A stretch of 54,125 nt of DNA, taken from a virus (taxonomy: Duplodnaviria; Caudoviricetes). Within the stretch, counting starts at the first letter, position 1. Each line of letters opens with the position of its first letter. The stretch lies in IMG/VR virus record IMGVR_UViG_3300048834_001323, positions 1 to 54,125 of that record. The stretch is one strand, 5' to 3'. Below, piece by piece: positions 1-54,125 of this stretch. The notes below the pieces were generated by a model that had not been told where the DNA came from, searched no databases, and saw only the letters and a list, made by a program, of their open reading frames with translations. The position numbers and the translations under genes are program-made.

Positions 1-357
1 ATGATTTGGGGTTCAGAAATTGTTCACGAATCGTCTCTGTCCGTTTTGTTAATTTTTTGCGGTTTGTTCTTAGTGTTTTCCCCGCCTGTGCTGGCGGGGC
101 CTGTAGGACTAATGGCGAGAGATTTGATACCCCAATCTTTTCAGGGGTTATTCATTTTGGCTTTAGGTGTTTTCAGGATATATGGGGTTATTTATCAGAA
201 TCCAAAAGTCAGGGTCTCCGCAGCCGCTACCTCTGCGTTTTTATGGTTATCGTTTTTTTTGATGAGTATTGGTTCAGTGCCTCCCGGCATTGGAAGCCCG
301 ATGTATTTATGGCTTGCTCTTAACTCTTTGTTCATCATCTTTAAGATTAAAAAATAA
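1..357 (+). CDS. Multi-pass membrane protein, candidate holin
   Basis: 118 aa with about 4 hydrophobic segments and a basic C-terminus (KIKK); follows the endolysin if the genome is circular. Confidence 0.5.
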   Translation: MIWGSEIVHESSLSVLLIFCGLFLVFSPPVLAGPVGLMARDLIPQSFQGLFILALGVFRIYGVIYQNPKVRVSAAATSAFLWLSFFLMSIGSVPPGIGSPMYLWLALNSLFIIFKIKK

Positions 358-368
358 AAAGGAACAAC

Positions 369-752
369 GTGTCCGAAGAACTCATCATCGCTTTAAGTAA
401 AGGCTTCGGCGGATTGTTGACCCCCTTAAACTCGATTCTCATTGCTTTTATCACGGTTTGCGGCACCCTTCTTTTCAGAAGGCGGTTCACGCTTCAGGAT
501 CGCCGTCAAAGCAGGGAGGATCGTTGCGAAAGGCTGGAGATTGGTTACAACATACTCAGGGAGTGGTCTCAGTCAAATTTTAGAATGGTTTGCCGCATTG
601 CCCACCTTCGGGAAGAGGGGCGGGTTGATGATAAATACGTTTCTAATCGCGTGATGGAAATAGCGGCTCTCGCTCCGCCTTACGCCAGATTGGATGATTA
701 CATACAAACCGGCGACGGCTTGGAAGAAGTTGGGGAGCAGCCGAAGGGTTAA
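369..752 (+). CDS. Membrane-anchored protein, possibly lysis-associated
   Basis: GTG start after AGGA RBS; one N-terminal hydrophobic helix followed by a charged domain. Confidence 0.5.
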   Translation: MSEELIIALSKGFGGLLTPLNSILIAFITVCGTLLFRRRFTLQDRRQSREDRCERLEIGYNILREWSQSNFRMVCRIAHLREEGRVDDKYVSNRVMEIAALAPPYARLDDYIQTGDGLEEVGEQPKG

Positions 753-756
753 AAAC

Positions 757-1623
757 ATGGCCGGAGGCCAGCAAAGCATGGGAAGGCGTAAAAAAGAAGA
801 AGATTGGATTGATGACGAAGACGGGGCGATTATTCCTCCCGGCTCTAAATCTGTGGGCGACACGTCGCTGCACGAGCCTCTTCTTGGTCAAATACCACTA
901 AGCGCGCCAGTGCGATGGATTGACTGCATGGACGAATGCCCTTACCCTAATCCTGAAGTTGAGTTCATTCGCTCTCCGTTTCCCATTTCCCTTTCTGTAT
1001 TAGCCGCCAGATGGGAGGGGCTGTTCAAGATTCACGAAATCGAGCAGTTATACGCCTGCAATATGTGGTCGATGAAGCGTTCCCAGTATTGGGACGAAAT
1101 CAATAAACAGGTGCTTGACACCTACCAGACTGAAGATGCTCAATTCCACGTCCGGCTTCTTAAAGATGACATTCGCCGCTTCAGCAACATCCTCGACCGG
1201 CTTGACGGCGATCTCACGCAAGGCGTGGAATATCAGAAAGCGCGTGGAGGCGGCGGCTTTGGCTACGTCAAAATGCCCATGACGGTCGATAGCATCGTCA
1301 AACTGTCCAACGCCGCTGTCAACGTCTCCAACCTTCGGGCCACGCGCGCCGGTATCGCTACCAAAATCACGCGCGAAGAAAAAGATATTGGGAAGAATAT
1401 CAAGGAAGTTCTCGACAATCGCCGCGCTACTGATGATGAGGCTTACAAGGACTTGATCGAGATCGCTCAGATGGGAGGCAGGATATTCGATTCAGGAGAA
1501 ACTGAAAGTGGCGTCCCGATTCGGGATGTAACAGCCGAAGCGCGCGTGATGCCTAACGGTGAGTATTCCGTTGAGGACGAAGAATTGAAGCGCATTCGGG
1601 GTGACTATGGACAATCTGAATAA
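757..1623 (+). CDS. Hypothetical protein, terminase small subunit by position
   Basis: Long ORF directly upstream of and overlapping the large terminase; ATG at 757 preferred over 694. Confidence 0.45.
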   Translation: MAGGQQSMGRRKKEEDWIDDEDGAIIPPGSKSVGDTSLHEPLLGQIPLSAPVRWIDCMDECPYPNPEVEFIRSPFPISLSVLAARWEGLFKIHEIEQLYACNMWSMKRSQYWDEINKQVLDTYQTEDAQFHVRLLKDDIRRFSNILDRLDGDLTQGVEYQKARGGGGFGYVKMPMTVDSIVKLSNAAVNVSNLRATRAGIATKITREEKDIGKNIKEVLDNRRATDDEAYKDLIEIAQMGGRIFDSGETESGVPIRDVTAEARVMPNGEYSVEDEELKRIRGDYGQSE

Positions 1624-3244
1624 CGAGCCGGTGTCCAAGCAAGTTGCGGCGGCGATGGTGGCGGGGCAGCGGCGTTTTGACTGGGTTCGCAGTTACGTCG
1701 ACATCTCCGCCGCTTCCGGCGACCCTGAGTCCACGACGCTCAATCCGAATCAGATATTCACCATTCTCGACCACCATCAATATCAGGTGGCTGAAAAGGG
1801 CAGGCAGGAAGGCCACTCGTTTGGCTTTTCTTTGGACTCTGTGGCCGGTTCGGTTATTGAGCCGCGCTCACGCCACGTTCACATTTCAACTGACAAGTGG
1901 GAAGCCCAAAACAAACAGGTTTACTGCCTCAACATTCTCGACTCCCTCCATCGGGAAACAAGGCAATACGCGCGTATCAAAACCGAAAGCAAAGAGCGAA
2001 TCGAGTTTGTCAACGGCGCGATGATTGACTTTCTTGCCTGCCGCCCTCCGCGCGGTGTTCCGCGCGCCCGTATCTATCTTGATGAAATTGCCTTCATGCC
2101 GAATGTGCTGGCGATCCTTAAAGCCTCCATCGCGGCCACGTTGCATGGCGGCTACATCCGCGCTGGCAGCACACACTTCGGCGTTGGCACCGAGTTTTAT
2201 CAGATGGTGCGGAATACCGCGAACGAAGCGGGGCGCAAGCCATACGACCCCTGGCACAGAGGCTACTTTCCCTGGTGGACTTGCCCGAATTTGTGCGTCG
2301 ATGTCAATCGCGCCATTCACGAAGCTCCGGGCATGGCGACCGAGGAGCGTGTAGAAAAATTTGGGAACTACAAGCTCAAGATGGTCTTTTCCGGCTACGC
2401 TCTTGTAGAAGACTTTCAGGAAGAAATGGAGTGCATTGCCTGCGACTTACTGCATTCGTTCTACCCCATTTCTCTCATTCAATCCTGCCATCCCCTGAAT
2501 CCTGATTCGCATTGGTTTGAATACGTGGAATGCAGCGGGGCCGAAGTTGATCCATTAGAACCGGCTAAAAATGCAATTCGCCTGCTGGCGCGCGAAATAA
2601 AAAGTAACAAGATCAACGGGCAGTGGTATTGGGCGATGGACATCGGGCATACCCATGACAAAGATGAAATTACGATTGGGAACCTTGACAAAAAAATTCT
2701 CTCTCCGCGCGTGATGATCTCCATGTCCCGGATGCCGTTCGAGAAAAAGGAAGAGCTAATTCATTATATGATGGAGCAACTCCCCATTCAGTTGGGTTTG
2801 ATTGACTCGACCGGCATGGGGACGCAGTTGGGTCAGAATATGAATGCCCGATACGGGGAAAAGGCTGCGCCTCTGGTATTCGACAATAACAACAAAGGCA
2901 TCATGGCGAATGACTTGAAGATTATGATGGAGGGTAGCTCGATTGTGATCCCTGTTCTTAGCTCTTTGGTGCGTCAGATTCACGCTATCAAGAAAACTGT
3001 GACTCGGCACAAGCGAGAGGTTTATGACGTGGAGGAAAACCGTGAGCATCACGGCGACAAATTCTGGAGCCTTGCAATGTTCGCTTCAATGGCGGCTTTG
3101 ACACCGGCCAAGTTTTCCTTTCCGATTATCGTCACCAACACATCTCAACTTCATAGTATCCCTTCGGTGCATTCGTATAAAAGAGGAAGCATTGGTCAGA
3201 CCTATCATCCTCATGGTATTATTATCAAGTCGAATCAAAATTAA
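1601..3244 (+). CDS. terL: Terminase large subunit (Mu gp28-like)
   Basis: KGRQEG Walker A variant, IYLDEIAF Walker B, nuclease motifs WAMDIG, IDSTGMG and HGDKFWSLAM. Confidence 0.88.
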   Translation: MTMDNLNNEPVSKQVAAAMVAGQRRFDWVRSYVDISAASGDPESTTLNPNQIFTILDHHQYQVAEKGRQEGHSFGFSLDSVAGSVIEPRSRHVHISTDKWEAQNKQVYCLNILDSLHRETRQYARIKTESKERIEFVNGAMIDFLACRPPRGVPRARIYLDEIAFMPNVLAILKASIAATLHGGYIRAGSTHFGVGTEFYQMVRNTANEAGRKPYDPWHRGYFPWWTCPNLCVDVNRAIHEAPGMATEERVEKFGNYKLKMVFSGYALVEDFQEEMECIACDLLHSFYPISLIQSCHPLNPDSHWFEYVECSGAEVDPLEPAKNAIRLLAREIKSNKINGQWYWAMDIGHTHDKDEITIGNLDKKILSPRVMISMSRMPFEKKEELIHYMMEQLPIQLGLIDSTGMGTQLGQNMNARYGEKAAPLVFDNNNKGIMANDLKIMMEGSSIVIPVLSSLVRQIHAIKKTVTRHKREVYDVEENREHHGDKFWSLAMFASMAALTPAKFSFPIIVTNTSQLHSIPSVHSYKRGSIGQTYHPHGIIIKSNQN

Positions 3245-3252
3245 AAAATACC

Positions 3253-4689
3253 ATGCCTACACCTGAATCAGTCGTTATTGTCGATGAGCAAGTGAGCCGC
3301 GCGGCCAGTCCGACGACCGACGTTCTTCCTTTGCGCTCACCCTGGCAGTCGAAATACGGATCGCCAAACCTCTTGCCGCCTCCGCTGGAGCTTGGTAACG
3401 CGCCCTGGAATATGCCCGAAGACTTGAAGTGGGCCATGCTCCGCGACCCGCAGGTATTCGCCGGTTATATGTTATGGAAGACCGCTATTTTAGTAGACGG
3501 CGTGCAGATTCACCCGAATGCCAACATCAAAAAAGGCTCCAAGCGATTTGAGTTGGCGCGCGAGATAGCGGCGTTTTGCTTGTGGAACCTCAACAACATG
3601 AGAGGTGGTATTCACAGCAAGCTGCTTCAACTTCTCGATTCGTGTATTCAAGGGCAAAAAGCCGCCTCTCAGGTTTATCGCTTACAGAACTCAAAGCGGC
3701 TTCGTGAATACTTCCCCAACCTCCCGACCGGCAACGTCCTAACGCTGGATTATTTGCGCGTAATGCCGAATGATTCTTATCGGATTCGCACCGATGATTT
3801 TGGCGTCGTGGTCGGGTTGCAGGACGTTAATTCATCCGGCGAAAAAGACATCTATCCGATCTCCAAGTTCACGCATTGCGTGTTCCGGCCTTATGACGAT
3901 CATCCGCTCGGCACCAACATCCTGTGGCCTGCCTATATGCCCTGGTATGAAAAGCAGCAGATCGCGCCGGAGCGCTTGGCAAACATGACGCAGTTCGGCT
4001 CCCCGTCCTTCGTCGGTATCACGCCGGAGGGCATTAACAGCGTGGCGATGCTCGATCAATACGGTCAGCCAATGATTGTTGACGGCAGGCCGGTAGAAAT
4101 TCCCATCAACGCACACATGATGCAGGCCTTGCAGAATTTTCAAGGCAACGGCAACGCTACGGTTATTCCCTATGGCGGCGACCTGCGAAAGATTGAAGCA
4201 GCCAACGGCGGCGAGATATTCCGTTTTTATTCAGATGATAAGAACTTGGAAATAATGAAAGCTATGTTCTTTACCGCTAACTGGACGGAGCAAACTAAAA
4301 ATCCTTCTTCCGCTCAAAGCAAGGCTGGACAGGGCATTGGCGCGTTTTCGATTCAGGATGGAAAATACAACCTGGCCGATGCAGTCGAGGAATCGCTGCT
4401 TTACAACATGACCGTGATGAATTATGGGGAAGAAAACGAAGACCTTGTTCCCGACATTGCCTTTGGCACCAGTCGGCAGGAAACTGTTTCTTTAGCCAAT
4501 GCGGTCGCGGCTTTATGGTCAACCGGATTCTTTGACAACACGCAGCGCGTTCAGCTTTGCAAGGACTTGGGCCTGCCGGAGCCTGACCCCGATCAGCCGC
4601 CGATTAACCCGAACACTCCGAATAAACCAACCGGGAATGTCGATCCAGCAGGGGTCGGCAAGGATAATAGCGATGAAACAGACGACTGA
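3253..4689 (+). CDS. Portal protein (DUF935/Mu gp29-like)
   Basis: 478 aa after terL; P-x-G-x-x-I-L-x-P-A-Y-x-P-W-x-x-K and QFGSP segments typical of this portal family. Confidence 0.82.
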   Translation: MPTPESVVIVDEQVSRAASPTTDVLPLRSPWQSKYGSPNLLPPPLELGNAPWNMPEDLKWAMLRDPQVFAGYMLWKTAILVDGVQIHPNANIKKGSKRFELAREIAAFCLWNLNNMRGGIHSKLLQLLDSCIQGQKAASQVYRLQNSKRLREYFPNLPTGNVLTLDYLRVMPNDSYRIRTDDFGVVVGLQDVNSSGEKDIYPISKFTHCVFRPYDDHPLGTNILWPAYMPWYEKQQIAPERLANMTQFGSPSFVGITPEGINSVAMLDQYGQPMIVDGRPVEIPINAHMMQALQNFQGNGNATVIPYGGDLRKIEAANGGEIFRFYSDDKNLEIMKAMFFTANWTEQTKNPSSAQSKAGQGIGAFSIQDGKYNLADAVEESLLYNMTVMNYGEENEDLVPDIAFGTSRQETVSLANAVAALWSTGFFDNTQRVQLCKDLGLPEPDPDQPPINPNTPNKPTGNVDPAGVGKDNSDETDD

Positions 4690-4781
4690 AAACATGGTCA
4701 ATAGTCCATACTTTATTTTTGATAAAGAATTTATGGATAAAGTCGAAGAAATAAGAACTAATACTGAGGAGAAAAAAGATA

Positions 4782-6269
4782 ATGAGCATTCCCGGAATGT
4801 CGCAGGACAAGTGCAAACAAAGATCGCGCCTCGCCGCTCTAAGATATGATGTCAACGCCGTCCCGCTGCGCTTCATTGGCTCCAGCACCAGGCAGGCCAA
4901 CGAAGATTTTATGGAGTTAAAGACGGTCGGCAAGCTGCCCGAATCGAATGATTCGATCATGCGTCTCATTAACTCCAAACTGCCTGAAGGTTCTCCGCCT
5001 TTGACTTCCGATCAGGTGTATGTCCACTTCCACGAAGCGGCCAACAACAACTTCGTCTCGGATCGCTCGATGCACATGAGCGAGAAGACCTTGAAGAATA
5101 TCGGGCAGGATGCGGCGGCAGGCGTGGCATTTATGAACTCGCACCGGACTGGCGGAATGTCCAGCCCCTCCGAGCTTCCTTTTGGCCGCACCTTTGCCGG
5201 TCAGTATCAAGAAGGCTTTGACGATAACAAGCGCCCGATCCGTCGCTCGATCATTGGCGTGTATATGCTCAAAGGCACTCATCCCAATGGTCAGAACGGC
5301 CCCTCGACTGATGACTTGCATCAGGGCATCCTCTCCGGCACTATCTTCGACATCAGCGTTGGCTTGAGCGGCGGGGAGTATATTTGCGAGGTATGCAGCA
5401 ACCCTTTGAACGCGCGCGATGATGATGGCGAATATCTCTGCAACCATTATCCTGGCACCCACATGGGCATGACCAAAGAAGAAATACTTGCCCAAAAGAA
5501 AGCCGATCCGCAAAACACAAAAGGGCTGGCTTCTTATTTACTTGATGACGCGCATCTCAACGAAAGCTCTGCCGTTTACGATGGGGCCGTCCCCGGCGCT
5601 GGCATTAAGAAGGTAATGAGCTTCGCGCAAAGTTCTTCGATCAGTAAAGAGCAATTCCGCGAGTTGGTAACGGAGGCTTATCAGGAGTTCGGATCGCTCT
5701 TGCCGTTTGACATTTCAGAAATTGTTACATTAAATTTAGAAGGGGATTGCCAAACCAACGGGGAACATGATACAATCCCTTCCAATGGAGAAAAGTTTAT
5801 GAACAACGAAAACCAAAACGAAGATTCGCAGGAAGAAACTCAAGAAGATGAAGTCGAGGTTGTTACCGAAGATGAAAGTCTCGAAACACCCGATCCGGCT
5901 CCGGTTGCGGAGGCTCCTGTAGTCGAGACCGCTCCGGTTGCAGGTAAGCAAAACAACGCCAACAAGCATGGCCGCGCTGCGAAGTATTTCGTGGAGTCTC
6001 ATTTGTTGTCTAATCGTATTCTGCCTACCGAGTCCGAGTCGTTGACTAACCTCTATCTCGCCTGCGCCGAGCATGGCATCGAAGATGAGCTTGAAGCGTT
6101 TGTGGAAGCGCGTCCCGGCCATAAATTCACCAACGATGTCATCGCGCCTCGGCTGGATGGGAAGAATTACTCCACCCCGACCTTACCTCAAGATGCAGAA
6201 GATGCGTCCATCGAACAGGCCCGTAAAGACACCTCAAAGTTCTTGAACGGCGACAAAGCTAAAGTCTAA
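4782..6269 (+). CDS. Prohead protease with C-terminal scaffold region
   Basis: NSH, DISVG, CEVC..CNH and ESSAVYDGA motifs, then an acidic low-complexity C-terminal part. Confidence 0.72.
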   Translation: MSIPGMSQDKCKQRSRLAALRYDVNAVPLRFIGSSTRQANEDFMELKTVGKLPESNDSIMRLINSKLPEGSPPLTSDQVYVHFHEAANNNFVSDRSMHMSEKTLKNIGQDAAAGVAFMNSHRTGGMSSPSELPFGRTFAGQYQEGFDDNKRPIRRSIIGVYMLKGTHPNGQNGPSTDDLHQGILSGTIFDISVGLSGGEYICEVCSNPLNARDDDGEYLCNHYPGTHMGMTKEEILAQKKADPQNTKGLASYLLDDAHLNESSAVYDGAVPGAGIKKVMSFAQSSSISKEQFRELVTEAYQEFGSLLPFDISEIVTLNLEGDCQTNGEHDTIPSNGEKFMNNENQNEDSQEETQEDEVEVVTEDESLETPDPAPVAEAPVVETAPVAGKQNNANKHGRAAKYFVESHLLSNRILPTESESLTNLYLACAEHGIEDELEAFVEARPGHKFTNDVIAPRLDGKNYSTPTLPQDAEDASIEQARKDTSKFLNGDKAKV

Positions 6270-6334
6270 GACCTTCTTTTGGTCGCAGTAAAAGTCGCAC
6301 ACAAATAAACGTAGAATTTAACGGAGAAGACGAA

Positions 6335-7105
6335 ATGGGCAACGGAATTTTTGCAGAAGAACTGCCGGGAACCGGGACGCTAACTCAGGTTTTCGCTAAC
6401 GCGACCGGGATGCGTCAAAAAGTCGGTGGCGTTACGATTGACTGGTCGAAGGTCGCTGCTGCGGGAGCGGATGTTACATTCCCGGACGGCACCAAAATTT
6501 TGGCCGGTAAAAAATACTTGCGTTACGGCACGTTCATCGCCAAAATCACGCAGGTTGAAGTCAACACCGTCACCGTCGATGCGACGGGTGGCACCTTCAA
6601 GATTGGTGTTACGATTCGCGGCGTCACCGAGACAACGGCGGCGATTGTCGAAAACGCGACTCAAACGCAAGTTCAAACTGCTCTGGACGCGCTGTATATC
6701 GTTCAGCAGAATGGCGGCGTCACTGTCAGCACCGCTGGCAGCGTCCACACACTGACCTTCAATCAGCAGGCCGGTAACGTCACGGTCACAACTGACGCGG
6801 CATTGTTGACGGGTGGAGCGGGAACCGCAGCGGTCGTCGTCACGACCAATGGTGATGCGAATGCGGGGATGTATGGCCCGTATGATTCGACTGCTACCGA
6901 TGGCCGTCAAAACCGCAATCGCGGCGAGATTTTCTTCATCAACAAGACGGTGTTGGAAGATGATGAGATGTCGAATCATCCTCCGGCCTACGAAGGCGGC
7001 AACGTCTTTGTGGCGCGTCTTGATTTAGGCTCGGCTCCAAAACTGACTCGCGCTCAATGCGACACGGTTTTCCCGGACTTGAAATACACCTCGACCGCCA
7101 ATTAA
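6335..7105 (+). CDS. Head decoration protein with inserted surface domain
   Basis: Between scaffold and capsid; GKKYLRYGT..KIT / YGPYDSTATDGRQ flanking a T/V/A-rich insert. Confidence 0.7.
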   Translation: MGNGIFAEELPGTGTLTQVFANATGMRQKVGGVTIDWSKVAAAGADVTFPDGTKILAGKKYLRYGTFIAKITQVEVNTVTVDATGGTFKIGVTIRGVTETTAAIVENATQTQVQTALDALYIVQQNGGVTVSTAGSVHTLTFNQQAGNVTVTTDAALLTGGAGTAAVVVTTNGDANAGMYGPYDSTATDGRQNRNRGEIFFINKTVLEDDEMSNHPPAYEGGNVFVARLDLGSAPKLTRAQCDTVFPDLKYTSTAN

Positions 7106-7170
7106 ATTAGTTGCGCTTTTGCGCTCCAGCACATTCTCTATCGTATAAATTCACAGAACAGGAAAATCAA

Positions 7171-8313
7171 ATGAACTCAGCATTAGGTGTGGGTTGGAGC
7201 GCCGCTCTTACTCAAAAACGTCTTCAGGCCATTGTCGAAACAATCACTGCCGAACAACGCGCGGATAACCGGCTCGTCTTTCTTGGCCGCACTCCGATCA
7301 CGCCGTCCACCAACAAAGAGTTGATGGGAACCTTTGAAGGCGAGACGTATGCCGCCGACCTGATCATGGACGATCAGGCCGCAGTCGTGCATGATGTCGG
7401 CAAGTTCCAGTTCCAGAAGTCCAACATTGCCAACTTGAAACATGGTTTCTTGATGGGTCAGGAGCAAATCGAAGAACTGGAATACCTGATGATGCAGGAC
7501 GGCGGGGTTGGCAGCTTTGCGAATCAGTATTTGGCGCGTAACTATGCCCGTTTGATTCGCGGTATCCAGCATCGTTTGGAAGCCTTGATCGTTTCGGCTT
7601 ACCGCGACGAAACGGTTTACAACCGCTACGGCATCATCATTCGCGGCACATGGGGCATGCCAGCCGACCTCAAGATGGACGTGGAAACACCCTGGGATGA
7701 CGTAGACAACGCGACTCCGGTTGACGACTTGCAATACATGAAGAACGAAGTCGCGCCCGACATGGAAACCGAGTTTGATCGCGCCACCATGTCCCGCCGC
7801 TCGTTTGGTCAAATGGTTCGCACGAAGAACTTCCAGGACAAAGCCCGTATCATTGTCGGCACCGGCTTCAATCTCAACTTCGACATCCCGGACAATGCGT
7901 TCCCCAATGCGTTCGATGATCGCATGGTGAGCATGGCTGAAGCGGTTGTCGGCATGAGCTTTGAAATCTACGACGCTGGCCTCAAGGTCAAGAATGACGA
8001 TGGCTCCGTTACGCGCCATCGCACGCTGCCGCACAACGAAGTCATTCTTTCTTCTCGCGCCGTAGACAACAACCCCGAAGCTCTTGACGTGGGCAACGCG
8101 ATTGTGACGGAATCGTTGATGGCGGAATACGTCAACAACACCATCGTTGGCGGTCTGCCGAATCGCGTAAGCGGCCCCGTTGCCTACGCCGCGCCGACGA
8201 CTGCTGACCTGAACCCTCCGGGCATGACCGGATGGGGCGTGCAGCGCGCTTTCCCGCGCAAGTGGGACAAAGTGGCGACCGGCCTGATGCGTATCGGCAC
8301 CAGTCCTACCTAA
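7171..8313 (+). CDS. Major capsid protein (phage capsid E-like, HK97 fold)
   Basis: 380 aa after the decoration gene; WGMPADLK..PWDD..NATPVDDL segment; start at ATG 7171 after AGGA. Confidence 0.8.
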   Translation: MNSALGVGWSAALTQKRLQAIVETITAEQRADNRLVFLGRTPITPSTNKELMGTFEGETYAADLIMDDQAAVVHDVGKFQFQKSNIANLKHGFLMGQEQIEELEYLMMQDGGVGSFANQYLARNYARLIRGIQHRLEALIVSAYRDETVYNRYGIIIRGTWGMPADLKMDVETPWDDVDNATPVDDLQYMKNEVAPDMETEFDRATMSRRSFGQMVRTKNFQDKARIIVGTGFNLNFDIPDNAFPNAFDDRMVSMAEAVVGMSFEIYDAGLKVKNDDGSVTRHRTLPHNEVILSSRAVDNNPEALDVGNAIVTESLMAEYVNNTIVGGLPNRVSGPVAYAAPTTADLNPPGMTGWGVQRAFPRKWDKVATGLMRIGTSPT

Positions 8314-8351
8314 GCTGTTTCGCACCGAGAATAAAAAGGAGAAGTCCATAG

Positions 8352-8705
8352 ATGCCTAAAACACGCGCAGAAATCTTGGCTACCATCGCAGAAGGGCGTT
8401 CACAGATGGTAGTCATCAACGGGGAGCGACACCGCTTCACTAAAGCCGAAGACGTTCCCTCGGATGCTATTTTATCCGCAGGGAACCCGGAGGCTATCGA
8501 GCAGGCTGAAAAACGCTTGAACGATCAGCAGGAAGCTCTTGACAAAGAGCGCGAAGCCCTCCGCGAAGAAAAAGAACGCATTGCCGCAGCCGAGGCCGAA
8601 GCTGCTAACGATTTCGTCATCCTCTCTGATGAAGAAGTTGCAGCACTCCCATCTAAAGAGCGCAAGGCTTACGAGAAAGAATTCGACAAGCATCTCGGTT
8701 CGTAA
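8352..8705 (+). CDS. Hypothetical coiled-coil protein
   Basis: AAGGAG RBS; E/K-rich; lies after the capsid gene. Confidence 0.65.
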   Translation: MPKTRAEILATIAEGRSQMVVINGERHRFTKAEDVPSDAILSAGNPEAIEQAEKRLNDQQEALDKEREALREEKERIAAAEAEAANDFVILSDEEVAALPSKERKAYEKEFDKHLGS

Positions 8706-8721
8706 TTGTTTTTAGAAGTCA

Positions 8722-9453
8722 ATGACACCAACAGAAATTCAACGGAAGGCGTTACTCGAAGTGGGCGATCTCGGTGAGAACGCTCTCTACGAGCTACGCC
8801 TTCCGTTGTCTATTTCTGCGGGTTCATATCCGCTGACTTTTGCGGGGCTATCGACCGAAGAGATCGCTTTTAATGCCGCGCCGGAAGATGTCAAAGAAGC
8901 GTTGGAGGCACTTGATAATATCCGCGCCGGTAACGTGGATGTATGGGGTGCGCGGCGAGGCCCTTACCGCATCGCCATGATAGGCGAGATGGGCGAGTTG
9001 GCCCTCCCGGTAGAGGATTATCCATTTACCGGAGTTGGCACCGGCCTCACGCCTGCTGGCGCTGTAACGGTCACGCAGATTAAGAAAGGCTACGCTCCTT
9101 CTTTGGCCTCTGAGGTTATTACTTCTTATTCCGTCAGGGAGTCCAAAGGAAGCGAAGATTTAATTCTCCTTTACGTCAAGCTCGATCTTTATAACATCCT
9201 CGTTCCGCGCGCCGCGCGTTTGGTTGATACCAATGAGAATGATGTTGATCGCAAGCTCCGCCAAAAATATCTGAACTTGCAGTATGAGCGCGATGCGGTT
9301 CAAAAAGCGATCAATGCAATGGAAGCCGGGAACGCCGCCTTGACCGACACGCAGGAAAACTTTCGGATTTACACAGGGCAGATTATCAAGCGCACGCCTA
9401 ACAATGCGCCTTATGGCAAAATGGTTCGGATGCCGGATGGAACATACCGATGA
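8722..9453 (+). CDS. Putative head-tail adaptor with inserted surface domain
   Basis: Neck position; contains EIAFNAAPEDVKEALEAL-type insert. Confidence 0.55.
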   Translation: MTPTEIQRKALLEVGDLGENALYELRLPLSISAGSYPLTFAGLSTEEIAFNAAPEDVKEALEALDNIRAGNVDVWGARRGPYRIAMIGEMGELALPVEDYPFTGVGTGLTPAGAVTVTQIKKGYAPSLASEVITSYSVRESKGSEDLILLYVKLDLYNILVPRAARLVDTNENDVDRKLRQKYLNLQYERDAVQKAINAMEAGNAALTDTQENFRIYTGQIIKRTPNNAPYGKMVRMPDGTYR

Positions 9454-10040
9454 ACGCCAACTTAATAGATCGCAGTCTCAATAATGAGAGCTTTGCGAAC
9501 GAGCCGGAACCGGCCTTTCCGATGCTGGCTCTGACCAGAATTATTCCGTGTGAAGTATTGCGGAATTTTTCTACATCTGACCCGACTGGCGGCGCGCGTA
9601 ATGTTCTCTCGGTAAAAGGAAGTTATACCGCGCGCATCGGAAGCAGGCTGACCCCAACCGAGCGTGATTTTGACCAGAGCCTGTTATCAAGCTCTCAGTA
9701 TGTGATGGGCCTTCCTCTTGAAGCTGACGTGGTTCCTTCTGATAGGATTGCAGTCCCCGGACTGATCGCAAGATGGGTCGCCGGTAAAACTTATGCCGTA
9801 GGTGATTTAGTTATCCCCGTTACCAACAAATTGGGGATGCGCCGCTACTACCGATGCACCTCTGCCGGAGCTTCCGGCGCAAGTGAGCCTGCGTGGAAAT
9901 CAGAAACCTCTTCTCTGGTCACTGACGGTTCTTGCGTTTGGCGCGAAGCAGGCGAAGCGATTATGTTTGAAGTGAACGGGATGATAGATCAGATTACGGG
10001 TGGACATGAAATGCTGCTCCACGTTACGGAGGTGTTGTAA
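9450..10040 (+). CDS. Putative head-closure protein with CBM5/12-like insert
   Basis: ATGA overlap; WVAGKTYAVGDLV..YYRC..W module inside the ORF. Confidence 0.55.
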   Translation: MNANLIDRSLNNESFANEPEPAFPMLALTRIIPCEVLRNFSTSDPTGGARNVLSVKGSYTARIGSRLTPTERDFDQSLLSSSQYVMGLPLEADVVPSDRIAVPGLIARWVAGKTYAVGDLVIPVTNKLGMRRYYRCTSAGASGASEPAWKSETSSLVTDGSCVWREAGEAIMFEVNGMIDQITGGHEMLLHVTEVL

Positions 10041-10576
10041 TGGCTGATAGCCGCGAAGTTAATCCCGAAACACCTTCTATTTTTATCCGTCAGGCGCTTA
10101 CTTCGCCCGATCCCGACTGGCCCTGGCCTGTTTTTATGAAGACTCAATCTAATGAGGCGTCTGCCGCATTGGTAGCCGAGCATAAGGACAGGTTTTGGCC
10201 CGACCTTAACGTGGATGACGATCCTGAGTTTCCTCATGTTTTATGGCAGGCAGTTGATCCAGAAACTCTCACTTTTTATTCGCCAAGAGGGGAGCATGAG
10301 ACCAGACAAAAAGCAGTTTATTATGTCTACTCAAGAAGAAAATACCCCTCCGGCGAAGCGACTTATTGGGAGTTTCAATCTGCGTATGCTAACATGAGAA
10401 AGGCTTTGTTGGCAGTTCCCGAAACTCCGGTGATGGTAGAAGATGTTCTGATTGGTTATATTACTCAATGCCGCACCATTCCCGGTGACGGTTTGTGGCG
10501 AAGAAGCTACAAGCTCACGCCGCAGGGCGCGACGATTGCAGAGTATGGCTTGAAGCTCGAAATAACGTATAATTAG
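10040..10576 (+). CDS. Putative tail terminator/completion protein
   Basis: TAATG coupling; lies just before the tail tube gene. Confidence 0.45.
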   Translation: MADSREVNPETPSIFIRQALTSPDPDWPWPVFMKTQSNEASAALVAEHKDRFWPDLNVDDDPEFPHVLWQAVDPETLTFYSPRGEHETRQKAVYYVYSRRKYPSGEATYWEFQSAYANMRKALLAVPETPVMVEDVLIGYITQCRTIPGDGLWRRSYKLTPQGATIAEYGLKLEITYN

Positions 10577-10615
10577 TTGGCCCCGTCAGGGAAATTTAAG
10601 GAAAGGTATAAAAAA

Positions 10616-11941
10616 ATGACAAGAGGCGCATCAGCGGCGAGACAGAAGTATCTCATTACTGTTCCAGAACTTCGGGCTGGAGAATTTGATTACGGCGGCG
10701 ATGCTACCTTTGCCGCCGACTTCAACACCGATGGCACCGGTCTTGATTTCATTCAACGCTATGCCGAGCATAAGCCCGATGGGTTTTTGTCTTTGTCCGG
10801 CGCGGCTTTGGTTGGAGACGAAGGACAGTTCCAGGGAACCTTCATGCCGCATTACGAATTGATGGAATTTCGTTTGCGTGCGATCTGTGGCGCTCCGGTC
10901 GAAACGACTTTGGGCGATGGACGCCGCCAACTGGTCTTCAAGCTCCCTGAGTTCGGTCGCGTCAACCGAGAAACCTTCAGCGGCTACTATGGCGCGGAAG
11001 AAATCGCCTATGAATTGCTTTACGGCAAGATCATGTCGCTGTCGATGGAGTCGGTTCGATCCGGCGATGTCGGCGGCTCCATGACGATGCACTTCAACCG
11101 CATTCGCCGGGGTCTTGCGATGTATGGCGCAGCAGCGGCCAATGCTCAGTTCACCATCACCAACAACGGTGCGACCGGCGATCTGGAAGTCGATGTTTCG
11201 GTCAATGGCGGCGCGGCCCAAACACTGACGGTCGCTGATGATGACGTGGCTGCTGATGTTCAAGCGTCTCTCATTGCCTTGAGCAACGTAGTGGCTGCGA
11301 CTTGCGTTGAGACCAATGGCGTTTTCGTTTGCACTATCACCGATCCTACCAACACGCGCGTCAGCGCCTACAAAGCGACTGGTGCGGCTGGATGGACTGT
11401 GACTAATACGGTGCTTGGAAGCAGCGGCATCCCGGCCCTTTCGATGCCTGACGGTGAATACATCGAATCTTCGCATGGCCTGGTTTACTTTGCGACGGAT
11501 TACGCCGACCTGCAAAGCATTGACATGGGCGACGATGAAGATTATGTGCATGACGACCCGCACATCATCGACACCATTCAGGGACACACCTTTTCTTTGG
11601 ACGCATTGGTGAATCCGCTCTATTTCGAGGATCGCACTTTGAATCCCGCGTCTCATGTTGACGGCGAAACCAACATCAGCAGCACCTTCACCATGCCTGA
11701 AGATAACAATGGCCCTGCCAACAATCTCTTCAACCTGGCGTATGGCTGCTCGGTGACGCCGTTCTTTAGTCGCCAAGCGTGGCGCTGTGGGCCGCGCGAG
11801 TTCTGGTTCGATATGTATGGCGGTCGCAACGATGCCCCAAGCAGCGCCAACGATCAGAACGTGGCTCAATGGGTCTTCAATCAGCGCCGCTTCTACAACG
11901 CGAACGGCAGCGCCGTATTCACCCTGCGCCTCCCGGCGTAA
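10616..11941 (+). CDS. Major tail (tube) protein with inserted surface domain
   Basis: Lies before chaperone and tape measure; ATG 10616 after AAGG; beta-rich with a central T/V/A insert. Confidence 0.7.
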   Translation: MTRGASAARQKYLITVPELRAGEFDYGGDATFAADFNTDGTGLDFIQRYAEHKPDGFLSLSGAALVGDEGQFQGTFMPHYELMEFRLRAICGAPVETTLGDGRRQLVFKLPEFGRVNRETFSGYYGAEEIAYELLYGKIMSLSMESVRSGDVGGSMTMHFNRIRRGLAMYGAAAANAQFTITNNGATGDLEVDVSVNGGAAQTLTVADDDVAADVQASLIALSNVVAATCVETNGVFVCTITDPTNTRVSAYKATGAAGWTVTNTVLGSSGIPALSMPDGEYIESSHGLVYFATDYADLQSIDMGDDEDYVHDDPHIIDTIQGHTFSLDALVNPLYFEDRTLNPASHVDGETNISSTFTMPEDNNGPANNLFNLAYGCSVTPFFSRQAWRCGPREFWFDMYGGRNDAPSSANDQNVAQWVFNQRRFYNANGSAVFTLRLPA

Positions 11942-11947
11942 ACAGAT

Positions 11948-11990
11948 GGAGCGGGAGTGGATTTTCTTCCCATGTTGCCACTCCCGCTCC
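11948..11990 (+). promoter_or_regulatory. 13-bp perfect stem-loop between tail tube and chaperone genes
   Basis: GGAGCGGGAGTGG / CCACTCCCGCTCC with a 17-nt loop; no U-tract. Confidence 0.7.
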
Positions 11991-12067
11991 GGTCTCACCA
12001 ATGACGCACAACATAGGCTAACGCCTTGCAAAGCATGGGAAAAATAATTACAGGAGTTGTAAACAAC

Positions 12068-13003
12068 ATGGGAAAAATTTTGAAGTTTCCAGACCCCGTT
12101 GATAAAAACGGGGAAGTCTTAACCGCCGAACAAATTGAAGAAATGTCGCAAGAAGCGGAATATATCGAAGTGCCGGTTGTGCTTGGTTCTGATACGGTCA
12201 AATGTTCCGTCGCTGTTGATTTTGAAAAGGTCGGCGCAAGCGAAGATCGTGCCTACCAGAAATTCAAAAGCAAGCTGCTTCGTTCGATGGATAGCGTGTT
12301 CAAGGAAGTTGCCCCTAAAAACTCTAAGTTCACTAATGTCCAGGCCGAAGAAAACGAAGCGCGCGAAAATCTTGCCATCATGGAAAAGATGATGGACTTG
12401 CTGCCGGAACAAACGGACGTGATGTTGAACTTACTTTTCCCGCAGGGCGAGTATTTCGATCAGATCATTTTGGGCCACAACATTCCTAATGTTCCCCAAA
12501 CCGGAACGGAACTTAAAAAATGGTTTGAAGGTGGCGCGCGGAACTCTCGTATGGTGCTGGAGGCCATTGTTGCGGCATACGACCCTACCAACCCTCTCGC
12601 CGGGATGCAACGGGCAACGCGGGGAGCGATGGAGCAGATGGAGAACAAGACGCCGGAGCAGATCGTGGAGATGGCAAAAATCGCCTCGGCAGAGACGGCA
12701 AGCCCCTCTCCGAATCTGACCTTGCTGCCGACCGATACGAGCGAGACTTCCTCCTCGACATCGCAAGGTCTTGGCGATGTCGAAATGGAGGCGGGGAGTT
12801 CGATATGCGAAACGGAGAAACCGTTGTCTACCGACTCGCCCTCTCCCTCAATTATCAGCGAAACAATCAGTCAGGAAGTGCCGACAGAGGATTCGTCCCC
12901 TGGTGGTGCCAATCATTGTGGCTCTGTGAAAAATACGGAAACGCAAGAGATTTTGGAGTTGACTTCTCCCGATACATCTGGAGACGCCGCGCCGCAATCC
13001 TGA
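12068..13003 (+). CDS. Tail assembly chaperone (gpG-like)
   Basis: Between tail tube and tape measure; ATG 12068 after AGGAG; low-complexity S/T/P C-terminus. Confidence 0.65.
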   Translation: MGKILKFPDPVDKNGEVLTAEQIEEMSQEAEYIEVPVVLGSDTVKCSVAVDFEKVGASEDRAYQKFKSKLLRSMDSVFKEVAPKNSKFTNVQAEENEARENLAIMEKMMDLLPEQTDVMLNLLFPQGEYFDQIILGHNIPNVPQTGTELKKWFEGGARNSRMVLEAIVAAYDPTNPLAGMQRATRGAMEQMENKTPEQIVEMAKIASAETASPSPNLTLLPTDTSETSSSTSQGLGDVEMEAGSSICETEKPLSTDSPSPSIISETISQEVPTEDSSPGGANHCGSVKNTETQEILELTSPDTSGDAAPQS

Positions 13004-13047
13004 ATGAAGCTGAGAATCGTTCCTATTCCTGGGACAAGAAGAAATAA
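12529..13047 (+). CDS. -1 frame extension of the tail assembly chaperone (gpGT-like); frameshift point not fixed
   Basis: The -1 frame is stop-free from 12529 to 13047 and encodes a protein-like W/Y/R-rich sequence. Confidence 0.55.
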   Translation, partial: RWRAELSYGAGGHCCGIRPYQPSRRDATGNAGSDGADGEQDAGADRGDGKNRLGRDGKPLSESDLAADRYERDFLLDIARSWRCRNGGGEFDMRNGETVVYRLALSLNYQRNNQSGSADRGFVPWWCQSLWLCEKYGNARDFGVDFSRYIWRRRAAILNEAENRSYSWDKKK

Positions 13048-13054
13048 GGAAGAT

Positions 13055-13098
13055 AATGGCTCCAAGCATAGTAATTCATGCTATGGGGCCATTTTTTT
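13055..13098 (+). terminator. Rho-independent terminator
   Basis: AATGGCTCCA-AGCAT..ATGCT-A-TGGGGCCATT hairpin ending in a T run, just after the 13047 stop. Confidence 0.7.
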
Positions 13099-13109
13099 AA
13101 GGTGGCATT

Positions 13110-13607
13110 ATGGGCGATTGGAACATTGATACTTCGTGGTTAGATCGGCTCAAGGAAGACTTTGCCATCGAAGGCCAGTTGCTATGCGATGAAGCCGCTG
13201 AAGAAGTCATGGCGCGTGCTAAGGCGCGTATCCCGCAGCCGGGGATGAGTAAGGGCTACGCGACCGGAGCGGCCAAAGAAAGTGGCTACACGGCCAATCC
13301 TCGCACCAGTGGCTACGATCAAGCGATAGCGATGGCTAAGGCTGCGCCGGGAACAAGGATTGTTGAACGGGATCAGATCGAGCCGGAAGAAGTGGTGGAT
13401 GTTCATGGGCCGGATTCTTTTATGGCTATCGTTCATTTTCCGTTGACTTACGTTGATTTAATCCGCTTTGGATACTACCACGTCCAGGCAAAGAAGCAGA
13501 TACCGGGGAACGACTTTTTCTTGGCCGCACTCAATCCCGTCGAAAGAAAGTTCAATACGCAGGCGAATCGGGTTGCTCGTTACCTCATGGCGAAATACAA
13601 TCGTTGA
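13110..13607 (+). CDS. HK97 gp10-like tail/neck protein
   Basis: AEEVMARAKARIP..TGAAKESG..Y..I.FG..PGNDFFLAA pattern. Confidence 0.6.
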   Translation: MGDWNIDTSWLDRLKEDFAIEGQLLCDEAAEEVMARAKARIPQPGMSKGYATGAAKESGYTANPRTSGYDQAIAMAKAAPGTRIVERDQIEPEEVVDVHGPDSFMAIVHFPLTYVDLIRFGYYHVQAKKQIPGNDFFLAALNPVERKFNTQANRVARYLMAKYNR

Positions 13608-13657
13608 TTTTTGGTATTCTTTAAGCAGTTCTCATTACAGTTTTTATCAGGAAAATT

Positions 13658-16600
13658 ATGGCCCACGCAAAGTTTACCGGAGACGCCAAGCAGCTATTCA
13701 GCGTCATCGACCAGATCAAAAAAGAGGTAAGGTCTCTTCGAGAAGAATCGACTAAGATCAATTTCGGCTCTTCGCCTTCTGGCGGCGGCAAAGTGTCTGA
13801 TATTAGCAAGATGGCGGCTCAAAGAAGAGCGGCTTCGCAAGCTATTATCAACGGCATCAAAGAAGAAACTGCCGCAGCCATTAAAGGTGCCGCCGAAAAA
13901 AGGAAAGCGTCTCAGGATAATATCAACTATCTTAGAGAGCAGGCTTCTATGGAGACTGCTTTAGCTCAAGAAAAAAGGAAGTCTGCTGCCGAGGCTATTA
14001 AAGGTGCCGCTGAAGAACGAAAAGCGTCTCAAGCCGTAGTAAATGCAAAAAGAGAGGAGACGGCTCAGATACAGAAAGTCGCTTCTCAAAGAAAAGCTGC
14101 TTCCGAATCTGTAATACAGGGGATAAACAAAGAAATTGCTGCGCTTAAAAAGAAGACGGCGGCTCATCAGGAGTCTATTAACGCGGCTAAAGCGTCTTCT
14201 GCGGCTCAACTTGAAGCTGATAAGTTGGCTTTGTCAGGCTCAAGAAAAAGGCTGTCGTTAATGCGCGAGGAAGATTATGCAAAGCAGCGCGCCAAGAAAG
14301 CCGATGTGGATTTGCAAAAGAGCGGCAGAAAGTTTCACGCAGATTGGGCCGAAGCTGCGCGTATGAATGCCGTTGGGGTGGATAAGTTCGGGAACGCGAT
14401 CAAGAAGACGGCTGCTGAAACCAAGAAGCTGCGAGGCGAGATGGGCTTGATCCGCACCGCTGCCAAAAGGTTCTTGGCGACGATGCTGGCCTTTGCAACG
14501 GGATACTTGGTCATCACCGGATTGACCAGAGCTTTTGGCGCGTTGAAGTATGCCATTCTTGACTTTAACGATCTTATATCTCGCACGCGCATTTCCTTTA
14601 CCACCATGATGGATGGAAATGCGAAGGCGGCAGACAGGCTGCTTGTTCAACTACAAAAATTCGCAGCAACGACTTCATTCTCTTTCACCGATCTTCTCCC
14701 CTTGTCCAAGCAAATGATCGCTTTGGGCGTGGCGACTAAAGATCAAGTTATTCCAGCGATGGAGGGCATCGGCGGCGCGGCTGCTGCTCTGGACGTTGGC
14801 GCCGAAGGCATGGGGCGCATCATTCGCGCTTTGGGTCAGATGGGCCAACGCGCGAGGGCCAGCGCTGAAGAATTTAATCAGCAGTTGGCCGATGTGGGCG
14901 TCAACGGTTTGAAGTATTTGGCTGAGGCTTACGGCAAAAGCCAGTCTCAAATCGTTGAATACATGAAGAAGGGCATGATCGGCGGAAAGGATGCTCAAAA
15001 GGCCGTCCTTGAAGGCTTGCGCCGGGAATACTCCAAGCACCTTAAAGCTCAGGAAAATGAGTTTTCCGTTTCGTGGAGCAATATCAAAGACTCGGCTACG
15101 GTCGTGGTGGCTCAGGCGTTCAAGCCGATGTTCTCCTCCTTGTCCAAGTTCACCAAAGAAATATCCGATATTGTTTCAACTGATGCGTTTGCTAAATGGG
15201 CGCAAGATACGGCTACCAGAGTTCAGGTCTTTGGCGGCAAGATACTCGGTGTCTTCAAAGTTATTTACGATTTTCTGACCAGCGGAAGCCCGTTGGCTCA
15301 GGCCGCTTTATATGGCTTAACCGCAGCGATTATCCGCATGGCGGTCGTGGCTATTTTTGGCTCCCTCTGGTCTTCTATTGCCGTCATTGCAACATGGGTT
15401 TCTTCCATTGTTGTAGGGATGTGGACTGCCGGAGCCGCTGTAGTTACTTTTGTTAGAACTGCAACGATTGCTTCCCTGTGGGCCAGGTTTACAGCAGTGT
15501 TAGCCGCAGCGCGTCTTGCGGTCGTTACATTCGGCACAACCTCAGCCACTTCATTTATTGTCGCCGGAGGCCCATTAGCATGGCTCATCGCCGCCATCGC
15601 TGCGTTTGGCATTGCTTGGGCCACTAATCTTGGTGGCATACGCGACCTAACGTCTAAATGGGCGCGCGGCATCGTTGAAGCTATTGCCGGAGCGTATGAC
15701 TGGATCGCTGAAAAAACTGGCGGAGAAGGCGGCTTTCTTGCGTCCACCAAAAGTTATCTCGATAATGGTGGATTCGATAAAGACATGGCGTCTCTCAAGT
15801 CAACTCTTGTCAGCACATTAGCTTTGCCGTCATTCGATATTAAGAGGATGCTGGCGGATGCCAATAAGGAAATCGCAGCGGCTTTCAAGAATGCTCCGTC
15901 CATTCCCGGCATCACTCCGGCAAAACTCCTTCCCGAAAAAGATGACGGCGAAAAAAGAAGAAAGGCCGCTGCCGCTGCTGCCGCGCGACTGGAGAAAGAC
16001 AAGCTCCAAGATATGATCGCCATGTATGACCAGTTGGCGAAAGCGGTCGAAGACTCCACCAAGCGTCAGATGGGCGCGCTCACATCTCTGCGCGACAAGT
16101 TGCGCGATTTGTTCGGCACCATGCAGGACACGTTGCTCAAAGAGGGCGTCATCACCAACCCGCTTGGGCCGCTGATTTCATCTTTTGAGAGGTTTATTTC
16201 GCTCGGCTCCCGGATGAAGGAAGTCGTCAACAAAGCAAGGCTTTCTTTGGACGCTATCGGTAACGCACGCGCGCCTTTCCAAAGCCGCCTCGACACGATG
16301 AGTGGCGGCGATGGATCGGGAGTAGGATACAGCGGCGGAGGAGCGACTTCAGGCGGTTCTTCCGGTAGCTCGAAAGGCGAGGCTATCGCCAGGATTGCGG
16401 CTGCTCGGATTGCCAGCGGCGAAGCTCGTAATTTTGTTCGATTGTGCCAAAGACTTGCCCGAACAACCGTTCAGCAGGTTTCCGATGCCTACAATCGTTA
16501 TTTCTCAGGTAGCGCTAAATCGACCATGAGGAATTTTCAGAAGGCCGGTATCGGAGGTAGATACAAGCCGGGGATGAAGTTGGCTCCCGGAAGCCTGCTG

Positions 16601-19273
16601 TATTCAAGCACGATGGGAGGTGGCTACGGCCATGTTCAGACCATCGGGCCAAACGGCGAGCGGATTGATCAACACGGCGTTAATAAATTCAAGCAATCTA
16701 ACTTCCAGTGGTTTGTTCCGCCTCCGGGCGGTAGAGTTTCCGCAGGCTCCAAAGCTCCTAAGTATCTTCCTAAAAACAATGCCGCCGCCATCTCCTCGAC
16801 CGGCAACGGAGGCGGCGCTGACCCTCGCGCTTTCTTGGCCGAAATGGTTAGTTCCATTGACGGCACCCTGTCTAAAATCAGCGCTGTTCCTAAAGCGTGG
16901 GGTGCTGCGGTGCGCGATACAGGGCAAAACACAACTCGCTTCATGGCTCAGACTATGCTGGCTAATACCGAGTTGCAGCAGATGTTTATCGCCCTCGCCG
17001 GTCAAAAGAAGTTCGATGAGTTTGCAGCGAAGCTCCGCAAGACCGCAAACCAAATGGACTTTATGGTTAATCGCACCAAAGCGGTTAATGCAGCGCTCGA
17101 TGAAATGCAGGACAATCGGAAGAAAATCGCCTTATCTCAAATGGGCGATAATCCCGTTAATGCTCTGGAATTAGAGTTTGCTCCGGGCGGTAAATACGCA
17201 GACTTGCCGACTCGTGCCAAGAAAGCGCAAGAACAGGCGAACGCCGACTTAATCAAAAGAATGATAAAGTCAGGCGCGGTTAGCTCTCGCACTAATATCC
17301 CTGATGTAGCTAAAGCGACCAAAGAGGATTTACGCGCTTCCACTTACGCTGGCGTGGCGGAAAAAGCCCGTCGCGCAACCGAAGACTTCACCAAAGCTCA
17401 AAACGATCAAATTGCCATTCTCGATGTGTCCAATAAGTATCTTAAACAAAATAGTTACAATCAGATTGAGCTTTCACGAGCCGTTGAAGTTGCTAAGTTT
17501 GAGCAGGAGCAATACAACCAACTCATCAAAGACGGTGTGAAGGATGCCGACGCTAAAAATCAAGTCGCCTTGCGCTCGATCAGCTTCCAGGCCGCATACG
17601 ATCAAGCTCTCAGCACCAATGCTCTGACCGAATACTCGCAGCGGATGAACGATCTCACCAAAGAGTATGCGGCTCTTAATGATGAGAGCGTTCAGCAAAT
17701 CGCTCACAGGGCCGTCTTTGGCCGGGACGATGCCGGATACCTCGACAGCTTGCAGTTGGAAGCGGAGTATGTGGCGCGCGTAGCTTACGGGTTGGCTCAG
17801 ATCAACAAAGAGCAGATGGGAAGAAAGCGCGATCAAGGGGATTCTTTCGCGTTACTTGGTCAGAAATCCGATATTGCCGGTAAGGGCTTGTTCGGCGCGG
17901 CTTTCGATGAAGAAGCAACCCGAATCGCCACATTCATGTCCCGTCGCAATGAAATCTTCCGTAGAACAGGGGATAGTGCCTACGCCTTGAAAACAGCCGA
18001 GGACGAAGCCTTCTCCGAGATGATAATTAACCGTTTGGCTAAAATGGTCGATTATCAAAAGGAACACAATCAGGCGATCTACGAAACGGCTCTTTCTTAT
18101 CAGTTGGCGACGATCAAGGCCGGTATCTACAACACGACTGTTTCAGGCTCTTTTGACCAGGAAAAGTTGCTGGCGTATGCTGAAGCCGAAGACGCCGCCC
18201 GTAAAGAAGCTAAAGCAAATAATTGGAATAACGATCAATTACGCGAAAGCATTCGGCTTCGCAAGCAAGACATTGATTTAAGGATGGCCGGTAATAAAGT
18301 CAGCGAGGCTTCAAGCCGTAATTTAGCAATGGCGAATCAGTTGATTGATATTCGCGCGTCTTACGCTCAAGCACAACGAGAGCTTACGGCAGATTCCGGG
18401 CATTACAGCAATCTTGTCGATCAGTTGGAGATCGAAAAAGAGAAAATGATAGCTGCGGGGAAGTGGGTCGAATTAACTGAAGAACAAATCCAACTTCAGG
18501 ACGAATTATACGATAAAGCGAAAAAGATGGATCAACTCGCCATCACGAAAATAACGATGGGCCTTCAACAACAGATCGAGGCAATGTCTTACACGGCAGG
18601 CGCGGCGCGCGATGCGTTCAACCGAAGCGCCGAGCTTGACCGGATGCCGGGAATGACTGCCGAAACCCGCGATCAAATCATGGGTATGGAAACATACCTG
18701 CTTGGGCTGCAAAGAACAGAAGAAGCAACACGCGATTGGGCCGATAATGTGCGAGGCATCTTTGACAGCGCCTTGAATAATATCTACGAAACAGGATTCG
18801 GGAGCTTCTTTAGCAATGTGCTAAACGGCTTCGTGGATTTATTCAACAAGATTTCTTCTCAAATCCTGTCAGCGATGGCGACGAAGATGCTGATGAACTT
18901 AATTCCGGGCATGGGCGGCTTTGGCGGCATGATTACCGGCGCGGCCTCAGCGCCGATGTCGTTTGCCAGCGGAGCCAGCCGGATTCCGTTTGACGGGATG
19001 CCTGCCATACTGCACCGCAACGAAGCGGTTCTTAATGCAGCGCAGGCCGAAGATTGGCGCAGGAGCCAGAGCGTAATTGGTCGCGGCGGAAACACTTCTT
19101 TTGGTCGCGGCGGAGATTCTTCGATTGTAATCAATGTCGGAAACGTCAATACTCCCGATGCAAGGAAGTTTATGGCCGACATGGAAGGCGTGGCCGCGCA
19201 ACGGGGCCAGTCGCCATCGCGCCGCACCACCACAAAAAACATGAGAAAGACGGTTGACTCAGCACGAGGATAA
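13658..19273 (+). CDS. Tape measure protein with internal CHAP-like domain
   Basis: 1871 aa, Ala-rich and helical; tape-measure core (FAATTSFSF..ALGQM), hydrophobic central segment, C-terminal FASG..ILHRNEAVL. Confidence 0.92.
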   Translation: MAHAKFTGDAKQLFSVIDQIKKEVRSLREESTKINFGSSPSGGGKVSDISKMAAQRRAASQAIINGIKEETAAAIKGAAEKRKASQDNINYLREQASMETALAQEKRKSAAEAIKGAAEERKASQAVVNAKREETAQIQKVASQRKAASESVIQGINKEIAALKKKTAAHQESINAAKASSAAQLEADKLALSGSRKRLSLMREEDYAKQRAKKADVDLQKSGRKFHADWAEAARMNAVGVDKFGNAIKKTAAETKKLRGEMGLIRTAAKRFLATMLAFATGYLVITGLTRAFGALKYAILDFNDLISRTRISFTTMMDGNAKAADRLLVQLQKFAATTSFSFTDLLPLSKQMIALGVATKDQVIPAMEGIGGAAAALDVGAEGMGRIIRALGQMGQRARASAEEFNQQLADVGVNGLKYLAEAYGKSQSQIVEYMKKGMIGGKDAQKAVLEGLRREYSKHLKAQENEFSVSWSNIKDSATVVVAQAFKPMFSSLSKFTKEISDIVSTDAFAKWAQDTATRVQVFGGKILGVFKVIYDFLTSGSPLAQAALYGLTAAIIRMAVVAIFGSLWSSIAVIATWVSSIVVGMWTAGAAVVTFVRTATIASLWARFTAVLAAARLAVVTFGTTSATSFIVAGGPLAWLIAAIAAFGIAWATNLGGIRDLTSKWARGIVEAIAGAYDWIAEKTGGEGGFLASTKSYLDNGGFDKDMASLKSTLVSTLALPSFDIKRMLADANKEIAAAFKNAPSIPGITPAKLLPEKDDGEKRRKAAAAAAARLEKDKLQDMIAMYDQLAKAVEDSTKRQMGALTSLRDKLRDLFGTMQDTLLKEGVITNPLGPLISSFERFISLGSRMKEVVNKARLSLDAIGNARAPFQSRLDTMSGGDGSGVGYSGGGATSGGSSGSSKGEAIARIAAARIASGEARNFVRLCQRLARTTVQQVSDAYNRYFSGSAKSTMRNFQKAGIGGRYKPGMKLAPGSLLYSSTMGGGYGHVQTIGPNGERIDQHGVNKFKQSNFQWFVPPPGGRVSAGSKAPKYLPKNNAAAISSTGNGGGADPRAFLAEMVSSIDGTLSKISAVPKAWGAAVRDTGQNTTRFMAQTMLANTELQQMFIALAGQKKFDEFAAKLRKTANQMDFMVNRTKAVNAALDEMQDNRKKIALSQMGDNPVNALELEFAPGGKYADLPTRAKKAQEQANADLIKRMIKSGAVSSRTNIPDVAKATKEDLRASTYAGVAEKARRATEDFTKAQNDQIAILDVSNKYLKQNSYNQIELSRAVEVAKFEQEQYNQLIKDGVKDADAKNQVALRSISFQAAYDQALSTNALTEYSQRMNDLTKEYAALNDESVQQIAHRAVFGRDDAGYLDSLQLEAEYVARVAYGLAQINKEQMGRKRDQGDSFALLGQKSDIAGKGLFGAAFDEEATRIATFMSRRNEIFRRTGDSAYALKTAEDEAFSEMIINRLAKMVDYQKEHNQAIYETALSYQLATIKAGIYNTTVSGSFDQEKLLAYAEAEDAARKEAKANNWNNDQLRESIRLRKQDIDLRMAGNKVSEASSRNLAMANQLIDIRASYAQAQRELTADSGHYSNLVDQLEIEKEKMIAAGKWVELTEEQIQLQDELYDKAKKMDQLAITKITMGLQQQIEAMSYTAGAARDAFNRSAELDRMPGMTAETRDQIMGMETYLLGLQRTEEATRDWADNVRGIFDSALNNIYETGFGSFFSNVLNGFVDLFNKISSQILSAMATKMLMNLIPGMGGFGGMITGAASAPMSFASGASRIPFDGMPAILHRNEAVLNAAQAEDWRRSQSVIGRGGNTSFGRGGDSSIVINVGNVNTPDARKFMADMEGVAAQRGQSPSRRTTTKNMRKTVDSARG

Positions 19274-19274
19274 C

Positions 19275-19955
19275 ATGAGAACTTGGAACAATACCTACCC
19301 TATATTTAACGATAGCATTATTCAGGAATCAGTCGGGAGCCTTCAGTTTTCGACGAAGCGATTCGTGGCCCGTAAGTCCGAGTCCCGCAGCCGGAGCGCG
19401 TTTAAGGATTACTGGATTCTTGACCTGTCAAATCTCTTGCTGAGTCCTGAACAATACGAAGAAATACTCGCTTTCAACATGGCGAGTGTCGGCGCTTTGA
19501 AAGAGATACTCGTTCGTAATGCCCGGTGGTGCCTGCTGGAAAGTTACGATCTGATTCCGGCTTTGATTGACCCCATCGAAGGCGATGCTTCAAAGTTCCA
19601 ACTGGCAAAGACGGTAGAGTATCAGGGGCGCGAGTTTAGCTATGATGTCCATTTTCCTAACTACAACTACCCGCCACTCATCGACCTGAACAAAGAAGAT
19701 TGGACACCTCTTCCTGAATTGCAGATATGGGTCGGAGGGGTAGAGCGGCTGACCGGATGGACGGTAGATCGCAACAGTGGCATCGTTACTTTTACATCGA
19801 ATATCCCCGCTCAGATCGAGGCGACCGGAGGCTTCTATACGAAGATGATCGCTCCTGACGCCATTCCGGTTACGCTGGATGGGCCGATGTTTCGCGTCAG
19901 CGGCTCGGTCAATTTCATCGAGCCGTTCGAGGGCGTAGAGGAGTTCTTAGGATAA
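19275..19955 (+). CDS. Distal tail protein (DUF2460/GTA-like)
   Basis: Follows tape measure; GDASKFQLAK and WTVDRNSGIVTF motifs; ATG 19275 after GAGGA. Confidence 0.7.
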   Translation: MRTWNNTYPIFNDSIIQESVGSLQFSTKRFVARKSESRSRSAFKDYWILDLSNLLLSPEQYEEILAFNMASVGALKEILVRNARWCLLESYDLIPALIDPIEGDASKFQLAKTVEYQGREFSYDVHFPNYNYPPLIDLNKEDWTPLPELQIWVGGVERLTGWTVDRNSGIVTFTSNIPAQIEATGGFYTKMIAPDAIPVTLDGPMFRVSGSVNFIEPFEGVEEFLG

Positions 19956-21607
19956 TGTCTTGCGATTACAAATTACGGGCAGAGCCGATGCCTGAAGAGC
20001 CGCCTGCTGGATTCACATACCAATATCAGTGGACAAGCAGCGAAGAGGGCGTTGGTGTCATTGGCGATAAGCAGGAAATCAACGTCTCGGTAGCAGACGA
20101 TCACTCCGTCACCTTTTACTGCGAAGTTTATTTAGTAGGTGAAAGTGGCGTGAAATGTTCTCTTTCCGAAGAGTATCAGATTGATTGCGGAAGCCCACCG
20201 CCGCCTGCTGACGAATGTGGATTAACGGGGACATTCGCGGCGATCAAGCACTCGAATCAACCCTCTTCCTGGACACTCAGCCTTACCGCAGAGATTGTGG
20301 GCTACCCACCATCGGTCGATCCGGTCAATGTGACTTGGGATATTTTTGCGGGGCAGCAAGTATCCGAAATTCCGGTAGCAACTGTTTACGGAGTGGGGCC
20401 AACCGCCAGTGTTCTCTACGGCAGTCTCGCTTATAGCGCGTGGTATACCATCCGTATGACAGTCGTTGATGCGCGCGGCTGCGTTGCCTCTTCAGTCCAG
20501 TTGATTAAGATTGATTCAAGTTGCCCTGACGGAAAATACTTCAATGGCCTGGAGTGCGTTGATAAACCAGATGAAGACGGCGACCCGCCTCCAACATTTC
20601 CCCCTTGCGCTGATGGGTTTCATTGGGATGTTGAAGCGAAGGCGTGCGTCCCGTCATGGTGCAGCGTTGTCCCCGGCGCTCCGGCGCAAAGAAGCGGAGG
20701 TAGGCTCGTCCCGTCAGCGATGTATGAAGAGCTTATTACGACATGGAATGAGCATTTCTGGGTGTTGTGCATCAAACCTTTGTATGGCGACTGGGAGGCT
20801 TACAACTCGGTCGACATCGCATTCACTCATCCATCCTATACCTCCAAAAACGGGAAAAACCCCATCCCTTCTCTGGTCTCATTACCTTCGCGCGGCGTTG
20901 ACATATCATCGGTCGCCAACACGCTCAAACTGGAAGCCGACAGCACCGATGCCATCATCGTTAATTTTGACCAAAAGAAAGTCAGGAACGGTTATTATCA
21001 GAAGGCGACTTACGAATTGTTTCGCGTCACGCCGAGCGACCTGTCCCTGCGATGGGTCGCTTCAAGTGGCACTATCGGGCTGTCGCAGACCGGAGAAATT
21101 GACGCCACTATCGAGTTAATATCTTGGGAAGATATGGCGCAGAAGCCGATTGGAGACGACCAGACTTATCTGTGCCGCCATCAATTCGGGGTGGGCGGAT
21201 GCCGGAACTCCATGCTCAACAATGGGCCGCTATTGGCGGATTGGACGCGCTACGGCTCAGTCATTGAAGAACACAACCGCTCACGATTTACGGTGCGATT
21301 GACGGGGACTTCAGGTTCAGGCGATGTGTTCTTCGACCGGCTCCGCGACGGTCAGGTTTATTTTGCCGGAGGCGACAACGAATACTTGATGCGCGACATC
21401 AAGCAGGGCGCATGGGTTGCTGGCAGCGGGGACGTGGTGATTACTTTGCGCGAGATCGCTAATTACTTGCCGCAGGTGGGTGATGCGGTTCATGTGATGG
21501 CAGGGTGTGTCAAGAACCCGGAGATGTGTAAGCAGTATGATAATATAAAAAATTACGGCGGATTCTTATATATCCCGTTGAGAGAGGGTGTGATGAATCG
21601 TGCCTGA
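19955..21607 (+). CDS. Tail hub protein (DUF2163/BR0599-like) with a Cys-rich N-terminal extension
   Basis: C-terminal CRHQFG..C and GCVKNPEMC..YDNIKNYGGF.YIP motifs. Confidence 0.75.
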   Translation: MSCDYKLRAEPMPEEPPAGFTYQYQWTSSEEGVGVIGDKQEINVSVADDHSVTFYCEVYLVGESGVKCSLSEEYQIDCGSPPPPADECGLTGTFAAIKHSNQPSSWTLSLTAEIVGYPPSVDPVNVTWDIFAGQQVSEIPVATVYGVGPTASVLYGSLAYSAWYTIRMTVVDARGCVASSVQLIKIDSSCPDGKYFNGLECVDKPDEDGDPPPTFPPCADGFHWDVEAKACVPSWCSVVPGAPAQRSGGRLVPSAMYEELITTWNEHFWVLCIKPLYGDWEAYNSVDIAFTHPSYTSKNGKNPIPSLVSLPSRGVDISSVANTLKLEADSTDAIIVNFDQKKVRNGYYQKATYELFRVTPSDLSLRWVASSGTIGLSQTGEIDATIELISWEDMAQKPIGDDQTYLCRHQFGVGGCRNSMLNNGPLLADWTRYGSVIEEHNRSRFTVRLTGTSGSGDVFFDRLRDGQVYFAGGDNEYLMRDIKQGAWVAGSGDVVITLREIANYLPQVGDAVHVMAGCVKNPEMCKQYDNIKNYGGFLYIPLREGVMNRA

Positions 21608-22160
21608 AGAATCCTTTATCAAATTCCTCCCCGCCCAATCATCCCGCTCCCAAATGCTCCGGGCCATCCGCCGCTATATTGGCGTGGAGTATTCCATGAG
21701 AAATGTTTATGTGCGCGAAAGGCCCGATGGTTCGCTCTACGGCAAGACCGACTGCCTGCGCCTGTTGCTCATGGCCTGCCGCGATGTCGGCTATCTGCCT
21801 CCTGAATTTAACATGAACATGAAGCGGCCAAGGGAAGCCAATGGCAGACCGCCTTCGCCATCGGACACGGTGTGGCAGATGCTCGAAACGAATTGCGAAA
21901 AAATTGATAAAGAAGCGGCGATGCCGGGAGATGTGCTGCTGATGCAGTTCGATGACGTTGATCCGCGCCTCAATGAGATACATCACGTCGCCATGAAGAC
22001 AAGTAACGATCCGTTCCCGTATGGTATGATGATTCATGCCCTCAACTCTGAAGCCGATGGTTCGGGGCGCGTTCAGGAAGTGACGATTAACCAACTTTCT
22101 TTTGGCCGCATTAAAAGTGCTTACTCGATTAAAGGAATTGTAAACGACTTATGCCAGTAG
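21600..22160 (+). CDS. NlpC/P60 tail-associated peptidase
   Basis: TDCLRL, PGDVLL, HHVA and MIHA motifs; GTA-like tail tip synteny. Confidence 0.8.
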   Translation: MPEESFIKFLPAQSSRSQMLRAIRRYIGVEYSMRNVYVRERPDGSLYGKTDCLRLLLMACRDVGYLPPEFNMNMKRPREANGRPPSPSDTVWQMLETNCEKIDKEAAMPGDVLLMQFDDVDPRLNEIHHVAMKTSNDPFPYGMMIHALNSEADGSGRVQEVTINQLSFGRIKSAYSIKGIVNDLCQ

Positions 22161-22846
22161 AGAATAAAAGAATTAGATCGTGTGATGCTACACCTGAAGA
22201 CGAATCTTTGATTTGCCTGCTTTATAATTCGGGCCTTAGCTCAATTAAAGTCGCCGCTCAGGTGGGATTTTCAAAACCGACCGTTCTGAAAGCCTTGCGC
22301 CGAAACGGGGTTGAGATCAGGAAGCATGGCAATCCTGACGCGACTTCTAAGGTATGCGTTGATTGCTCGGTTGAAAAAGAAATTGGTGAGTTTTATGTTC
22401 GTCAGCCGCGCTGTAAAAAATGTTTAATCGCTCGGAACGCGGAATACAAAAGAAATAATCGTGAATTAGTAAGGAAGTGGGGGCGGGATTATAGTAAGAG
22501 GCACAGGGCTGAAAACAGAATTAAAGATAGGATTTGGGCGGCTGATAATCCAGAAAAAGTTCGTCTCGGTAAAATGAGGGCGAGTCATAATCACCTTAAT
22601 CATAAAGGGATATGCACACTTCAGGAATGGTTAGATATTCTGGAAAAATATGATCACAAATGTTTGCGCTGCGGGTCTGAAAGCAAGATAACCCTCGACC
22701 ATATCATTCCGGCCAGCCGTGTCGGATCGAGCAATACGGCTGATAATTTACAGCCGTTATGCCATTCTTGCAATTCAGGGAAGCAGGCTAAGGTTATAGA
22801 TTACAGGCCGGATAAGTCGTGCTTAGTAAACAGGGATAAACAATGA
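22151..22846 (+). CDS. HNH endonuclease with N-terminal HTH and Zn-finger
   Basis: CLRC..TLDHIIP..GSSNTADNLQPLCHSCNSGK. Confidence 0.9.
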   Translation: MPVENKRIRSCDATPEDESLICLLYNSGLSSIKVAAQVGFSKPTVLKALRRNGVEIRKHGNPDATSKVCVDCSVEKEIGEFYVRQPRCKKCLIARNAEYKRNNRELVRKWGRDYSKRHRAENRIKDRIWAADNPEKVRLGKMRASHNHLNHKGICTLQEWLDILEKYDHKCLRCGSESKITLDHIIPASRVGSSNTADNLQPLCHSCNSGKQAKVIDYRPDKSCLVNRDKQ

Positions 22847-25182
22847 GTTCATCTGTTGGAGCGGTTGCACAACTGGGAACTGCCGTTCTTGGCGGGGTTA
22901 TTGGAGGGCCGTTGGGATATAGCGTGGGCAACCTCGTAGGCAGCCTCCTCTTCGGCCCAAAACCGCATGACACAGCCGCCCTTCAAAAGCTCCAGGTCGA
23001 AACCAGTGAATACGGCGTCTTTATCAAAGAGTTCTACGGCTCCATGCTGACGAGCGGTAACATCATTGACTGCCGCTACAAGAACGGCAAGCCCTCCGGC
23101 ATCACTACAAAGAAAAAGAAAATATCTCCTAAAGGCGGCACAGGCGCAGGCGCTCCGGCGACCGAAACCGAGATCATCGAATACTACCTCACCGCAGCCT
23201 ATCTGCTTGGTCGGGGGCCGCTCGACGTTGATAAAATCTGGATGGAAGATGATGGCGAAAAGAAACTCATCTACAACCGATACGGGGAAACCAGGAAGAA
23301 ACGGGGCTACGACCTCACGCCACAGTTAGACATCTTCGGCAACGTGGTCGCAGAGCTATCTGACAAGGTTCAGTTGTATCGCGGCCTTGAATCACAGCCG
23401 GTCAACCCCATTCTCGAAGAGTTCCACCCTGACGGCGTTCCTTCCTATCACGGCACCGCTTATGTTTTATTCAACAAACTCAAGGTCAAGAGTGTGCCGA
23501 GTTTTAGCTTCTTGGTTCGCAACAATATCACAGGCCGCAAAGAAATCGTTCAACATCGCCTGGAGCGTTGTGGCATCCCGTCCGACCGCATTGATCTCAG
23601 CCAACTCTCCGGCTCGGTCTGCGGCGCGGTTGTAGCGCAACGCGAGGGCGCGGCTCAGTTATGTGAGAGCATCGCCATCACCTCCCTGTGCGATATGGCC
23701 TTTGTGGATGGCTTGATAACGGATCGCAACCGTCAAGCCCCTCTTTTTTGGCCGCTTGTCCAAGAAGAAATGGCAGCGTTTGAAGCTGACGAAAATGGCG
23801 CGTCTGACAATGCTCCCGACCCTTACAAAGTCTCGACCATTAACGAAACGGATTTGCCAAGCCGGTTCAAGGTGCAGTTCCAGAACACCGAGCTTGATTA
23901 CGCCGATGATTCAGCCCCGGCAGATCGCAACACAGCCACTCATTTTAACGAGCAAAGCATCACCCTCCCCATCTCCGGTCAGTATGAAGATATGGTCGTT
24001 CTTTCTAAAGTGTTGATAGATGAGTTGTGGGCCGCTAAGGATTCGGCGGAACTCCCACTCTTGCCACATCGCATCAAAGCCTCTCCGGGCGACGTGTATG
24101 AACTGCCGGAGGATTCAAGATACAAATATCTCCGCATTGGCGATCAGCAGATCGGGCCGGATGGTTTGCTGTATCACAAAGCCACCTCCTACGACCCTGG
24201 CGTATACGGGCAATATCCGGTTTCTTATACGCCGCCTCACCCGCCTTCTGAAGTCGATGTTTACGAAGAGCCTCAAATCGTGATTTCAGATACAGTGGCG
24301 CTGCATGATGAAATGGCTGCGGGGCCAGGGTTTCTTTCCGGCGTTTCGGTTTCGGCAGAATCGGCGTTTGATGGCGCGCAACTTCAAAGCGATGAACTCG
24401 GCAATGTCGATTATGGGTTCAAAGCCATCATCGGCAAGACCCTCACCCCCTACTACTTCCTTGAAGAAGAAACAACACGCATCAACTACGATAAATCCAT
24501 TCGCTTGCGATTGGTCGACGGCGAATTATCTTCAACAACAGAAGAATTACTTCGCAACAAGAAAGCCAACACGATATTGATTGGTAATCTTTCGCTGCAA
24601 TTCATGGAAGCCGAGCAGGTCGATGATAATGAGTGGTTGATTACCGGCCTACTCCCAGGTCGGGACGGTTCGGATTACGTCAACTCGTCTCCGCCCAACT
24701 CGCCGGTCATGGTCATTACTGACGACGCAGGCGCTTTAGATCAAGGTGTGGTCTGGACTCCGCTGCCTTACTCAGCGCTCAATTCTTCGCACGAATACTC
24801 GGTGGTTATGAACAGTCCGAACGGAGAATTTACCGGGCCTCTGTCATTTACCCCATCGGGCAATTCGGTTAAAACACTTTCTCCTGTTCACATTCGTTTG
24901 ATCGAGCGGGTAGCCGGAGTTCATGTTAAAATTGGCTTCTCGCCGCGCACCAGACTTAATCCTAATGCGTCATGGGCAATGACCAACGAAAGTGATCCGA
25001 CTTTATTCCGAGTTGAACTCAGCGGCGGTTTGGTCAAAACGGTGAGCGATAACGAAGTGGTGTTTACAGAAGCAGAACTTATTGCTCAATACGGGTTTGT
25101 CCCCGCGTCCTTGAGTGGTAAAATTCAAGGCAAGAACAATCTGACCGGACTTGGATTTATCCGCAACTTTGAAGGACTTTAA
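22843..25182 (+). CDS. Tail tip/central fibre protein (GTA megatron-like)
   Basis: GGVIGGPLG N-terminus, SEYG..I..YG, PSYHGTAYVLF, ETDLPSR, LLPGRDGS motifs. Confidence 0.8.
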   Translation: MSSSVGAVAQLGTAVLGGVIGGPLGYSVGNLVGSLLFGPKPHDTAALQKLQVETSEYGVFIKEFYGSMLTSGNIIDCRYKNGKPSGITTKKKKISPKGGTGAGAPATETEIIEYYLTAAYLLGRGPLDVDKIWMEDDGEKKLIYNRYGETRKKRGYDLTPQLDIFGNVVAELSDKVQLYRGLESQPVNPILEEFHPDGVPSYHGTAYVLFNKLKVKSVPSFSFLVRNNITGRKEIVQHRLERCGIPSDRIDLSQLSGSVCGAVVAQREGAAQLCESIAITSLCDMAFVDGLITDRNRQAPLFWPLVQEEMAAFEADENGASDNAPDPYKVSTINETDLPSRFKVQFQNTELDYADDSAPADRNTATHFNEQSITLPISGQYEDMVVLSKVLIDELWAAKDSAELPLLPHRIKASPGDVYELPEDSRYKYLRIGDQQIGPDGLLYHKATSYDPGVYGQYPVSYTPPHPPSEVDVYEEPQIVISDTVALHDEMAAGPGFLSGVSVSAESAFDGAQLQSDELGNVDYGFKAIIGKTLTPYYFLEEETTRINYDKSIRLRLVDGELSSTTEELLRNKKANTILIGNLSLQFMEAEQVDDNEWLITGLLPGRDGSDYVNSSPPNSPVMVITDDAGALDQGVVWTPLPYSALNSSHEYSVVMNSPNGEFTGPLSFTPSGNSVKTLSPVHIRLIERVAGVHVKIGFSPRTRLNPNASWAMTNESDPTLFRVELSGGLVKTVSDNEVVFTEAELIAQYGFVPASLSGKIQGKNNLTGLGFIRNFEGL

Positions 25183-25184
25183 TC

Positions 25185-25712
25185 ATGGCTACTACAGGCG
25201 CTCCCCTTAACCTACCTTATCTTGAAGACAACGAATCCGCGCCGGAAATCCCCTGGCGCGTTGCGATGGACGCCATCAATAATGGCTTCTCTGAGTTTGA
25301 TGGCGGCGATGGCGGCGGCGGGGCTGTTTTTTCGCGCGCCCAGGCAACGGTCACTTCTTCTGGTCTCGACCCTTTGGATGCCGATGCCGCTAAAAGCATT
25401 GATTTAGGCAAAGGTGGTTTGATTTACTTAATCGAAACCAATCTCCCTGCATGGGTAACGATCTACACCAATGAAGAAGCGAGGACTAACGACCTGTCCA
25501 GAGATGTCAGCGCTGACCCTAAGAGCGGCACCGGGGTATTGGCTGAAGTCGTCACCGGCTCAGGATTATTACGCATCCCCATGTCGCCTCCCGCTACTTA
25601 CTGGAATGACGAAATGCCGATCAGCACCGCCCTTCCGGTCAAAATAGTGAGCTATTATGACATCAATGCCGAGATTGAATTAACTGTTCATTACTTAGAA
25701 ATAGAAAGTTAA
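25185..25712 (+). CDS. Putative tail protein
   Basis: LNLPYL N-terminus typical of tail-attached proteins; position. Confidence 0.55.
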   Translation: MATTGAPLNLPYLEDNESAPEIPWRVAMDAINNGFSEFDGGDGGGGAVFSRAQATVTSSGLDPLDADAAKSIDLGKGGLIYLIETNLPAWVTIYTNEEARTNDLSRDVSADPKSGTGVLAEVVTGSGLLRIPMSPPATYWNDEMPISTALPVKIVSYYDINAEIELTVHYLEIES

Positions 25713-25714
25713 TC

Positions 25715-26665
25715 GTGAATAATCTCCCTAAACAACCCATTCTTTGCTGGAAATGCGCTGCCGAAATTTGCGTGCCATGCGGTCAAGCTGCGGCGCATGA
25801 AGTCGATTGGAAAACGCGCACCGGGCTTTGCTCGAAGTGCAAGCCTCGCGTCATTGAGTGCTTCAATTTCGGCGCAGGGATCGGGGATGCCGTCACTGCG
25901 ATGTATGCCGTGTCCGGCGCGGCGGCGGCAGGGCATCAGGTCAAGTTTTATTCAGCGCAGGCACACTGGCTTTCACGCGCTTCGTTTCCCGGCGTCGAGG
26001 TCGTTCCTTCTCAAGATAAAATCGGCATAGATTTATACACCGGATACAATCAGAACTTGAAGGCCGGAACTTCGCGCAAACAGTGGTATTGCGATAACAT
26101 CTCACGCGCCGCTGGCGTGCCGAAGTTTACTCCTGCCGTTCCTAAAGTAAACAGGCGTGTCCAAGAAAAAAGAATTGCGCTTGATGATTACGTTTTACTG
26201 GCCCCGTTTTCTGCGTGGCATACGCGCGAATGGCCGGGAGTGCATTGGGCGCGATTGGCGGCGCTGCTGGCCGATAGAGGACTTCGCGTTGCGGCGATTG
26301 GCGGATGGTCGGAAGGCGCGAAGTTGGCTGAGACTTTCTCAGGCACGTCGGCGCAATACTACTACGGCTGCGATTCCGAATGGGTGCAGGACGCGATTCT
26401 CGGCGCGCGTGGCGTTGTCGGTAATGATTCCGGCATGGCGCATTTATCGGGGATGCTTGGCGTCCCGACCGTCGCCGTTCACGCACAAGTCACGGCAGAG
26501 CAACTCTGGAGCGACACCGATGTCCTCTCTGTTGCTGCGAAGAATATGAGTTGCGTCGGCTGCGGCTGGCGCATCGAAAGAGGTTGGCGTCGAGCGTGCG
26601 AAAACCAATGCAGCGCCCTTTACTCCACATCGCCCGAACAAGTCATGGAGGCATTAAATTTATGA
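25715..26665 (+). CDS. Glycosyltransferase family 9 (heptosyltransferase-like)
   Basis: GIGDAV, LLAPFS..REWP..HW, VVGNDSGMAHLSGMLGVPTV, C-terminal CxxC..C..C. Confidence 0.85.
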   Translation: MNNLPKQPILCWKCAAEICVPCGQAAAHEVDWKTRTGLCSKCKPRVIECFNFGAGIGDAVTAMYAVSGAAAAGHQVKFYSAQAHWLSRASFPGVEVVPSQDKIGIDLYTGYNQNLKAGTSRKQWYCDNISRAAGVPKFTPAVPKVNRRVQEKRIALDDYVLLAPFSAWHTREWPGVHWARLAALLADRGLRVAAIGGWSEGAKLAETFSGTSAQYYYGCDSEWVQDAILGARGVVGNDSGMAHLSGMLGVPTVAVHAQVTAEQLWSDTDVLSVAAKNMSCVGCGWRIERGWRRACENQCSALYSTSPEQVMEALNL

Positions 26666-27234
26666 GCAACGAAGCAAGCAAGGCGCTCCATCGCAGGCAG
26701 AGCAATCCGTTATACCATCGCGCGTTTCGCGGTCACGGTCTGGACATCGGCTGCGGCAACGATCCGCTCCGCGCGTGCGATTGGCCGGGAATAATTCGGT
26801 TGGACACTTTCGATAAGGAAGATGGCAACGCGGAGAATATAAATAACTTTCTCCCTTATAACAATTTCGATTTTATCCACGCTTCGCAATGCCTGGAACA
26901 CATGACCGATCCGGCTGATGCGTTTCGGAATTGGCTCAAGGTACTCAAAGTTGGCGGTTACGCAGTGATTTCCGTCCCCGACTTCGATCTTTACGAACAA
27001 GGCTTTTGGCCGTCGCGCTTCAACCCCGATCATAAAAGCACATGGAGTATGGAAGCCGCGCCGAACGAAGTAGGCGTTTGTGTTTTGAATTTTGTGCGTC
27101 AATTTAATGTTCGCACGCACCTCATTCAGCTTTGCGATCAGGGCTACGATTACAGCGTCAAAGGGCGCGACCAAACTTACGAGCATCCGGGCATTGCGGA
27201 AGCGTTCATTGAGTTCGTAGTCCAGAAGTGCTAA
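26662..27234 (+). CDS. Class I SAM-dependent methyltransferase
   Basis: GLDIGCG motif I, FDFIHASQCLEH, VLKVGG; ATGA overlap with the GT9 gene. Confidence 0.85.
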   Translation: MSNEASKALHRRQSNPLYHRAFRGHGLDIGCGNDPLRACDWPGIIRLDTFDKEDGNAENINNFLPYNNFDFIHASQCLEHMTDPADAFRNWLKVLKVGGYAVISVPDFDLYEQGFWPSRFNPDHKSTWSMEAAPNEVGVCVLNFVRQFNVRTHLIQLCDQGYDYSVKGRDQTYEHPGIAEAFIEFVVQKC

Positions 27235-27246
27235 AATAGCGGTATC

Positions 27247-27852
27247 ATGGGAAACAGCTTTGATGTGAACAATGACGTAAAAGAGCCGGGAATCCGCGAG
27301 TGCTGGAAAGTCGTCTTAGCGATGGCGTTGTTTTTCTTCGCGTTCTGCATCGGCACAGTGTTTGTCGTTCGCTACCAAATCGGCCAAGAAGAAATTGCGC
27401 GCGCCGCATTAGCGCAAAAAGAACAGTCGGGTTTAGTTAAAATCAGCGCGGCGAAAGCGGCGAAAATTACGAAGAAACGGAAAACGAAAATGGTAAAAAT
27501 TGCACTTGGAACAACGAAGCAAGCGGATTTAGTGTCCACGCTTTGCACAATAGGCGCGCAAATACATGGTGCATCGGCTATCCAATACGGAATTCGGCCT
27601 CGCGGTGGCGGCGCTTGGGTAAAGCTGTATGACAGCGGCTCGCCACCATCGGATTGGGGCGTTGACGGTAGTGATAACGTGAAGGCGTCGGCTGATATTC
27701 CCCCCGGCGAATACGAATCGGTTTATGAAGTTCCTTATTCTTGCGACCCCGGCGGCCCCGATGCTCCCGGTTCCGGCACAGCGCAAAGAATTTGTGAATT
27801 TGAAGTCGTTTGCATCGAAAAAGTAGTCATCACTGCGACGAAAATCGACTAA
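27247..27852 (+). CDS. Hypothetical protein (N-terminal TM helix, Cys-containing beta domain); start uncertain
   Basis: ORF fills the gap between the methyltransferase and the GS-repeat gene. Confidence 0.5.
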   Translation: MGNSFDVNNDVKEPGIRECWKVVLAMALFFFAFCIGTVFVVRYQIGQEEIARAALAQKEQSGLVKISAAKAAKITKKRKTKMVKIALGTTKQADLVSTLCTIGAQIHGASAIQYGIRPRGGGAWVKLYDSGSPPSDWGVDGSDNVKASADIPPGEYESVYEVPYSCDPGGPDAPGSGTAQRICEFEVVCIEKVVITATKID

Positions 27853-27857
27853 ACATC

Positions 27858-29162
27858 ATGCCTCTCGATACCGACATCCCCTATCCCGAAGCGTGCAAAC
27901 AGGCGATCCGTATTTTGCGCTTGCGCGGCGTGCCGCCTGAGCTTTGGCCGGAAGAATACAGTCTGCTCGATTTGTATTACCATGATTCCGGCTCCGGCTC
28001 AGGGAGTGGCTCTGGTTCTTCTTGGACACTGATTTCATCCGGCATCGGCATCGGTGAACCGCGTGACATCGTGACGGGCTTCGACCTGACGCTTCCTTTT
28101 TGGATTCGCTTTGAAGGCGTGCAAGGCTCCGGCTCTGGTAGTGGTAGCGGCAGCGGCTCAGGTAGTGGTAGCGGCAGTGGAAGCGGCTCAGGTAGCGGTT
28201 CTGGTAGCGGCAGCGGCTCAGGTAGCGGTTCCGGTAGCGGTAGCGGCTCTGGCAGCGGTTCCGGCTCCGGCTCCGGCTCTGGCTCCGGTAGCGGCTCTGG
28301 CAGCGGCTCCGGCTCTGGCTCCGGCTCTGGCTCCGGCTCCGGCTCCGGCTCCGGCTCAGGTAGCGGCTCCGGTTCGGGAAGTGGGTCAGGCTCAGGCTGG
28401 AAGGACGACGACGGCGACGGCTGGCCGGATATTCCGGGAGGCGATCCTGACGATGATAATCCTGATGTTGGCGGCTTTATTGGCGATCCATCTGACGACT
28501 GGCCCGGAACTAATGGCGGCACAGGCGGCGATGGTATTGATGATGCGGGAAACACCAGTGCGACTGGATGCAAATACACGCTCTCGGCAAACCCGTTCCC
28601 CGAAGATGGCACCTATACCTATCAGTGGTATCTGGTCAATAACTTCATCAATACGACCATCGGGAGTCCTCCCGATGATTACGTGACGCCCGTAACAATG
28701 GGGACAAGCCAAACGCAAACGGTCGCCATCGCCTGCGGTAGAACGGCGGTTTATCAAGCGGACGTAACGCGCATGAGCGGCGAAACAGAACTTTGCACCA
28801 AGTCCGTCATTAGCCGCGTGATGTGTTCTTGCGGGGATTGTGATTTTGAGGTGACGAGCTTCCCGGCATCCGGCACTAAGGGTTCGTCTATTACAGTTGA
28901 GGGTTCAGGGCTTCAAGACACTTTCCTGTATCTCAACAGTGTGAGCGGGGATAAATTCTCTTCGATTAGCCAGAACACCAGTGACGACAACACTATCTCG
29001 TTTACGGTTCCTTCGACATGGAGCAATGGCTCAGGCTTTACGTCTATACCGAACGACACAGAAGTAACCATTTGGATATACGACAGGCTCGTAAGTCCGA
29101 CCTGCCGTAAGGGCTTCCCCTTCACAATCAACCCCTCCGGCAGCGGCAGCGGTGGCGGCTAA
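27858..29162 (+). CDS. Putative virion protein with poly(Gly-Ser) tract and Ig/IPT-like domains
   Basis: About 45 GS pairs, acidic DxDGDG stretch, C-terminal [20 protein letters not shown]; ATG 27858. Confidence 0.7.
28125..28397 (+). repeat. Gly-Ser codon repeat (91 codons, synonymous variation)
   Basis: GGN-TCN/AGY hexamer repeats with mixed codons. Confidence 0.95.
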
Positions 29163-29167
29163 ATATT

Positions 29168-30136
29168 ATGGAAAATTATTGGGGTAATTACACAGTCGTT
29201 AGTGAGGAGTGTGCGTCGGTCGAGCAGCCTGATCCGGGACAGCTTTGGCCTCGCGGCGGGGACAGGCGCGGCCATGAAGAGGGTGCCGGTCATATTATTC
29301 AGGATGAAGGCACCTCGCAAACCGCCAGGTCGAAACTGAACTTTGTCGGCGCGGGCGTGACGGTGACGGACGACAGCGGCGATGATGCGACAGTCGTTAC
29401 GATTACCGATACTCCCACCGTCACTGCCTGCCAGCGCGACATCACGCAAACCGCGCACGGCCTCGCGCTCGGCGACATTGCGAAATTCGACACCGCTTTC
29501 ACCAAAGCCAAAGCGGACGCAGCCGCGAACGCCGACGTGATTGGCATAGTTTCGGCAGTCGCGGATAGCGATAATTTCACACTGGTATCAGATGGTTTTG
29601 TAACCGATTTGTCGGGTTTGACTGAGGGGCTTTATTTTCTCGATCCCACAACGGCGGGTGCAATGACGCAAACCGCGCCGACCTCGCCGGGGCAAGTCTC
29701 CAAGCCGGTATTTTTCTCGGTTTCGACAACGTCGGGTTATATCCTAAACCAGCGCGGCATCGTCATTCCGACGCCTGCCGATATTCACGAAACTTTAACT
29801 ATTCCCGTTTCTGACAACACGACCGAGCTTGTGACAGGAGCTTCGGACATGGCGTTCCCGATGCCGTTTAATTTCACGCTGCAAAGTATAAAGGCGAATG
29901 TGACAGGAGCATCGAGCAGCGGCGCAGTTACGATTGACGTGAAGAAAAACGGCACGACTATTCTCTCTACGAAAATCACGATTGACGCGAGCGAAAAAAC
30001 GAGCCTCGCAGCGGCAACAGCAGCGGTTATCAGCGTCACGTCATTCAGCATTGACGACGAACTTACATTCAGCATTGACGCGGCTGGAACCGGCGCGTTT
30101 GGCGCGACGGTGACGCTACAAGGAGTTCGCGCATGA
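29168..30136 (+). CDS. Tail fibre/receptor-binding protein
   Basis: IQDEG..RSKLNFVGAGVTVTDD, ITQTAHGL..KAKAD..VIGIV and TIDVKKNGTTILSTKITID modules common in fibre proteins. Confidence 0.7.
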   Translation: MENYWGNYTVVSEECASVEQPDPGQLWPRGGDRRGHEEGAGHIIQDEGTSQTARSKLNFVGAGVTVTDDSGDDATVVTITDTPTVTACQRDITQTAHGLALGDIAKFDTAFTKAKADAAANADVIGIVSAVADSDNFTLVSDGFVTDLSGLTEGLYFLDPTTAGAMTQTAPTSPGQVSKPVFFSVSTTSGYILNQRGIVIPTPADIHETLTIPVSDNTTELVTGASDMAFPMPFNFTLQSIKANVTGASSSGAVTIDVKKNGTTILSTKITIDASEKTSLAAATAAVISVTSFSIDDELTFSIDAAGTGAFGATVTLQGVRA

Positions 30137-30786
30137 GTGTGAACATCGTTAGTCCTTTTAGTTTAGCGAAGCCCTACACACCGCCTACAAGCGGTCAGGT
30201 GGTCTATCTCAAACCCAACGCGCCGGGCAGCGGCACGACTTGGAGCGACCAAAGTGGAGCAGGAAATCACGCTACGCTCATGGGCGGCGCGACGTGGGGT
30301 AGTGGTGAAATCGCGCTGAATGGCACGACCGGCTACATTAAAATCCCCGGCTCGGCGTCCATGCGCGGCATGGCAGGTTTGACGCTTTGTTGCTGGGTAA
30401 GAAAAGCAACGAAGGATATTAAACCGTGTGTGTGGTGGACGCCCAACAACCATTACAATTTCCGAGAAGTTTCCGGCGCTTTGCAGTTTTACTTGAATAC
30501 GACGTCGGCAAAAGGCACCATTGGTGGCACTGGCTCGACAGGCGTTCATTTTTATTGCGCTCGGTATGACGGCGCGACGATGGCTATCTATAAAGATAGC
30601 GTGCTCGTGTCTGGGCCAGTATCAAAAACCGGCACAGTGAACGACACTTCTGGCGGCGATGTGATATTGGGCGCAGAATACAATTTAGGGTTAAACCAAA
30701 ATGGCGGGTATAAGCGATTCTTAATGTATAATCGCGCGCTGAGCGAAGCAGAAATTTCAGTAATGTATCGTGGCTTCATGTCGTAG
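30133..30786 (+). CDS. LamG/concanavalin A-like lectin domain protein
   Basis: TTWSDQSGAGNHATL, RYDGAT..Y, MYNRALSEAEI. Confidence 0.8.
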   Translation: MSVNIVSPFSLAKPYTPPTSGQVVYLKPNAPGSGTTWSDQSGAGNHATLMGGATWGSGEIALNGTTGYIKIPGSASMRGMAGLTLCCWVRKATKDIKPCVWWTPNNHYNFREVSGALQFYLNTTSAKGTIGGTGSTGVHFYCARYDGATMAIYKDSVLVSGPVSKTGTVNDTSGGDVILGAEYNLGLNQNGGYKRFLMYNRALSEAEISVMYRGFMS

Positions 30787-30803
30787 GACAAGGAAAATTT
30801 ATC

Positions 30804-31019
30804 ATGGCAAATTCAGCATTTGAACTGACAACTGGACTGAAGGGCGCTGATGGCACGAATGGCACGAATGGTACTGACGGCGTGTTTTCAGCAATCAACT
30901 CGCAAGTCGAAGCCGAAGCCGGAATCGAAAACACGAAGGGCATGACGGCACTACGAACCGCGCAGGCAATCGCGGCACTGGGCGGCGGCGTTTCCGACCT
31001 CACGACCTACCCACTCTGA
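30804..31019 (+). CDS. Small fibre-like protein with a short Gly-X-Y repeat
   Basis: AAGGA RBS; GLKGADGTNGTNGTDG and EAEAG..MTALRTAQAI motifs. Confidence 0.55.
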   Translation: MANSAFELTTGLKGADGTNGTNGTDGVFSAINSQVEAEAGIENTKGMTALRTAQAIAALGGGVSDLTTYPL

Positions 31020-31201
31020 GCGCCGTCGTATCGAATTTTCACCAGGAACTTCTCATGGCGCGGCAAGGGGGCGGAGTCGACGCTGTTGGAAGCTGGAGGT
31101 GTTGTGTCGTCAACCGGCTCATTCGGTTTGCATCCAGCAAAGCAGCTTATGGCAACAGCAGCGGCCAAGAAAGCAGTCCAACATCTGAGATTCGTTTTCA
31201 T
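31007..31201 (-). CDS. Small lipoprotein
   Basis: AGGAG RBS, MKT..R, hydrophobic core, FAGC lipobox. Confidence 0.6.
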   Translation of the reverse strand: MKTNLRCWTAFLAAAVAISCFAGCKPNEPVDDTTPPASNSVDSAPLPRHEKFLVKIRYDGAQSG

Positions 31202-31226
31202 TTTTTGCTTCTCCTTAATTACGTTT

Positions 31227-31433
31227 TTATACAACAGGCTCTTCCAGAGGGCCAATCCAAGATGGCGTATCTCCCATTATATCGAGAAGCATGGACTCTT
31301 TTTGAGAGGGGTAAATTACTTCGCCGCTTTCGATGTCCACATAGACAATAATGGCAATCGGCAACTTGCATTCCGGGTCTGTCATCCAATACCATCCCGT
31401 TTGAGTTGGTCTTTCTTTTGTCCACTCCATCAA
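31227..31433 (-). CDS. Hypothetical phage protein
   Basis: WTKERPTQTGWYW..WIGPLEEP pattern; GGAG RBS. Confidence 0.65.
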   Translation of the reverse strand: MMEWTKERPTQTGWYWMTDPECKLPIAIIVYVDIESGEVIYPSQKESMLLDIMGDTPSWIGPLEEPVV

Positions 31434-31446
31434 TCTTCTCCTATAA

Positions 31447-31983
31447 TTAAACGAGCGACAAGGATTTTACCAGAACCCCATCCTTTGCCGCGATGTAGAT
31501 GGCTAAACTATCATAAGAATGCTCCGAGACGCTCTCCCAATCACAAGCATCCGGCCCAAAGTAATCGCGCACCGCCAACTGAACAAGCTCTTTAGGAACC
31601 TTTCGACCGGCGATGTTGGCGACCTTTTTGATGTCGTTCGGGCTGTAGTATTCCGCCAGTTTGTTGTAGCGCACTTCAAGAATGGAAGCGACCGCTGCGG
31701 CTCTCGCCATCTCGCCCATCGCGTTCGCGTTTTGCGCGCCGCCATGAGGCATTTCAAAAAGCAGGCCTGCCGGATCGTGTTGCTTAATAATGCGGCGCAA
31801 GGACTTGTAAAGCCCCTGCACCCGCAAAATGTTGTCGTCGGCCACGCGCATTTGCAGCTTCTTGTTCGCCTTTGGCATATTGATGACGCCATGATCAACA
31901 ATCCGTTCGGACGGGACTTCAATCACAGCCCATCCCCATGTTCCTATGCCGACATCGCTGAGTAAAATGTTTTTCATAGTCAA
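31447..31983 (-). CDS. RuvC-like Holliday junction resolvase
   Basis: DVG..WGWAVI, LLFE, YSPNDIKK, HSYDSLAI. Confidence 0.8.
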   Translation of the reverse strand: MTMKNILLSDVGIGTWGWAVIEVPSERIVDHGVINMPKANKKLQMRVADDNILRVQGLYKSLRRIIKQHDPAGLLFEMPHGGAQNANAMGEMARAAAVASILEVRYNKLAEYYSPNDIKKVANIAGRKVPKELVQLAVRDYFGPDACDWESVSEHSYDSLAIYIAAKDGVLVKSLSLV

Positions 31984-32201
31984 GTATCACTGAATAAAAT
32001 CCCGCATCCCATCATCAGAACAGACCACTCCATATCCGTTAATTCTATTTCTTCATGGATTTTATTGAGAATATAGGCCGGAGTTTTCCCCTCCTGAATC
32101 CCCTCCATCAAAATCACACTTGCCTGCTCCGACTTTTCGCCGGATAAAATCTGATCCGGCCCCACTTCATCTAAAAAATGAATTTCTCTTGTGTTTGGCA
32201 T
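31980..32201 (-). CDS. Hypothetical protein
   Basis: AGGAG RBS; ATGA coupling to the RuvC-like gene. Confidence 0.6.
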   Translation of the reverse strand: MPNTREIHFLDEVGPDQILSGEKSEQASVILMEGIQEGKTPAYILNKIHEEIELTDMEWSVLMMGCGILFSDT

Positions 32202-32203
32202 TT

Positions 32204-32677
32204 TTATTTCTCCTTGTAAACAAATACATTGTCCGGCAACGCCTCCAACAAATTCAGAACGGCTTTATCTTTTGTTTCTTCCTGGCCGCGCCACGTTGGA
32301 AATTCCAGCGCGATCCTGTCCCATTTATCAGACCAAAAATCAAGCATCCTGACCGAGTTCTTCACGACCGCATCATTGACGGGGCCATGCTGATTGTCGT
32401 GCGTTTGGAATAGGCCGGGAATGGTTGTGAGATTGCATTCAGGCAGGCATATCTCTCCGGCGTGCATGATGCCGTAGAGCTTTTTCTGCTTTTTACGCCG
32501 ATGCAACAATTCCCCGAACGCGACCGGCATCCACTTGAAATGCTTAGTAGCGACCGTTCCTTCGCCTCGATCCAGTATGACCCTGCCCTGCTTATCGACG
32601 AGGCTACCGGCGCATACAAAGATGGCATCGGCTACGTCCAACTCTTCCCATATATCTTCTCCTATAATTAAATTCAT
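32204..32677 (-). CDS. Divergent macro-domain-like protein
   Basis: DIW..DAIFV..VDKQG..RG..FQT..IALEFP pattern resembling phage ADP-ribose-binding proteins. Confidence 0.5.
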   Translation of the reverse strand: MNLIIGEDIWEELDVADAIFVCAGSLVDKQGRVILDRGEGTVATKHFKWMPVAFGELLHRRKKQKKLYGIMHAGEICLPECNLTTIPGLFQTHDNQHGPVNDAVVKNSVRMLDFWSDKWDRIALEFPTWRGQEETKDKAVLNLLEALPDNVFVYKEK

Positions 32678-35265
32678 ACCTCATCCTCCGCCATGCGTCT
32701 CAGTTTGATGTATCTCTTTCCTCCAGACCGGCCCGACTTGTAATCAATTCCGGCTTTTCTAAGATTAGGAGATATTCTGGTTAAAGCAGTAGAAAACCAT
32801 TTAGTGCTTGTCGGCCAAGAGTCGGAGTTTCTGTTTTCAGCCAAAGCCCTCCGGTTAAGAATTTCTCTTAATTCCGTTGGCGTTGATTCATAAAACGATT
32901 TTGCCTCCATCAATCGCACAATCTCACTGCCAAGCGGAGAGTTTTCTAAAGCAAGCTCGACAAGCTCATCACGATTGTCCATCAAGACTTCCATGAATTT
33001 TCCGTTTTCCCAGGGCATCAATTCCTCACCGGCCACAATGCGTTTTACAAAGTCAGCCATGCGCGGCGTCTTTTCCAATTTTACGTTGTCGATGTTGGCG
33101 AGACTGTGAGCGATCACATCAAATATCCAGCCCAGTATTCCCGGCTGCAATTCTTCTACTTTAGTATTGATTTCGTTTTCGTCAATACGATTGGAGTCGC
33201 TGATCGGAGGCAGGTTACAGGCAAGGCACCTGTTTTGAAAGTCTTCGCGGCCAAGAAGAGGCTCGATGCCGTTGACAATCATAGGACGCTTGGCGTTGAA
33301 GAGGATTTCTTCGTCATCGGTATGGAGCTTACGGGTGCGAAACCCCTGCCCCGTCGCCAACTGGCACAAGGCGTCTGACTGCCACTTTGAAAGACCGGAC
33401 AGGTTGTCGAAGCCAATCACATACGAGTTGCGCGCGGTGATGGCAAGGTCGCGTTCTTCCCGAACAGAGGAACCAATGAGCGGTGTAAAGTTCGGGTCGA
33501 TAATCTTCTTCAAGATGCGACAGGTCGTGGACTTGGCGCTGCCTTGCTCCCCGTTAATCGCCAGCACCGGAAAGGATGCCGAGGGCGGGAACATAGCGTT
33601 TACCATCCACGCGACCATCAACATCCAGTCTTCGTCATGCCCTGCGTTAATGAGTGGCCGGAGCTTGTTGATGTCGCCGCCCCTGATCGGCAGCGGCAAC
33701 TCCCAAAACCCCTTCGGCCTGCGGAAGTAAACCGGAGGGTCGTTAGTCAGTTCCCAACCATTATCACAATCAGCGCCAATTTTAACGACCGTATTATCAT
33801 CGCGCGCCAGGTCGATATAAATATGACCTTCATGCCACGCCGACCGAATCCAGACTTCCTCTTTGAATCGCTCGTTGAGAGCGTAGCCTTTGAGCGTTCG
33901 CATCGCATTATCCAATGCGGAGTTGTCGATCATCTTTCCTGTTTTGTTGTAGTAAAAATAATACAGGCGATGGCCGAGCAGGGAGTCTTCCATCGGATAA
34001 ACCATGTTGATGCCGTTTTGAGGAATGGTGATGTAGAAAGCATCCTCTTCGGTATAGAACGGCCTCGCTCCGGCATCCATCAGCATCCGACCCAACTGTT
34101 CGCTCTTGGCGGCTTTGGCATCAGATGAATCGCGCTGCACTTCTTCTTTCTTGGCCTCTTCCGTTGAGGGCGCGTTGTCAGACCACTCCGCCAACTTCGC
34201 AGGACTGACGCGGGAAATACCCTTGAGCGATTCGATAAACGCTTCTTTATCGAAACCGGCAAACTCATAGTAATCCGAGATGTCGCAGCCTTCCTTGCCC
34301 ATCAATTCGTAAGCATGGTAAGCAAGGCCAATGGATTCGGCGCGCTCAACGGCGCGAACGGTTGCTCTGTGTCCTGTGGGGTCGTTATCAAAGGCGATGT
34401 GAATGCGGCCCACATGAGCGGCCTTGCAGTCTTCGATAATGGCCTCGATCATACGCGCCTCGCCCATCGGTGAAATCGCTTTGACGCCGATTTGATGGAG
34501 CGACCAAACGGACACTTCGCCGTTGACAATCCATAAATCCTTGTCTTTGGCCTCCTTCATAGCGGGGTGGTTGTAGCACTTGGGAATGGCCGCTGAATCG
34601 CCGGGAAGCCACCTGTATTTGATGGGCTTCTTGTTTTTTCCGTATTTTAGTCCCGCCTGTTCAGGATCGAACATCTTCTCACGGTAACGCATGGACTTAC
34701 CGCTAATGGTAAAAGTAGGGTAGGCCCATGATTCTTTTCCGGCGCGAATGCCGAAATGATCCATCGTCGCTTTAGAGATGCCGCGCTCTTCCAATGTGCG
34801 GGTATCTACTTCTTTTGGTTTCTTGGCATCACTTTTAATAACAACAGAATGAGAAGATTTAGCTCCATTCAAAGCAGAACCGATGCTGCTGTTATTGAGG
34901 CCAAAAGAAGAGGTTGGGCTGGTGCCGTTTTTTGCCTTGTAGTTTTTGTATGGCTCGAAATGGTCGGGATTGATACCGGCTAATTTGGCGACTTCAACGG
35001 ATGTGTATTTCTTCTGGCTTTTGCGGTCGAGCGCGTTCCCTTCCTGAAAAAGCATGAATCCATCGTCACCGGCATTAAGCTCGCCGCCTTCGGGGTTAGC
35101 GCCATGATACTCGATTTTGCCGCTGGACTTGACCGGAGACAAATTCAATAAAGCAGCGACATCGGCAACGGTGATTTCTTCAGATGGAGCAGGCGGGATA
35201 AATGTTTGAGCGACAGGCTCTCCCACGAATATCTGCTCCGGCATTGCTCCGTTGGCTGTAGACAT
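32674..35265 (-). CDS. Toprim primase fused to an ATPase/helicase domain
   Basis: WIVNGE..IHIAFDNDPTG..DISDY Toprim motifs; GEQGSAKST Walker A, FDNL, RKLHTD; ATG 35265 after GAGGAG. Confidence 0.85.
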   Translation of the reverse strand: MSTANGAMPEQIFVGEPVAQTFIPPAPSEEITVADVAALLNLSPVKSSGKIEYHGANPEGGELNAGDDGFMLFQEGNALDRKSQKKYTSVEVAKLAGINPDHFEPYKNYKAKNGTSPTSSFGLNNSSIGSALNGAKSSHSVVIKSDAKKPKEVDTRTLEERGISKATMDHFGIRAGKESWAYPTFTISGKSMRYREKMFDPEQAGLKYGKNKKPIKYRWLPGDSAAIPKCYNHPAMKEAKDKDLWIVNGEVSVWSLHQIGVKAISPMGEARMIEAIIEDCKAAHVGRIHIAFDNDPTGHRATVRAVERAESIGLAYHAYELMGKEGCDISDYYEFAGFDKEAFIESLKGISRVSPAKLAEWSDNAPSTEEAKKEEVQRDSSDAKAAKSEQLGRMLMDAGARPFYTEEDAFYITIPQNGINMVYPMEDSLLGHRLYYFYYNKTGKMIDNSALDNAMRTLKGYALNERFKEEVWIRSAWHEGHIYIDLARDDNTVVKIGADCDNGWELTNDPPVYFRRPKGFWELPLPIRGGDINKLRPLINAGHDEDWMLMVAWMVNAMFPPSASFPVLAINGEQGSAKSTTCRILKKIIDPNFTPLIGSSVREERDLAITARNSYVIGFDNLSGLSKWQSDALCQLATGQGFRTRKLHTDDEEILFNAKRPMIVNGIEPLLGREDFQNRCLACNLPPISDSNRIDENEINTKVEELQPGILGWIFDVIAHSLANIDNVKLEKTPRMADFVKRIVAGEELMPWENGKFMEVLMDNRDELVELALENSPLGSEIVRLMEAKSFYESTPTELREILNRRALAENRNSDSWPTSTKWFSTALTRISPNLRKAGIDYKSGRSGGKRYIKLRRMAEDEV

Positions 35266-35289
35266 AAATAATACTCCTCGCATATAAAC

Positions 35290-35415
35290 AAAAAGGCGCT
35301 GCACTTAGAGGAACCGTCCAAGCCGTTCAGAAAGGGATGTGCGGCCCCAACTTGAACGGCTCCTCTAAAAGCAGCGCCTTATTGATCGCACATTTTAGCG
35401 GGTTCTGAAGCCCGA
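35290..35415 (-). ncRNA. C4/P4-CI-like structured leader RNA upstream of the primase
   Basis: Long interrupted hairpin 35294-35379 whose apical region is complementary to two 7-mers just upstream on the same transcript; U-run after the stem. Confidence 0.55.
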
Positions 35416-35422
35416 ACAACAA

Positions 35423-35431
35423 ATTATAACA
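35423..35431 (-). promoter_or_regulatory. Extended -10 promoter (TGTTATAAT)
   Basis: Perfect TGnTATAAT just upstream of the structured leader. Confidence 0.6.
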
Positions 35432-35466
35432 AAAATAATAGCGGAGCCAATCGGCCCCGCTATTAT
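35431..35466 (-). terminator. Rho-independent terminator after the SSB-like gene
   Basis: ATAATAGCGG/CCGCTATTAT stem followed by TTTT on the - strand. Confidence 0.65.
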
Positions 35467-35488
35467 CATTACTTCCTAAACGACCGAC

Positions 35489-36661
35489 TTACCAAGCCAC
35501 TCGGCCTTCAGCGATTTCTTTCATCAACAAAGCGCAACCGGCAGCTTTGGTGTTGAGGTCAATCAAGGCGTTGAGCGGCTTCTTCTTCATCGCAACCAAC
35601 CGATTGTTGATGGCGGCGAGGGCTTCTGCATTGTCGCAGAATTTCACCGTGTCCAGCATTTCATCATCGGCCTTGTCGATCAGCAAGCGAAACGAATCGC
35701 TGAGTTCAGGAACGCCGTTCTCAGCCATACGCGCGGCTTCAGCATCAGCGGCGCTTTGACCGAAGATGTCATCTTCGTCTTCGTCGTCATCCGATTTCGA
35801 CTTGGCCTTTGCTACAACGTCACCAACAGCGTCGTTGATGTTGCCTGCTTTCTTCTTGGGCGCTTCAGATTTTTCTTCAGCGACCGTTTCTTCATACGCG
35901 GCATCGAAATCAAAATCGCCTTCTTTAGACTCTTCGCTTTTAGATTCGGCTTTAGCTTTGATTTGCTTCTTAGCTTCAGCGATTTCTTCTTCAAGGGCTT
36001 TGATGGCATCTTCAGCGTCTCCGGCAGAAATGTTGTCAATGTCGCCGGTCACAATGTCTTCAAGGCCATACGTCTTGGCGACATTGATGAGATTCTTGAT
36101 TTTGGCGACCTGCTGTTGAAGATGCTCGGTGTCGGCAGCGCCGCTATTCTCCGGGCGATCCTTCCAGCGCACATACGTTTCGGAAACTGTGATACGAGGA
36201 ATGGATTTGAGGAGGGAGGAAACATCAACCACGTTACCGTAAATTTTACCGTCTTTAGGTTCGCTGTGATTGATCGTCACCTGGCAGTTTGCGCCAAGCA
36301 GGGAGGCGATGTTGAAGCCGCGCGGCTTTTGTTCATCAGCGGTCAATTTGCGTCCGAGCATCGCTTCAATGTCTTTGCGAAGACGCGCTTTTTCGTGGAG
36401 TGATAAGACGTAGCGGCGAGAGACCAAGAAAGGTTGACCGCCGTATTTCTCATCCGACTCCGGCACTGTTTCGGTCGTGAGCCATGAAAGCAGGATGTGC
36501 GGCTTTTCGCCTTTGCTTACGCCCTGGAACTGCACTTCGATCATGCCGAGGCTGCGAATGTCGCATACGACTGCTTGATACGCGCCTTCGGGATGGGGAA
36601 TTGATTTTCCGCCTGCTCCCACTTCTGCAAAAAATTCGTCTGCTGTTTGTCCTGTAGCCAT
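35489..36661 (-). CDS. Phage ssDNA-binding/replication protein with acidic tail
   Basis: PEGAYQAVVCDIRSLG..LSLHEKARLRKDIE..LLGANCQVTI OB-like N-terminus, D/E-rich C-terminus. Confidence 0.65.
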   Translation of the reverse strand: MATGQTADEFFAEVGAGGKSIPHPEGAYQAVVCDIRSLGMIEVQFQGVSKGEKPHILLSWLTTETVPESDEKYGGQPFLVSRRYVLSLHEKARLRKDIEAMLGRKLTADEQKPRGFNIASLLGANCQVTINHSEPKDGKIYGNVVDVSSLLKSIPRITVSETYVRWKDRPENSGAADTEHLQQQVAKIKNLINVAKTYGLEDIVTGDIDNISAGDAEDAIKALEEEIAEAKKQIKAKAESKSEESKEGDFDFDAAYEETVAEEKSEAPKKKAGNINDAVGDVVAKAKSKSDDDEDEDDIFGQSAADAEAARMAENGVPELSDSFRLLIDKADDEMLDTVKFCDNAEALAAINNRLVAMKKKPLNALIDLNTKAAGCALLMKEIAEGRVAW

Positions 36662-36801
36662 TGTCTTTTTCCTTATCGGCCTGTTCGTTCAGACCTTTTC
36701 TAATTGGGCGCTTTTCAGCGCTGTGTTCTTTTTGCCCGTAGGCTGTGTTCTGTTTGCGGCGATCACTGTTTGGTTGGCATCACCTTTCTTATGAGTGGAG
36801 T

Positions 36802-36830
36802 ATCTTATTTACTATTCAGGAATTTGTCAA
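36802..36830 (-). promoter_or_regulatory. Sigma70-type promoter
   Basis: TTGACA-17 nt-TAAGAT. Confidence 0.65.
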
Positions 36831-36836
36831 GTCCCA

Positions 36837-37199
36837 TTATTTTACGACTTCAAAACGTTCAGGGAGTTTGAGGCAGAGAGGGCAGACCCACCCCATCTTC
36901 GCAACCACTTTGTAGCCCATCGCTTTTAATGATTCGTCCATCGTTTCGCCTTCGCGCCGGATAATGATTTCCGACTCATGGCAGTATCCTCAGCCAACAA
37001 CTGTGCGATCCGCTTGGCGAAAGTTTCCGCGATCCCTCTCTTCCATCATGGCATCAGCGGTCTGATATGACAATCTTGCCAGCAACGGAGGGTCGGATAT
37101 TTTATTGCCCATCAACGCGACAAGCGCTAAACCAGCGAAGTCATCACGTAACTTAACTTCTTCTTTTGTTTTTCCCATGCTTTGCAGAGCTTTGCTCAT
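36837..37199 (-). CDS. 120-codon ORF with one in-frame TGA (36990-36992): Zn-finger-like protein by readthrough/Sec, or a nonsense allele
   Basis: AGGAG RBS; LRDDFAG..ADAMM domain, then VVG*GYC..GWVCPLC..TAA in the same frame. Confidence 0.55.
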
Positions 37200-37213
37200 T
37201 TTATTTCTCCTTG

Positions 37214-37783
37214 TCATTTAATCGAGACGTGATCGCCACGCTCTAACACCGTCACGCCTGGAATGTATAAATTCGGGTTTTCTTTGAGGGCCGCTTCGAT
37301 TTCTTCCCGAATCGGCATCGGCACATGGCGAACATACTCTTCGGGCAGCATGACCGGATTGATGTCCAGCGGCACCTTGCCGCCATTGCCGCGAATAGAA
37401 ACGACCAGATGCTTGACCTGCACTTTGGTCGTTCCTATAAAGTCGAGCAATCGCCGGATGTTAGACTTGTTTTCAGTCTGCATCATAGCGTCGATCTTGT
37501 TGAGACCTTCAAGGCGTTTGACTTCAGCTTTGCGCGCCTCGATTCGCGCTTTCATCTCCTTGTCGAAGATCGCTGCGTAGAAAAGAGCGTCTTCCTTGCT
37601 GGCGTAACAGGCGTTGAGCAGGCGCTCGTATTCCAGCGCATTTTCTTCGGTAGACACATCGCCCTGAACTTCGTGCATGAACTCATCCAGTTCGCTAAAG
37701 GCGCGGCTGATGCCGTAGGTGCCGCTGTTGATGCGTTTTTGGGGTGGTATTTCAAACTTCTCTTTCTCTTTTTCTTTTAACAT
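37214..37783 (-). CDS. Siphovirus Gp157-like protein
   Basis: IEARKAEVKRLE, SIRGNGGK.PL, LPEEY, ERGDHVSIK. Confidence 0.8.
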   Translation of the reverse strand: MLKEKEKEKFEIPPQKRINSGTYGISRAFSELDEFMHEVQGDVSTEENALEYERLLNACYASKEDALFYAAIFDKEMKARIEARKAEVKRLEGLNKIDAMMQTENKSNIRRLLDFIGTTKVQVKHLVVSIRGNGGKVPLDINPVMLPEEYVRHVPMPIREEIEAALKENPNLYIPGVTVLERGDHVSIK

Positions 37784-37796
37784 GATTCAATTCCTT

Positions 37797-38405
37797 TTAC
37801 GGTCTTCTTAAAATTCGGTAGCGAGTGTCAGTTGCGCCCTTCTGCCAAACCATCCACGAGAAATCCATTGTCGGACTTTTACCTTTCTCCTCCTCCAAAA
37901 AGCTCGGCCTCCAGTTGAGAGGTAATACATAGGACGGCGGATTATCTTCAAATAATTCCGTTCGGCTGGAGGCGTGCCAGTATTGAGACTTTAAGAAGAT
38001 AGCAAATCCATCTAAATCGAAATCAATACATTTCTCAATAAATTGAGAGGCAAGAGTAAATGGAGGGTTTGTCACAACCCAATCTCCCATTTTTACAGGA
38101 TGAGTTAAAAAATTCACATCGCCTTCGCCGTAACCCCTATCAATCAGATCGGTAGAAATTACGCTATAAGAACGAGAATCAAAAACCTTGCTGATATGCC
38201 CTTCTCCGCAGGCAGGCTCCCATATCGCAACATCGAGAGGAATGTTTAAGAAGTCAATCAAAGCGATTGTCGCTTTTTCTGGAGTTGGATAAAAATCTGA
38301 TTCTTTACGTTTTGTAGAACCCGCTCCGCCTATAATAGTGCTTGATTTTATTGGCGGCACTTCAAAAGAGGTCGTTTCTTTGGTCTTGTTTTCGGTTTTT
38401 AGCAT
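37797..38405 (-). CDS. DNA amino-methyltransferase (probably N6-adenine)
   Basis: DFYPTP, WEPACGEG, VVTNPPF. Confidence 0.85.
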   Translation of the reverse strand: MLKTENKTKETTSFEVPPIKSSTIIGGAGSTKRKESDFYPTPEKATIALIDFLNIPLDVAIWEPACGEGHISKVFDSRSYSVISTDLIDRGYGEGDVNFLTHPVKMGDWVVTNPPFTLASQFIEKCIDFDLDGFAIFLKSQYWHASSRTELFEDNPPSYVLPLNWRPSFLEEEKGKSPTMDFSWMVWQKGATDTRYRILRRP

Positions 38406-39236
38406 GATGCTATCTCCTGTTCAATTCTATTTCTGGCTACTTCAAAGTATTTATCGTCCATCTCGATGCCGACAAACTTCCGCTTGGTGCGTATGGCTGC
38501 GGCTCCGGCGGTGCCACTGCCCATTGCGAAGTCCAGTATCTTCTCATTTTCGTTAGTGTAGGTCTTGATGAGGTATTCAAGGAGAGCAACGGGCTTTTGG
38601 GTGGGGTGGAGTCTTGGTTTAGGCCTGCGGGACGCAACTTTAATAATACTGCCAGGATTCTTTGATTCGGCATCATATTTATTTGCATCAACTTCCTCTA
38701 ACTCAGCCCCCGGTTGATGGTCGGTTTTCCCTTTCTTAAAAGTGGTTCCATTATTCTGGTAAGCCTTCACAATCTTCATTCCTGATTCCATTCTCTTCAT
38801 TGGCTGCTTATTAAAACAACCGCGCCCGTCATTAAAAACCGAAATGATTTCATGGTATTTCATAGGCATAAAAGCCGCTGTCGCCATTCCGGAAGGACAA
38901 GTTTTTTCCCATATCCAATCATACTTGAACCAATCTAAATTACTGATCCGCAGAACACTGCTAAAAGGCTCGGAACCAAACAAAACAATCGCCCCTTTCG
39001 GCTTAATCAAGCGCTTCAACTGCAACCACATTGGCTCAAACGGGATCACACTGTCCCATTTACAGGCCGTTGTGCTAACCGTAGGGAGGGTCACAGATAA
39101 TTGCGTCAAAGCATTTATCAGGCAATGATGCCATCACTTCCAAACACTCACCGTGATGCAGTATTGCCGCGACCTTCCCTACGTTGTTTCTCACCTTCCT
39201 TGTCTCAAAAGTCATGCCTTGCAGACCGTTGGTCAT
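38399..39236 (-). pseudogene. N4/N6 DNA methyltransferase interrupted directly after DPPYG
   Basis: ORF 39236-39075 ends ICDPPYG*; TTACKWD..HPTQKP..LDFAMGSGT continues in the +1 frame. Confidence 0.75.
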
Positions 39237-39249
39237 TTATTATTCTCCT

Positions 39250-39822
39250 TTAGTAAACATCATTCTTTCGATCCTGCTTTCTATTCATGTCGTTGTTCCA
39301 TCCCGGCACCGTATAAAGATAGGGTGCCAAATTCTTGGGTAAATATAACGGATGACCCGGATACCCTTCTTTGGTCACATGAAGGCAATGCAAGAGCGGG
39401 AATAAACGCACAATCTCTTTGTCGCGCCCCATGTGTCCACCATCCGCGCCCCACCCTGCCACAATCACCGGACACTGCTTTGCCATCTTAATCAGGTGCT
39501 TGTCGTTGTCGGGGCCAATGGGATCAAACTCGACCTTCATGCGCGCTGGCAGCGTAGCCCGAAACGCAAAGATGTTGCCCATGTATAAGCCGCCTGCGCC
39601 CCAGTCCATCGCAAAGTTGATGATACGGCTAATGGTCGGGTCGTTTTGGGCATGGTCTGCGGAACTGGGGTTGAGGCCAAAAAAAAGTAAAGGCGATAAA
39701 TCCTCATTCCATATCCTTTTCAGCGTGTAGCGATATTTTTCGCAGGGAGAAAACTCGGCCTCGCTATACATCTCGACCATCTCCCCGTCGTGATTGAACG
39801 TCATTGTGGCTGATTTTTTCAA
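39250..39822 (-). CDS. DUF1643 family protein
   Basis: YRYTLKRIW, GLNPSSAD..DPTI, NIFAFRAT, GWG, HPLY. Confidence 0.85.
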   Translation of the reverse strand: MKKSATMTFNHDGEMVEMYSEAEFSPCEKYRYTLKRIWNEDLSPLLFFGLNPSSADHAQNDPTISRIINFAMDWGAGGLYMGNIFAFRATLPARMKVEFDPIGPDNDKHLIKMAKQCPVIVAGWGADGGHMGRDKEIVRLFPLLHCLHVTKEGYPGHPLYLPKNLAPYLYTVPGWNNDMNRKQDRKNDVY

Positions 39823-40043
39823 AACGCCTCCTCCATCAATTTCCAGTTGATGATTTCCACTTCGACTAATTTGGCATCCACCCCGACACGATCTCCTTCT
39901 AAGGAAGCTATTTGATCCTTGACTTCTTCCAACTGGTCGAAATCGGATAGCCGGAAATTTTCGTCAAAGTCGAGTATTGTGGAAGAAATGCTCTTCGCCT
40001 TTCTGTTGATATGACATTGATACGACACAAAGTATTTACGCAT
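39819..40043 (-). CDS. Hypothetical protein
   Basis: GGAGG RBS; coupled to the next gene. Confidence 0.6.
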   Translation of the reverse strand: MRKYFVSYQCHINRKAKSISSTILDFDENFRLSDFDQLEEVKDQIASLEGDRVGVDAKLVEVEIINWKLMEEAF

Positions 40044-40121
40044 TATCCTCCTAAGACGACGCTGAAAAAGTATCCGAGCAGTCCGAATAGAACGCCGTAG
40101 AATACAGCTAATTGGAAGGCA

Positions 40122-40673
40122 TCAGTGTTGAGTATGTGTTTCATTCTTCTCCTTTGGTTTATTCTTCATATAAAACCGAATCCCTTCCATCATCAATTCC
40201 TTTTCATGGAAGCCCGAAGGAGTAGAATGAAACGATTCAGGTATTTCAATCGTAATCATTCGGCGCGTCAACACATCGGGCAGATGATTGAACAAAGCGG
40301 TGATGATAAAATGGGTTTTACTGGTGTCTATCACGACTTCTTCATCGGTGTATAAGGCGCGATGATTGATGTTGCCTAAAGCAATGGCCCTTGTAATAAC
40401 CTCCGACATACTCCCCGTCACTCGCGGCAAACCATCGTAGGTTAGCGTGTCGAATTGGCGCATTGCGGAAATCATTTCCGATTCTTTCCATGAGTGGAAG
40501 ATAATCATTGGCTTGTTGTCGAGTATTTCATTGATGGCCGAAGCCATAATGGTTTTTCCGACTCCCTGCTGTCCTATAATAAGCAATCCTCGTGGGGCAT
40601 CAGATACTCGGCCAGCACGCCTATCCAGCACCCCGTCGCAAAACAAAGCTGCTTTCTGGTAGATGTTCAACAT
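40122..40673 (-). CDS. Stand-alone P-loop ATPase resembling the primase helicase domain
   Basis: LLIIGQQGVGKT, TYDGL, RALYTDEE, TRR. Confidence 0.65.
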   Translation of the reverse strand: MLNIYQKAALFCDGVLDRRAGRVSDAPRGLLIIGQQGVGKTIMASAINEILDNKPMIIFHSWKESEMISAMRQFDTLTYDGLPRVTGSMSEVITRAIALGNINHRALYTDEEVVIDTSKTHFIITALFNHLPDVLTRRMITIEIPESFHSTPSGFHEKELMMEGIRFYMKNKPKEKNETHTQH

Positions 40674-40678
40674 ATAAA

Positions 40679-41065
40679 TTATCCGCCTCCGGGCCTGATG
40701 ATTTTTTTAACAAGCGGCGTTTCAATGACAACCTCTTCGCCGGTCGCAACATTCTGAGCCTTAAAAATCATGCCTTCTTTATTTTCTAATGCGATGGCCG
40801 TGAGGGTGATAAGTTGTCCAAGAAGCTCCATGCTGTTGCAATGCTGCTTGGAGCCTTTGCCCGTCGATCTCGATTTGATGCTAATGACCCATTGATTAGC
40901 CGGATCGTTATCAAACTTTTCGTTCGGAACGGCCAGGACAATTAAATTCACAGTCTCGGCAGACGGCGTGACTTCTTTCAATTCCTTCAAAGAAGAAGGA
41001 GCAGTCTCTTCAGACCGCTCCTCTTTTGTGTCTTCGATGAAGAATCCTGGAGTATCTCTTTCCAT
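40679..41065 (-). CDS. Hypothetical protein
   Basis: AAGGA RBS before MERD. Confidence 0.6.
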   Translation of the reverse strand: MERDTPGFFIEDTKEERSEETAPSSLKELKEVTPSAETVNLIVLAVPNEKFDNDPANQWVISIKSRSTGKGSKQHCNSMELLGQLITLTAIALENKEGMIFKAQNVATGEEVVIETPLVKKIIRPGGG

Positions 41066-41084
41066 GTTGATTCCTTTTTTGTTT

Positions 41085-41651
41085 TTATAATTGAGCGGCA
41101 ACGTCTTGCTGGAGCGATTCGCGCCGCTTGGCGGTTTGCTTCATCACCTTACGGCCTTCGCCCGTCACGCTGTAATACGTCACGCCTTTGCCGCCCTGCA
41201 TCGACTTGGCCTGACCACGCGCTGACTTGATGAAGCCGCGCGACTGCAAGCGAGACAGGCAAGCGTATAAAGCGCCCGTAGCGATGGGGAAGCCGATCTT
41301 ATTGAGTTCTTCCTTGATCGCCACGCCATAAGCGTCTTTTTGGAGTTTGTCGGAGGCCATCATCGCCAGTTCTTCGGTCGTGTTGATGACCATGAGACTG
41401 CGGGATGGAGGCGCGATGGTTTCTTCTTTTTTATCGACGACTGGCTTTGGATCGACCGGAGCGGCCTTGATCGGCTCGGCCTTTGGCTCGGCCTTTGGCT
41501 TCGGCGCTGATACCGCTTTCTTGGCCTCGACCGGCTTCTTGGTAGCCGGAGCTTTAGCTGCGGCCTTCGCAGCGATAACTTTCTTTTCTTTGGGCGCGGC
41601 TTTCGGTTTTGCTGCGACTTTTGCTTTCTTGACTTTTTCTTGATCTGACAT
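41085..41651 (-). CDS. PadR-like winged helix protein with K/A/P-rich N-terminus
   Basis: AYGVAIKEEL..GALYACLSRLQSRGFI..YYSVTGEG. Confidence 0.8.
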   Translation of the reverse strand: MSDQEKVKKAKVAAKPKAAPKEKKVIAAKAAAKAPATKKPVEAKKAVSAPKPKAEPKAEPIKAAPVDPKPVVDKKEETIAPPSRSLMVINTTEELAMMASDKLQKDAYGVAIKEELNKIGFPIATGALYACLSRLQSRGFIKSARGQAKSMQGGKGVTYYSVTGEGRKVMKQTAKRRESLQQDVAAQL

Positions 41652-41687
41652 AATAAGTAATTCTCCTTTGGTGTTTCTTGAATGATG

Positions 41688-41716
41688 AATTTAATATAAC
41701 GAGATGATTTTGTCAA
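41688..41716 (-). promoter_or_regulatory. Sigma70-type promoter
   Basis: TTGACA-17 nt-TAAATT upstream of 41651. Confidence 0.5.
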
Positions 41717-42019
41717 TCAAATTTTACGACGCGCTTGCTGGCGGTTGTTTGCGGCCAAAGAAAGGGCTTCCGATCCGGCCTGCGTAATGGCGAATAATGA
41801 GACGTTGCTCTTGCCGCGAATCGCCTTGATCTTGACTTTTGACTTTGAGACCAATCCCTTCTTCTCCATTCGATTGGCGGCAATATAAAACTGCCCGTCA
41901 TTGGCGCTGATGCCGATGTCTTCGATCAACTCCTTGCACTCCGTCCCGGTAAGGGGGCCACGCGCCTGAAGTATCAAGAGAATGATTTCTTCGGCTGGCC
42001 CTAAAAAGTTATTTTTCAT
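41717..42019 (-). CDS. PadR-like winged helix protein
   Basis: LGPAEEIILLIL..GQFY..RMEKKGLV..FAITQAG. Confidence 0.75.
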   Translation of the reverse strand: MKNNFLGPAEEIILLILQARGPLTGTECKELIEDIGISANDGQFYIAANRMEKKGLVSKSKVKIKAIRGKSNVSLFAITQAGSEALSLAANNRQQARRKI

Positions 42020-42282
42020 GTTGCGTTGTTGACTTTCAATCCTTTGGTGTGGCCGTCTCTATAAGAAACATAGCCATGAATGATTTTGTCTTCTTCGTCG
42101 GTTACGGTAATCAGCGTGTAACCCAAACTCTGATGGCTCGGAGATGGGTATTTCCTGATCGCTTCTTTGGCCGTTTTAATGGCCGCTGGCAACTTGTGTT
42201 TGATGATGCAATCGACCGGCGTTCTCTTATGCGGTGTCGAGCCTTTGAAGATGTGCGTGATGGTGATCGCATACATACTCAT
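42016..42282 (-). CDS. Hypothetical protein
   Basis: GAGGA RBS; ATGA coupling. Confidence 0.55.
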   Translation of the reverse strand: MSMYAITITHIFKGSTPHKRTPVDCIIKHKLPAAIKTAKEAIRKYPSPSHQSLGYTLITVTDEEDKIIHGYVSYRDGHTKGLKVNNAT

Positions 42283-42387
42283 ATCCTCTTCGCCACCTTT
42301 TTCCCCACCTCGTAGAAAAATACGAATACGATGATAAATAAAATGATTCCCATGCTGTGTAAACCTCCGGTTATCGTGTAACTCCTT

Positions 42388-42831
42388 TTACTCTTCGCCG
42401 TCTTTAGCGAAAAGATCAATTTCTCCGTTCCAAAACAGCGCGCCATCGACCGGCTTTTCATTCTTACCCGTCACTAAGCCGTGTTCCAGATCGGCATCAT
42501 ATAAACGCCTTCGTCTTTCTTGCGCGCTATCATGTTGCATTTGGATGATGCGCCCTGCTTTCATATAAAGAGGACTACACGCCTTGTAGCGCGCCAGTTT
42601 CGGAGCGCTGAGGTATGACCATGTATAACGCGGAAAGTCTTCAGGGTGCATGGATAATCGGTGTTGCTGGCGTGCCTTGTGCTTGGCGACGGCTGCCCTG
42701 ATGTCGTCGGCTTCGGGCTTCTTGAGGCGCTTGATGCCAATGATGAATTTGATTTGACTGGCGGCAACTTTATAAGAGTGAAACCATTGCCATTGCCATT
42801 TTTGACCGCTTTTAGGTTTGAGTATTTTCAC
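42388..42831 (-). CDS. Hypothetical basic protein
   Basis: AAGGA RBS, GTG start; operon context. Confidence 0.55.
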   Translation of the reverse strand: MKILKPKSGQKWQWQWFHSYKVAASQIKFIIGIKRLKKPEADDIRAAVAKHKARQQHRLSMHPEDFPRYTWSYLSAPKLARYKACSPLYMKAGRIIQMQHDSAQERRRRLYDADLEHGLVTGKNEKPVDGALFWNGEIDLFAKDGEE

Positions 42832-43540
42832 AGTTAATCCTTTGGAGGTAAATCTTCTCTATCTTTTCGGTCATCGCGCGATACTTCCAATCCATATTCA
42901 ATGGATGGCAATATAAGGAGCAATGCTGCGATAAATGGTGATCCTTATACAGGTATAAGGCGCGATGTTTTGGATGATGCTCTTGAAAGTAACGATCCAT
43001 CGCCGCTTGCTGACCGCGCGCCACATACTCAGCTACTTTTCTTGGCCGCAATCCATTTGCCTCCATATAAATAGAGAAGATCAATTTTCCTCCCGAATTA
43101 GGAGCGTCCAAAGAAAGCCCTGCGTTGAATTGCTCGTATTCTTTAGCCATGCGCGCCTCTTCATTGCAGAAACATTCGTGGCACACTTTGAGTAAGCGGT
43201 TCTTGCCTGGAGTTGTGATGGCGTTTTTGTGTTCGGTCGTGGCGTTGCATAGCTCACAGTTAAAGAAGTCATCATTTACATCGGGATTGACGGGAACGCC
43301 CAAACCCCGACCGCCAAATTCTTCTTCGACGATATAATGGCGCACTGTAATCATGTCCAATACTCCGAATAGCTTCTTTACGACCTTCAAGGCAAACATC
43401 ACGGAGTCGCTTGTATAAAACTCATCGAAGACGTTGTTATAAGCCGTTAATTCATCTTCTGTTAATTCGATGTCGGACACGTCGCATTGTGATGGATTTT
43501 GAAGCCATTGGTCGCGCTGTTCTTGAGTTGTTTTTTGCAT
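42812..43540 (-). CDS. Hypothetical protein with CxxC..CxxC Zn-finger
   Basis: CELC..CHEC; AAGGA RBS. Confidence 0.6.
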   Translation of the reverse strand: MQKTTQEQRDQWLQNPSQCDVSDIELTEDELTAYNNVFDEFYTSDSVMFALKVVKKLFGVLDMITVRHYIVEEEFGGRGLGVPVNPDVNDDFFNCELCNATTEHKNAITTPGKNRLLKVCHECFCNEEARMAKEYEQFNAGLSLDAPNSGGKLIFSIYMEANGLRPRKVAEYVARGQQAAMDRYFQEHHPKHRALYLYKDHHLSQHCSLYCHPLNMDWKYRAMTEKIEKIYLQRINCENTQT

Positions 43541-43571
43541 TTTATTCCTTTAATACTAAATTATGTTTAGC

Positions 43572-44444
43572 TTAATCAGCGGTCGGTCGGGCGAAACCAT
43601 GCTTTAATACTCTTTTGCCTGCCGCAACACGCCAAACCTTGTTTTTTCCACTGGCCCTAACCGTTGGATGTTCGCCTTCGCTATGGCGTATGCTGGCGGG
43701 GCCGGTGACGTAATACTCAACCGGACTAAAATACTCGCGTTCTCCGATTTGAATAAAGCCTCGATTCTTGGCCGCTTCACTTCTTTCTTCTTCTCCCATC
43801 ATCGCCAGTTTGTCGACAAAGCTATAAGGCTTTCCGGCTCCAGTGCCATAAGAAACAGTTTTTGGCTCCATCGGAACGATATAAGTGTTTCCGGTTGCCC
43901 AAAGCTGACCGCCTTTAAGTGCGCGAACGTGATGTGTTTCACGGATTGTTACCATATTTTCGGTAATTTCTCGCGCGTCTTCAGGAAGTTTTTTGACAGG
44001 TATAAACGCCACGTCGCCATTGCGGATAATCCCTGAAAGCTCGCGTTCTTTTACGCCCCAGATTTTACAAAGTGCCATGCGTATTCCCGCCGTAGGATCG
44101 TCGCTTGTCATTTTACCCGCCGCGCGAACGTCGCAAGGATGCGCGAATGGTTCGCCGTTTTCCACGCGGCCAATCAGGAAGTAATCTTTTTTGACTTGAT
44201 TGAATCTGCGCGGATGAAAAATACACTGCCTGACTTGTATAACAGCCAATTCCTGTAATTCATCATAGGCATATAAAGCAACATTAACCGCGCTGCCTCG
44301 TTGTTTTCTGTCGCTTTCGATGCCTAATTCATAGGCTTCGCCATCTAATTCTTCAATGAGCTTTTTGACAAATTCTGGAGTGCAGCTTTCACGGATTGCG
44401 CCCCAGTCATTGCGTGTTACTACTGTCTGATTTAATGTATCCAT
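43572..44444 (-). CDS. Hypothetical phage protein
   Basis: AAGGAG RBS before MDTLNQ; RNGDVAF..HH..H.EH motifs. Confidence 0.65.
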   Translation of the reverse strand: MDTLNQTVVTRNDWGAIRESCTPEFVKKLIEELDGEAYELGIESDRKQRGSAVNVALYAYDELQELAVIQVRQCIFHPRRFNQVKKDYFLIGRVENGEPFAHPCDVRAAGKMTSDDPTAGIRMALCKIWGVKERELSGIIRNGDVAFIPVKKLPEDAREITENMVTIRETHHVRALKGGQLWATGNTYIVPMEPKTVSYGTGAGKPYSFVDKLAMMGEEERSEAAKNRGFIQIGEREYFSPVEYYVTGPASIRHSEGEHPTVRASGKNKVWRVAAGKRVLKHGFARPTAD

Positions 44445-44481
44445 TGTAATCTCCTTACTCCTAAATAATTTTCCCTGCGTT

Positions 44482-45045
44482 TCAATCGCCATAAATAAAA
44501 CCGTCATCGCCTTTATAAAGGCTGATTGTCGGAAATGCGTGGGAGGCATCGGTGAGTTTTTCGGCGTTAAGGTCGCCATATACTCCGGTTTCCCGATCCC
44601 AAAATCCACTTCCATGCCCATTTCTCGTAAGAAGAAAATCATACCCTGCCTGAGCGAGTTGCCTGTCTGTAAAGCACAGTTCTAACAGATGAGCGTTATA
44701 AAACCGCGCGCAATCAATGCGCGCTGATTCGATGAAAGATTCGGCAATCTCGGCGTCATCCCACTCTTCGCTTTCGTCATCTTCTGCCCACATCGCACAT
44801 TCCATATAAGCGTCATAAAAGACTTCAAAGGAGTGTTCAGTTTTCTCCAGCAAAGCCTTGATAGCATATAAGGACGCCAACTCTTTGCCGTCTAACGTGT
44901 CCATATAAAGGCGTTCGGCTTCGGCTTCGGCTTCGATGACTTCGCTCCAGTATTGCGGCGGCGGTCGCCATGATTCATTCATCACAAACTCTTGGCGCAA
45001 TTCTTCCAACTCTTCGATTCGATCCTGCAATTCGTTTTTTGTCAT
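44482..45045 (-). CDS. Acidic early protein
   Basis: AGYDFLLTRNGHGSGFWDR..GDDG.IY motif; preceded by the conserved leader. Confidence 0.7.
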   Translation of the reverse strand: MTKNELQDRIEELEELRQEFVMNESWRPPPQYWSEVIEAEAEAERLYMDTLDGKELASLYAIKALLEKTEHSFEVFYDAYMECAMWAEDDESEEWDDAEIAESFIESARIDCARFYNAHLLELCFTDRQLAQAGYDFLLTRNGHGSGFWDRETGVYGDLNAEKLTDASHAFPTISLYKGDDGFIYGD

Positions 45046-45066
45046 GTTGTTACCTTGTAAATTAGA

Positions 45067-45249
45067 TTAGCTGCGCTTAAAGCGGAGCTTATTTTGATTG
45101 ACTTTGTAGCGGCCAAAAGGAAGTGTCTTACTTCCAGTTATAATACTGCTTGCGCTTGAAATTTCCCGCTTTTCGTCGCAGCAGTCGCAAATGTTCAGCG
45201 ATGCTGAGTTTCTTCTTACTTGTCTTGTAAGGATTGATCTTGCCGTCAT
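45067..45249 (-). CDS. Small basic protein with CxxC
   Basis: ATGA coupling with the upstream gene; ICDCC. Confidence 0.45.
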   Translation of the reverse strand: MTARSILTRQVRRNSASLNICDCCDEKREISSASSIITGSKTLPFGRYKVNQNKLRFKRS

Positions 45250-45527
45250 TCTTGCGCTCCAATTCCTCGCCAGCAATTCGTGTTTTCTTGTTTGCCATAC
45301 TTTGTAAACCTCCAAGACTTTTGGAACCACCTGCGGCCTATCACTTCGATTTTATAAGGAACCGTTACGCCGTCAATCGTTTTAGGTGATAACTCTTCGA
45401 TTATCTTTAATCGTGCTGCTTCATAATCAAAGCCAATAGTAATCCCCATATTCAATACTTCAGGAGTTTTGTTAAGACGCGATAACTTCAAAATTCCTAC
45501 AATTTCTTGTTGTGTTTTAATGTCCAT
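45246..45527 (-). CDS. Hypothetical early protein
   Basis: AGGAAAGTAA leader. Confidence 0.6.
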   Translation of the reverse strand: MDIKTQQEIVGILKLSRLNKTPEVLNMGITIGFDYEAARLKIIEELSPKTIDGVTVPYKIEVIGRRWFQKSWRFTKYGKQENTNCWRGIGAQE

Positions 45528-45589
45528 TGTTTTACTTTCCTATAGGTTTATAAACCTGCCTTGCGGCTAAATAAGTTTGTTGTGACGCT

Positions 45590-46006
45590 TTACCATTCCG
45601 AATCTAATACGACGCTACCACTTTCCAACATTCGATCAATCTCGGATATAACACAATAACCGCGCCATCCATAAACTTCCTCGCATGATATAAGCTCGCC
45701 GTTATCGTCACGATCCGCAGTCATTGTATAAATGGTGCAATCGGTTAGTGCGCCAACTTCCTCAGGTCTTACAGTTTCAAGCGAAGAGTTTGCCCAATGT
45801 TCTTCTAATAGCGACCAAAGAAGATTATCATCATTTTGCCACATTGACGGGTGCCGTTTATAAGTCGCTTTTTCCTCAGCGATGTATCGGCGTCCTTTTC
45901 CTTTCAATACAATAATCATGCGTTGCTTATTGTAGAGAATTGTGGTGAGCTTGCCGCGCATTATTGTATAATCGGCGTTTTGTGTTGGATTCTTTTCTTT
46001 GTGCAT
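45590..46006 (-). CDS. Hypothetical early protein
   Basis: AGGAAGTAA leader; follows palindrome copy 1. Confidence 0.65.
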   Translation of the reverse strand: MHKEKNPTQNADYTIMRGKLTTILYNKQRMIIVLKGKGRRYIAEEKATYKRHPSMWQNDDNLLWSLLEEHWANSSLETVRPEEVGALTDCTIYTMTADRDDNGELISCEEVYGWRGYCVISEIDRMLESGSVVLDSEW

Positions 46007-46060
46007 TTTGTTACTTCCTATTGCCTAAAGGCACGCCTAAAGGCTAAATTAGATTTTGAG

Positions 46061-46127
46061 TTCTAACACTCACTGCAACGGCGCGCCATTATAAGCAATG
46101 GCGCGCCGCTGAGTGTGAAAGTTAGGT
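46061..46127. repeat. Intergenic attC-like imperfect palindrome, copy 1
   Basis: TTCTAACACTCACTGCAACGGCGCGCC-N12-GGCGCGCCGCTGAGTGTGAAAGTTAGGT. Confidence 0.85.
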
Positions 46128-46136
46128 ATAAGGCGA

Positions 46137-46988
46137 TTAATCTTCTAATGCTATGCAAGCGCATAAAGGAATAGGATAATTACATCCTTTGCACTTTTCG
46201 ACTTTTGCTTTATGACGCCGATTATAGCGCGTCTTTGCCTTATAAGACGATTGATTATCGCCTTTCCAATTATCCGCATTGATGCCGCCATATTCGCGCC
46301 GCGCGATATAATTTTGCAGCTTCGCACTTTTGGAGCTATGATCCGGCGCGCCATATTTTTGATTGATGACGGTATAACCGGCCTTTTCTAATTGGCAAAC
46401 TACTTCCATAGCAATATCGCGCATTGATTCTTTGATATAAGAATCGCGGCAATCTTCAAAAGTATCAGACTCATAAACGTCTTCTGATTCAAAGCCCCAA
46501 CATGAATGGCTATAAGTTTCGCCGTCTTCATCTTCATAATCGCACACGATGCCAAAACATGAGACGCGATCCGTATAAACTTTTTTGATATAAGCGATAG
46601 TTGTTTGGATGTTGGCGGCTATGTTTTCCGCTTGCACTTGCTTGCTCGCGCCCTTATTCCAACCATTGCCCCAATCATCTTTTTTGGCCTTGTCTTTGTC
46701 TATAAGGATAATGGAATATTCGCGCCAACCATCACGCCAAAAATATCCGCGCGCGTCTTCTAATGATTCGCGCAAACTTTCGTTATAAGAGTATGAATAC
46801 TCTTCTTTAGTTGCCGCAAACTTATCGGCGCTGATAACTTCATGTTCATACCCATCATAATCAAACCACTTATAATCCTCATCATGCTCCAGCTTGACAT
46901 TGGCTAAAATGTCTTTGAAGTCAATTATTGCATTGACTTCTTTGGTAATGATCAGCTTGTCTTCTTTGCGTTCCGTTGTTGTGTTCAT
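46137..46988 (-). CDS. Hypothetical early protein (D/E/Y-rich)
   Basis: 283 aa; AGGAAGTAA leader; SCWGF motif. Confidence 0.7.
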   Translation of the reverse strand: MNTTTERKEDKLIITKEVNAIIDFKDILANVKLEHDEDYKWFDYDGYEHEVISADKFAATKEEYSYSYNESLRESLEDARGYFWRDGWREYSIILIDKDKAKKDDWGNGWNKGASKQVQAENIAANIQTTIAYIKKVYTDRVSCFGIVCDYEDEDGETYSHSCWGFESEDVYESDTFEDCRDSYIKESMRDIAMEVVCQLEKAGYTVINQKYGAPDHSSKSAKLQNYIARREYGGINADNWKGDNQSSYKAKTRYNRRHKAKVEKCKGCNYPIPLCACIALED

Positions 46989-47067
46989 TGTCTTACTTCC
47001 TATAAGTAAAATTTTTGTGTCTTACTTCTTACTTCTTACAACTTGCGACCAAAAGAAAAGGCGCGCC

Positions 47068-47343
47068 TATAACTGCGACAGCGGCGCGCCAATAACTGCG
47101 ACAGCGGCGCGCCTATAACTGCGACAGCGGCGCGCCAATAACTGCGACAGCGGCGCGCCAATAACTGCGACAGCGGCGCGCCTATAACTGCGACAGCGGC
47201 GCGCCAATAACTGCGACAGCGGCGCGCCTATAACTGCGACAGCGGCGCGCCTATAACTGCGACAGCGGCGCGCCAATAACTGCGACAGCGGCGCGCCAAT
47301 AACTGCGACAGCGGCGCGCCAATAACTGCGACAGCGGCGCGCC
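47068..47343. repeat. Tandem array, 12 x 23 bp
   Basis: (A/T)ATAACTGCGACAGCGGCGCGCC; only the first base varies. Confidence 0.95.
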
Positions 47344-47356
47344 TATATAACTTCCT

Positions 47357-47767
47357 TTAGCTTGCGAGATAATAATACTCTTGACCTTTATAAGTGATTG
47401 ACGAATAATCATGCAGCAACTCTTTTGCGGCATACTCCCAATCAATACAATAAAAAGGCCATTGATTAGAGTTTGGCATCCCGCAAGTATCTTCCGCTAA
47501 TTCCTGAGCATACTCTTCAAAGTCATCTTCTAAAATCAATGTGACGCCGTGTATAAACTCACTGCCAATCTCTTCAGCGATTGATTCTAATTCCTTTAAC
47601 TCTTCGCCGTCTTTGCTGCTATTCCAGGCCGTTAAAAAGTCTTCGCACTCTTCGCACTCTTCGCAACTATCGCACTCTTCGCGCTCGTCATTCAAGGCAT
47701 CTTCGCGCAAACTTTCTAACTCTTCGATCCGTTCTTTTAATTCTCTTGTGTCAATTCGTGCGTCCAT
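47357..47767 (-). CDS. Highly acidic protein, ArdA-like antirestriction/DNA-mimic candidate
   Basis: Very D/E-rich; FEEYAQELAED..CIDWEYAAKEL..DY resembles the ArdA C-terminal region. Confidence 0.55.
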   Translation of the reverse strand: MDARIDTRELKERIEELESLREDALNDEREECDSCEECEECEDFLTAWNSSKDGEELKELESIAEEIGSEFIHGVTLILEDDFEEYAQELAEDTCGMPNSNQWPFYCIDWEYAAKELLHDYSSITYKGQEYYYLAS

Positions 47768-47809
47768 TGATTTTACTTCCTATAAATAAGATTTGAGTTG
47801 TAAGCGATT

Positions 47810-47877
47810 AGCTAACACTCACGGCAACGGCGCGCCAATATCATATAAAGGCGCGCCGCTGAGTGTGAAAGTTAGTT
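47810..47877. repeat. Intergenic attC-like imperfect palindrome, copy 2
   Basis: AGCTAACACTCACGGCAACGGCGCGCC-N13-GGCGCGCCGCTGAGTGTGAAAGTTAGTT. Confidence 0.85.
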
Positions 47878-47948
47878 TATGGCCTATGGCCTGTAAAGCA
47901 TAAAACGATTCGCGCTATAGTGACTTTGCGCGCTGATATTAAAATGGT

Positions 47949-48611
47949 TTAGCTTGCTAAGTTTGGCGCGCTATCCATTGATTCGACTAATGATTCAATG
48001 TCTACCCAGTAATCAGTGCCGTTTTGATTCTCAAAGTAAACATTTTCGGATTCCATAGCGGCCAAAAGAAGAGAATAGACTTCGCTATCTTCTTTTTGGT
48101 TAAGTTCCTCTTCGCGCTCAGGAAACTTTTTGACAAGCGCGCTAATAAAATCTTCTTTTATATAGCCATTAGTGAAACTTTCATATTGCCATTTTAATTC
48201 TAATTCGCTATGCAAATCTTCATCACATAATGGGTAATCGCACAACTTTTGAAGCAATTCGATCAATTCGTTAGACTCTTCAGTATTGGCGGTTAAAAAA
48301 TCAATACCGATATAAACCGATTCACCGCCATAGCTCCAATTTTCAATCAGAATTGATTCATTATCAGCATAATCACGCTTGAAAAATTCCACGTTTGCGG
48401 CTTGCACACTGCCGTTATGGTAGTCTGAGAATGAGAGAATGTCTAACGCGATATAATCGCCAGCTTGCAATTCGTTTGCACTTTCCACGCGATCATACTT
48501 TGAATAAAGGCCTTCGCGCATAATGTCACACTTTAAGGCCGTTTTACCTGTTACCAATTCCGTTAAAAAATTGGCGTGCTCTGTTGTGAGTTGACTAAAC
48601 ATTTTTTGCAT
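47949..48611 (-). CDS. Acidic early protein
   Basis: 220 aa; SDY..AN..LCDYPLCDEDLHSELE; conserved leader. Confidence 0.7.
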   Translation of the reverse strand: MQKMFSQLTTEHANFLTELVTGKTALKCDIMREGLYSKYDRVESANELQAGDYIALDILSFSDYHNGSVQAANVEFFKRDYADNESILIENWSYGGESVYIGIDFLTANTEESNELIELLQKLCDYPLCDEDLHSELELKWQYESFTNGYIKEDFISALVKKFPEREEELNQKEDSEVYSLLLAAMESENVYFENQNGTDYWVDIESLVESMDSAPNLAS

Positions 48612-48645
48612 TTTTCTTACTTCCTGTAAATTAGATTTAAGTGTT

Positions 48646-48713
48646 AGCTAACACTCACGGCAGCGGCGCGCCAATAATAAGTAAAGGCGCGCCGCTGAAT
48701 GTGAAAGTTAGGA
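48646..48713. repeat. Intergenic attC-like imperfect palindrome, copy 3
   Basis: AGCTAACACTCACGGCAGCGGCGCGCC-N13-GGCGCGCCGCTGAATGTGAAAGTTAGGA; overlaps the stop codon of the upstream gene. Confidence 0.85.
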
Positions 48714-48950
48714 GTAAACTAATTGATCCAGTTCTTTTTGTGGCACTTTGCGCGCAAACTCATAACCGGCTTTTTTAATGTGTCGCGTTGTGGTAGCACT
48801 CCATTTTTCACAAGTTTGGACGAAATCGCCATTTGAAAGTTGCGCCGCTACTGGAGTCTCATAAGAAAACAACACTGTTACGGCAGTTGGCGCGCCTTTG
48901 GGCGTATACGTCAACTCGGTGCAGTTTGGAGCAATTTGTTTAATTCGCAT
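48708..48950 (-). CDS. Small early phage protein
   Basis: VLFSYETPVAA..WSATTTRHI motif; conserved leader; first ORF after the early promoters. Confidence 0.7.
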   Translation of the reverse strand: MRIKQIAPNCTELTYTPKGAPTAVTVLFSYETPVAAQLSNGDFVQTCEKWSATTTRHIKKAGYEFARKVPQKELDQLVYS

Positions 48951-49074
48951 TTTTTTTACTTCCTGTAAATTAGATTTTACGACTAAAGGCGCGCCGCTAA
49001 TCGCAAACGGTTAAAATTCTAAAATCAATTCGCGCCGGTTTCACTTCTCTTTTCTAATCTGTTATTTTATTTAT

Positions 49075-49755
49075 TTATTCCTTTTTGAATTGTGAGTCCA
49101 AAAAGGAGCGCGCCCACTGTAGCGATTAGGTTAGAAAACTAATCGCACGCGCTCATGTTTGCTGATAATCAATCTTTGTGATTATGTTTGGTTCGGACGC
49201 CTTACGGCGCGCTACCATGTCATTATCAGCACTCATGCCACGTTATTATGATTCGTAAACTTTGCATTAAAGAAGTGATATAGAATAACGCTAAACTTTT
49301 GGAATTTTGGCGCGTTAGTTTAGGTTTAATCCATATTATCACGCGTTATTATTCACTGTTAAAAGTCGCATTTTCGCACACTGGGACAAACTTTAGTTTG
49401 TATGCTTTATTGCTATTTTTACGAATCGAATTATCAAGGATCAAACTTTCAAAAAGTATTTTTACGGATAACAGTTTGCTTTATTAGTATCACGGCGCGA
49501 ATTTTCGCGTTTATCCGCTAACATTGCCCCTACACTGCGATCCTAACACTTTATGAAGTTGTGTTTTACGACTTGAGATAATGAGAAATTGAAAAGATTT
49601 TAGCGTTCGCAAGTTTAGAGATAATACAGATTATAGGCGCATTGCCAACTGCGTTATTCATTCGTGCTAATGACTTTATGTGACTTCTTTTCGTTATTCT
49701 CTTTTCTCTTTGGTGCAATGTCAGTTCCGAAAATTTCTTTTCTCGACTGCGATGA
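49075..49755 (-). ncRNA. Candidate large structured non-coding RNA / early leader
   Basis: No credible ORF; more than 12 nested stems including long-range ones; GNRA-capped stem on the - strand; begins at the predicted TSS. Confidence 0.6.
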
Positions 49756-49759
49756 ATCT

Positions 49760-49788
49760 ATTCTATCAGCTATCCGCTTGTGTGTCAA
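49760..49788 (-). promoter_or_regulatory. Strong sigma70-type early promoter, copy 1
   Basis: TTGACA-17 nt-TAGAAT with an A-rich upstream tract. Confidence 0.85.
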
Positions 49789-49869
49789 CTGTTAGAGAAG
49801 ATTTATTTTTCTGATTAGATATTGCCCTGAGGCGTGCTCAACTTCGCTTCTTTCTAATCAGATGAATCT

Positions 49870-49898
49870 ATTCTATCAGCTATCCGCTTGCGTGTCAA
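49870..49898 (-). promoter_or_regulatory. Strong sigma70-type early promoter, copy 2
   Basis: Part of a 59-bp direct repeat (49751-49809 and 49861-49919; one mismatch). Confidence 0.85.
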
Positions 49899-49933
49899 CT
49901 GTTAGAGAAGATTTATTTTATTTCTTTTTTTTG

Positions 49934-50112
49934 GCGCGCGTGCTGATGCTCCAGTGCTGATGACGTGGCGCGCGTGCTGCTGACCATGAGCGCGCGTGCT
50001 GATGACCGAGCAGCGCGCGTGCTGATGACCGAGCAGCGCGCGTGCTGATGACCGAGCAGCGCGCGTGCTGATGACCGAGCAGCGCGCGTGCTGATGACCG
50101 AGCAGCGCGCGT
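49934..50112. repeat. Tandem array, 5 perfect x 23 bp plus degenerate copies
   Basis: GCGCGCGTGCTGATGACCGAGCA at 49990-50104. Confidence 0.95.
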
Positions 50113-50189
50113 TATTCCTTTATATCATGCGACCAAAAAGAAGAGAATTGTGCTTTTTTGCAGCATTTTTTAGCATTTTTCGCGCTTTT

Positions 50190-50515
50190 CTTTTTTGTGC
50201 CGGATTTTGTGCCGCATTTTTCCAAAAAGTGCCGCTTGTGCCAGATTATTTTTTGGGAGTGCCGGATTTTGGTGGGTTGAGTGACTTATTATCAAGGAAG
50301 TTGAGTAAAAATAATCCGGCACTTTTTCGAAAAATGCGGCACAAAGTGCCGGATTCAATGACACGTGCTTTATACTATGTAAATACAAAGTGCCGCTTTT
50401 GACGGATTTTTTTCTTTGATTAAGAGTGCAAAGAAAACAGAAAACACATTAAAATCTTTTTGCTTTTTTATTCACACTACAAAGTGCACTTTGATGCGTC
50501 ACAAGCGGCACTTTC
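50190..50515. repeat. Cluster of GTGCCG iteron-like motifs in both orientations (candidate origin or packaging site)
   Basis: GTGCCG at 50197, 50209, 50229, 50259, 50346, 50390 and CGGCAC at 50317, 50337, 50506, in AT-rich DNA. Confidence 0.65.
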
Positions 50516-50885
50516 TCATTTTAATCCTACTTTGCACGACAATACGCCATTTTTCTATCATAATACAAATTATATTACTTAATGTCTTATTGACTCCCTC
50601 CCTCCCGTCTTTTTTGTTGACCCCACCCCGATCCACAGGCGTGGGCAGGTGCGTAAATATACCGAGGTAACTCCCGAAAAGTTTTCAATATCTAAACAAA
50701 AAAGGAAGAAATAAGCTCGATTCACAACGAAAACCACTTCTTTCTGGTCACGCCCCAATCGAGTTACGACTGAGCCAATAAACATCCACCACAAGCCGCC
50801 TCCGAGCCTCCAACGCGCCCTGGGCCACGACCGAGCCACTATCGCCCTGCCGATCTACAGCCTCCAACCACTCATAGCATTGAAT

Positions 50886-50914
50886 TTGACACTACGAATT
50901 TTCCATGTTACAAT
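50886..50914 (+). promoter_or_regulatory. Sigma70-type rightward promoter
   Basis: TTGACA-17 nt-TACAAT with extended -10 TG. Confidence 0.75.
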
Positions 50915-50922
50915 CCGTTCTT

Positions 50923-51288
50923 ATGAACAACTTCCTCGCCTTTGCCCTCGGCTCCATCATCACCTGCTTCCTTATGCTCGTTCCGGTATGGGTTGATTCA
51001 ATCAAGCGGCAGAAAATCATCGCCGCCGTCACCGACACCTTCATCCCTCTGCGAAACCTGCTCGTGCAGTCCGAGTCGCACCTCTTCCTCATCCGCCAAA
51101 AGCAGATCGAGGACTTGTCCAGCCTCACCGAGCAGGACGGCCTCATCGACCGCTTGGAACAAAAACACGAGCGCATCCAGCAGGACGAACATTACTTTAC
51201 GACCGTCGAAGAAGCTCACCGCGCCGTAGAACGGCTCAAAGAACTCGTCCATCAAGACGAAAACCACCTTCTTTGGCCGCTCGACTAA
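50923..51288 (+). CDS. Membrane-anchored coiled-coil protein, probably near-leaderless
   Basis: N-terminal TM helix; ATG 8 nt after the -10 box. Confidence 0.6.
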   Translation: MNNFLAFALGSIITCFLMLVPVWVDSIKRQKIIAAVTDTFIPLRNLLVQSESHLFLIRQKQIEDLSSLTEQDGLIDRLEQKHERIQQDEHYFTTVEEAHRAVERLKELVHQDENHLLWPLD

Positions 51289-51303
51289 CAGGAGAAAATA
51301 ATT

Positions 51304-52341
51304 ATGATACAAGCAACAAACGACGTAAAACGATTCATGGTGGAAATGGGGCAGAATGTGCGTCTTGTGCCGGATGCCGACATTCCCGCAGTGGAAATGC
51401 AACTGCGCTATGATTTAATTGCCGAGGAAGTCAATCAGGAGCTTCTTGAAGCCATCGCCAACCGCAACCTCGCCTCCATCGCTGACGGCTGCGCTGACGC
51501 CATCTACGTCATTATCGGCACCGCCCTCGCCTTTGGCATTGACCTGTCGCCCATCTGGAACGAGGTGCAGCGCGCCAACATGGACAAGCTGCATGGCCCC
51601 ATCCGCGAGGACGGCAAGCGGCTCAAGCCCGAAGGGTGGCGCGCTCCCGACATTAAGGGGTTGATTGAAGAGCAAGAAAGCCCTGATTACACCGCCTTAC
51701 AAGAAGAGCGATACTTTATCGGTAGCGATGATTCGGGACATAATTACATCGTCCCCACATCGAAATACCGTGAATGGTCTGCGTGGCGCGAAATCTCCGA
51801 AGACAATGAAGAATCGTGGGATGCCCCAGGATGGGCCGAGCGCATTGAAGGCGGATTCACGTTCACCAATCCTGTTGTAGAATCATTACCAAGCCGCAGA
51901 AAACAAAGGAGAAATAACATGGATACAAAGCTATTCAAAAAGTTGGCCGAGAACGCTCGTAAAATCGATTGGGACGAGACTGCCTTGCTCGACAAGCGCG
52001 AGGTCGCCGTCAAGGACGTTGACCTCAATGGTAAAGTCGATGTCGGGACTGTGATTGGCGCGGTGACAGGCAAGCCGGTCAGCCCTATGAGCGCGACCGT
52101 GACTTTCATCGACGGCGGTCAGGAGCGCACCGTTCACGGCACCTTTTGGCCTCGTGACTTTCGCCCCGAATCGGTCAATCTCGATGGCGCGGGCAAAGAA
52201 AACGGCAAAGTCTCTCTCGCTGGCAGCTTTGCTTTCACCGAAGTTGATTTACGCCTGCGCTTTCGGTGGAGCGACCCCGGCAACGCCTTCGTGCATGAGT
52301 TTCTCGTAGAGGGAGAAGTCTCTATCGGGAATTTCCTCTAA
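51304..52341 (+). CDS. MazG-like (PRA-PH) nucleotide pyrophosphohydrolase fused to two further domains
   Basis: LIAEE..EL..IADGCADAIYV..WNEVQRANMDK..REDGK.LKPEGW. Confidence 0.8.
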   Translation: MIQATNDVKRFMVEMGQNVRLVPDADIPAVEMQLRYDLIAEEVNQELLEAIANRNLASIADGCADAIYVIIGTALAFGIDLSPIWNEVQRANMDKLHGPIREDGKRLKPEGWRAPDIKGLIEEQESPDYTALQEERYFIGSDDSGHNYIVPTSKYREWSAWREISEDNEESWDAPGWAERIEGGFTFTNPVVESLPSRRKQRRNNMDTKLFKKLAENARKIDWDETALLDKREVAVKDVDLNGKVDVGTVIGAVTGKPVSPMSATVTFIDGGQERTVHGTFWPRDFRPESVNLDGAGKENGKVSLAGSFAFTEVDLRLRFRWSDPGNAFVHEFLVEGEVSIGNFL

Positions 52342-52349
52342 AGAACATT

Positions 52350-52631
52350 ATGGATATTCAAGATACTTTGAAAGAGCGTGGCAAGAAATACGGTAGCTTC
52401 CAAGAACACGCGCGTATTTCCCAAAACCTCAAGAGCGCGATGCACGACAGCCCAAATTGGGATGCTTTACCGCCTCATACCAAAGAAGCGTTTGAAATGG
52501 TTCAGCACAAGATCGCCAGGGCATTGAATGGCGATCCCGGATATTCCGACAACCCACGCGACATGGCCGGATATTCACAACTACTCACTGAAATACTGGA
52601 AGCCGCAGAAACAGAGCTTCCTCAACCATGA
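52350..52631 (+). CDS. DUF6378-like phage protein
   Basis: LKERGKKYGSF..HKIARALNGDP..D..DMAGY. Confidence 0.75.
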   Translation: MDIQDTLKERGKKYGSFQEHARISQNLKSAMHDSPNWDALPPHTKEAFEMVQHKIARALNGDPGYSDNPRDMAGYSQLLTEILEAAETELPQP

Positions 52632-52665
52632 GCCTTGCTCTACGAAGTAAAGGAGAAATAATCAA

Positions 52666-53256
52666 ATGGCAGAAAACAAAAACGTCACCGTCCAGGTCGA
52701 CACCACCCCGTCTAAAGCAGGCAGCAAGACAAGCACCTTCCTGCTTTACCTCATCAGCCTCGCCGTCACTTCGGTCTTGCCGTTCGCGCTGATCGCCGCC
52801 GAGAACTACTATAAGGCCATCCCGGAGAACTCCTGGGTCGCCATCCTCATGTCGGGCCTCATTCCGATTGGCTACGGCATCCAGCGCCTCATGGCGACCG
52901 GCAAAGAGCGCGACACCATTGCGCGCGTGGCCGAAGCGCAGGCCACTATCGAAGTCAGTCAGGCCGGTAGCTCCAGCATCCTTAAAAATGCCGGACTGGA
53001 ACTTCTTCTTGGTCTCATCAAAGAAAAAGCAGGCGAGAAGATCGGATTGGACGAAGATGAGCGAAAGGAGGCTGATCCGGTTGTTAATGCAGAAGATTAC
53101 GGAATGGACGATGCACCTAACGTAGCCCCTGAACCGACCAATCGAACCAACATCACTGATGAAAATCTAAGTGCCTTTATCGGTAAGAACATGGGTCTGC
53201 TCGACCTTGCCGCTAAAAAGGAAGTGGCGCAACTAATTACGCAAAAACTCAGCTAA
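52666..53256 (+). CDS. Two-TM membrane protein, candidate holin
   Basis: AGSKTSTF followed by two hydrophobic helices; TAATG-coupled to the endolysin. Confidence 0.55.
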   Translation: MAENKNVTVQVDTTPSKAGSKTSTFLLYLISLAVTSVLPFALIAAENYYKAIPENSWVAILMSGLIPIGYGIQRLMATGKERDTIARVAEAQATIEVSQAGSSSILKNAGLELLLGLIKEKAGEKIGLDEDERKEADPVVNAEDYGMDDAPNVAPEPTNRTNITDENLSAFIGKNMGLLDLAAKKEVAQLITQKLS

Positions 53257-54125
53257 TGAATAAGGCTTACACTCAACGAGTGCCGACTCCTCATCGCAAA
53301 AGCATGAATACCGGCTTGAGCGCCTGTAAGGTCAGCACTCTCAAAGCAATCTTCGGCCCGTTCCCCGACCTGCCGGTGAATTGCAGCAGCGCCCCGAAAA
53401 ACAAGAAGGTCGCCGCTTTGACCGAGACTCGTAACGTCATGCCTCCGGGCGCGAAGGCGATGAGGGTGACGGCGATTAAGCCTTTCCTGGACGCTTTGGA
53501 GCGCGTGTTCAAAAAAGTTTACAAAGACCACCCTGCGCTTTGCGATTTAATTAAGAGTCAAGGCGGTCTTTGCTACCGAGCGGTGCGCGGGAGTAGCAGC
53601 CCAAGTAATCACGCAGCCGGAACTGCGATTGATTTGGAGATCGGCGGATACTTGCCCCCGATGGATTACAGCCCGGAGACGCCTGACCCGATCCCGATAG
53701 GCTTCGTCATCCTCTACGGCTATATGCACGCTGAAGGAATCTACTGGTCGGCTGGATATGCCGGAAGTCGTGTTGACTCAATGCACTGGGAAGCGGCTGA
53801 CGAAACTTTGCGCGAATGGGCAAAGGACGGATTGCTCGACCCGAATTACGCCCCGCCAAAAAAATCCGCCGCCAAAAAAGAACCGATACTGATTCTTAAC
53901 GGCAAGGAAGTTGAAGGAGCGTATCTGACGCCTGCCAGCAATGGGTTGAAGGATTGGAACGCGACCGAAGGCGCGCTGGCTGTCATTCTGGGCTTTACAA
54001 CTCAGTATCCGAACCGGATGGTCGATGTGTCGGACTGTTACGAAAGTCACGGCTGGAAGCTGCAAAAATATACAGGTCGTCTCGAAGCAAGAAATCGGGT
54101 TGACATCCGCGTAGTGCGCGCGTAA
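53256..54125 (+). CDS. Endolysin, M15 family metallopeptidase
   Basis: R..SNHAAGTAID..DSMHWE zinc-binding motifs. Confidence 0.85.
   Translation: MNKAYTQRVPTPHRKSMNTGLSACKVSTLKAIFGPFPDLPVNCSSAPKNKKVAALTETRNVMPPGAKAMRVTAIKPFLDALERVFKKVYKDHPALCDLIKSQGGLCYRAVRGSSSPSNHAAGTAIDLEIGGYLPPMDYSPETPDPIPIGFVILYGYMHAEGIYWSAGYAGSRVDSMHWEAADETLREWAKDGLLDPNYAPPKKSAAKKEPILILNGKEVEGAYLTPASNGLKDWNATEGALAVILGFTTQYPNRMVDVSDCYESHGWKLQKYTGRLEARNRVDIRVVRA

Follow-up and report, generated by a model that had tools for sequence, protein, structure and literature searches.

Programmed readthrough of a UGA codon in phage Qbeta extends the coat protein into the product A1, and nonsense-interrupted accessory genes, for which there is no curated family, occur in prophages and phage mosaics. 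UGA has another role in bacterial selenoprotein genes, for which E. coli fdhF serves as the model. In these genes, the codon stands in frame where the homologues carry Cys, at the first position of a CxxC motif, with an intact frame behind it and a hairpin within 45 nt downstream. The consensus for these bacterial hairpins (SECIS elements), in the passages of PMC13188914 that set it out, includes a loop of 3-9 nt, an upper stem of 4-16 bp, a G in the first two loop positions, a spacing of 16-37 nt, and a folding energy of -7.5 kcal/mol or lower; the same passages record that some selenoprotein genes have SECIS elements outside this consensus (PMC13188914).

The locus described here lies in a 54,125-base virus record classed as a provirus, and the whole of that stretch is referred to below as the window. 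In common with bacterial selenoprotein genes, the locus has an in-frame UGA at the Cys of its homologues and in first position of a CxxC, an intact frame behind the UGA, and a hairpin within 45 nt downstream. It differs from them in that no hairpin with a G in the first two loop positions is found at 16-37 nt, the UGA occurs in no relative, the site is apparently a structural metal site, searches of the window for tRNAs and selB showed no selenocysteine (Sec) machinery, and the UGA is also the natural end of a complete upstream domain. The Qbeta coat/A1 pair likewise has a UGA that closes a complete short protein and a frame that stays open behind it, but at this locus the extension would function only with a Cys-like residue at the stop itself, and no relative shares the arrangement. 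The likeness to nonsense-interrupted accessory genes consists of a single stop in an otherwise intact frame, a small, dispensable early-region gene, and a position in a slot that a related contig (from run X1, matched at 80% likeness) lacks or replaces, whereas the stop of the window coincides exactly with the codon of an invariant ligand, where a random hit has a low probability of falling. We consider that the TGA is probably a plain stop, originating from a TGC-to-TGA change or from a deletion joint, with the relic of a zinc-ribbon-like domain behind it.

Gene layout and the open frame behind the TGA

Table 1. Positions and character of the features at the locus
Feature	Positions	Strand	Description
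Shine-Dalgarno-like AAGGAGA	37206..37212	minus	6 nt upstream of ATG 37199; read from sequence
Gene A	36990..37199	minus	69 codons and TGA stop; small phage protein; motifs LRDxFAG ... ADAMMEERD; ORF and translation
RGNFRQADRTVVG, 13 residues ahead of the TGA	36993..37031	minus	N-terminal strand of domain B or native tail of protein A
In-frame TGA	36990..36992	minus	Codon 70 from ATG 37199; column of the first Cys of the CxxC motif
In-frame continuation, 50 codons	36840..36989	minus	GYC ... GWVCPLC; body of small zinc-ribbon-like domain (family B)
Hairpin of the preliminary description	36959..36989	minus	GGAUA/UAUCC and AUGA/UCAU; loop GUCGGAAA; -6.1 kcal/mol
Alternative, stabler hairpin	36947..36983	minus	+7 to +43 after the TGA; loop AAUCAUUA; -14.0 kcal/mol
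34-codon ORF MDESLK... (P0003)	36837..36941	minus	Gene finder; contains the second Cys pair only
TAA closing the continued frame	36837..36839	minus	Sequence
Sigma-70-like promoter site for the next gene (35489-36661)	36802..36830	minus	TTGACA-17-TAAGAT; 10/12 matches; 17-nt spacer

The product of gene A returned by the gene caller is P0002 (69 aa), and the residues across the TGA read, in the minus-strand translation, ...RTVVG(stop)GYCHESE...GWVCPLCLKLPERFEVVK. A preliminary description of this DNA had stated that the frame ending at 36990 runs on for 50 codons to a TAA just before the next promoter, and that the stop, with the GYC behind it, forms the first half of a motif paired with CPLC. 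All of this was confirmed, with residues exactly as quoted and a sigma-70-like site directly 3' of the TAA. By itself an open continuation is not unusual, at least 35 open codons being found after 18 of the 65 crude genes of the window. P0002 and P0003 are each the sole member of their cluster, on one contig.

The upstream neighbor of gene A (37214-37783) is Gp157-like (Pfam Sipho_Gp157, E 2.6e-15) and, as would suit a plain stop in gene A, ends in TGA itself. Just upstream of this neighbor, three adjoining minus-strand genes occupy 37797-39822. They are a 202-aa ORF that matches nothing in Pfam, a DNA methylase of 236 aa (N6_N4_Mtase, E 4.9e-26), and a DUF1643 protein of 190 aa (E 2.9e-39).

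Contigs of four metagenome runs were matched at 80% likeness, a level at which joints can come from other organisms, and one contig of run X1 joins 36834 to 37212, with flanking genes matched at about 85-95% likeness. The 377 bases skipped are exactly the A-B cassette, from the ribosome-binding site to just past the TAA, and because the joint skips exactly this cassette, it suggests an exchangeable accessory slot that is missing or replaced in the related contig, again with the reservation that the joint was found at 80% likeness. The sequencing runs gave small shares, at most 0.12, in 10 out of 10, with no RNA run listed among them, and none of the pieces listed for the four matched runs covers 36990-36992.

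Protein families on the two sides of the TGA

Family A, to which the part before the TGA belongs, was aligned with 10 relatives, seven of them from a word-free HMMER search of 1.84 billion representatives and three from the loci L001, L004, and L006. The 69-aa product aligns over its whole length and carries all ten invariant columns (LRD.FAG ... Y..ADAM..R), which include L17, D19, A22, Y45, A48, D49, A50, M51, and R55. It has the pattern LRDxFAG...ADAM[ML]xER that marks the family and is, as family members are, a short stand-alone protein; a Cys-rich domain is attached to none of the 10 relatives. The C-terminal tail after the invariant R is 14 residues long in the window, compared with 2-9 residues in eight of the 10 relatives and 19 and 45 in the other two. 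Gene A matches two PHROG families, both of unknown function (phrog_2201, E 6e-5; phrog_20565, E 4.4e-4). At locus L004, the end of the family A gene shares an ATGA with the start of the next ORF (2239-2406), which contains RRYGWVPPS and inside which the contig stops. Its YGWVPPS resembles GWVCPxC, but no relationship of the ORF to family B could be demonstrated, the hhalign probability of 4.3% not being significant.

For the part after the TGA, the HMMER search of 1.84 billion representatives found P0005 (63 aa), which matches the residues spanning the TGA with 43% identity (E 4.4e-5). A further four came from profile searches: P0012 (77 aa; read at loci L002 and L003 as well), P0013 (63 aa), P0014 (148 aa, with the B domain N-terminal), and P0015 (180 aa, with the B domain C-terminal to an unrelated region). 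These five relatives are all distant, and all five have CxxC/CxC...GWVCPxC. In each of them family B is separate from A, three being stand-alone proteins of 63-77 aa and the remaining two having the domain N-terminal in one case and C-terminal to an unrelated domain in the other. The invariant columns of the six-sequence alignment are a Gly, the first Cys, the second Cys of that pair, and G-W-V-C-P-x-C. The TGA of the window stands in the column of the first Cys, which is Cys in five of the five relatives and TGA in none, and every other invariant residue is kept (G, W, V, C, P, C, and the second Cys of the first pair).

Set against the two Cys pairs and GWVCP that characterize the family, the window has three of the four Cys, all encoded by TGC, with TGA as the first, and has GWVCPLC. 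It counts as a disrupted member of family B and not as an intact one. Judged from the alignments, the part after the TGA is no chance open frame, and A and B can be defined as two small unnamed phage protein families. The preliminary description had placed the TGA on the first Cys of a CxxC..CxxC domain, a claim that the Cys of five distant relatives strengthens. The premise of its Sec proposal is supported: The TGA occupies a Cys column that is invariant in a real CxxC...CxxC family. It had also looked to homologues for Cys or TGA at this column: The Cys was found throughout, but the TGA in none.

With the family formed by P0005 and P0012-P0015, the window shares the pattern G..(10)..CGxC...G[WY]...GWVCPxC, a size of 60-77 aa, and a predicted fold of hairpin, knuckle, helix, and hairpin. 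It departs from these proteins in the TGA at the first Cys, a 2-residue insertion before it, a position in frame behind another protein, and the lack of a separate start with a ribosome-binding site. In an AlphaFold2 model of the B part (mean pLDDT 76.7, core blocks 81-89), the first Cys pair sits at the turn of a predicted β-hairpin; a helix comes next, and another hairpin runs into CPLC. Nothing significant was returned when family B was compared with Pfam and with PDB sequences, and fold searches gave no match at E <= 0.001, the best being small zinc domains and uncharacterized phage proteins; PHROG matches were weak (phrog_8303 and phrog_12041). Because the model places a knuckle between two strands and the sole structural neighbors are weak zinc-domain matches, the first Cys-pair site has the look of a structural metal site and not of a redox CxxC. 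At locus L002 (1970-3782), the stand-alone B gene that encodes P0012 lies between a 317-aa ORF and a 183-aa ORF, which by eye from their translations look PHP-type and metallophosphatase-type, respectively, and no family A gene is nearby.

Where A ends and B begins in the window can be read in two ways. The relatives of family B have an invariant Gly 10 residues before the Cys, and the RG of the window lies 12 before the TGA, which calls for a 2-residue gap. The GNFRQADRT of the window also resembles the tail of the A relative P0004 (GAIRQPERV), and [RK]G occurs there in several A relatives. With the gap allowed, the 13 residues upstream of the TGA fit the N terminus of B about as well as they fit the P0004 tail. 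Because this stretch fits A or B, two origins stay under consideration, a nonsense change within an A-B fusion and a deletion joint where A ends.

No A-B fusion was found in the word-free HMMER search of 1.84 billion representatives (10 hits at E <= 0.001), among longer proteins, or among the 15 relatives (10 of A and five of B). Nucleotide and protein searches of a phage collection returned nothing for the region or for the read-through protein, and there was no match in a plasmid collection or, with 30000-50000 as the query, in E. coli genomes. Scans of genome contigs with the read-through protein and with the 390-aa neighbor found no relative, nor did a viral-contig scan with the Gp157-like neighbor or a metagenome scan with the B alignment; a metagenome scan with the read-through protein found relatives of the A domain only. 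DNA-level scans of viral, metagenome, and genome collections yielded no closer relative of the downstream part, and none of the collections searched gave a close relative of the cassette as a whole.

RNA hairpins and decoding machinery

The preliminary description had drawn a hairpin immediately 3' of the UGA. Its pairing, of 5 and 4 base pairs around a 5-nt bulge and with the loop 14 nt from the UGA, can be drawn, but it is absent from the minimum-energy fold, and the 71-nt region folds no better than dinucleotide shuffles of itself (z = 0.17; 108 of 200 shuffles at least as good). The stabler hairpin has its loop 20 nt after the UGA, and so low a minimum free energy in the 45 nt downstream is reached by only 6% of 600 random TGA triplets of the window; its loop is without G, and so has none in the first two loop positions.

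The SECIS scan was our own coding of the criteria set out in PMC13188914 and not the published bSECISearch. Under the criteria given in those passages, zero candidates were obtained after the TGA at 36990-36992, and the same scan passes 29% of 600 random TGA triplets, taken from the 1985 in the window. When the spacing was relaxed to 13 nt, the hairpin of the preliminary description alone appeared, at -6.1 kcal/mol. This null is evidence against Sec and not proof, because selenoprotein genes outside the consensus are recorded in the same passages (PMC13188914).

The window yielded no tRNA and no match to selB. With Rfam, 36700-37300 had no match at E <= 10, nor did the whole window have one at the gathering score. 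The stops of the 65 crude genes are TAA in 38 cases, TGA in 20, and TAG in seven, and global recoding of TGA in the window is ruled out by its use as the stop of those 20 genes. The best phage matches for the terminase, primase/helicase, and endolysin are 22-31% identical and have unrelated hosts, and an atlas search matched viral portal clusters only.

Readings of the TGA

Read as an ordinary stop, the TGA would yield a 69-residue family A protein that is complete without anything further, and the 50 in-frame codons behind it would be the untranslated relic of a zinc-ribbon-like family B domain. The locus could have come about by either of two routes. In one, an in-frame A-B fusion gene would have undergone a single C-to-A change, from TGC to TGA; because the other three Cys codons are TGC, one transversion would suffice. 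In the other, a deletion or recombination joint would have replaced the 5' end of gene B by the native 3' end of gene A, stop included. We infer that no residue is inserted at the TGA and, because the frame holds no second lesion, that the relic is recent.

Several observations sit poorly with a plain stop. The 120 codons of the read-through frame offer 54 single-step routes to a stop, of which one is at this codon and four are on the four Cys codons, and the B part alone offers 30 such routes, with four on Cys codons. A random nonsense hit on the Cys column is accordingly a coincidence of 2-13%, and an in-frame deletion joint exactly at the TGA codon is similarly unlikely. Further, the 50 downstream codons are without another stop or a frameshift and keep all invariant B residues, and the -14.0 kcal/mol hairpin starts 7 nt after the TGA. 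The low-probability position of the stop and the unlesioned frame behind it are what keep a sequencing error and Sec alive as explanations. Both are placed well below a plain stop because the stop leaves a complete A protein, because the 15 relatives include no A-B fusion, and because a singleton Cys/TGA pair that lacks a SECIS element is a typical false positive of selenoprotein screens.

If the TGA were an error of sequencing or assembly, or a minority variant picked up by the assembler, the codon would really be TGC and the product a 119-residue A-B fusion with a normal four-Cys site. One base parts the TGA from TGC, the codon of the three remaining Cys, the frame downstream is unbroken and keeps all its invariant residues, and the record is a single metagenome-derived contig whose P0002 and P0003 clusters have one member each. 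Nevertheless, consensus substitution errors are rare and this one would have to fall on a single particular base, and no fusion is seen in 10 relatives of A or five of B, so that we regard an error as unlikely. The peptide predicted by the gene finder (P0003) would correspond to a split gene, with a restart at ATG 36941 giving the 34 residues MDESLK...CPLC... behind a weak AAGG about 9 nt upstream, but such a peptide would hold one Cys pair, which is half the domain, and no relative of 34-135 aa begins at that point; a restart here is the least probable of the readings considered. Leaky termination, in which a few per cent of ribosomes would read the UGA by a near-cognate tRNA (as Trp, rarely as Cys) and make a minor A-B fusion beside A, is consistent with an open, homologous downstream frame, and a single strong Shine-Dalgarno site would serve both proteins. 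A metal site with Trp as its first ligand would, however, be destroyed, a G follows the stop, no recognized readthrough-promoting feature was seen, and the arrangement is in none of the 10 relatives of A and five of B, and we think it highly improbable.

The preliminary description had raised the possibility of a phage selenoprotein, in which SelB and tRNA-Sec of the host would insert Sec at the UGA and so produce an A-B fusion with a UxxC...CxxC site. The Cys of five out of five relatives at the UGA column is the classical signal of a Sec/Cys pair, and the intact downstream frame, the -14.0 kcal/mol hairpin with its loop 20 nt after the UGA, and the SECIS elements outside the consensus that the passages of PMC13188914 mention would all be in keeping with insertion. 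Against this, no hairpin meets the bacterial consensus, the stable one being without the loop G and the earlier one reaching -6.1 kcal/mol at a 14-nt spacing; TGA is present in none of the five relatives; the site looks, in the model, structural-metal rather than redox; the TGA, read as a stop, already yields a complete A protein and is a routine stop in the window (20 of 65); and neither a Sec tRNA nor selB is in the window. Of the features expected of a selenoprotein gene, then, the UGA at the Cys column of homologues was found, and a consensus SECIS element and conservation of the UGA were not. The Sec proposal does not hold up well on these grounds, and we rate it very unlikely. The same low standing applies to its most specific form, a natural two-domain A-B selenoprotein of a temperate phage in which Sec would be the first zinc-ribbon ligand, the 36947-36983 hairpin would act as a non-consensus SECIS element with SelB of the host, and the UGA would double as the stop of a short A form when selenium or SelB is limiting. 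Where the preliminary description had treated Sec or readthrough and a nonsense mutation or error as equally possible, the nonsense option is upheld but the equality is not, a nonsense change being better supported than Sec because the stop leaves a complete, normally stand-alone A protein.

If the TGA did encode Sec, the locus would hold a natural phage selenoprotein, of which no example appeared in the titles and abstracts of the literature searched, and Sec would occupy an apparent structural metal site and be decoded through a SECIS element outside the consensus. A plain stop at this codon carries a caution instead. The usual first filter for selenoproteins looks for a Cys/TGA pair and an intact frame behind it, and a singleton phage gene can come to pass this filter without a supporting SECIS element, conservation, or machinery.

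Two further sites in the window were noted. An in-frame TAG at 10574-10576 ends the gene at 10040-10576, and the next gene follows in the same frame; because that gene starts from an ATG of its own within a few codons, the boundary is an ordinary one. A tandem array at 47060-47347, made up of 12.5 copies of a 23-bp unit (GGCGCGCCAATAACTGCGACAGC) with 96% matches, sits between the minus-strand early genes 46137-46988 and 47357-47767 and could be an iteron/origin-like or protein-binding array.

What the first reader, a model, noticed from the sequence alone, without database searches (positions are those of the whole stretch)
46061..48713. Early genes separated by ~68-bp attC-like palindromes: a cassette-like array in a phage with no integrase
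Seen: three near-identical intergenic elements (46061, 47810, 48646) and a half copy near 48985, each CTAAC-ACTCAC..GCARCGGCGCGCC-variable AT loop-GGCGCGCCGCTGARTGTGAAA-GTTAG. In copy 3 the upstream gene's TAA lies inside the CCTAAC end, and each copy is followed by an RBS leader and an ORF. Known: integron attC sites are imperfect palindromes bounded by RYYYAAC and GTTRRRY, often overlap the cassette stop codon and carry inner boxes like CTGCAGCGG..CCGCTGAG. Inference: either attC-derived sites that let a host integron integrase or homologous recombination shuffle early (anti-defence) genes, or RNase III-type processing/stabilising hairpins as in the T7 early region. Caveat: box spacing is about 1 nt off canonical and the R boxes fit the consensus only partly.
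Basis: partly seen in the sequence, partly recalled or inferred. Interest (0 to 1): 0.8.

Follow-up and report, generated by a model that had tools for sequence, protein, structure and literature searches.

The report
Repeated hairpins between phage early genes
Three near-identical hairpin-forming repeats separate the first genes of an uncultured phage's early operon; they look like RNA processing or stabilising signals of the phage T7 kind, not integron recombination sites.

Summary
Three 63-64-nt imperfect palindromes (46063-46125, 47812-47875, 48648-48711) share nearly invariant arms and a variable AT-rich loop. A one-arm remnant lies at about 48985-49015. The genes are on the minus strand. 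The repeats lie between small ORFs of a leftward operon, downstream of two tandem sigma-70-like promoters and an ~800-nt leader. One ORF is ArdA-like and several are very acidic. Each repeat precedes a conserved RBS leader.

As sense RNA each folds into about two helical turns (22 bp, one mismatch, one 3x2 internal loop; -36 to -39 kcal/mol). Sense folds better than antisense in 3 of 3.

The attC reading fails the tests I could run by hand: the spacer is paired, there are no extrahelical bases, the full R-box consensus is met in 2 of 12 checks, and the window holds no tyrosine recombinase.

Best reading (0.5): intercistronic RNA hairpins processed by host RNase III and/or stabilising 3' ends, as in the T7 early region.

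Main rival (0.2): DNA sites for a factor that reads GGCGCGCC. The same 12-mer also forms a 12.5 x 23-bp tandem array in the fourth intergenic gap.

No relative could be fetched, so gene turnover at the repeats is untested. Interest is moderate.

The parts
48648..48711 (-). Hairpin copy 3, between the 80-aa and 220-aa genes. Its 5' CTAAC contains the TAA stop of the 80-aa gene.
   Evidence: 100.8 bits; sense RNA -37.4 kcal/mol
47812..47875 (-). Hairpin copy 2, between the 220-aa and 136-aa (ArdA-like) genes.
   Evidence: 97.9 bits; sense RNA -35.7 kcal/mol
46063..46125 (-). Hairpin copy 1, between the 283-aa and 138-aa genes. Four extra loop-proximal pairs extend the inner stem.
   Evidence: 93.5 bits; sense RNA -38.9 kcal/mol
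48985..49015 (-). One-arm remnant upstream of the first gene. It keeps the sense-strand 5' arm and the first 4 loop bases, joined directly to the conserved leader. It does not fold.
   Evidence: (z -0.8)
47060..47347 (-). 12.5 x 23-bp tandem array in the gap between the 136-aa and 283-aa genes. The unit is GGCGCGCC plus the inner part of the sense 3' arm plus the last 5 loop bases. As RNA it can fold into one long quasi-palindromic duplex.
   Evidence: D1; -189 kcal/mol, z -6.0
48612..48647 (-). Conserved leader with RBS (AAATCTAATTTACAGGAAGTAA, then 6 nt, then ATG) for the 220-aa gene. Like leaders lie at 48951-48984, 47768-47811, 46989-47020 and 46007-46062.
   Evidence: D3, D5; AGGAAGTAA on the minus strand only at 48964, 48625, 47781, 47001, 46019 and 35477
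48708..48950 (-). First early gene, 80 aa (phrog_5643, unknown function).
47949..48611 (-). Early gene, 220 aa, acidic (pI 4.1), no family.
47357..47767 (-). Early gene, 136 aa, very acidic (pI 4.05), ArdA-like antirestriction protein (probable).
   Evidence: phrog_2059, E 2.9e-7; 5 of 18 family members hit PF07275; the window's own protein does not
46137..46988 (-). Early gene, 283 aa, uncharacterised family (106 representative clusters at E <= 1e-3).
45590..46006 (-). Early gene, 138 aa, no family.
49760..49898 (-). Two tandem sigma-70-like promoters (each TTGACA, 17 nt, TAGAAT, with TG; 11 of 12 matches), 110 nt apart, inside a duplicated 73-nt module. They point at the early operon.
   Evidence: (D6)
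48951..49755 (-). Untranslated, structured leader of about 800 nt between the promoters and the first early gene.
   Evidence: z -4.2 on 20 shuffles

Best explanation
The three palindromes act as RNA. Host RNA polymerase starts at two tandem strong promoters near 49.8-49.9 kb and transcribes leftwards. It passes an ~800-nt leader and a string of small early genes, including an ArdA-like antirestriction gene and other very acidic proteins.

In this polycistronic RNA each intercistronic repeat folds into a hairpin of about two helical turns: a 5-bp helix, a U.U mismatch, a 5-bp helix, a 3x2 internal loop, a 12-bp GC-rich helix, and an AU-rich loop.

I infer that these hairpins punctuate the transcript. 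Host RNase III cuts at or near the internal loop, and/or the hairpin blocks 3' exonucleases. Each upstream cistron then ends in a protective hairpin. Each downstream cistron starts with the conserved leader and RBS.

Shown: the position, orientation, fold and strand bias of the repeats, the conserved leader, the promoters, and the absence of a U-tract. Inferred: transcription as one RNA, cleavage by RNase III, and any effect on stability or translation.
For: 1. Position. All three copies are intergenic in one co-oriented gene string. They start 0-73 nt after a stop codon and end 36-56 nt before the next ATG.

2. Promoters. Two 11-of-12 sigma-70-like promoters point into the string. No RNA polymerase-sized ORF is apparent in the ORF list; I ran no RNA polymerase family search.

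3. Fold. There are 22 pairs, and 66 of 66 cells are paired on the sense strand, against 26-46% when the partners are slid by 1-3 columns. z is -6 to -9. E. coli RNase III substrates typically have two helical turns, and internal loops limit cleavage to one strand, which leaves a stabilising 3' hairpin (PMC1540722 and PMC3867540, passages read).

4. Strand bias. Sense RNA is more stable than antisense in 3 of 3 copies (by 5.7, 5.2 and 0.2 kcal/mol). This is because 5 of the 66 cells are G.U on the sense strand and would be A.C on the other.

5. Selection on the arms. Variable columns number 3 of 51 in the arms against 7 of 13 in the loop (Fisher p = 2.5e-4). The three arm changes are either unpaired or switch G-C to G.U.

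6. T7 comparison, run here. The five intergenic spaces of the T7 early region each hold a hairpin, and these form a repeat family with conserved arms and variable loops. T7 also has three tandem host promoters and an antirestriction gene first. That these are the five RNase III signals rests on PMC3867540 plus my recall of their positions.

7. Independent analogue. Metagenome contig L111 shares only one gene family with the window. It carries at least 13 hairpins of its own family, one after nearly every early ORF. Five of 11 core pairs show compensatory changes, and sense folds better than antisense in 7 of the 8 copies inside the gene string.

8. The three hairpins are not intrinsic terminators: 0 of 3 appear among the 10 terminator-like sites found, and none is followed by a T-run.
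Against: - There is no RNA evidence at all. No sequencing run could be listed.
- With three nearly identical copies there is no covariation: 21 of 22 pairs never vary. The strand bias rests on two independent positions.
- The arms are conserved in sequence, not only in pairing, and they contain a self-complementary 8-mer (GGCGCGCC). A plain hairpin does not need this.
- The same 12-mer, CAGCGGCGCGCC, also occurs as 12 direct repeats in the tandem array and once in the one-arm remnant. This suggests that the half-site itself is recognised.
- A GC-only inner helix could carry RNase III antideterminants by the E. coli rules (PMC1540722). The host and its RNase III are unknown, and the phage encodes none.
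- In L111, 5 copies outside the gene string show no strand bias. Over all 13 copies only 8 fold better in sense.
Confidence: 0.5

Rival explanations
1. The repeats are DNA-level protein sites. A dimeric phage or host factor reads the two-fold symmetric GGCGCGCC (within CAGCGGCGCGCC). It occupies the palindromes (two sites 20-21 bp apart) and the 23-bp array (13 sites). It acts as an operator or roadblock system over the early operon, comparable to mycobacteriophage stoperators.
For: - The 12-mer with at most 1 mismatch occurs 19 times between 46076 and 48999 and once elsewhere (27633, 1 mismatch). It appears as inverted pairs, as 12 direct repeats and as one solitary copy.
- GGCGCGCC occurs 22 times against 2.07 expected, all within 3 kb.
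- Site spacing of 20-23 bp would place bound proteins on one face of the helix.
- The arms are conserved in sequence, not just in pairing.
- L111 likewise has an invariant CCGCA/TGCGG core and solitary half-sites in non-coding DNA.
- A second 23-bp array (49954-50112) sits just upstream of the early promoters.
Against: - Complementarity runs 10 pairs beyond the 12-mer, more than a dimer operator needs.
- The imperfections are G.U on the sense strand only.
- All copies have one orientation relative to transcription.
- The two 23-bp array units are no more alike than shuffled units: 11 of 23 matches, p = 0.76. They do not point to one binder.
- No candidate binder was identified. The only regulator found is a PadR-like protein. 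The 283-aa gene next to the array has no known family.
Confidence: 0.2
2. The repeats are recombination junctions. They would be attC-like single-strand hairpin sites used by a host integron integrase or another structure-specific recombinase. Or they would simply be ~100-bp stretches of homology (hairpin plus leader) that let early genes be gained, lost or shuffled as cassettes.
For: - A CTAAC...GTTAG core, a 63-64-nt length, a variable loop and overlap with a stop codon resemble attC.
- Hairpin and leader modules of 87-97% identity flank unrelated genes.
- The one-arm remnant and the tandem array look like products of deletion and slippage at the GGCGCGCC core.
Against: - The unpaired central spacer and extrahelical bases are absent in 3 of 3 copies. 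The full R-box heptamers are met in 2 of 12 checks (against PMC5027507).
- The window holds no tyrosine recombinase.
- The conserved leader after every site is not a cassette feature.
- In L111 the shared gene family is flanked by L111's own hairpin type, so the hairpins belong to the operon and not to the gene.
- No excised or rearranged form could be looked for.
Confidence: 0.06
3. The repeats are factor-dependent transcription stops or pauses. The very stable hairpins would act as attenuators between early genes, read through only with a phage or host antiterminator, and would time expression along the operon.
For: - The stems are very stable, -36 to -39 kcal/mol.
- A similar GGCGCGCC-core hairpin in another phage contig (L035) is a classic terminator with a T-run.
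Against: - None of the three is followed by a U-tract, and none was listed by the terminator scan.
- Real T-run terminators do exist elsewhere in the window, for example 35430-35470. The host polymerase therefore seems to use ordinary ones.
Confidence: 0.1
4. The repeats are selfish or neutral palindromic repeats of the REP or MITE kind. They would have spread in the AT-rich early region without a role for the phage.
For: The copies are near-identical within one genome and nothing alike is seen elsewhere. There are traces of slippage and deletion.
Against: - The arms are held constant while the loop and flanks have diverged (p = 2.5e-4).
- Placement is strict: one per intergenic gap, in one orientation.
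- The 22-nt arm pattern has no exact match in genomes of 185,579 species, 241 million metagenome records or 2.9 million viral contigs.
Confidence: 0.08

Closest known systems
RNase III processing signals of the phage T7 early region (R0.3, R0.5, R1, R1.1, R1.3)
   Same: - Tandem strong host-type promoters feed a polycistronic early transcript that carries an antirestriction gene (first in T7, third here).
- There is one hairpin per intergenic gap.
- The hairpins form a repeat family with conserved arms and variable loops, and the helix is interrupted by an internal loop.
   Basis: PMC3867540 and PMC1540722 passages.
   Different: - There is no sequence similarity to the T7 sites.
- The stems here are much stronger: -36 to -39 kcal/mol, against -17 to -26 for the T7 intergenic windows folded.
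- The inner helix is GC-only and contains a self-complementary 8-mer.
- One arm also exists as a tandem array.
- Cleavage is unproven and the host is unknown.
Start-associated sequences and extended SAS (SAS/ESAS) of Cluster K mycobacteriophages
   Same: A short conserved motif at the RBS of a subset of non-structural genes is preceded in many cases by imperfect inverted repeats with a variable spacer of 4-13 bp. Its function is still unknown (PMC3203893 and PMC12699233, passages read). Here AGGAAGTAA precedes the five early genes plus one other gene, and a palindrome with a 13-nt spacer precedes three of them.
   Different: - The sequences differ: the SAS consensus is absent here.
- The arms here are 25-26 nt, against 17.
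- There are only three copies, against 11-19 SAS per genome.
- The phage and probably the host are unrelated.
- I did not see the supplementary site lists of either paper.
Integron attC sites
   Same: An imperfect hairpin of 57-141 nt with AAC/GTT-containing ends and a variable terminal loop, placed at the 3' end of ORFs in a co-oriented array. Copies within one sedentary array can be highly similar (PMC5027507, passages read).
   Different: There is no unpaired central spacer, no extrahelical bases, and a poor fit to the heptamer consensus. No integrase, attI or Pc was found in the window. A conserved leader follows each site.
Intergenic hairpin family of metagenome contig L111 (uncharacterised)
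   Same: An AT-rich early-type gene string has one long hairpin after nearly every ORF, with an invariant GC-rich core in the stem, an AT-rich loop of about 13 nt and a sense-strand folding bias.
   Different: The core sequence is different (CCGCA/TGCGG). There are at least 13 copies, with compensatory changes in 5 of 11 core pairs. The contig shares only one gene family with the window.

Membership tests
Integron attC site | Imperfect hairpin of 57-141 nt with a variable terminal structure | tested here: met
   The elements are 63-64 nt. Loop columns are variable in 7 of 13. Definition from PMC5027507.
Integron attC site | R box: 5'-RYYYAAC-3' paired with 5'-GTTRRRY-3' | tested here: not met
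   The CTAAC/GTTAG core is present in 3 of 3 copies. The full heptamers fit in only 2 of 12 checks (3 copies x 2 ends x 2 strands): ACCTAAC of copy 1 on the sense strand and GTTAGGT of copy 1 on the plus strand. Read.
Integron attC site | Unpaired central spacer of 5-6 nt on each arm between the R and L boxes | tested here: not met
   The corresponding positions form a 5-bp helix, flanked by a 1x1 mismatch and a 3x2 loop, in 3 of 3 copies. This holds with RNA and with DNA parameters.
Integron attC site | Extrahelical bases on one arm (G at position 16, T at 23/24, with a 6-bp stem between them) | tested here: not met
   There is no single-sided bulge on either strand. Positions 17-28 form an unbroken 12-bp helix in 3 of 3 copies.
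Integron attC site | Integron integrase (tyrosine recombinase) with attI and Pc next to the array | tested here: not met
   PF00589 gives 0 matches at E <= 1 in the window, while 14 of 14 control genomes match. Caveat: the record is 67% complete and the host is unknown.
Integron attC site | Score with the attC covariance or HMM models (IntegronFinder, HattCI); IntI-dependent recombination | not testable with these tools
   These models are not available here, and Rfam holds no attC family that matched. The recombination test is an experiment.
RNase III processing signal of a phage early mRNA (T7 type) | Lies between cistrons of a polycistronic early transcript made by host RNA polymerase | tested here: met
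   Co-oriented ORFs lie downstream of two strong promoter-like sites, and the hairpins are intergenic. Transcription itself is inferred.
RNase III processing signal of a phage early mRNA (T7 type) | About two helical turns of dsRNA, often interrupted by an internal loop | tested here: met
   22 pairs plus a 1x1 mismatch and a 3x2 loop; 66 of 66 cells paired. Criterion from PMC1540722.
RNase III processing signal of a phage early mRNA (T7 type) | Base pairs at the proximal and distal boxes compatible with binding and cleavage | tested here: inconclusive
   The rules are defined for E. coli RNase III (PMC1540722). The host is unknown, and the GC-only inner helix could carry antideterminants. No cleavage site can be assigned.
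RNase III processing signal of a phage early mRNA (T7 type) | Cleaved by RNase III in vivo or in vitro | not testable with these tools
   No RNA run could be listed. The phage encodes no RNase III.
Cluster K SAS/ESAS | 13-bp SAS consensus at the start site, and 17-bp imperfect inverted repeats just upstream | tested here: not met
   The arrangement is alike but the sequences differ. The leader here is TTTAYAGGAAGTAA and the arms are 25-26 nt. Consensus from PMC3203893. This is an analogy, not membership.
Intrinsic (Rho-independent) terminator | GC-rich hairpin followed directly by a U-tract | tested here: not met
   0 of 3 hairpins are among the 10 terminator-like sites found, and no T-run follows within 10 nt.
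Host REP/MITE-type palindromic repeat | Many dispersed copies in bacterial chromosomes | tested here: inconclusive
   The 22-nt arm pattern has 0 exact matches in genome contigs, metagenome contigs or viral contigs. The host genome itself is not identified.

The most novel reading that the evidence does not exclude
The hairpins, the one-arm remnant and the 23-bp array would together form one sequence-specific code for the early operon. A dimeric factor, from the phage or the host, would recognise the two-fold symmetric GGCGCGCC duplex, either in the RNA stem or in DNA. It would set the boundaries, stability or silencing of each early anti-defence gene. The ~100-bp hairpin-plus-leader modules would also serve as the junctions at which such genes are swapped, expanded or deleted. 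This would be a phage-borne cassette system that works without an integron integrase.
Probability: 0.15. Interest if true: 0.65.

Novelty: new variant of a known kind. Interest (0 to 1): 0.35.

Why it matters
If the best reading holds, a phage with no cultured relative has arrived at the T7 plan for its first minutes of infection. That plan is strong host promoters, an antirestriction gene, and hairpin punctuation of one long early RNA. This phage's terminase is at most 31% identical to any in 50,697 phage records. Hairpin punctuation would then be a recurrent design rather than a T7 peculiarity.

The same design appears with a third, unrelated hairpin family in contig L111, and in outline in the unexplained SAS/ESAS motifs of Cluster K mycobacteriophages. 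The window therefore gives a compact, testable case (three sites, one array, one remnant) for asking what such motifs do.

For annotation, it shows that CTAAC...GTTAG-ended palindromes after ORFs are not enough to call attC sites.

Tried and rejected
- Relatives by DNA. The exact arm patterns found nothing in viral, metagenome or genome contigs. A looser GC-core palindrome found 53 viral loci with one site each. The model R1 scored these at 36 bits or less. The best one, in L035, is an ordinary T-run terminator. I looked at no other of the 53.
- Relatives by protein. The 220-aa, 356-aa and primase proteins found no close relative in viral contigs. Blastn and tblastn against phage and plasmid records gave only distant hits.
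- Terminase relatives. 
- The 80-aa gene's relatives (L009-L019) have no such hairpins.
- Homologues of the 356-aa gene (87 loci) share only that gene with the window. Of the 38 loci of at least 6 kb, only L111 shows a comparable hairpin series, and L114 has two similar hairpins just before RBSs.
- Rfam: only sub-threshold microRNA-like hairpin hits.
- RNA evidence: no RNA holder was listed and no run was listed.
- One binder for both 23-bp arrays: rejected as unsupported, because the units match 11 of 23 (p = 0.76).
- A promoter inside the hairpin, with a -35-like TTCACA in the arm and a -10-like TAnnAT in the loop. Only copy 2 has a spacer within 16-18 nt. The others have 20 nt, and such hexamers are expected in AT-rich loops.
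- Paralogy of the flanking genes as the source of the repeats: rejected. Only short low-complexity matches were found, E >= 0.005.
- Function of the 283-aa gene beside the array: no Pfam, PDB or atlas assignment.


Full report
**What is there**

The window is a 54,125-nt viral record classed as a provirus and estimated 67% complete. It ends inside an open reading frame. Structural genes run rightwards over 1-31 kb. They include a terminase, portal, major head protein, an 1871-aa ORF that I take by size and position to be the tape measure (no family search), and tail genes. A leftward block over 32-49 kb holds a primase/helicase, a DNA methylase, a PadR-like regulator and many small ORFs.

The finding lies at the far, AT-rich end of that block: 38-48% GC over 45-50 kb, against 50% for the window. 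The genes there are on the minus strand: 80 aa (48950-48708), 220 aa (48611-47949), 136 aa (47767-47357), 283 aa (46988-46137) and 138 aa (46006-45590).

Three elements, at 46063-46125, 47812-47875 and 48648-48711, are near-identical imperfect palindromes.
- A covariance model built from them finds no other full-length match above 17 bits in the window. The three copies score 93.5-100.8 bits, but they match by construction.
- They fold at -36.8 to -40 kcal/mol, with z from -6 to -9. None of 200 shuffles per copy folds as well.
- The stop codon of the 80-aa gene lies inside the CTAAC end of copy 3.
- The half copy at about 48985-49015 keeps only the sense-strand 5' arm and four loop bases. It is fused to the conserved leader of the first gene and does not fold (z -0.8).

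**Anatomy in the direction of transcription**

Two promoter-like sites that match the sigma-70 consensus in 11 of 12 positions, each with an extended -10, lie 110 nt apart on the minus strand (49898-49870 and 49788-49760). They sit inside a duplicated module. An untranslated, structured leader of about 800 nt follows, then the five genes.

Four of the five junctions hold a GGCGCGCC-bearing element:
- the remnant, before gene 1;
- a hairpin, between genes 1 and 2;
- a hairpin, between genes 2 and 3;
- a 12.5 x 23-bp tandem array, between genes 3 and 4;
- a hairpin, between genes 4 and 5.

Every gene start is preceded by TTTAYAGGAAGTAA, 5-6 nt, then ATG. AGGAAGTAA occurs on this strand only at these five starts and at 35477.

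GGCGCGCC occurs 22 times against 2.07 expected, all in 46080-48995. The 12-mer CAGCGGCGCGCC, with at most one mismatch, occurs 19 times in the 46076-48999 region and only once elsewhere (27633, one mismatch).

The flanking genes are not paralogues, so the repeats are not left over from gene duplication.

**The genes**

Three of the early proteins are very acidic, with pI 4.05-4.2. The 136-aa protein matches a PHROG annotated as antirestriction protein (E 2.9e-7). Among its 17 non-self homologues, 3 are named antirestriction protein by a source. On rescanning, 5 of 18 family members match Pfam ArdA, though the window's own protein does not. The others have no family. 'Early anti-defence genes' is therefore plausible for one gene and open for the rest.

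**The fold and what constrains it**

On the sense (minus) strand each element forms, in order:
- 5 bp;
- a U.U mismatch;
- 5 bp;
- a 3x2 internal loop;
- 12 bp (16 in copy 1);
- an AU-rich loop.

There are 22 pairs, and all 66 cells are paired. When the partners are slid by 1-3 columns, 26-46% pair.

Five of the 66 cells are G.U. These become A.C on the other strand, so sense RNA is more stable than antisense in 3 of 3 copies, by 5.7, 5.2 and 0.2 kcal/mol.

Variation is concentrated in the loop (7 of 13 columns) and the flanks. Only 3 of 51 arm columns vary (p = 2.5e-4), and those three changes are either unpaired or switch G-C to G.U.

There is no covariation, because the copies are too alike: 21 of 22 pairs never vary. 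The arms are thus held constant in sequence, which is more than pairing alone requires.

**Not attC**

I took the defining features from PMC5027507 (passages).
- Met: the length, the variable loop and the CTAAC/GTTAG core.
- Not met: the 5-6-nt unpaired central spacer. A 5-bp helix stands there in 3 of 3 copies.
- Not met: extrahelical bases. There is no single-sided bulge, and the 12-bp inner helix is unbroken.
- Not met: the heptamer consensus, which fits in 2 of 12 checks.
- Not met: PF00589 finds no tyrosine recombinase in the window, while it finds one in 14 of 14 control genomes.

The conserved leader after each site is also foreign to cassettes. I could not run the IntegronFinder or HattCI models. 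An integrase could lie in the missing third of the phage or in the host, so I keep a small probability for this reading.

**Not terminators, and not a known RNA family**

None of the three hairpins is among the 10 terminator-like sites found, and none is followed by a T-run. Ordinary T-run terminators do exist elsewhere in the window. Rfam gives only sub-threshold hairpin-like hits.

**Comparison with T7, run here**

I fetched T7 bases 1-8200. Three tandem E. coli promoters precede the ocr antirestriction gene. Each of the five intergenic spaces of the early region folds into a hairpin. The five hairpins align as a repeat family with conserved arms and variable loops, at a mean column identity of 66%.

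The review PMC3867540 speaks of five RNase III processing signals in the ~7000-nt T7 early precursor. It also says that single-strand cleavage at loops or bulges leaves stabilising 3' hairpins. PMC1540722 gives two helical turns as the typical substrate length. That the five spaces I folded are those five signals rests on my recall of their positions.

The window's elements share this whole plan. They differ in being far more stable and in having a GC-only inner helix.

**An independent analogue**

Homologues of the window's 356-aa gene occur in many unrelated phage contigs that share only that gene with the window. One of them, L111 (41% GC), carries at least 13 hairpins of its own family, one after nearly every early ORF. 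The core is an invariant CCGCA/TGCGG, and 5 of 11 core pairs show compensatory changes. Sense RNA folds better than antisense in 7 of the 8 copies inside the gene string. Over all 13 copies the count is only 8.

The Cluster K mycobacteriophage SAS/ESAS motifs have the same outline: an RBS-linked motif preceded by imperfect inverted repeats with a variable spacer. Their function is still unknown (PMC3203893 and PMC12699233, passages). I did not see their supplementary site lists.

**What does not fit neatly**

The self-complementary 8-mer in both arms, the conservation of the arms in sequence, and the reuse of one arm as a 23-bp direct-repeat array and as a solitary remnant all suggest that the half-site itself is recognised. 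The recogniser could be a protein acting on DNA or on the RNA stem.

The array RNA can also fold into one long imperfect duplex (-189 kcal/mol, z -6.0), so it is not decisive either way.

A second 23-bp array (49954-50112) sits just upstream of the early promoters. Its unit is no more like the first than shuffled units are: 11 of 23 matches, p = 0.76.

**Limits**

No relative's DNA could be fetched. Terminase relatives of 51-97% identity exist only in the protein database, and the DNA collections gave 30% at best. Conservation, covariation and gene turnover at the repeats are therefore untested.

**Verdict**

- The attC reading is not supported.
- The best explanation is T7-like intercistronic RNA hairpins (0.5).
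- The main rival is a DNA-level GGCGCGCC-reading factor (0.2).
- The sequence family is new: it is not in Rfam and has no match in any collection scanned.
- I rate it a new variant of a known kind, of moderate interest.

Noticed in passing
window 49954-50112: A second tandem array, 7.1 x 23 bp (unit GTGCTGATGACCGAGCAGCGCGC), lies directly upstream of the -35 of the outer early promoter. It has the same period as the array at 47060-47347, but the units are not significantly alike (11 of 23 matches, p = 0.76).
   Followed up: partly
window 49737-49919: A 73-nt module is duplicated 110 nt apart at 90% identity. Each copy carries a near-consensus extended -10 promoter on the minus strand.
   Followed up: partly
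window 50190-50520: The divergent non-coding region is full of GTGCCG-type motifs. It holds two long inverted repeats: 50206-50234 with 50317-50345 (29 nt, 97% complementary), and 50387-50407 with 50494-50514. It may be an origin or a control region.
   Followed up: no
window 48951-49755: An ~800-nt stretch between the promoters and the first early gene has no convincing ORF. It folds more stably than shuffles (z -4.2) and has no Rfam match.
   Followed up: partly
window 50886-50930: A rightward near-consensus promoter (TTGACA, 17 nt, TACAAT) lies so close to the ATG near 50924 that the mRNA would be almost leaderless. The ORF looks like a small membrane protein. It is followed by a MazG-like protein and an M15 peptidase, which suggests a lysis block.
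   Followed up: no
window 47640-47686: A 9-bp tandem repeat (5.2 copies) inside the ArdA-like gene encodes a Glu/Cys-rich run.
   Followed up: no
window 35290-35480: Between the 390-aa gene and the primase gene lie a classic T-run terminator (about 35430-35470) and a second large hairpin with a T-run (about 35300-35380). The AGGAAGTAA motif also occurs here, at 35477.
   Followed up: partly
whole window: GCGC, and GCGCGC/CGCGCG, are over-represented along most of the genome: GCGC mostly about 1.3-3-fold (up to about 10-fold in the early region), the hexamers up to about 9-fold outside the early region. This may be a host signature.
   Followed up: no
window 28261-28340: A run of GGCTCC/GGCTCT repeats lies inside the 450-aa ORF 27810-29162. 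It would encode a Gly-Ser repeat linker in what, by its place among the tail genes, may be a tail-fibre protein (no family search).
   Followed up: no
L111 1-11305: A metagenome contig with at least 13 intergenic hairpins of its own family (invariant CCGCA/TGCGG core). Solitary half-sites lie in a ~5-kb gene-poor upstream region.
   Followed up: partly
L114 9000-9024 and 10686-10713: Two similar GC-rich hairpins lie immediately upstream of RBS and start codons, flanking the homologue of the 356-aa gene in a 63% GC contig. The layout resembles ESAS.
   Followed up: no

What the first reader, a model, noticed from the sequence alone, without database searches (positions are those of the whole stretch)
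49075..49755. ~680-nt densely structured non-coding RNA candidate as the first transcript from the duplicated early promoters
Seen: there is no credible ORF between the promoters and the first gene (48950). On the - strand the region folds into nested stems: CTGACATTGC/GCAATGTTAG enclosing ~190 nt, GAGAAA+GAAAAGA/TCTTTTC+TTTCTC, TTAGC/GCTAA, ATAAT/ATTAT, AACAC/GTGTT, CGGATAA/TTATCCG enclosing CGCGAA/TTCGCG, GATTCGTAAA/TTTACGAATC enclosing ~160 nt, ACAAACT/AGTTTGT, AATAACGC/GCGTTATT, CTAAACT/AGTTTAG, GCTGATAAT/ATTATCAGC enclosing CGCC-GTAA-GGCG (a GNRA loop only on this strand), GAGCGCG/CGCGCTC enclosing GCGATTAG/CTAATCGC, and CCTTTTTG/CAAAAAGG. AATAACG recurs four times. Known: phages encode large ornate RNAs (GOLLD, ROOL). 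Inference: this is a new or highly diverged large phage RNA made immediately on infection, possibly an anti-defence decoy, protein sponge or antiterminator.
Basis: partly seen in the sequence, partly recalled or inferred. Interest (0 to 1): 0.85.

Follow-up and report, generated by a model that had tools for sequence, protein, structure and literature searches.

The report
Long untranslated phage early-operon leader
This is a roughly 0.8 kb stretch without genes that sits between two strong early promoters and the first early gene of an uncultivated phage; it is most likely a patchwork RNA leader holding a few real hairpins, not one large ornate RNA.

Summary
All 17 listed stems exist, and one contains a G-U pair. 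Two near-consensus sigma-70 promoters point into the region. No ORF there carries the phage's stereotyped ribosome site.

"Densely structured" is only partly true. The inverted-repeat excess and the local folding signal sit in the last ~160 nt, 49075-49235 (6 repeats vs 0.58 expected, 0/500 shuffles). The other 520 nt are near chance (12 vs 7.5, 35/500; MFE z -1.8). There is no Rfam match.

Metagenome contigs from four runs hold relatives of the region. Blocks of 49236-49762 are kept; 49583-49710 has 2 differences in 128 nt. Other blocks are replaced or deleted. In two relatives, similarity ends at 49235/6.

One hairpin (49386-49401) keeps its loop while 4 of 6 pairs change on both sides. One further predicted pair is compensated and two are broken.

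Best reading (0.5): a modular untranslated leader of the early operon with a few selected RNA hairpins and a terminator-like 3' cassette. A single GOLLD/ROOL-like RNA is unlikely (~0.1). No RNA data were available.

The parts
49870..49898 (-). Early promoter P1 (TTGACA-17-TAGAAT with TG before the -10)
   Evidence: 11 of 12 matches, extended -10. It lies in the upstream copy of the 73-nt duplication (D4).
49760..49788 (-). Early promoter P2, a duplicate of P1; the inferred start is near 49753
   Evidence: The start site is inferred from the -10 position and was not measured.
49236..49755 (-). Module A: untranslated leader, kept in blocks in related metagenome contigs
   Evidence: pieces: 49236-49295, 49401-49456, 49583-49710 (X1); 49274-49536 (X3); 49235-49391 and 49614-49762 (X4); 49605-49710 (X2). 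Weak folding signal: z -1.82.
49583..49710 (-). Most conserved block (2 differences in 128 nt in X1). Purine-rich 5' arm and pyrimidine-rich 3' arm; holds a promoter-like TTGGCA-16-TATTAT at 49648-49621
   Evidence: MFE z -0.27. One X1 contig replaces 49600-49684 with 11 letters but keeps both arms (tables 5c and 8).
49386..49401 (-). Hairpin ACAAAC-UAAA-GUUUGU. In a relative it is AGCGGC-UAAA-GCCGCU, with 4 of 6 pairs changed on both sides and the loop unchanged
   Evidence: table 7 (X1 loose end before 49401) read, gap-free. The hairpin is in the MFE.
49311..49345 (-). Helix CGCGU (49345-49341) / ACGCG (49315-49311) of the MFE; one pair is compensated in X3 and X4
   Evidence: 49315 T>A with 49341 A>T turns A-U into U-A. 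The substitutions come table 3.
49250..49427 (-). Long-range 10-bp perfect pairing GAUUCGUAAA / UUUACGAAUC. Both arms lie inside blocks kept in X1, while the 105 nt between the blocks is replaced by 93 unlike letters
   Evidence: I2; table 5. Two perfect repeats of 10 nt or more against 0.22 expected (17/1000).
49160..49231 (-). Hairpin H1, with an inner GCGCC-GUAA-GGCGU stem-loop
   Evidence: -26.1 kcal/mol, z -3.38.
49098..49154 (-). Hairpin H2 (GAGCGCG...CGCGCUC) followed by C-UUUUU-GG: terminator-like
   Evidence: -22.4 kcal/mol, z -3.16. Not called by the terminator scan; the terminator reading is my inference.
49079..49107 (-). Hairpin H3 (UCCUUUUUGGA / UUCAAAAAGGA); it overlaps the U-run of H2
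   Evidence: -10.9 kcal/mol, z -3.82.
48951..49078 (-). Spacer before gene 1. It holds a half copy of the intergenic hairpin (GGCGCGCC at 48988-48995) and the stereotyped ribosome-site block at 48956-48976
   Evidence: It folds no better than shuffles (48975-49060, z 0.01).
48708..48950 (-). Gene 1 (80 aa, phrog_5643, function unknown), the first ORF of the early operon
   Evidence: Relatives at 38-61% identity in viral and metagenome contigs.

Best explanation
The stretch is the long untranslated 5' leader of the leftward early operon of an uncultivated phage. It is transcribed by host sigma-70 RNA polymerase from two tandem promoters. It is built of two modules.

Module A (49236-49755) is shared in blocks with related environmental phages. 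It holds a few selected small RNA hairpins, one with a conserved UAAA loop and a covarying stem, plus sequence-conserved blocks.

Module B (49075-49235) is three stable hairpins. The middle one is followed by a U-run and looks like an intrinsic terminator or attenuator. Module B travels with gene 1 as a replaceable cassette.

I propose that the leader acts in cis on the early transcript. Its 5' hairpins and internal hairpins would stabilise or process the RNA, and the terminator-like hairpin would gate read-through into the early genes. A ~0.65 kb leader RNA would be a by-product.

Shown: absence of ORFs, promoters by consensus, the hairpins, block conservation, compensatory change in one hairpin.
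Inferred: transcription, termination, and any effect on downstream genes.
For: Promoters P1 and P2 match 11 of 12 positions with an extended -10 and face the region.

No ORF has the (C/T)AGGAAGUAA ribosome site that all five early genes share, and there is no six-frame protein similarity.

Relatives argue against coding. They carry 1-nt indels at 49296, 49330/49333, 49711 and 49721, and their substitutions show no codon periodicity. In gene 1 of X2, 12 of 23 listed changes fall on third codon positions (my count).

The leader is conserved in relatives: 2 differences in 128 nt (X1), 2 in 106 (X2) and 3 plus 2 gaps in 149 (X4), against 28 in 163 for gene 1 in X2.

An X1 contig keeps a leader of similar length even though gene 1 and module B are replaced by 222 letters (table 5).

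Hairpin 49386-49401 has 4 of 6 pairs compensated with the loop kept. Pair 49315/49341 is compensated.

The - strand folds better against its own shuffles than the + strand does: z -4.28 vs -2.64 for the whole region, -4.67 vs -3.14 and -2.84 vs -0.90 in the 3' windows.

The same operon has three ~65-nt intergenic hairpins (-37 to -40 kcal/mol, z -5.6 to -7.6). In two copies a G-U pair would be a C-A mismatch on the other strand, so RNA hairpins are a theme of this transcript.

H2 is stable and followed by CUUUUUGG.
Against: There is no RNA evidence at all. No listed holder run is on record as RNA.

Module A is barely more structured than shuffles: z -1.82 (5/100), inverted repeats 35/500. Its best conserved block has z -0.27, so that conservation is not explained by RNA folding.

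Two predicted pairs are broken in relatives: 49305/49351, and 49692/49591 in three runs.

The covariation rests on one contig of one run and is Watson-Crick only, so it does not tell RNA from DNA or one strand from the other.

H2 is not called by the terminator scan.

13 differences were not shown and no relative sequence could be fetched, so no alignment-based covariation test was run.
Confidence: 0.5

Rival explanations
1. One reading: a discrete, trans-acting large structured RNA of about 0.65-0.8 kb, made first on infection. It would act as a decoy, a protein sponge or an anti-defence RNA.
For: Strong tandem promoters lead straight into it. The whole-region MFE z is -4.28. A terminator-like hairpin sits at its 3' end. 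Parts are conserved more strongly than the neighbouring gene. The next genes include an anti-restriction-like protein (phrog_2059, E 2.9e-7), so an anti-defence context is plausible.
Against: There is no Rfam match. The structure signal is confined to the last 160 nt, where similarity ends in the two relatives that reach it, X1 and X4. Interior blocks are replaced (105 by 93, 126 by 129 letters) or deleted (85 by 11 letters) in relatives, so no conserved global architecture is seen. The conserved block has no folding signal.
Confidence: 0.12
2. A DNA-level control region. It would hold extra early promoters and binding sites for a phage or host protein, as part of the ~2 kb divergent control or origin region that also holds the 23-bp iteron-like array and the GTGCCG repeats.
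For: The leader has 6 promoter-like sites against 2.3 +/- 1.6 expected, 5 of them on the - strand, including TTGGCA-16-TATTAT inside the ~98% conserved block. That block is conserved in sequence without any folding signal. The inverted repeats are perfect Watson-Crick and so are strand-symmetric, and MFE values are nearly equal on both strands (-167.6 vs -168.8). Tandem arrays and repeat clusters lie next to it.
Against: One relative contig deletes 49600-49684, which includes the promoter-like site. No repeated binding motif is significant inside the region. The obvious iteron and repeat clusters lie upstream of the promoters, outside the finding. A hairpin with a kept loop and a swapped stem is more typical of a single-stranded nucleic-acid element than of a duplex binding site.
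Confidence: 0.2
3. Mostly functionless spacer. It would be remnants of exchanged gene cassettes and decayed early genes, and its block pattern among relatives would reflect recent recombination and not selection.
For: The pattern is mosaic with sharp joints at repeated elements. One X1 joint falls at the shared ribosome-site block 48609-48638, and X1 and X4 both break at 49235/6. A half copy of the intergenic hairpin sits before gene 1. Module A is near chance for structure. In a distant relative (L055) duplicated promoter-like repeats lie under 100 nt from the gene 1 homologue, so a long leader is not needed for that gene.
Against: No six-frame similarity to any of the 60 loci then held or to the rest of the window. 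Four compensatory pairs in one hairpin. The leader is kept at similar length in a relative that lacks gene 1. The block identity of ~98% exceeds that of the neighbouring coding gene at 83%.
Confidence: 0.15
4. The stretch encodes one or more very small proteins with atypical start signals.
For: ORFs of 20-50 aa exist on the - strand. A 50-aa TTG ORF (49566-49718) overlaps the conserved block.
Against: No ribosome site like those of the real genes. Relatives carry +1 or -1 indels at 49711/49721 just after its start, and one contig deletes 85 nt of it. No protein similarity.
Confidence: 0.03

Closest known systems
5'UTR-derived non-coding RNA candidates of virulent phages, made by premature termination (Putzeys et al. 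2024, PMC10914365; I read passages of the abstract and sections 18, 20 and 22)
   Same: A promoter is followed by an untranslated stretch and a terminator-like hairpin ahead of the first gene. Sequence is conserved among relatives.
   Different: Those RNAs are mostly under 250 nt and were seen as RNA by ONT-cappable-seq and northern blots. This one would be ~650 nt, has no RNA evidence, and its terminator is only inferred.
Phage T7 early region (recalled from general knowledge; no paper read here)
   Same: Tandem strong host-polymerase promoters, a leader of several hundred nt, stable hairpins between early genes (RNase III sites in T7), and an anti-restriction gene among the first genes.
   Different: No sequence or protein similarity was tested or found. 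Here the genome has two divergent arms. RNase III cutting of the hairpins is untested.
Lambda nut (boxA + boxB) and HK022 put antitermination RNA sites (recalled)
   Same: A small hairpin in the early leader whose loop is kept while the stem covaries, as expected for a hairpin read by a protein or by the polymerase.
   Different: No boxA-like match in the leader: 0 of the 52 window matches at up to 3 mismatches lie in 48951-49900, and the total equals chance. The loop is a 4-nt UAAA, not a boxB pentaloop. No N-like protein was identified.
P4 CI RNA and P1 c4 RNA: immunity RNAs processed from the leader of an early operon (recalled)
   Same: A long untranslated leader with 10-nt segments complementary to each other at a distance of 160-190 nt, which in P4 drive premature termination.
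   Different: No integrase or HTH_3 repressor in the record, which is 67% complete. Processing and pairing in trans are untested. No sequence similarity was tested.
GOLLD, ROOL and other large ornate RNAs in Rfam
   Same: Large size and phage context.
   Different: No match to any of the 4227 Rfam models at gathering score, nor inside the region at E <= 5. No conserved multi-domain architecture among relatives.
PeSL regulatory cassettes that mediate modular shuffling in T4-type phages (PMC2839356, PMC4122927; seen only as search listing and start of abstracts)
   Same: A repeated stem-loop plus expression-signal unit lies between early genes, and the joints of exchanged cassettes fall at these units.
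   Different: The unit here is a hairpin plus ribosome-site block, with no promoter seen in it. The phage is unrelated.

Membership tests
Rfam large structured RNAs (GOLLD, ROOL and all other Rfam 15 families) | Match to the family covariance model at or above its gathering score | tested here: not met
   0 matches in the whole window.: at E <= 5 there are 12 weak hairpin-type matches in 45900-51400, none inside 49075-49755.
Rfam large structured RNAs (GOLLD, ROOL and all other Rfam 15 families) | One conserved multi-helix architecture shared by homologues | tested here: not met
   relatives keep some blocks, replace others with unlike letters, delete 85 nt of the best block, and lose similarity in the 3' hairpins. 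The test is partial, because no full relative sequence could be fetched.
Phage 5'UTR-derived ncRNA by premature termination | Transcription start upstream, with no ORF before the terminator | tested here: met
   By consensus only: promoters; no ORF with a ribosome site.
Phage 5'UTR-derived ncRNA by premature termination | Intrinsic terminator inside the 5'UTR | tested here: inconclusive
   H2 is stable (-22.4 kcal/mol) and followed by CUUUUUGG, but the scan calls no terminator in 48951-49755.
Phage 5'UTR-derived ncRNA by premature termination | An abundant short RNA species sharing the mRNA's 5' end | not testable with these tools
   No holder run on record as RNA.
Lambda-type nut site | boxB-type hairpin with a conserved loop and a variable stem | tested here: inconclusive
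   Hairpin 49386-49401 keeps its UAAA loop while 4 of 6 pairs change. The loop size and sequence differ from boxB as I recall it.
Lambda-type nut site | boxA element near the hairpin | tested here: not met
   no match with up to 3 mismatches inside the leader. The consensus used was recalled.
P4 CI / P1 c4 leader-derived immunity RNA | Segments of the leader complementary to each other at a distance | tested here: met
   10-nt pairs at 49427/49259 and 49724/49527. Two perfect repeats of 10 nt or more against 0.22 expected. As sequence only.
P4 CI / P1 c4 leader-derived immunity RNA | Temperate or satellite lifestyle with RNA-based immunity; processing of the leader | tested here: inconclusive
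   No integrase or HTH_3 match in the 67% complete record. Processing is not testable here.

The most novel reading that the evidence does not exclude
A group of uncultivated phages from wastewater, estuary and sediment samples shares an early leader RNA of 0.5 kb or more that works as an RNA machine and not as a passive 5'UTR. The covarying UAAA hairpin would be a recognition site for a phage or host factor. The leader would then either reprogramme the transcribing polymerase (a nut/put-like antitermination system with no boxA) or be released at the H2 hairpin as a trans-acting early RNA that titrates a host defence or RNA-binding protein.
Probability: 0.13. Interest if true: 0.7.

Novelty: new member of a known kind. 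Interest (0 to 1): 0.4.

Why it matters
Phage genomes are tightly packed, so about 0.8 kb of untranslated early transcript is unusual when related phages keep it at similar length. It marks a place where regulation of the first minutes of infection may be RNA-based. The downstream genes include an anti-restriction-like protein, DNA methyltransferases and a Gam-like protein.

If the covarying hairpin and the terminator-like hairpin act as proposed, this would be a new, sequence-unrelated example of leader-based control of phage early genes. As the evidence stands, it is a candidate with modest support, not a new class of large RNA.

Tried and rejected
**Searches for homologues of the non-coding DNA**
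- blastn against 50,697 phage records: no match. Against 72,556 plasmid records: no match.
- Exact scans: promoter 29-mer in viral contigs, 0. Conserved-block 20-mer in viral contigs, 0, and in genome contigs, 0.
- Hairpin-arm pattern in viral contigs: 19 loci, none similar to the window outside the pattern.
- Ribosome-site 19-mer: 1 locus (L081). It is a chance hit inside coding DNA.

**Protein anchors**
- Gene 2 (220 aa): none in viral contigs or metagenome contigs.
- Gene 1: 11 viral and 31 metagenome loci at 38-61% identity, none in genome contigs. None shares nucleotide similarity with the leader.
- MazG-like protein: 7 loci at 31-39%. Terminase: 11 loci at 23-27%. So no close relative was retrievable.

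**Other checks that gave nothing**
- Six-frame tblastn of 48951-49760 against the 60 loci then held and the rest of the window: nothing below E 0.27.
- tRNA/tmRNA scan: 0.
- Stop-codon recoding: no convincing frame.

**Sequencing runs**
- No RNA holder was listed. The five listed holders are DNA metagenomes with small shares of 0.05-0.06.
- 13 differences were not shown, and parts of the leader have no cover in some runs. This is no evidence either way.

**Considered and dropped**
- A MITE bounded by the 23-nt inverted repeat 49250-49272/49405-49427: no clean target duplication by eye.
- CsrA-type GGA sponge: about 6 GGA by eye against about 8 expected from composition, so no excess.

- The look-up of sequencing runs was busy twice before it answered.
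- Two paper searches failed on term format. The first was re-sent in corrected form.
- Supplements of PMC10914365 were not opened, so its ncRNA tables were not seen.
Full report
**What the window is.** The window is a complete IMG/VR virus record of 54,125 bases, classed as provirus and estimated 67% complete.
- Plus-strand structural genes fill 1-31 kb.
- A minus-strand operon runs from 48,950 down to about 32 kb.
- Plus-strand genes resume at about 50.9 kb.

The minus-strand operon encodes:
- an 80-aa protein of unknown function (phrog_5643);
- a 220-aa protein;
- an acidic 136-aa protein with a weak anti-restriction match (phrog_2059, E 2.9e-7);
- two DNA methyltransferase-like proteins;
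- a Gam-like protein;
- a primase/helicase.

No tyrosine integrase or HTH_3 repressor was found in the record. No close relative exists in the searchable collections. The best terminase match in IMG/VR is 27% identical. The primase/helicase finds only a Microbacterium phage (two records) at 27%.

**Checking the observation.** Sixteen of 17 are exact reverse complements and one has a G-U pair.

The promoter duplication is real. Two 73-nt copies are 90% alike and 110 nt apart. Each carries TTGACA-17-TG-n-TAGAAT with 11 of 12 matches. A third promoter of equal quality faces the other way at 50886-50914.

Between the second promoter and the ATG at 48950 there is no credible ORF. All five early genes checked share a (C/T)AGGAAGTAA block 6-7 nt before ATG, with -4.9 to -5.0 kcal/mol against the anti-Shine-Dalgarno. 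The best candidate in the leader is a 50-aa TTG ORF at -3.5. Reading any one stop codon as sense opens no convincing minus-strand frame. Six-frame translations match nothing in the 60 loci then held or in the rest of the window. No tRNA or tmRNA is present.

**Is the structure more than chance?** As a whole, yes.
- MFE is -167.6 kcal/mol against -140.4 +/- 6.4 for 100 dinucleotide shuffles on the minus strand: z -4.28, 0/100.
- On the plus strand z is -2.64, 1/100.
- Perfect inverted repeats of 7 nt or more within 250 nt number 21 against 9.8 +/- 3.4 (3/500). Only the 681-nt tile holding a tandem array reaches that count elsewhere in the window.

The signal is not spread over the 680 nt.
- In 160-nt windows only 49060-49299 stands out: z -4.67 and -2.84 on the minus strand. 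Windows between 49300 and 49780 lie between -1.4 and +0.9.
- When split, 49075-49235 has 6 repeats against 0.58 expected (0/500). 49236-49755 has 12 against 7.5 +/- 2.9 (35/500).
- 49236-49755 has MFE z -1.82 on the minus strand and -0.79 on the plus strand.
- The four copies of AATAACG are not significant.

So the dense structure comes down to three hairpins in the last 160 nt:
- H1, 49160-49231, -26.1 kcal/mol;
- H2, 49106-49154, -22.4 kcal/mol, followed by CUUUUUGG;
- H3, 49079-49107, -10.9 kcal/mol.

**Known families.** Rfam 15 gives no match in the window at gathering scores. At E <= 5 there is nothing inside the region.

**Relatives.** Searches of phage and plasmid records, IMG/VR, JGI metagenomes and GTDB genomes returned no DNA homologue of the leader.

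The index of public sequencing runs listed five DNA metagenomes (wastewater, sediment, estuary) with small shares. I laid four of them on 48600-49950 at 80% likeness, and they hold relatives.

An X1 contig of 1366 nt matches these pieces:
- 49893-49945 (10 differences);
- 49583-49710 (2 differences);
- 49401-49456 (4 differences);
- 49236-49295 (5 differences);
- the ribosome-site block of gene 2 at 48609-48638 (0 differences).

Between those pieces it carries unlike letters: 310 for our 182, 129 for 126, 93 for 105, and 222 for the 597 that hold H1-H3 and gene 1.

The other runs give:
- X2: 49605-49710 with 2 differences, but gene 1 (48779-48941) with 28 differences in 163;
- X3: 49274-49536 with 24 differences and 2 gaps;
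- X4: 49235-49391 with 14 differences and 2 gaps, and 49614-49762 with 3 differences and 2 gaps. It runs on unlike our sequence before 49235.

A small X1 contig keeps 49685-49711 and 49582-49599 but has 11 letters in place of 49600-49684.

Three things follow.
1. A long leader is a shared feature of this phage group, and parts of it are better conserved than the adjacent gene.
2. It is modular. 49236-49762 is one unit, and H1-H3 plus gene 1 form a cassette that is replaced in one relative and lost from view at the same boundary in another.
3. It is not coding. Relatives carry single-base indels at 49296, 49330/49333, 49711 and 49721, and the substitutions show no codon periodicity. In gene 1, 12 of 23 listed changes fall on third positions (my count).

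**Covariation.** The loose end of an X1 contig just before 49401 aligns without gaps to 49371-49400. The flanks agree. Inside the hairpin ACAAAC-UAAA-GUUUGU (minus strand, 49401-49386) the relative reads AGCGGC-UAAA-GCCGCU. Four of six pairs are changed on both sides, all stay Watson-Crick, and the loop is unchanged. This hairpin is part of the MFE.

In X3/X4 the changes 49315 T>A and 49341 A>T keep a pair of the MFE helix CGCGU/ACGCG. The pair 49324/49331 is kept under one of two equivalent alignments.

Against this, the pair 49305/49351 becomes G-A. The change 49692 C>T, seen in three runs, breaks the outermost pair of GAAAAGA/UCUUUUC unless 49591 also changes, which the output does not show.

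49348 A>G is tolerated only on the plus strand, and 49319 T>C only on the minus strand (my reading).

The arms of the 10-bp long-range pairing 49418-49427/49250-49259 lie in blocks kept in X1, while the stretch between them is replaced. Likewise the purine and pyrimidine arms around 49600-49684 survive a deletion of what lies between them.

Overall, at least one hairpin appears to be selected for pairing. A few long-range stems are compatible with the data, and others are not supported. Thirteen differences were not shown, and no relative could be fetched as sequence, so no alignment-based test was run.

**Context in the operon.** The early transcript carries other RNA-type elements. Three ~65-nt hairpins follow genes 1, 2 and 4, at about 48640-48720, 47805-47885 and 46055-46135. 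They fold at -36.8 to -40.4 kcal/mol with z -5.6 to -7.6. In two copies a G-U pair would be a C-A mismatch on the other strand. Each hairpin is followed by the ribosome-site block. A half copy of the unit lies before gene 1. One X1 joint falls exactly at such a block. This resembles cassette exchange at repeated regulatory units, as described for PeSL elements of T4-type phages (PMC2839356 and PMC4122927, of which I saw only the search listing and the start of the abstracts).

In a distant relative of gene 1 (L055, 41% identity) two promoter-like ~60-nt repeats lie under 100 nt before the gene. There the long ORF-free stretch lies upstream of the repeats. The long transcribed leader is therefore not tied to gene 1.

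**Best explanation (0.5).** This is a modular untranslated leader of the early operon. Host polymerase starting at P1 or P2 would first make an RNA with a 5'-proximal hairpin. For P1 the arms are 49853-49867/49805-49819 (I19). For P2 the helices are 49749-49722. It would then transcribe module A with its few selected hairpins, and then H1-H3, where H2 with its U-run could terminate or pause part of the transcripts before gene 1.

Transcription, termination and any effect on expression are inferences. The closest documented kind is the 5'UTR-derived RNA made by premature termination in virulent Pseudomonas phages (PMC10914365, passages read). Those are mostly under 250 nt and were seen as RNA. 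The overall layout recalls the T7 early region, and the hairpin with a kept loop and a swapped stem recalls boxB-type sites; both comparisons are from memory. No boxA-like element is present in the leader.

**Rivals.**
- A discrete trans-acting large RNA (0.12) is not excluded, but it lacks a conserved architecture.
- A DNA-level role (0.2) fits three observations: the ~98% conserved block that does not fold (z -0.27), the mild excess of minus-strand promoter-like sites (6 vs 2.3 +/- 1.6), and the neighbouring repeat arrays.
- A largely functionless recombination patchwork (0.15) fits the sharp joints. It does not fit the compensatory hairpin, or the conservation that exceeds that of the neighbouring gene.
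- Small proteins (0.03) are contradicted by the indels.

**Verdict.** The stretch is a new, sequence-orphan example of a phage early leader with some RNA elements. It is not shown to be a new large RNA class.

Noticed in passing
window 47060-47347: A tandem array of 12.5 copies of a 23-bp unit (96% matches), each with a GGCGCGCC palindrome, lies inside the early operon between genes 3 and 4. All 22 GGCGCGCC sites of the window lie in 46080-48995, against 2.1 expected. As RNA the array could pair in many registers; as DNA it looks like an iteron or centromere-type array. Function unknown.
   Followed up: partly
window 49954-50112: A second tandem array with the same 23-bp period but a different unit (7.1 copies, 92% matches, GCGCGC core) lies just upstream of promoter P1.
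   Followed up: no
window 50190-50520: A cluster of GTGCCG(G/C) motifs in both orientations, including a 29-nt inverted repeat that is 97% complementary (50206-50234 / 50317-50345). It lies between the divergent promoters and is a candidate operator or origin region.
   Followed up: no
window 48640-48720, 47805-47885, 46055-46135: Three copies of a ~65-nt interrupted hairpin (-36.8 to -40.4 kcal/mol, z -5.6 to -7.6) follow early genes. Each is followed by a stereotyped ribosome-site block. They resemble RNase III-type processing sites or cassette junctions.
   Followed up: partly
window 50886-50925: The rightward promoter (TTGACA-17-TG-n-TACAAT, 11 of 12) ends 8 nt before an in-frame ATG at 50923 of the ORF listed as 50905-51288. 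The mRNA may therefore be leaderless or nearly so. The protein starts with a hydrophobic segment.
   Followed up: no
window 47357-47767: The third early gene encodes a very acidic 136-aa protein with a weak match to an anti-restriction family (phrog_2059, E 2.9e-7; phrog_25535, E 4e-17).
   Followed up: no
L055 3832-3955: In a distant relative carrying a gene 1 homologue, two ~60-nt promoter-like direct repeats sit directly before the gene, and a ~700-nt ORF-free, repeat-rich stretch lies upstream of them.
   Followed up: partly
window 28130-28372: Glycine/serine-type short tandem repeats (periods 6-60) lie inside a 450-aa plus-strand ORF in the structural region.
   Followed up: no
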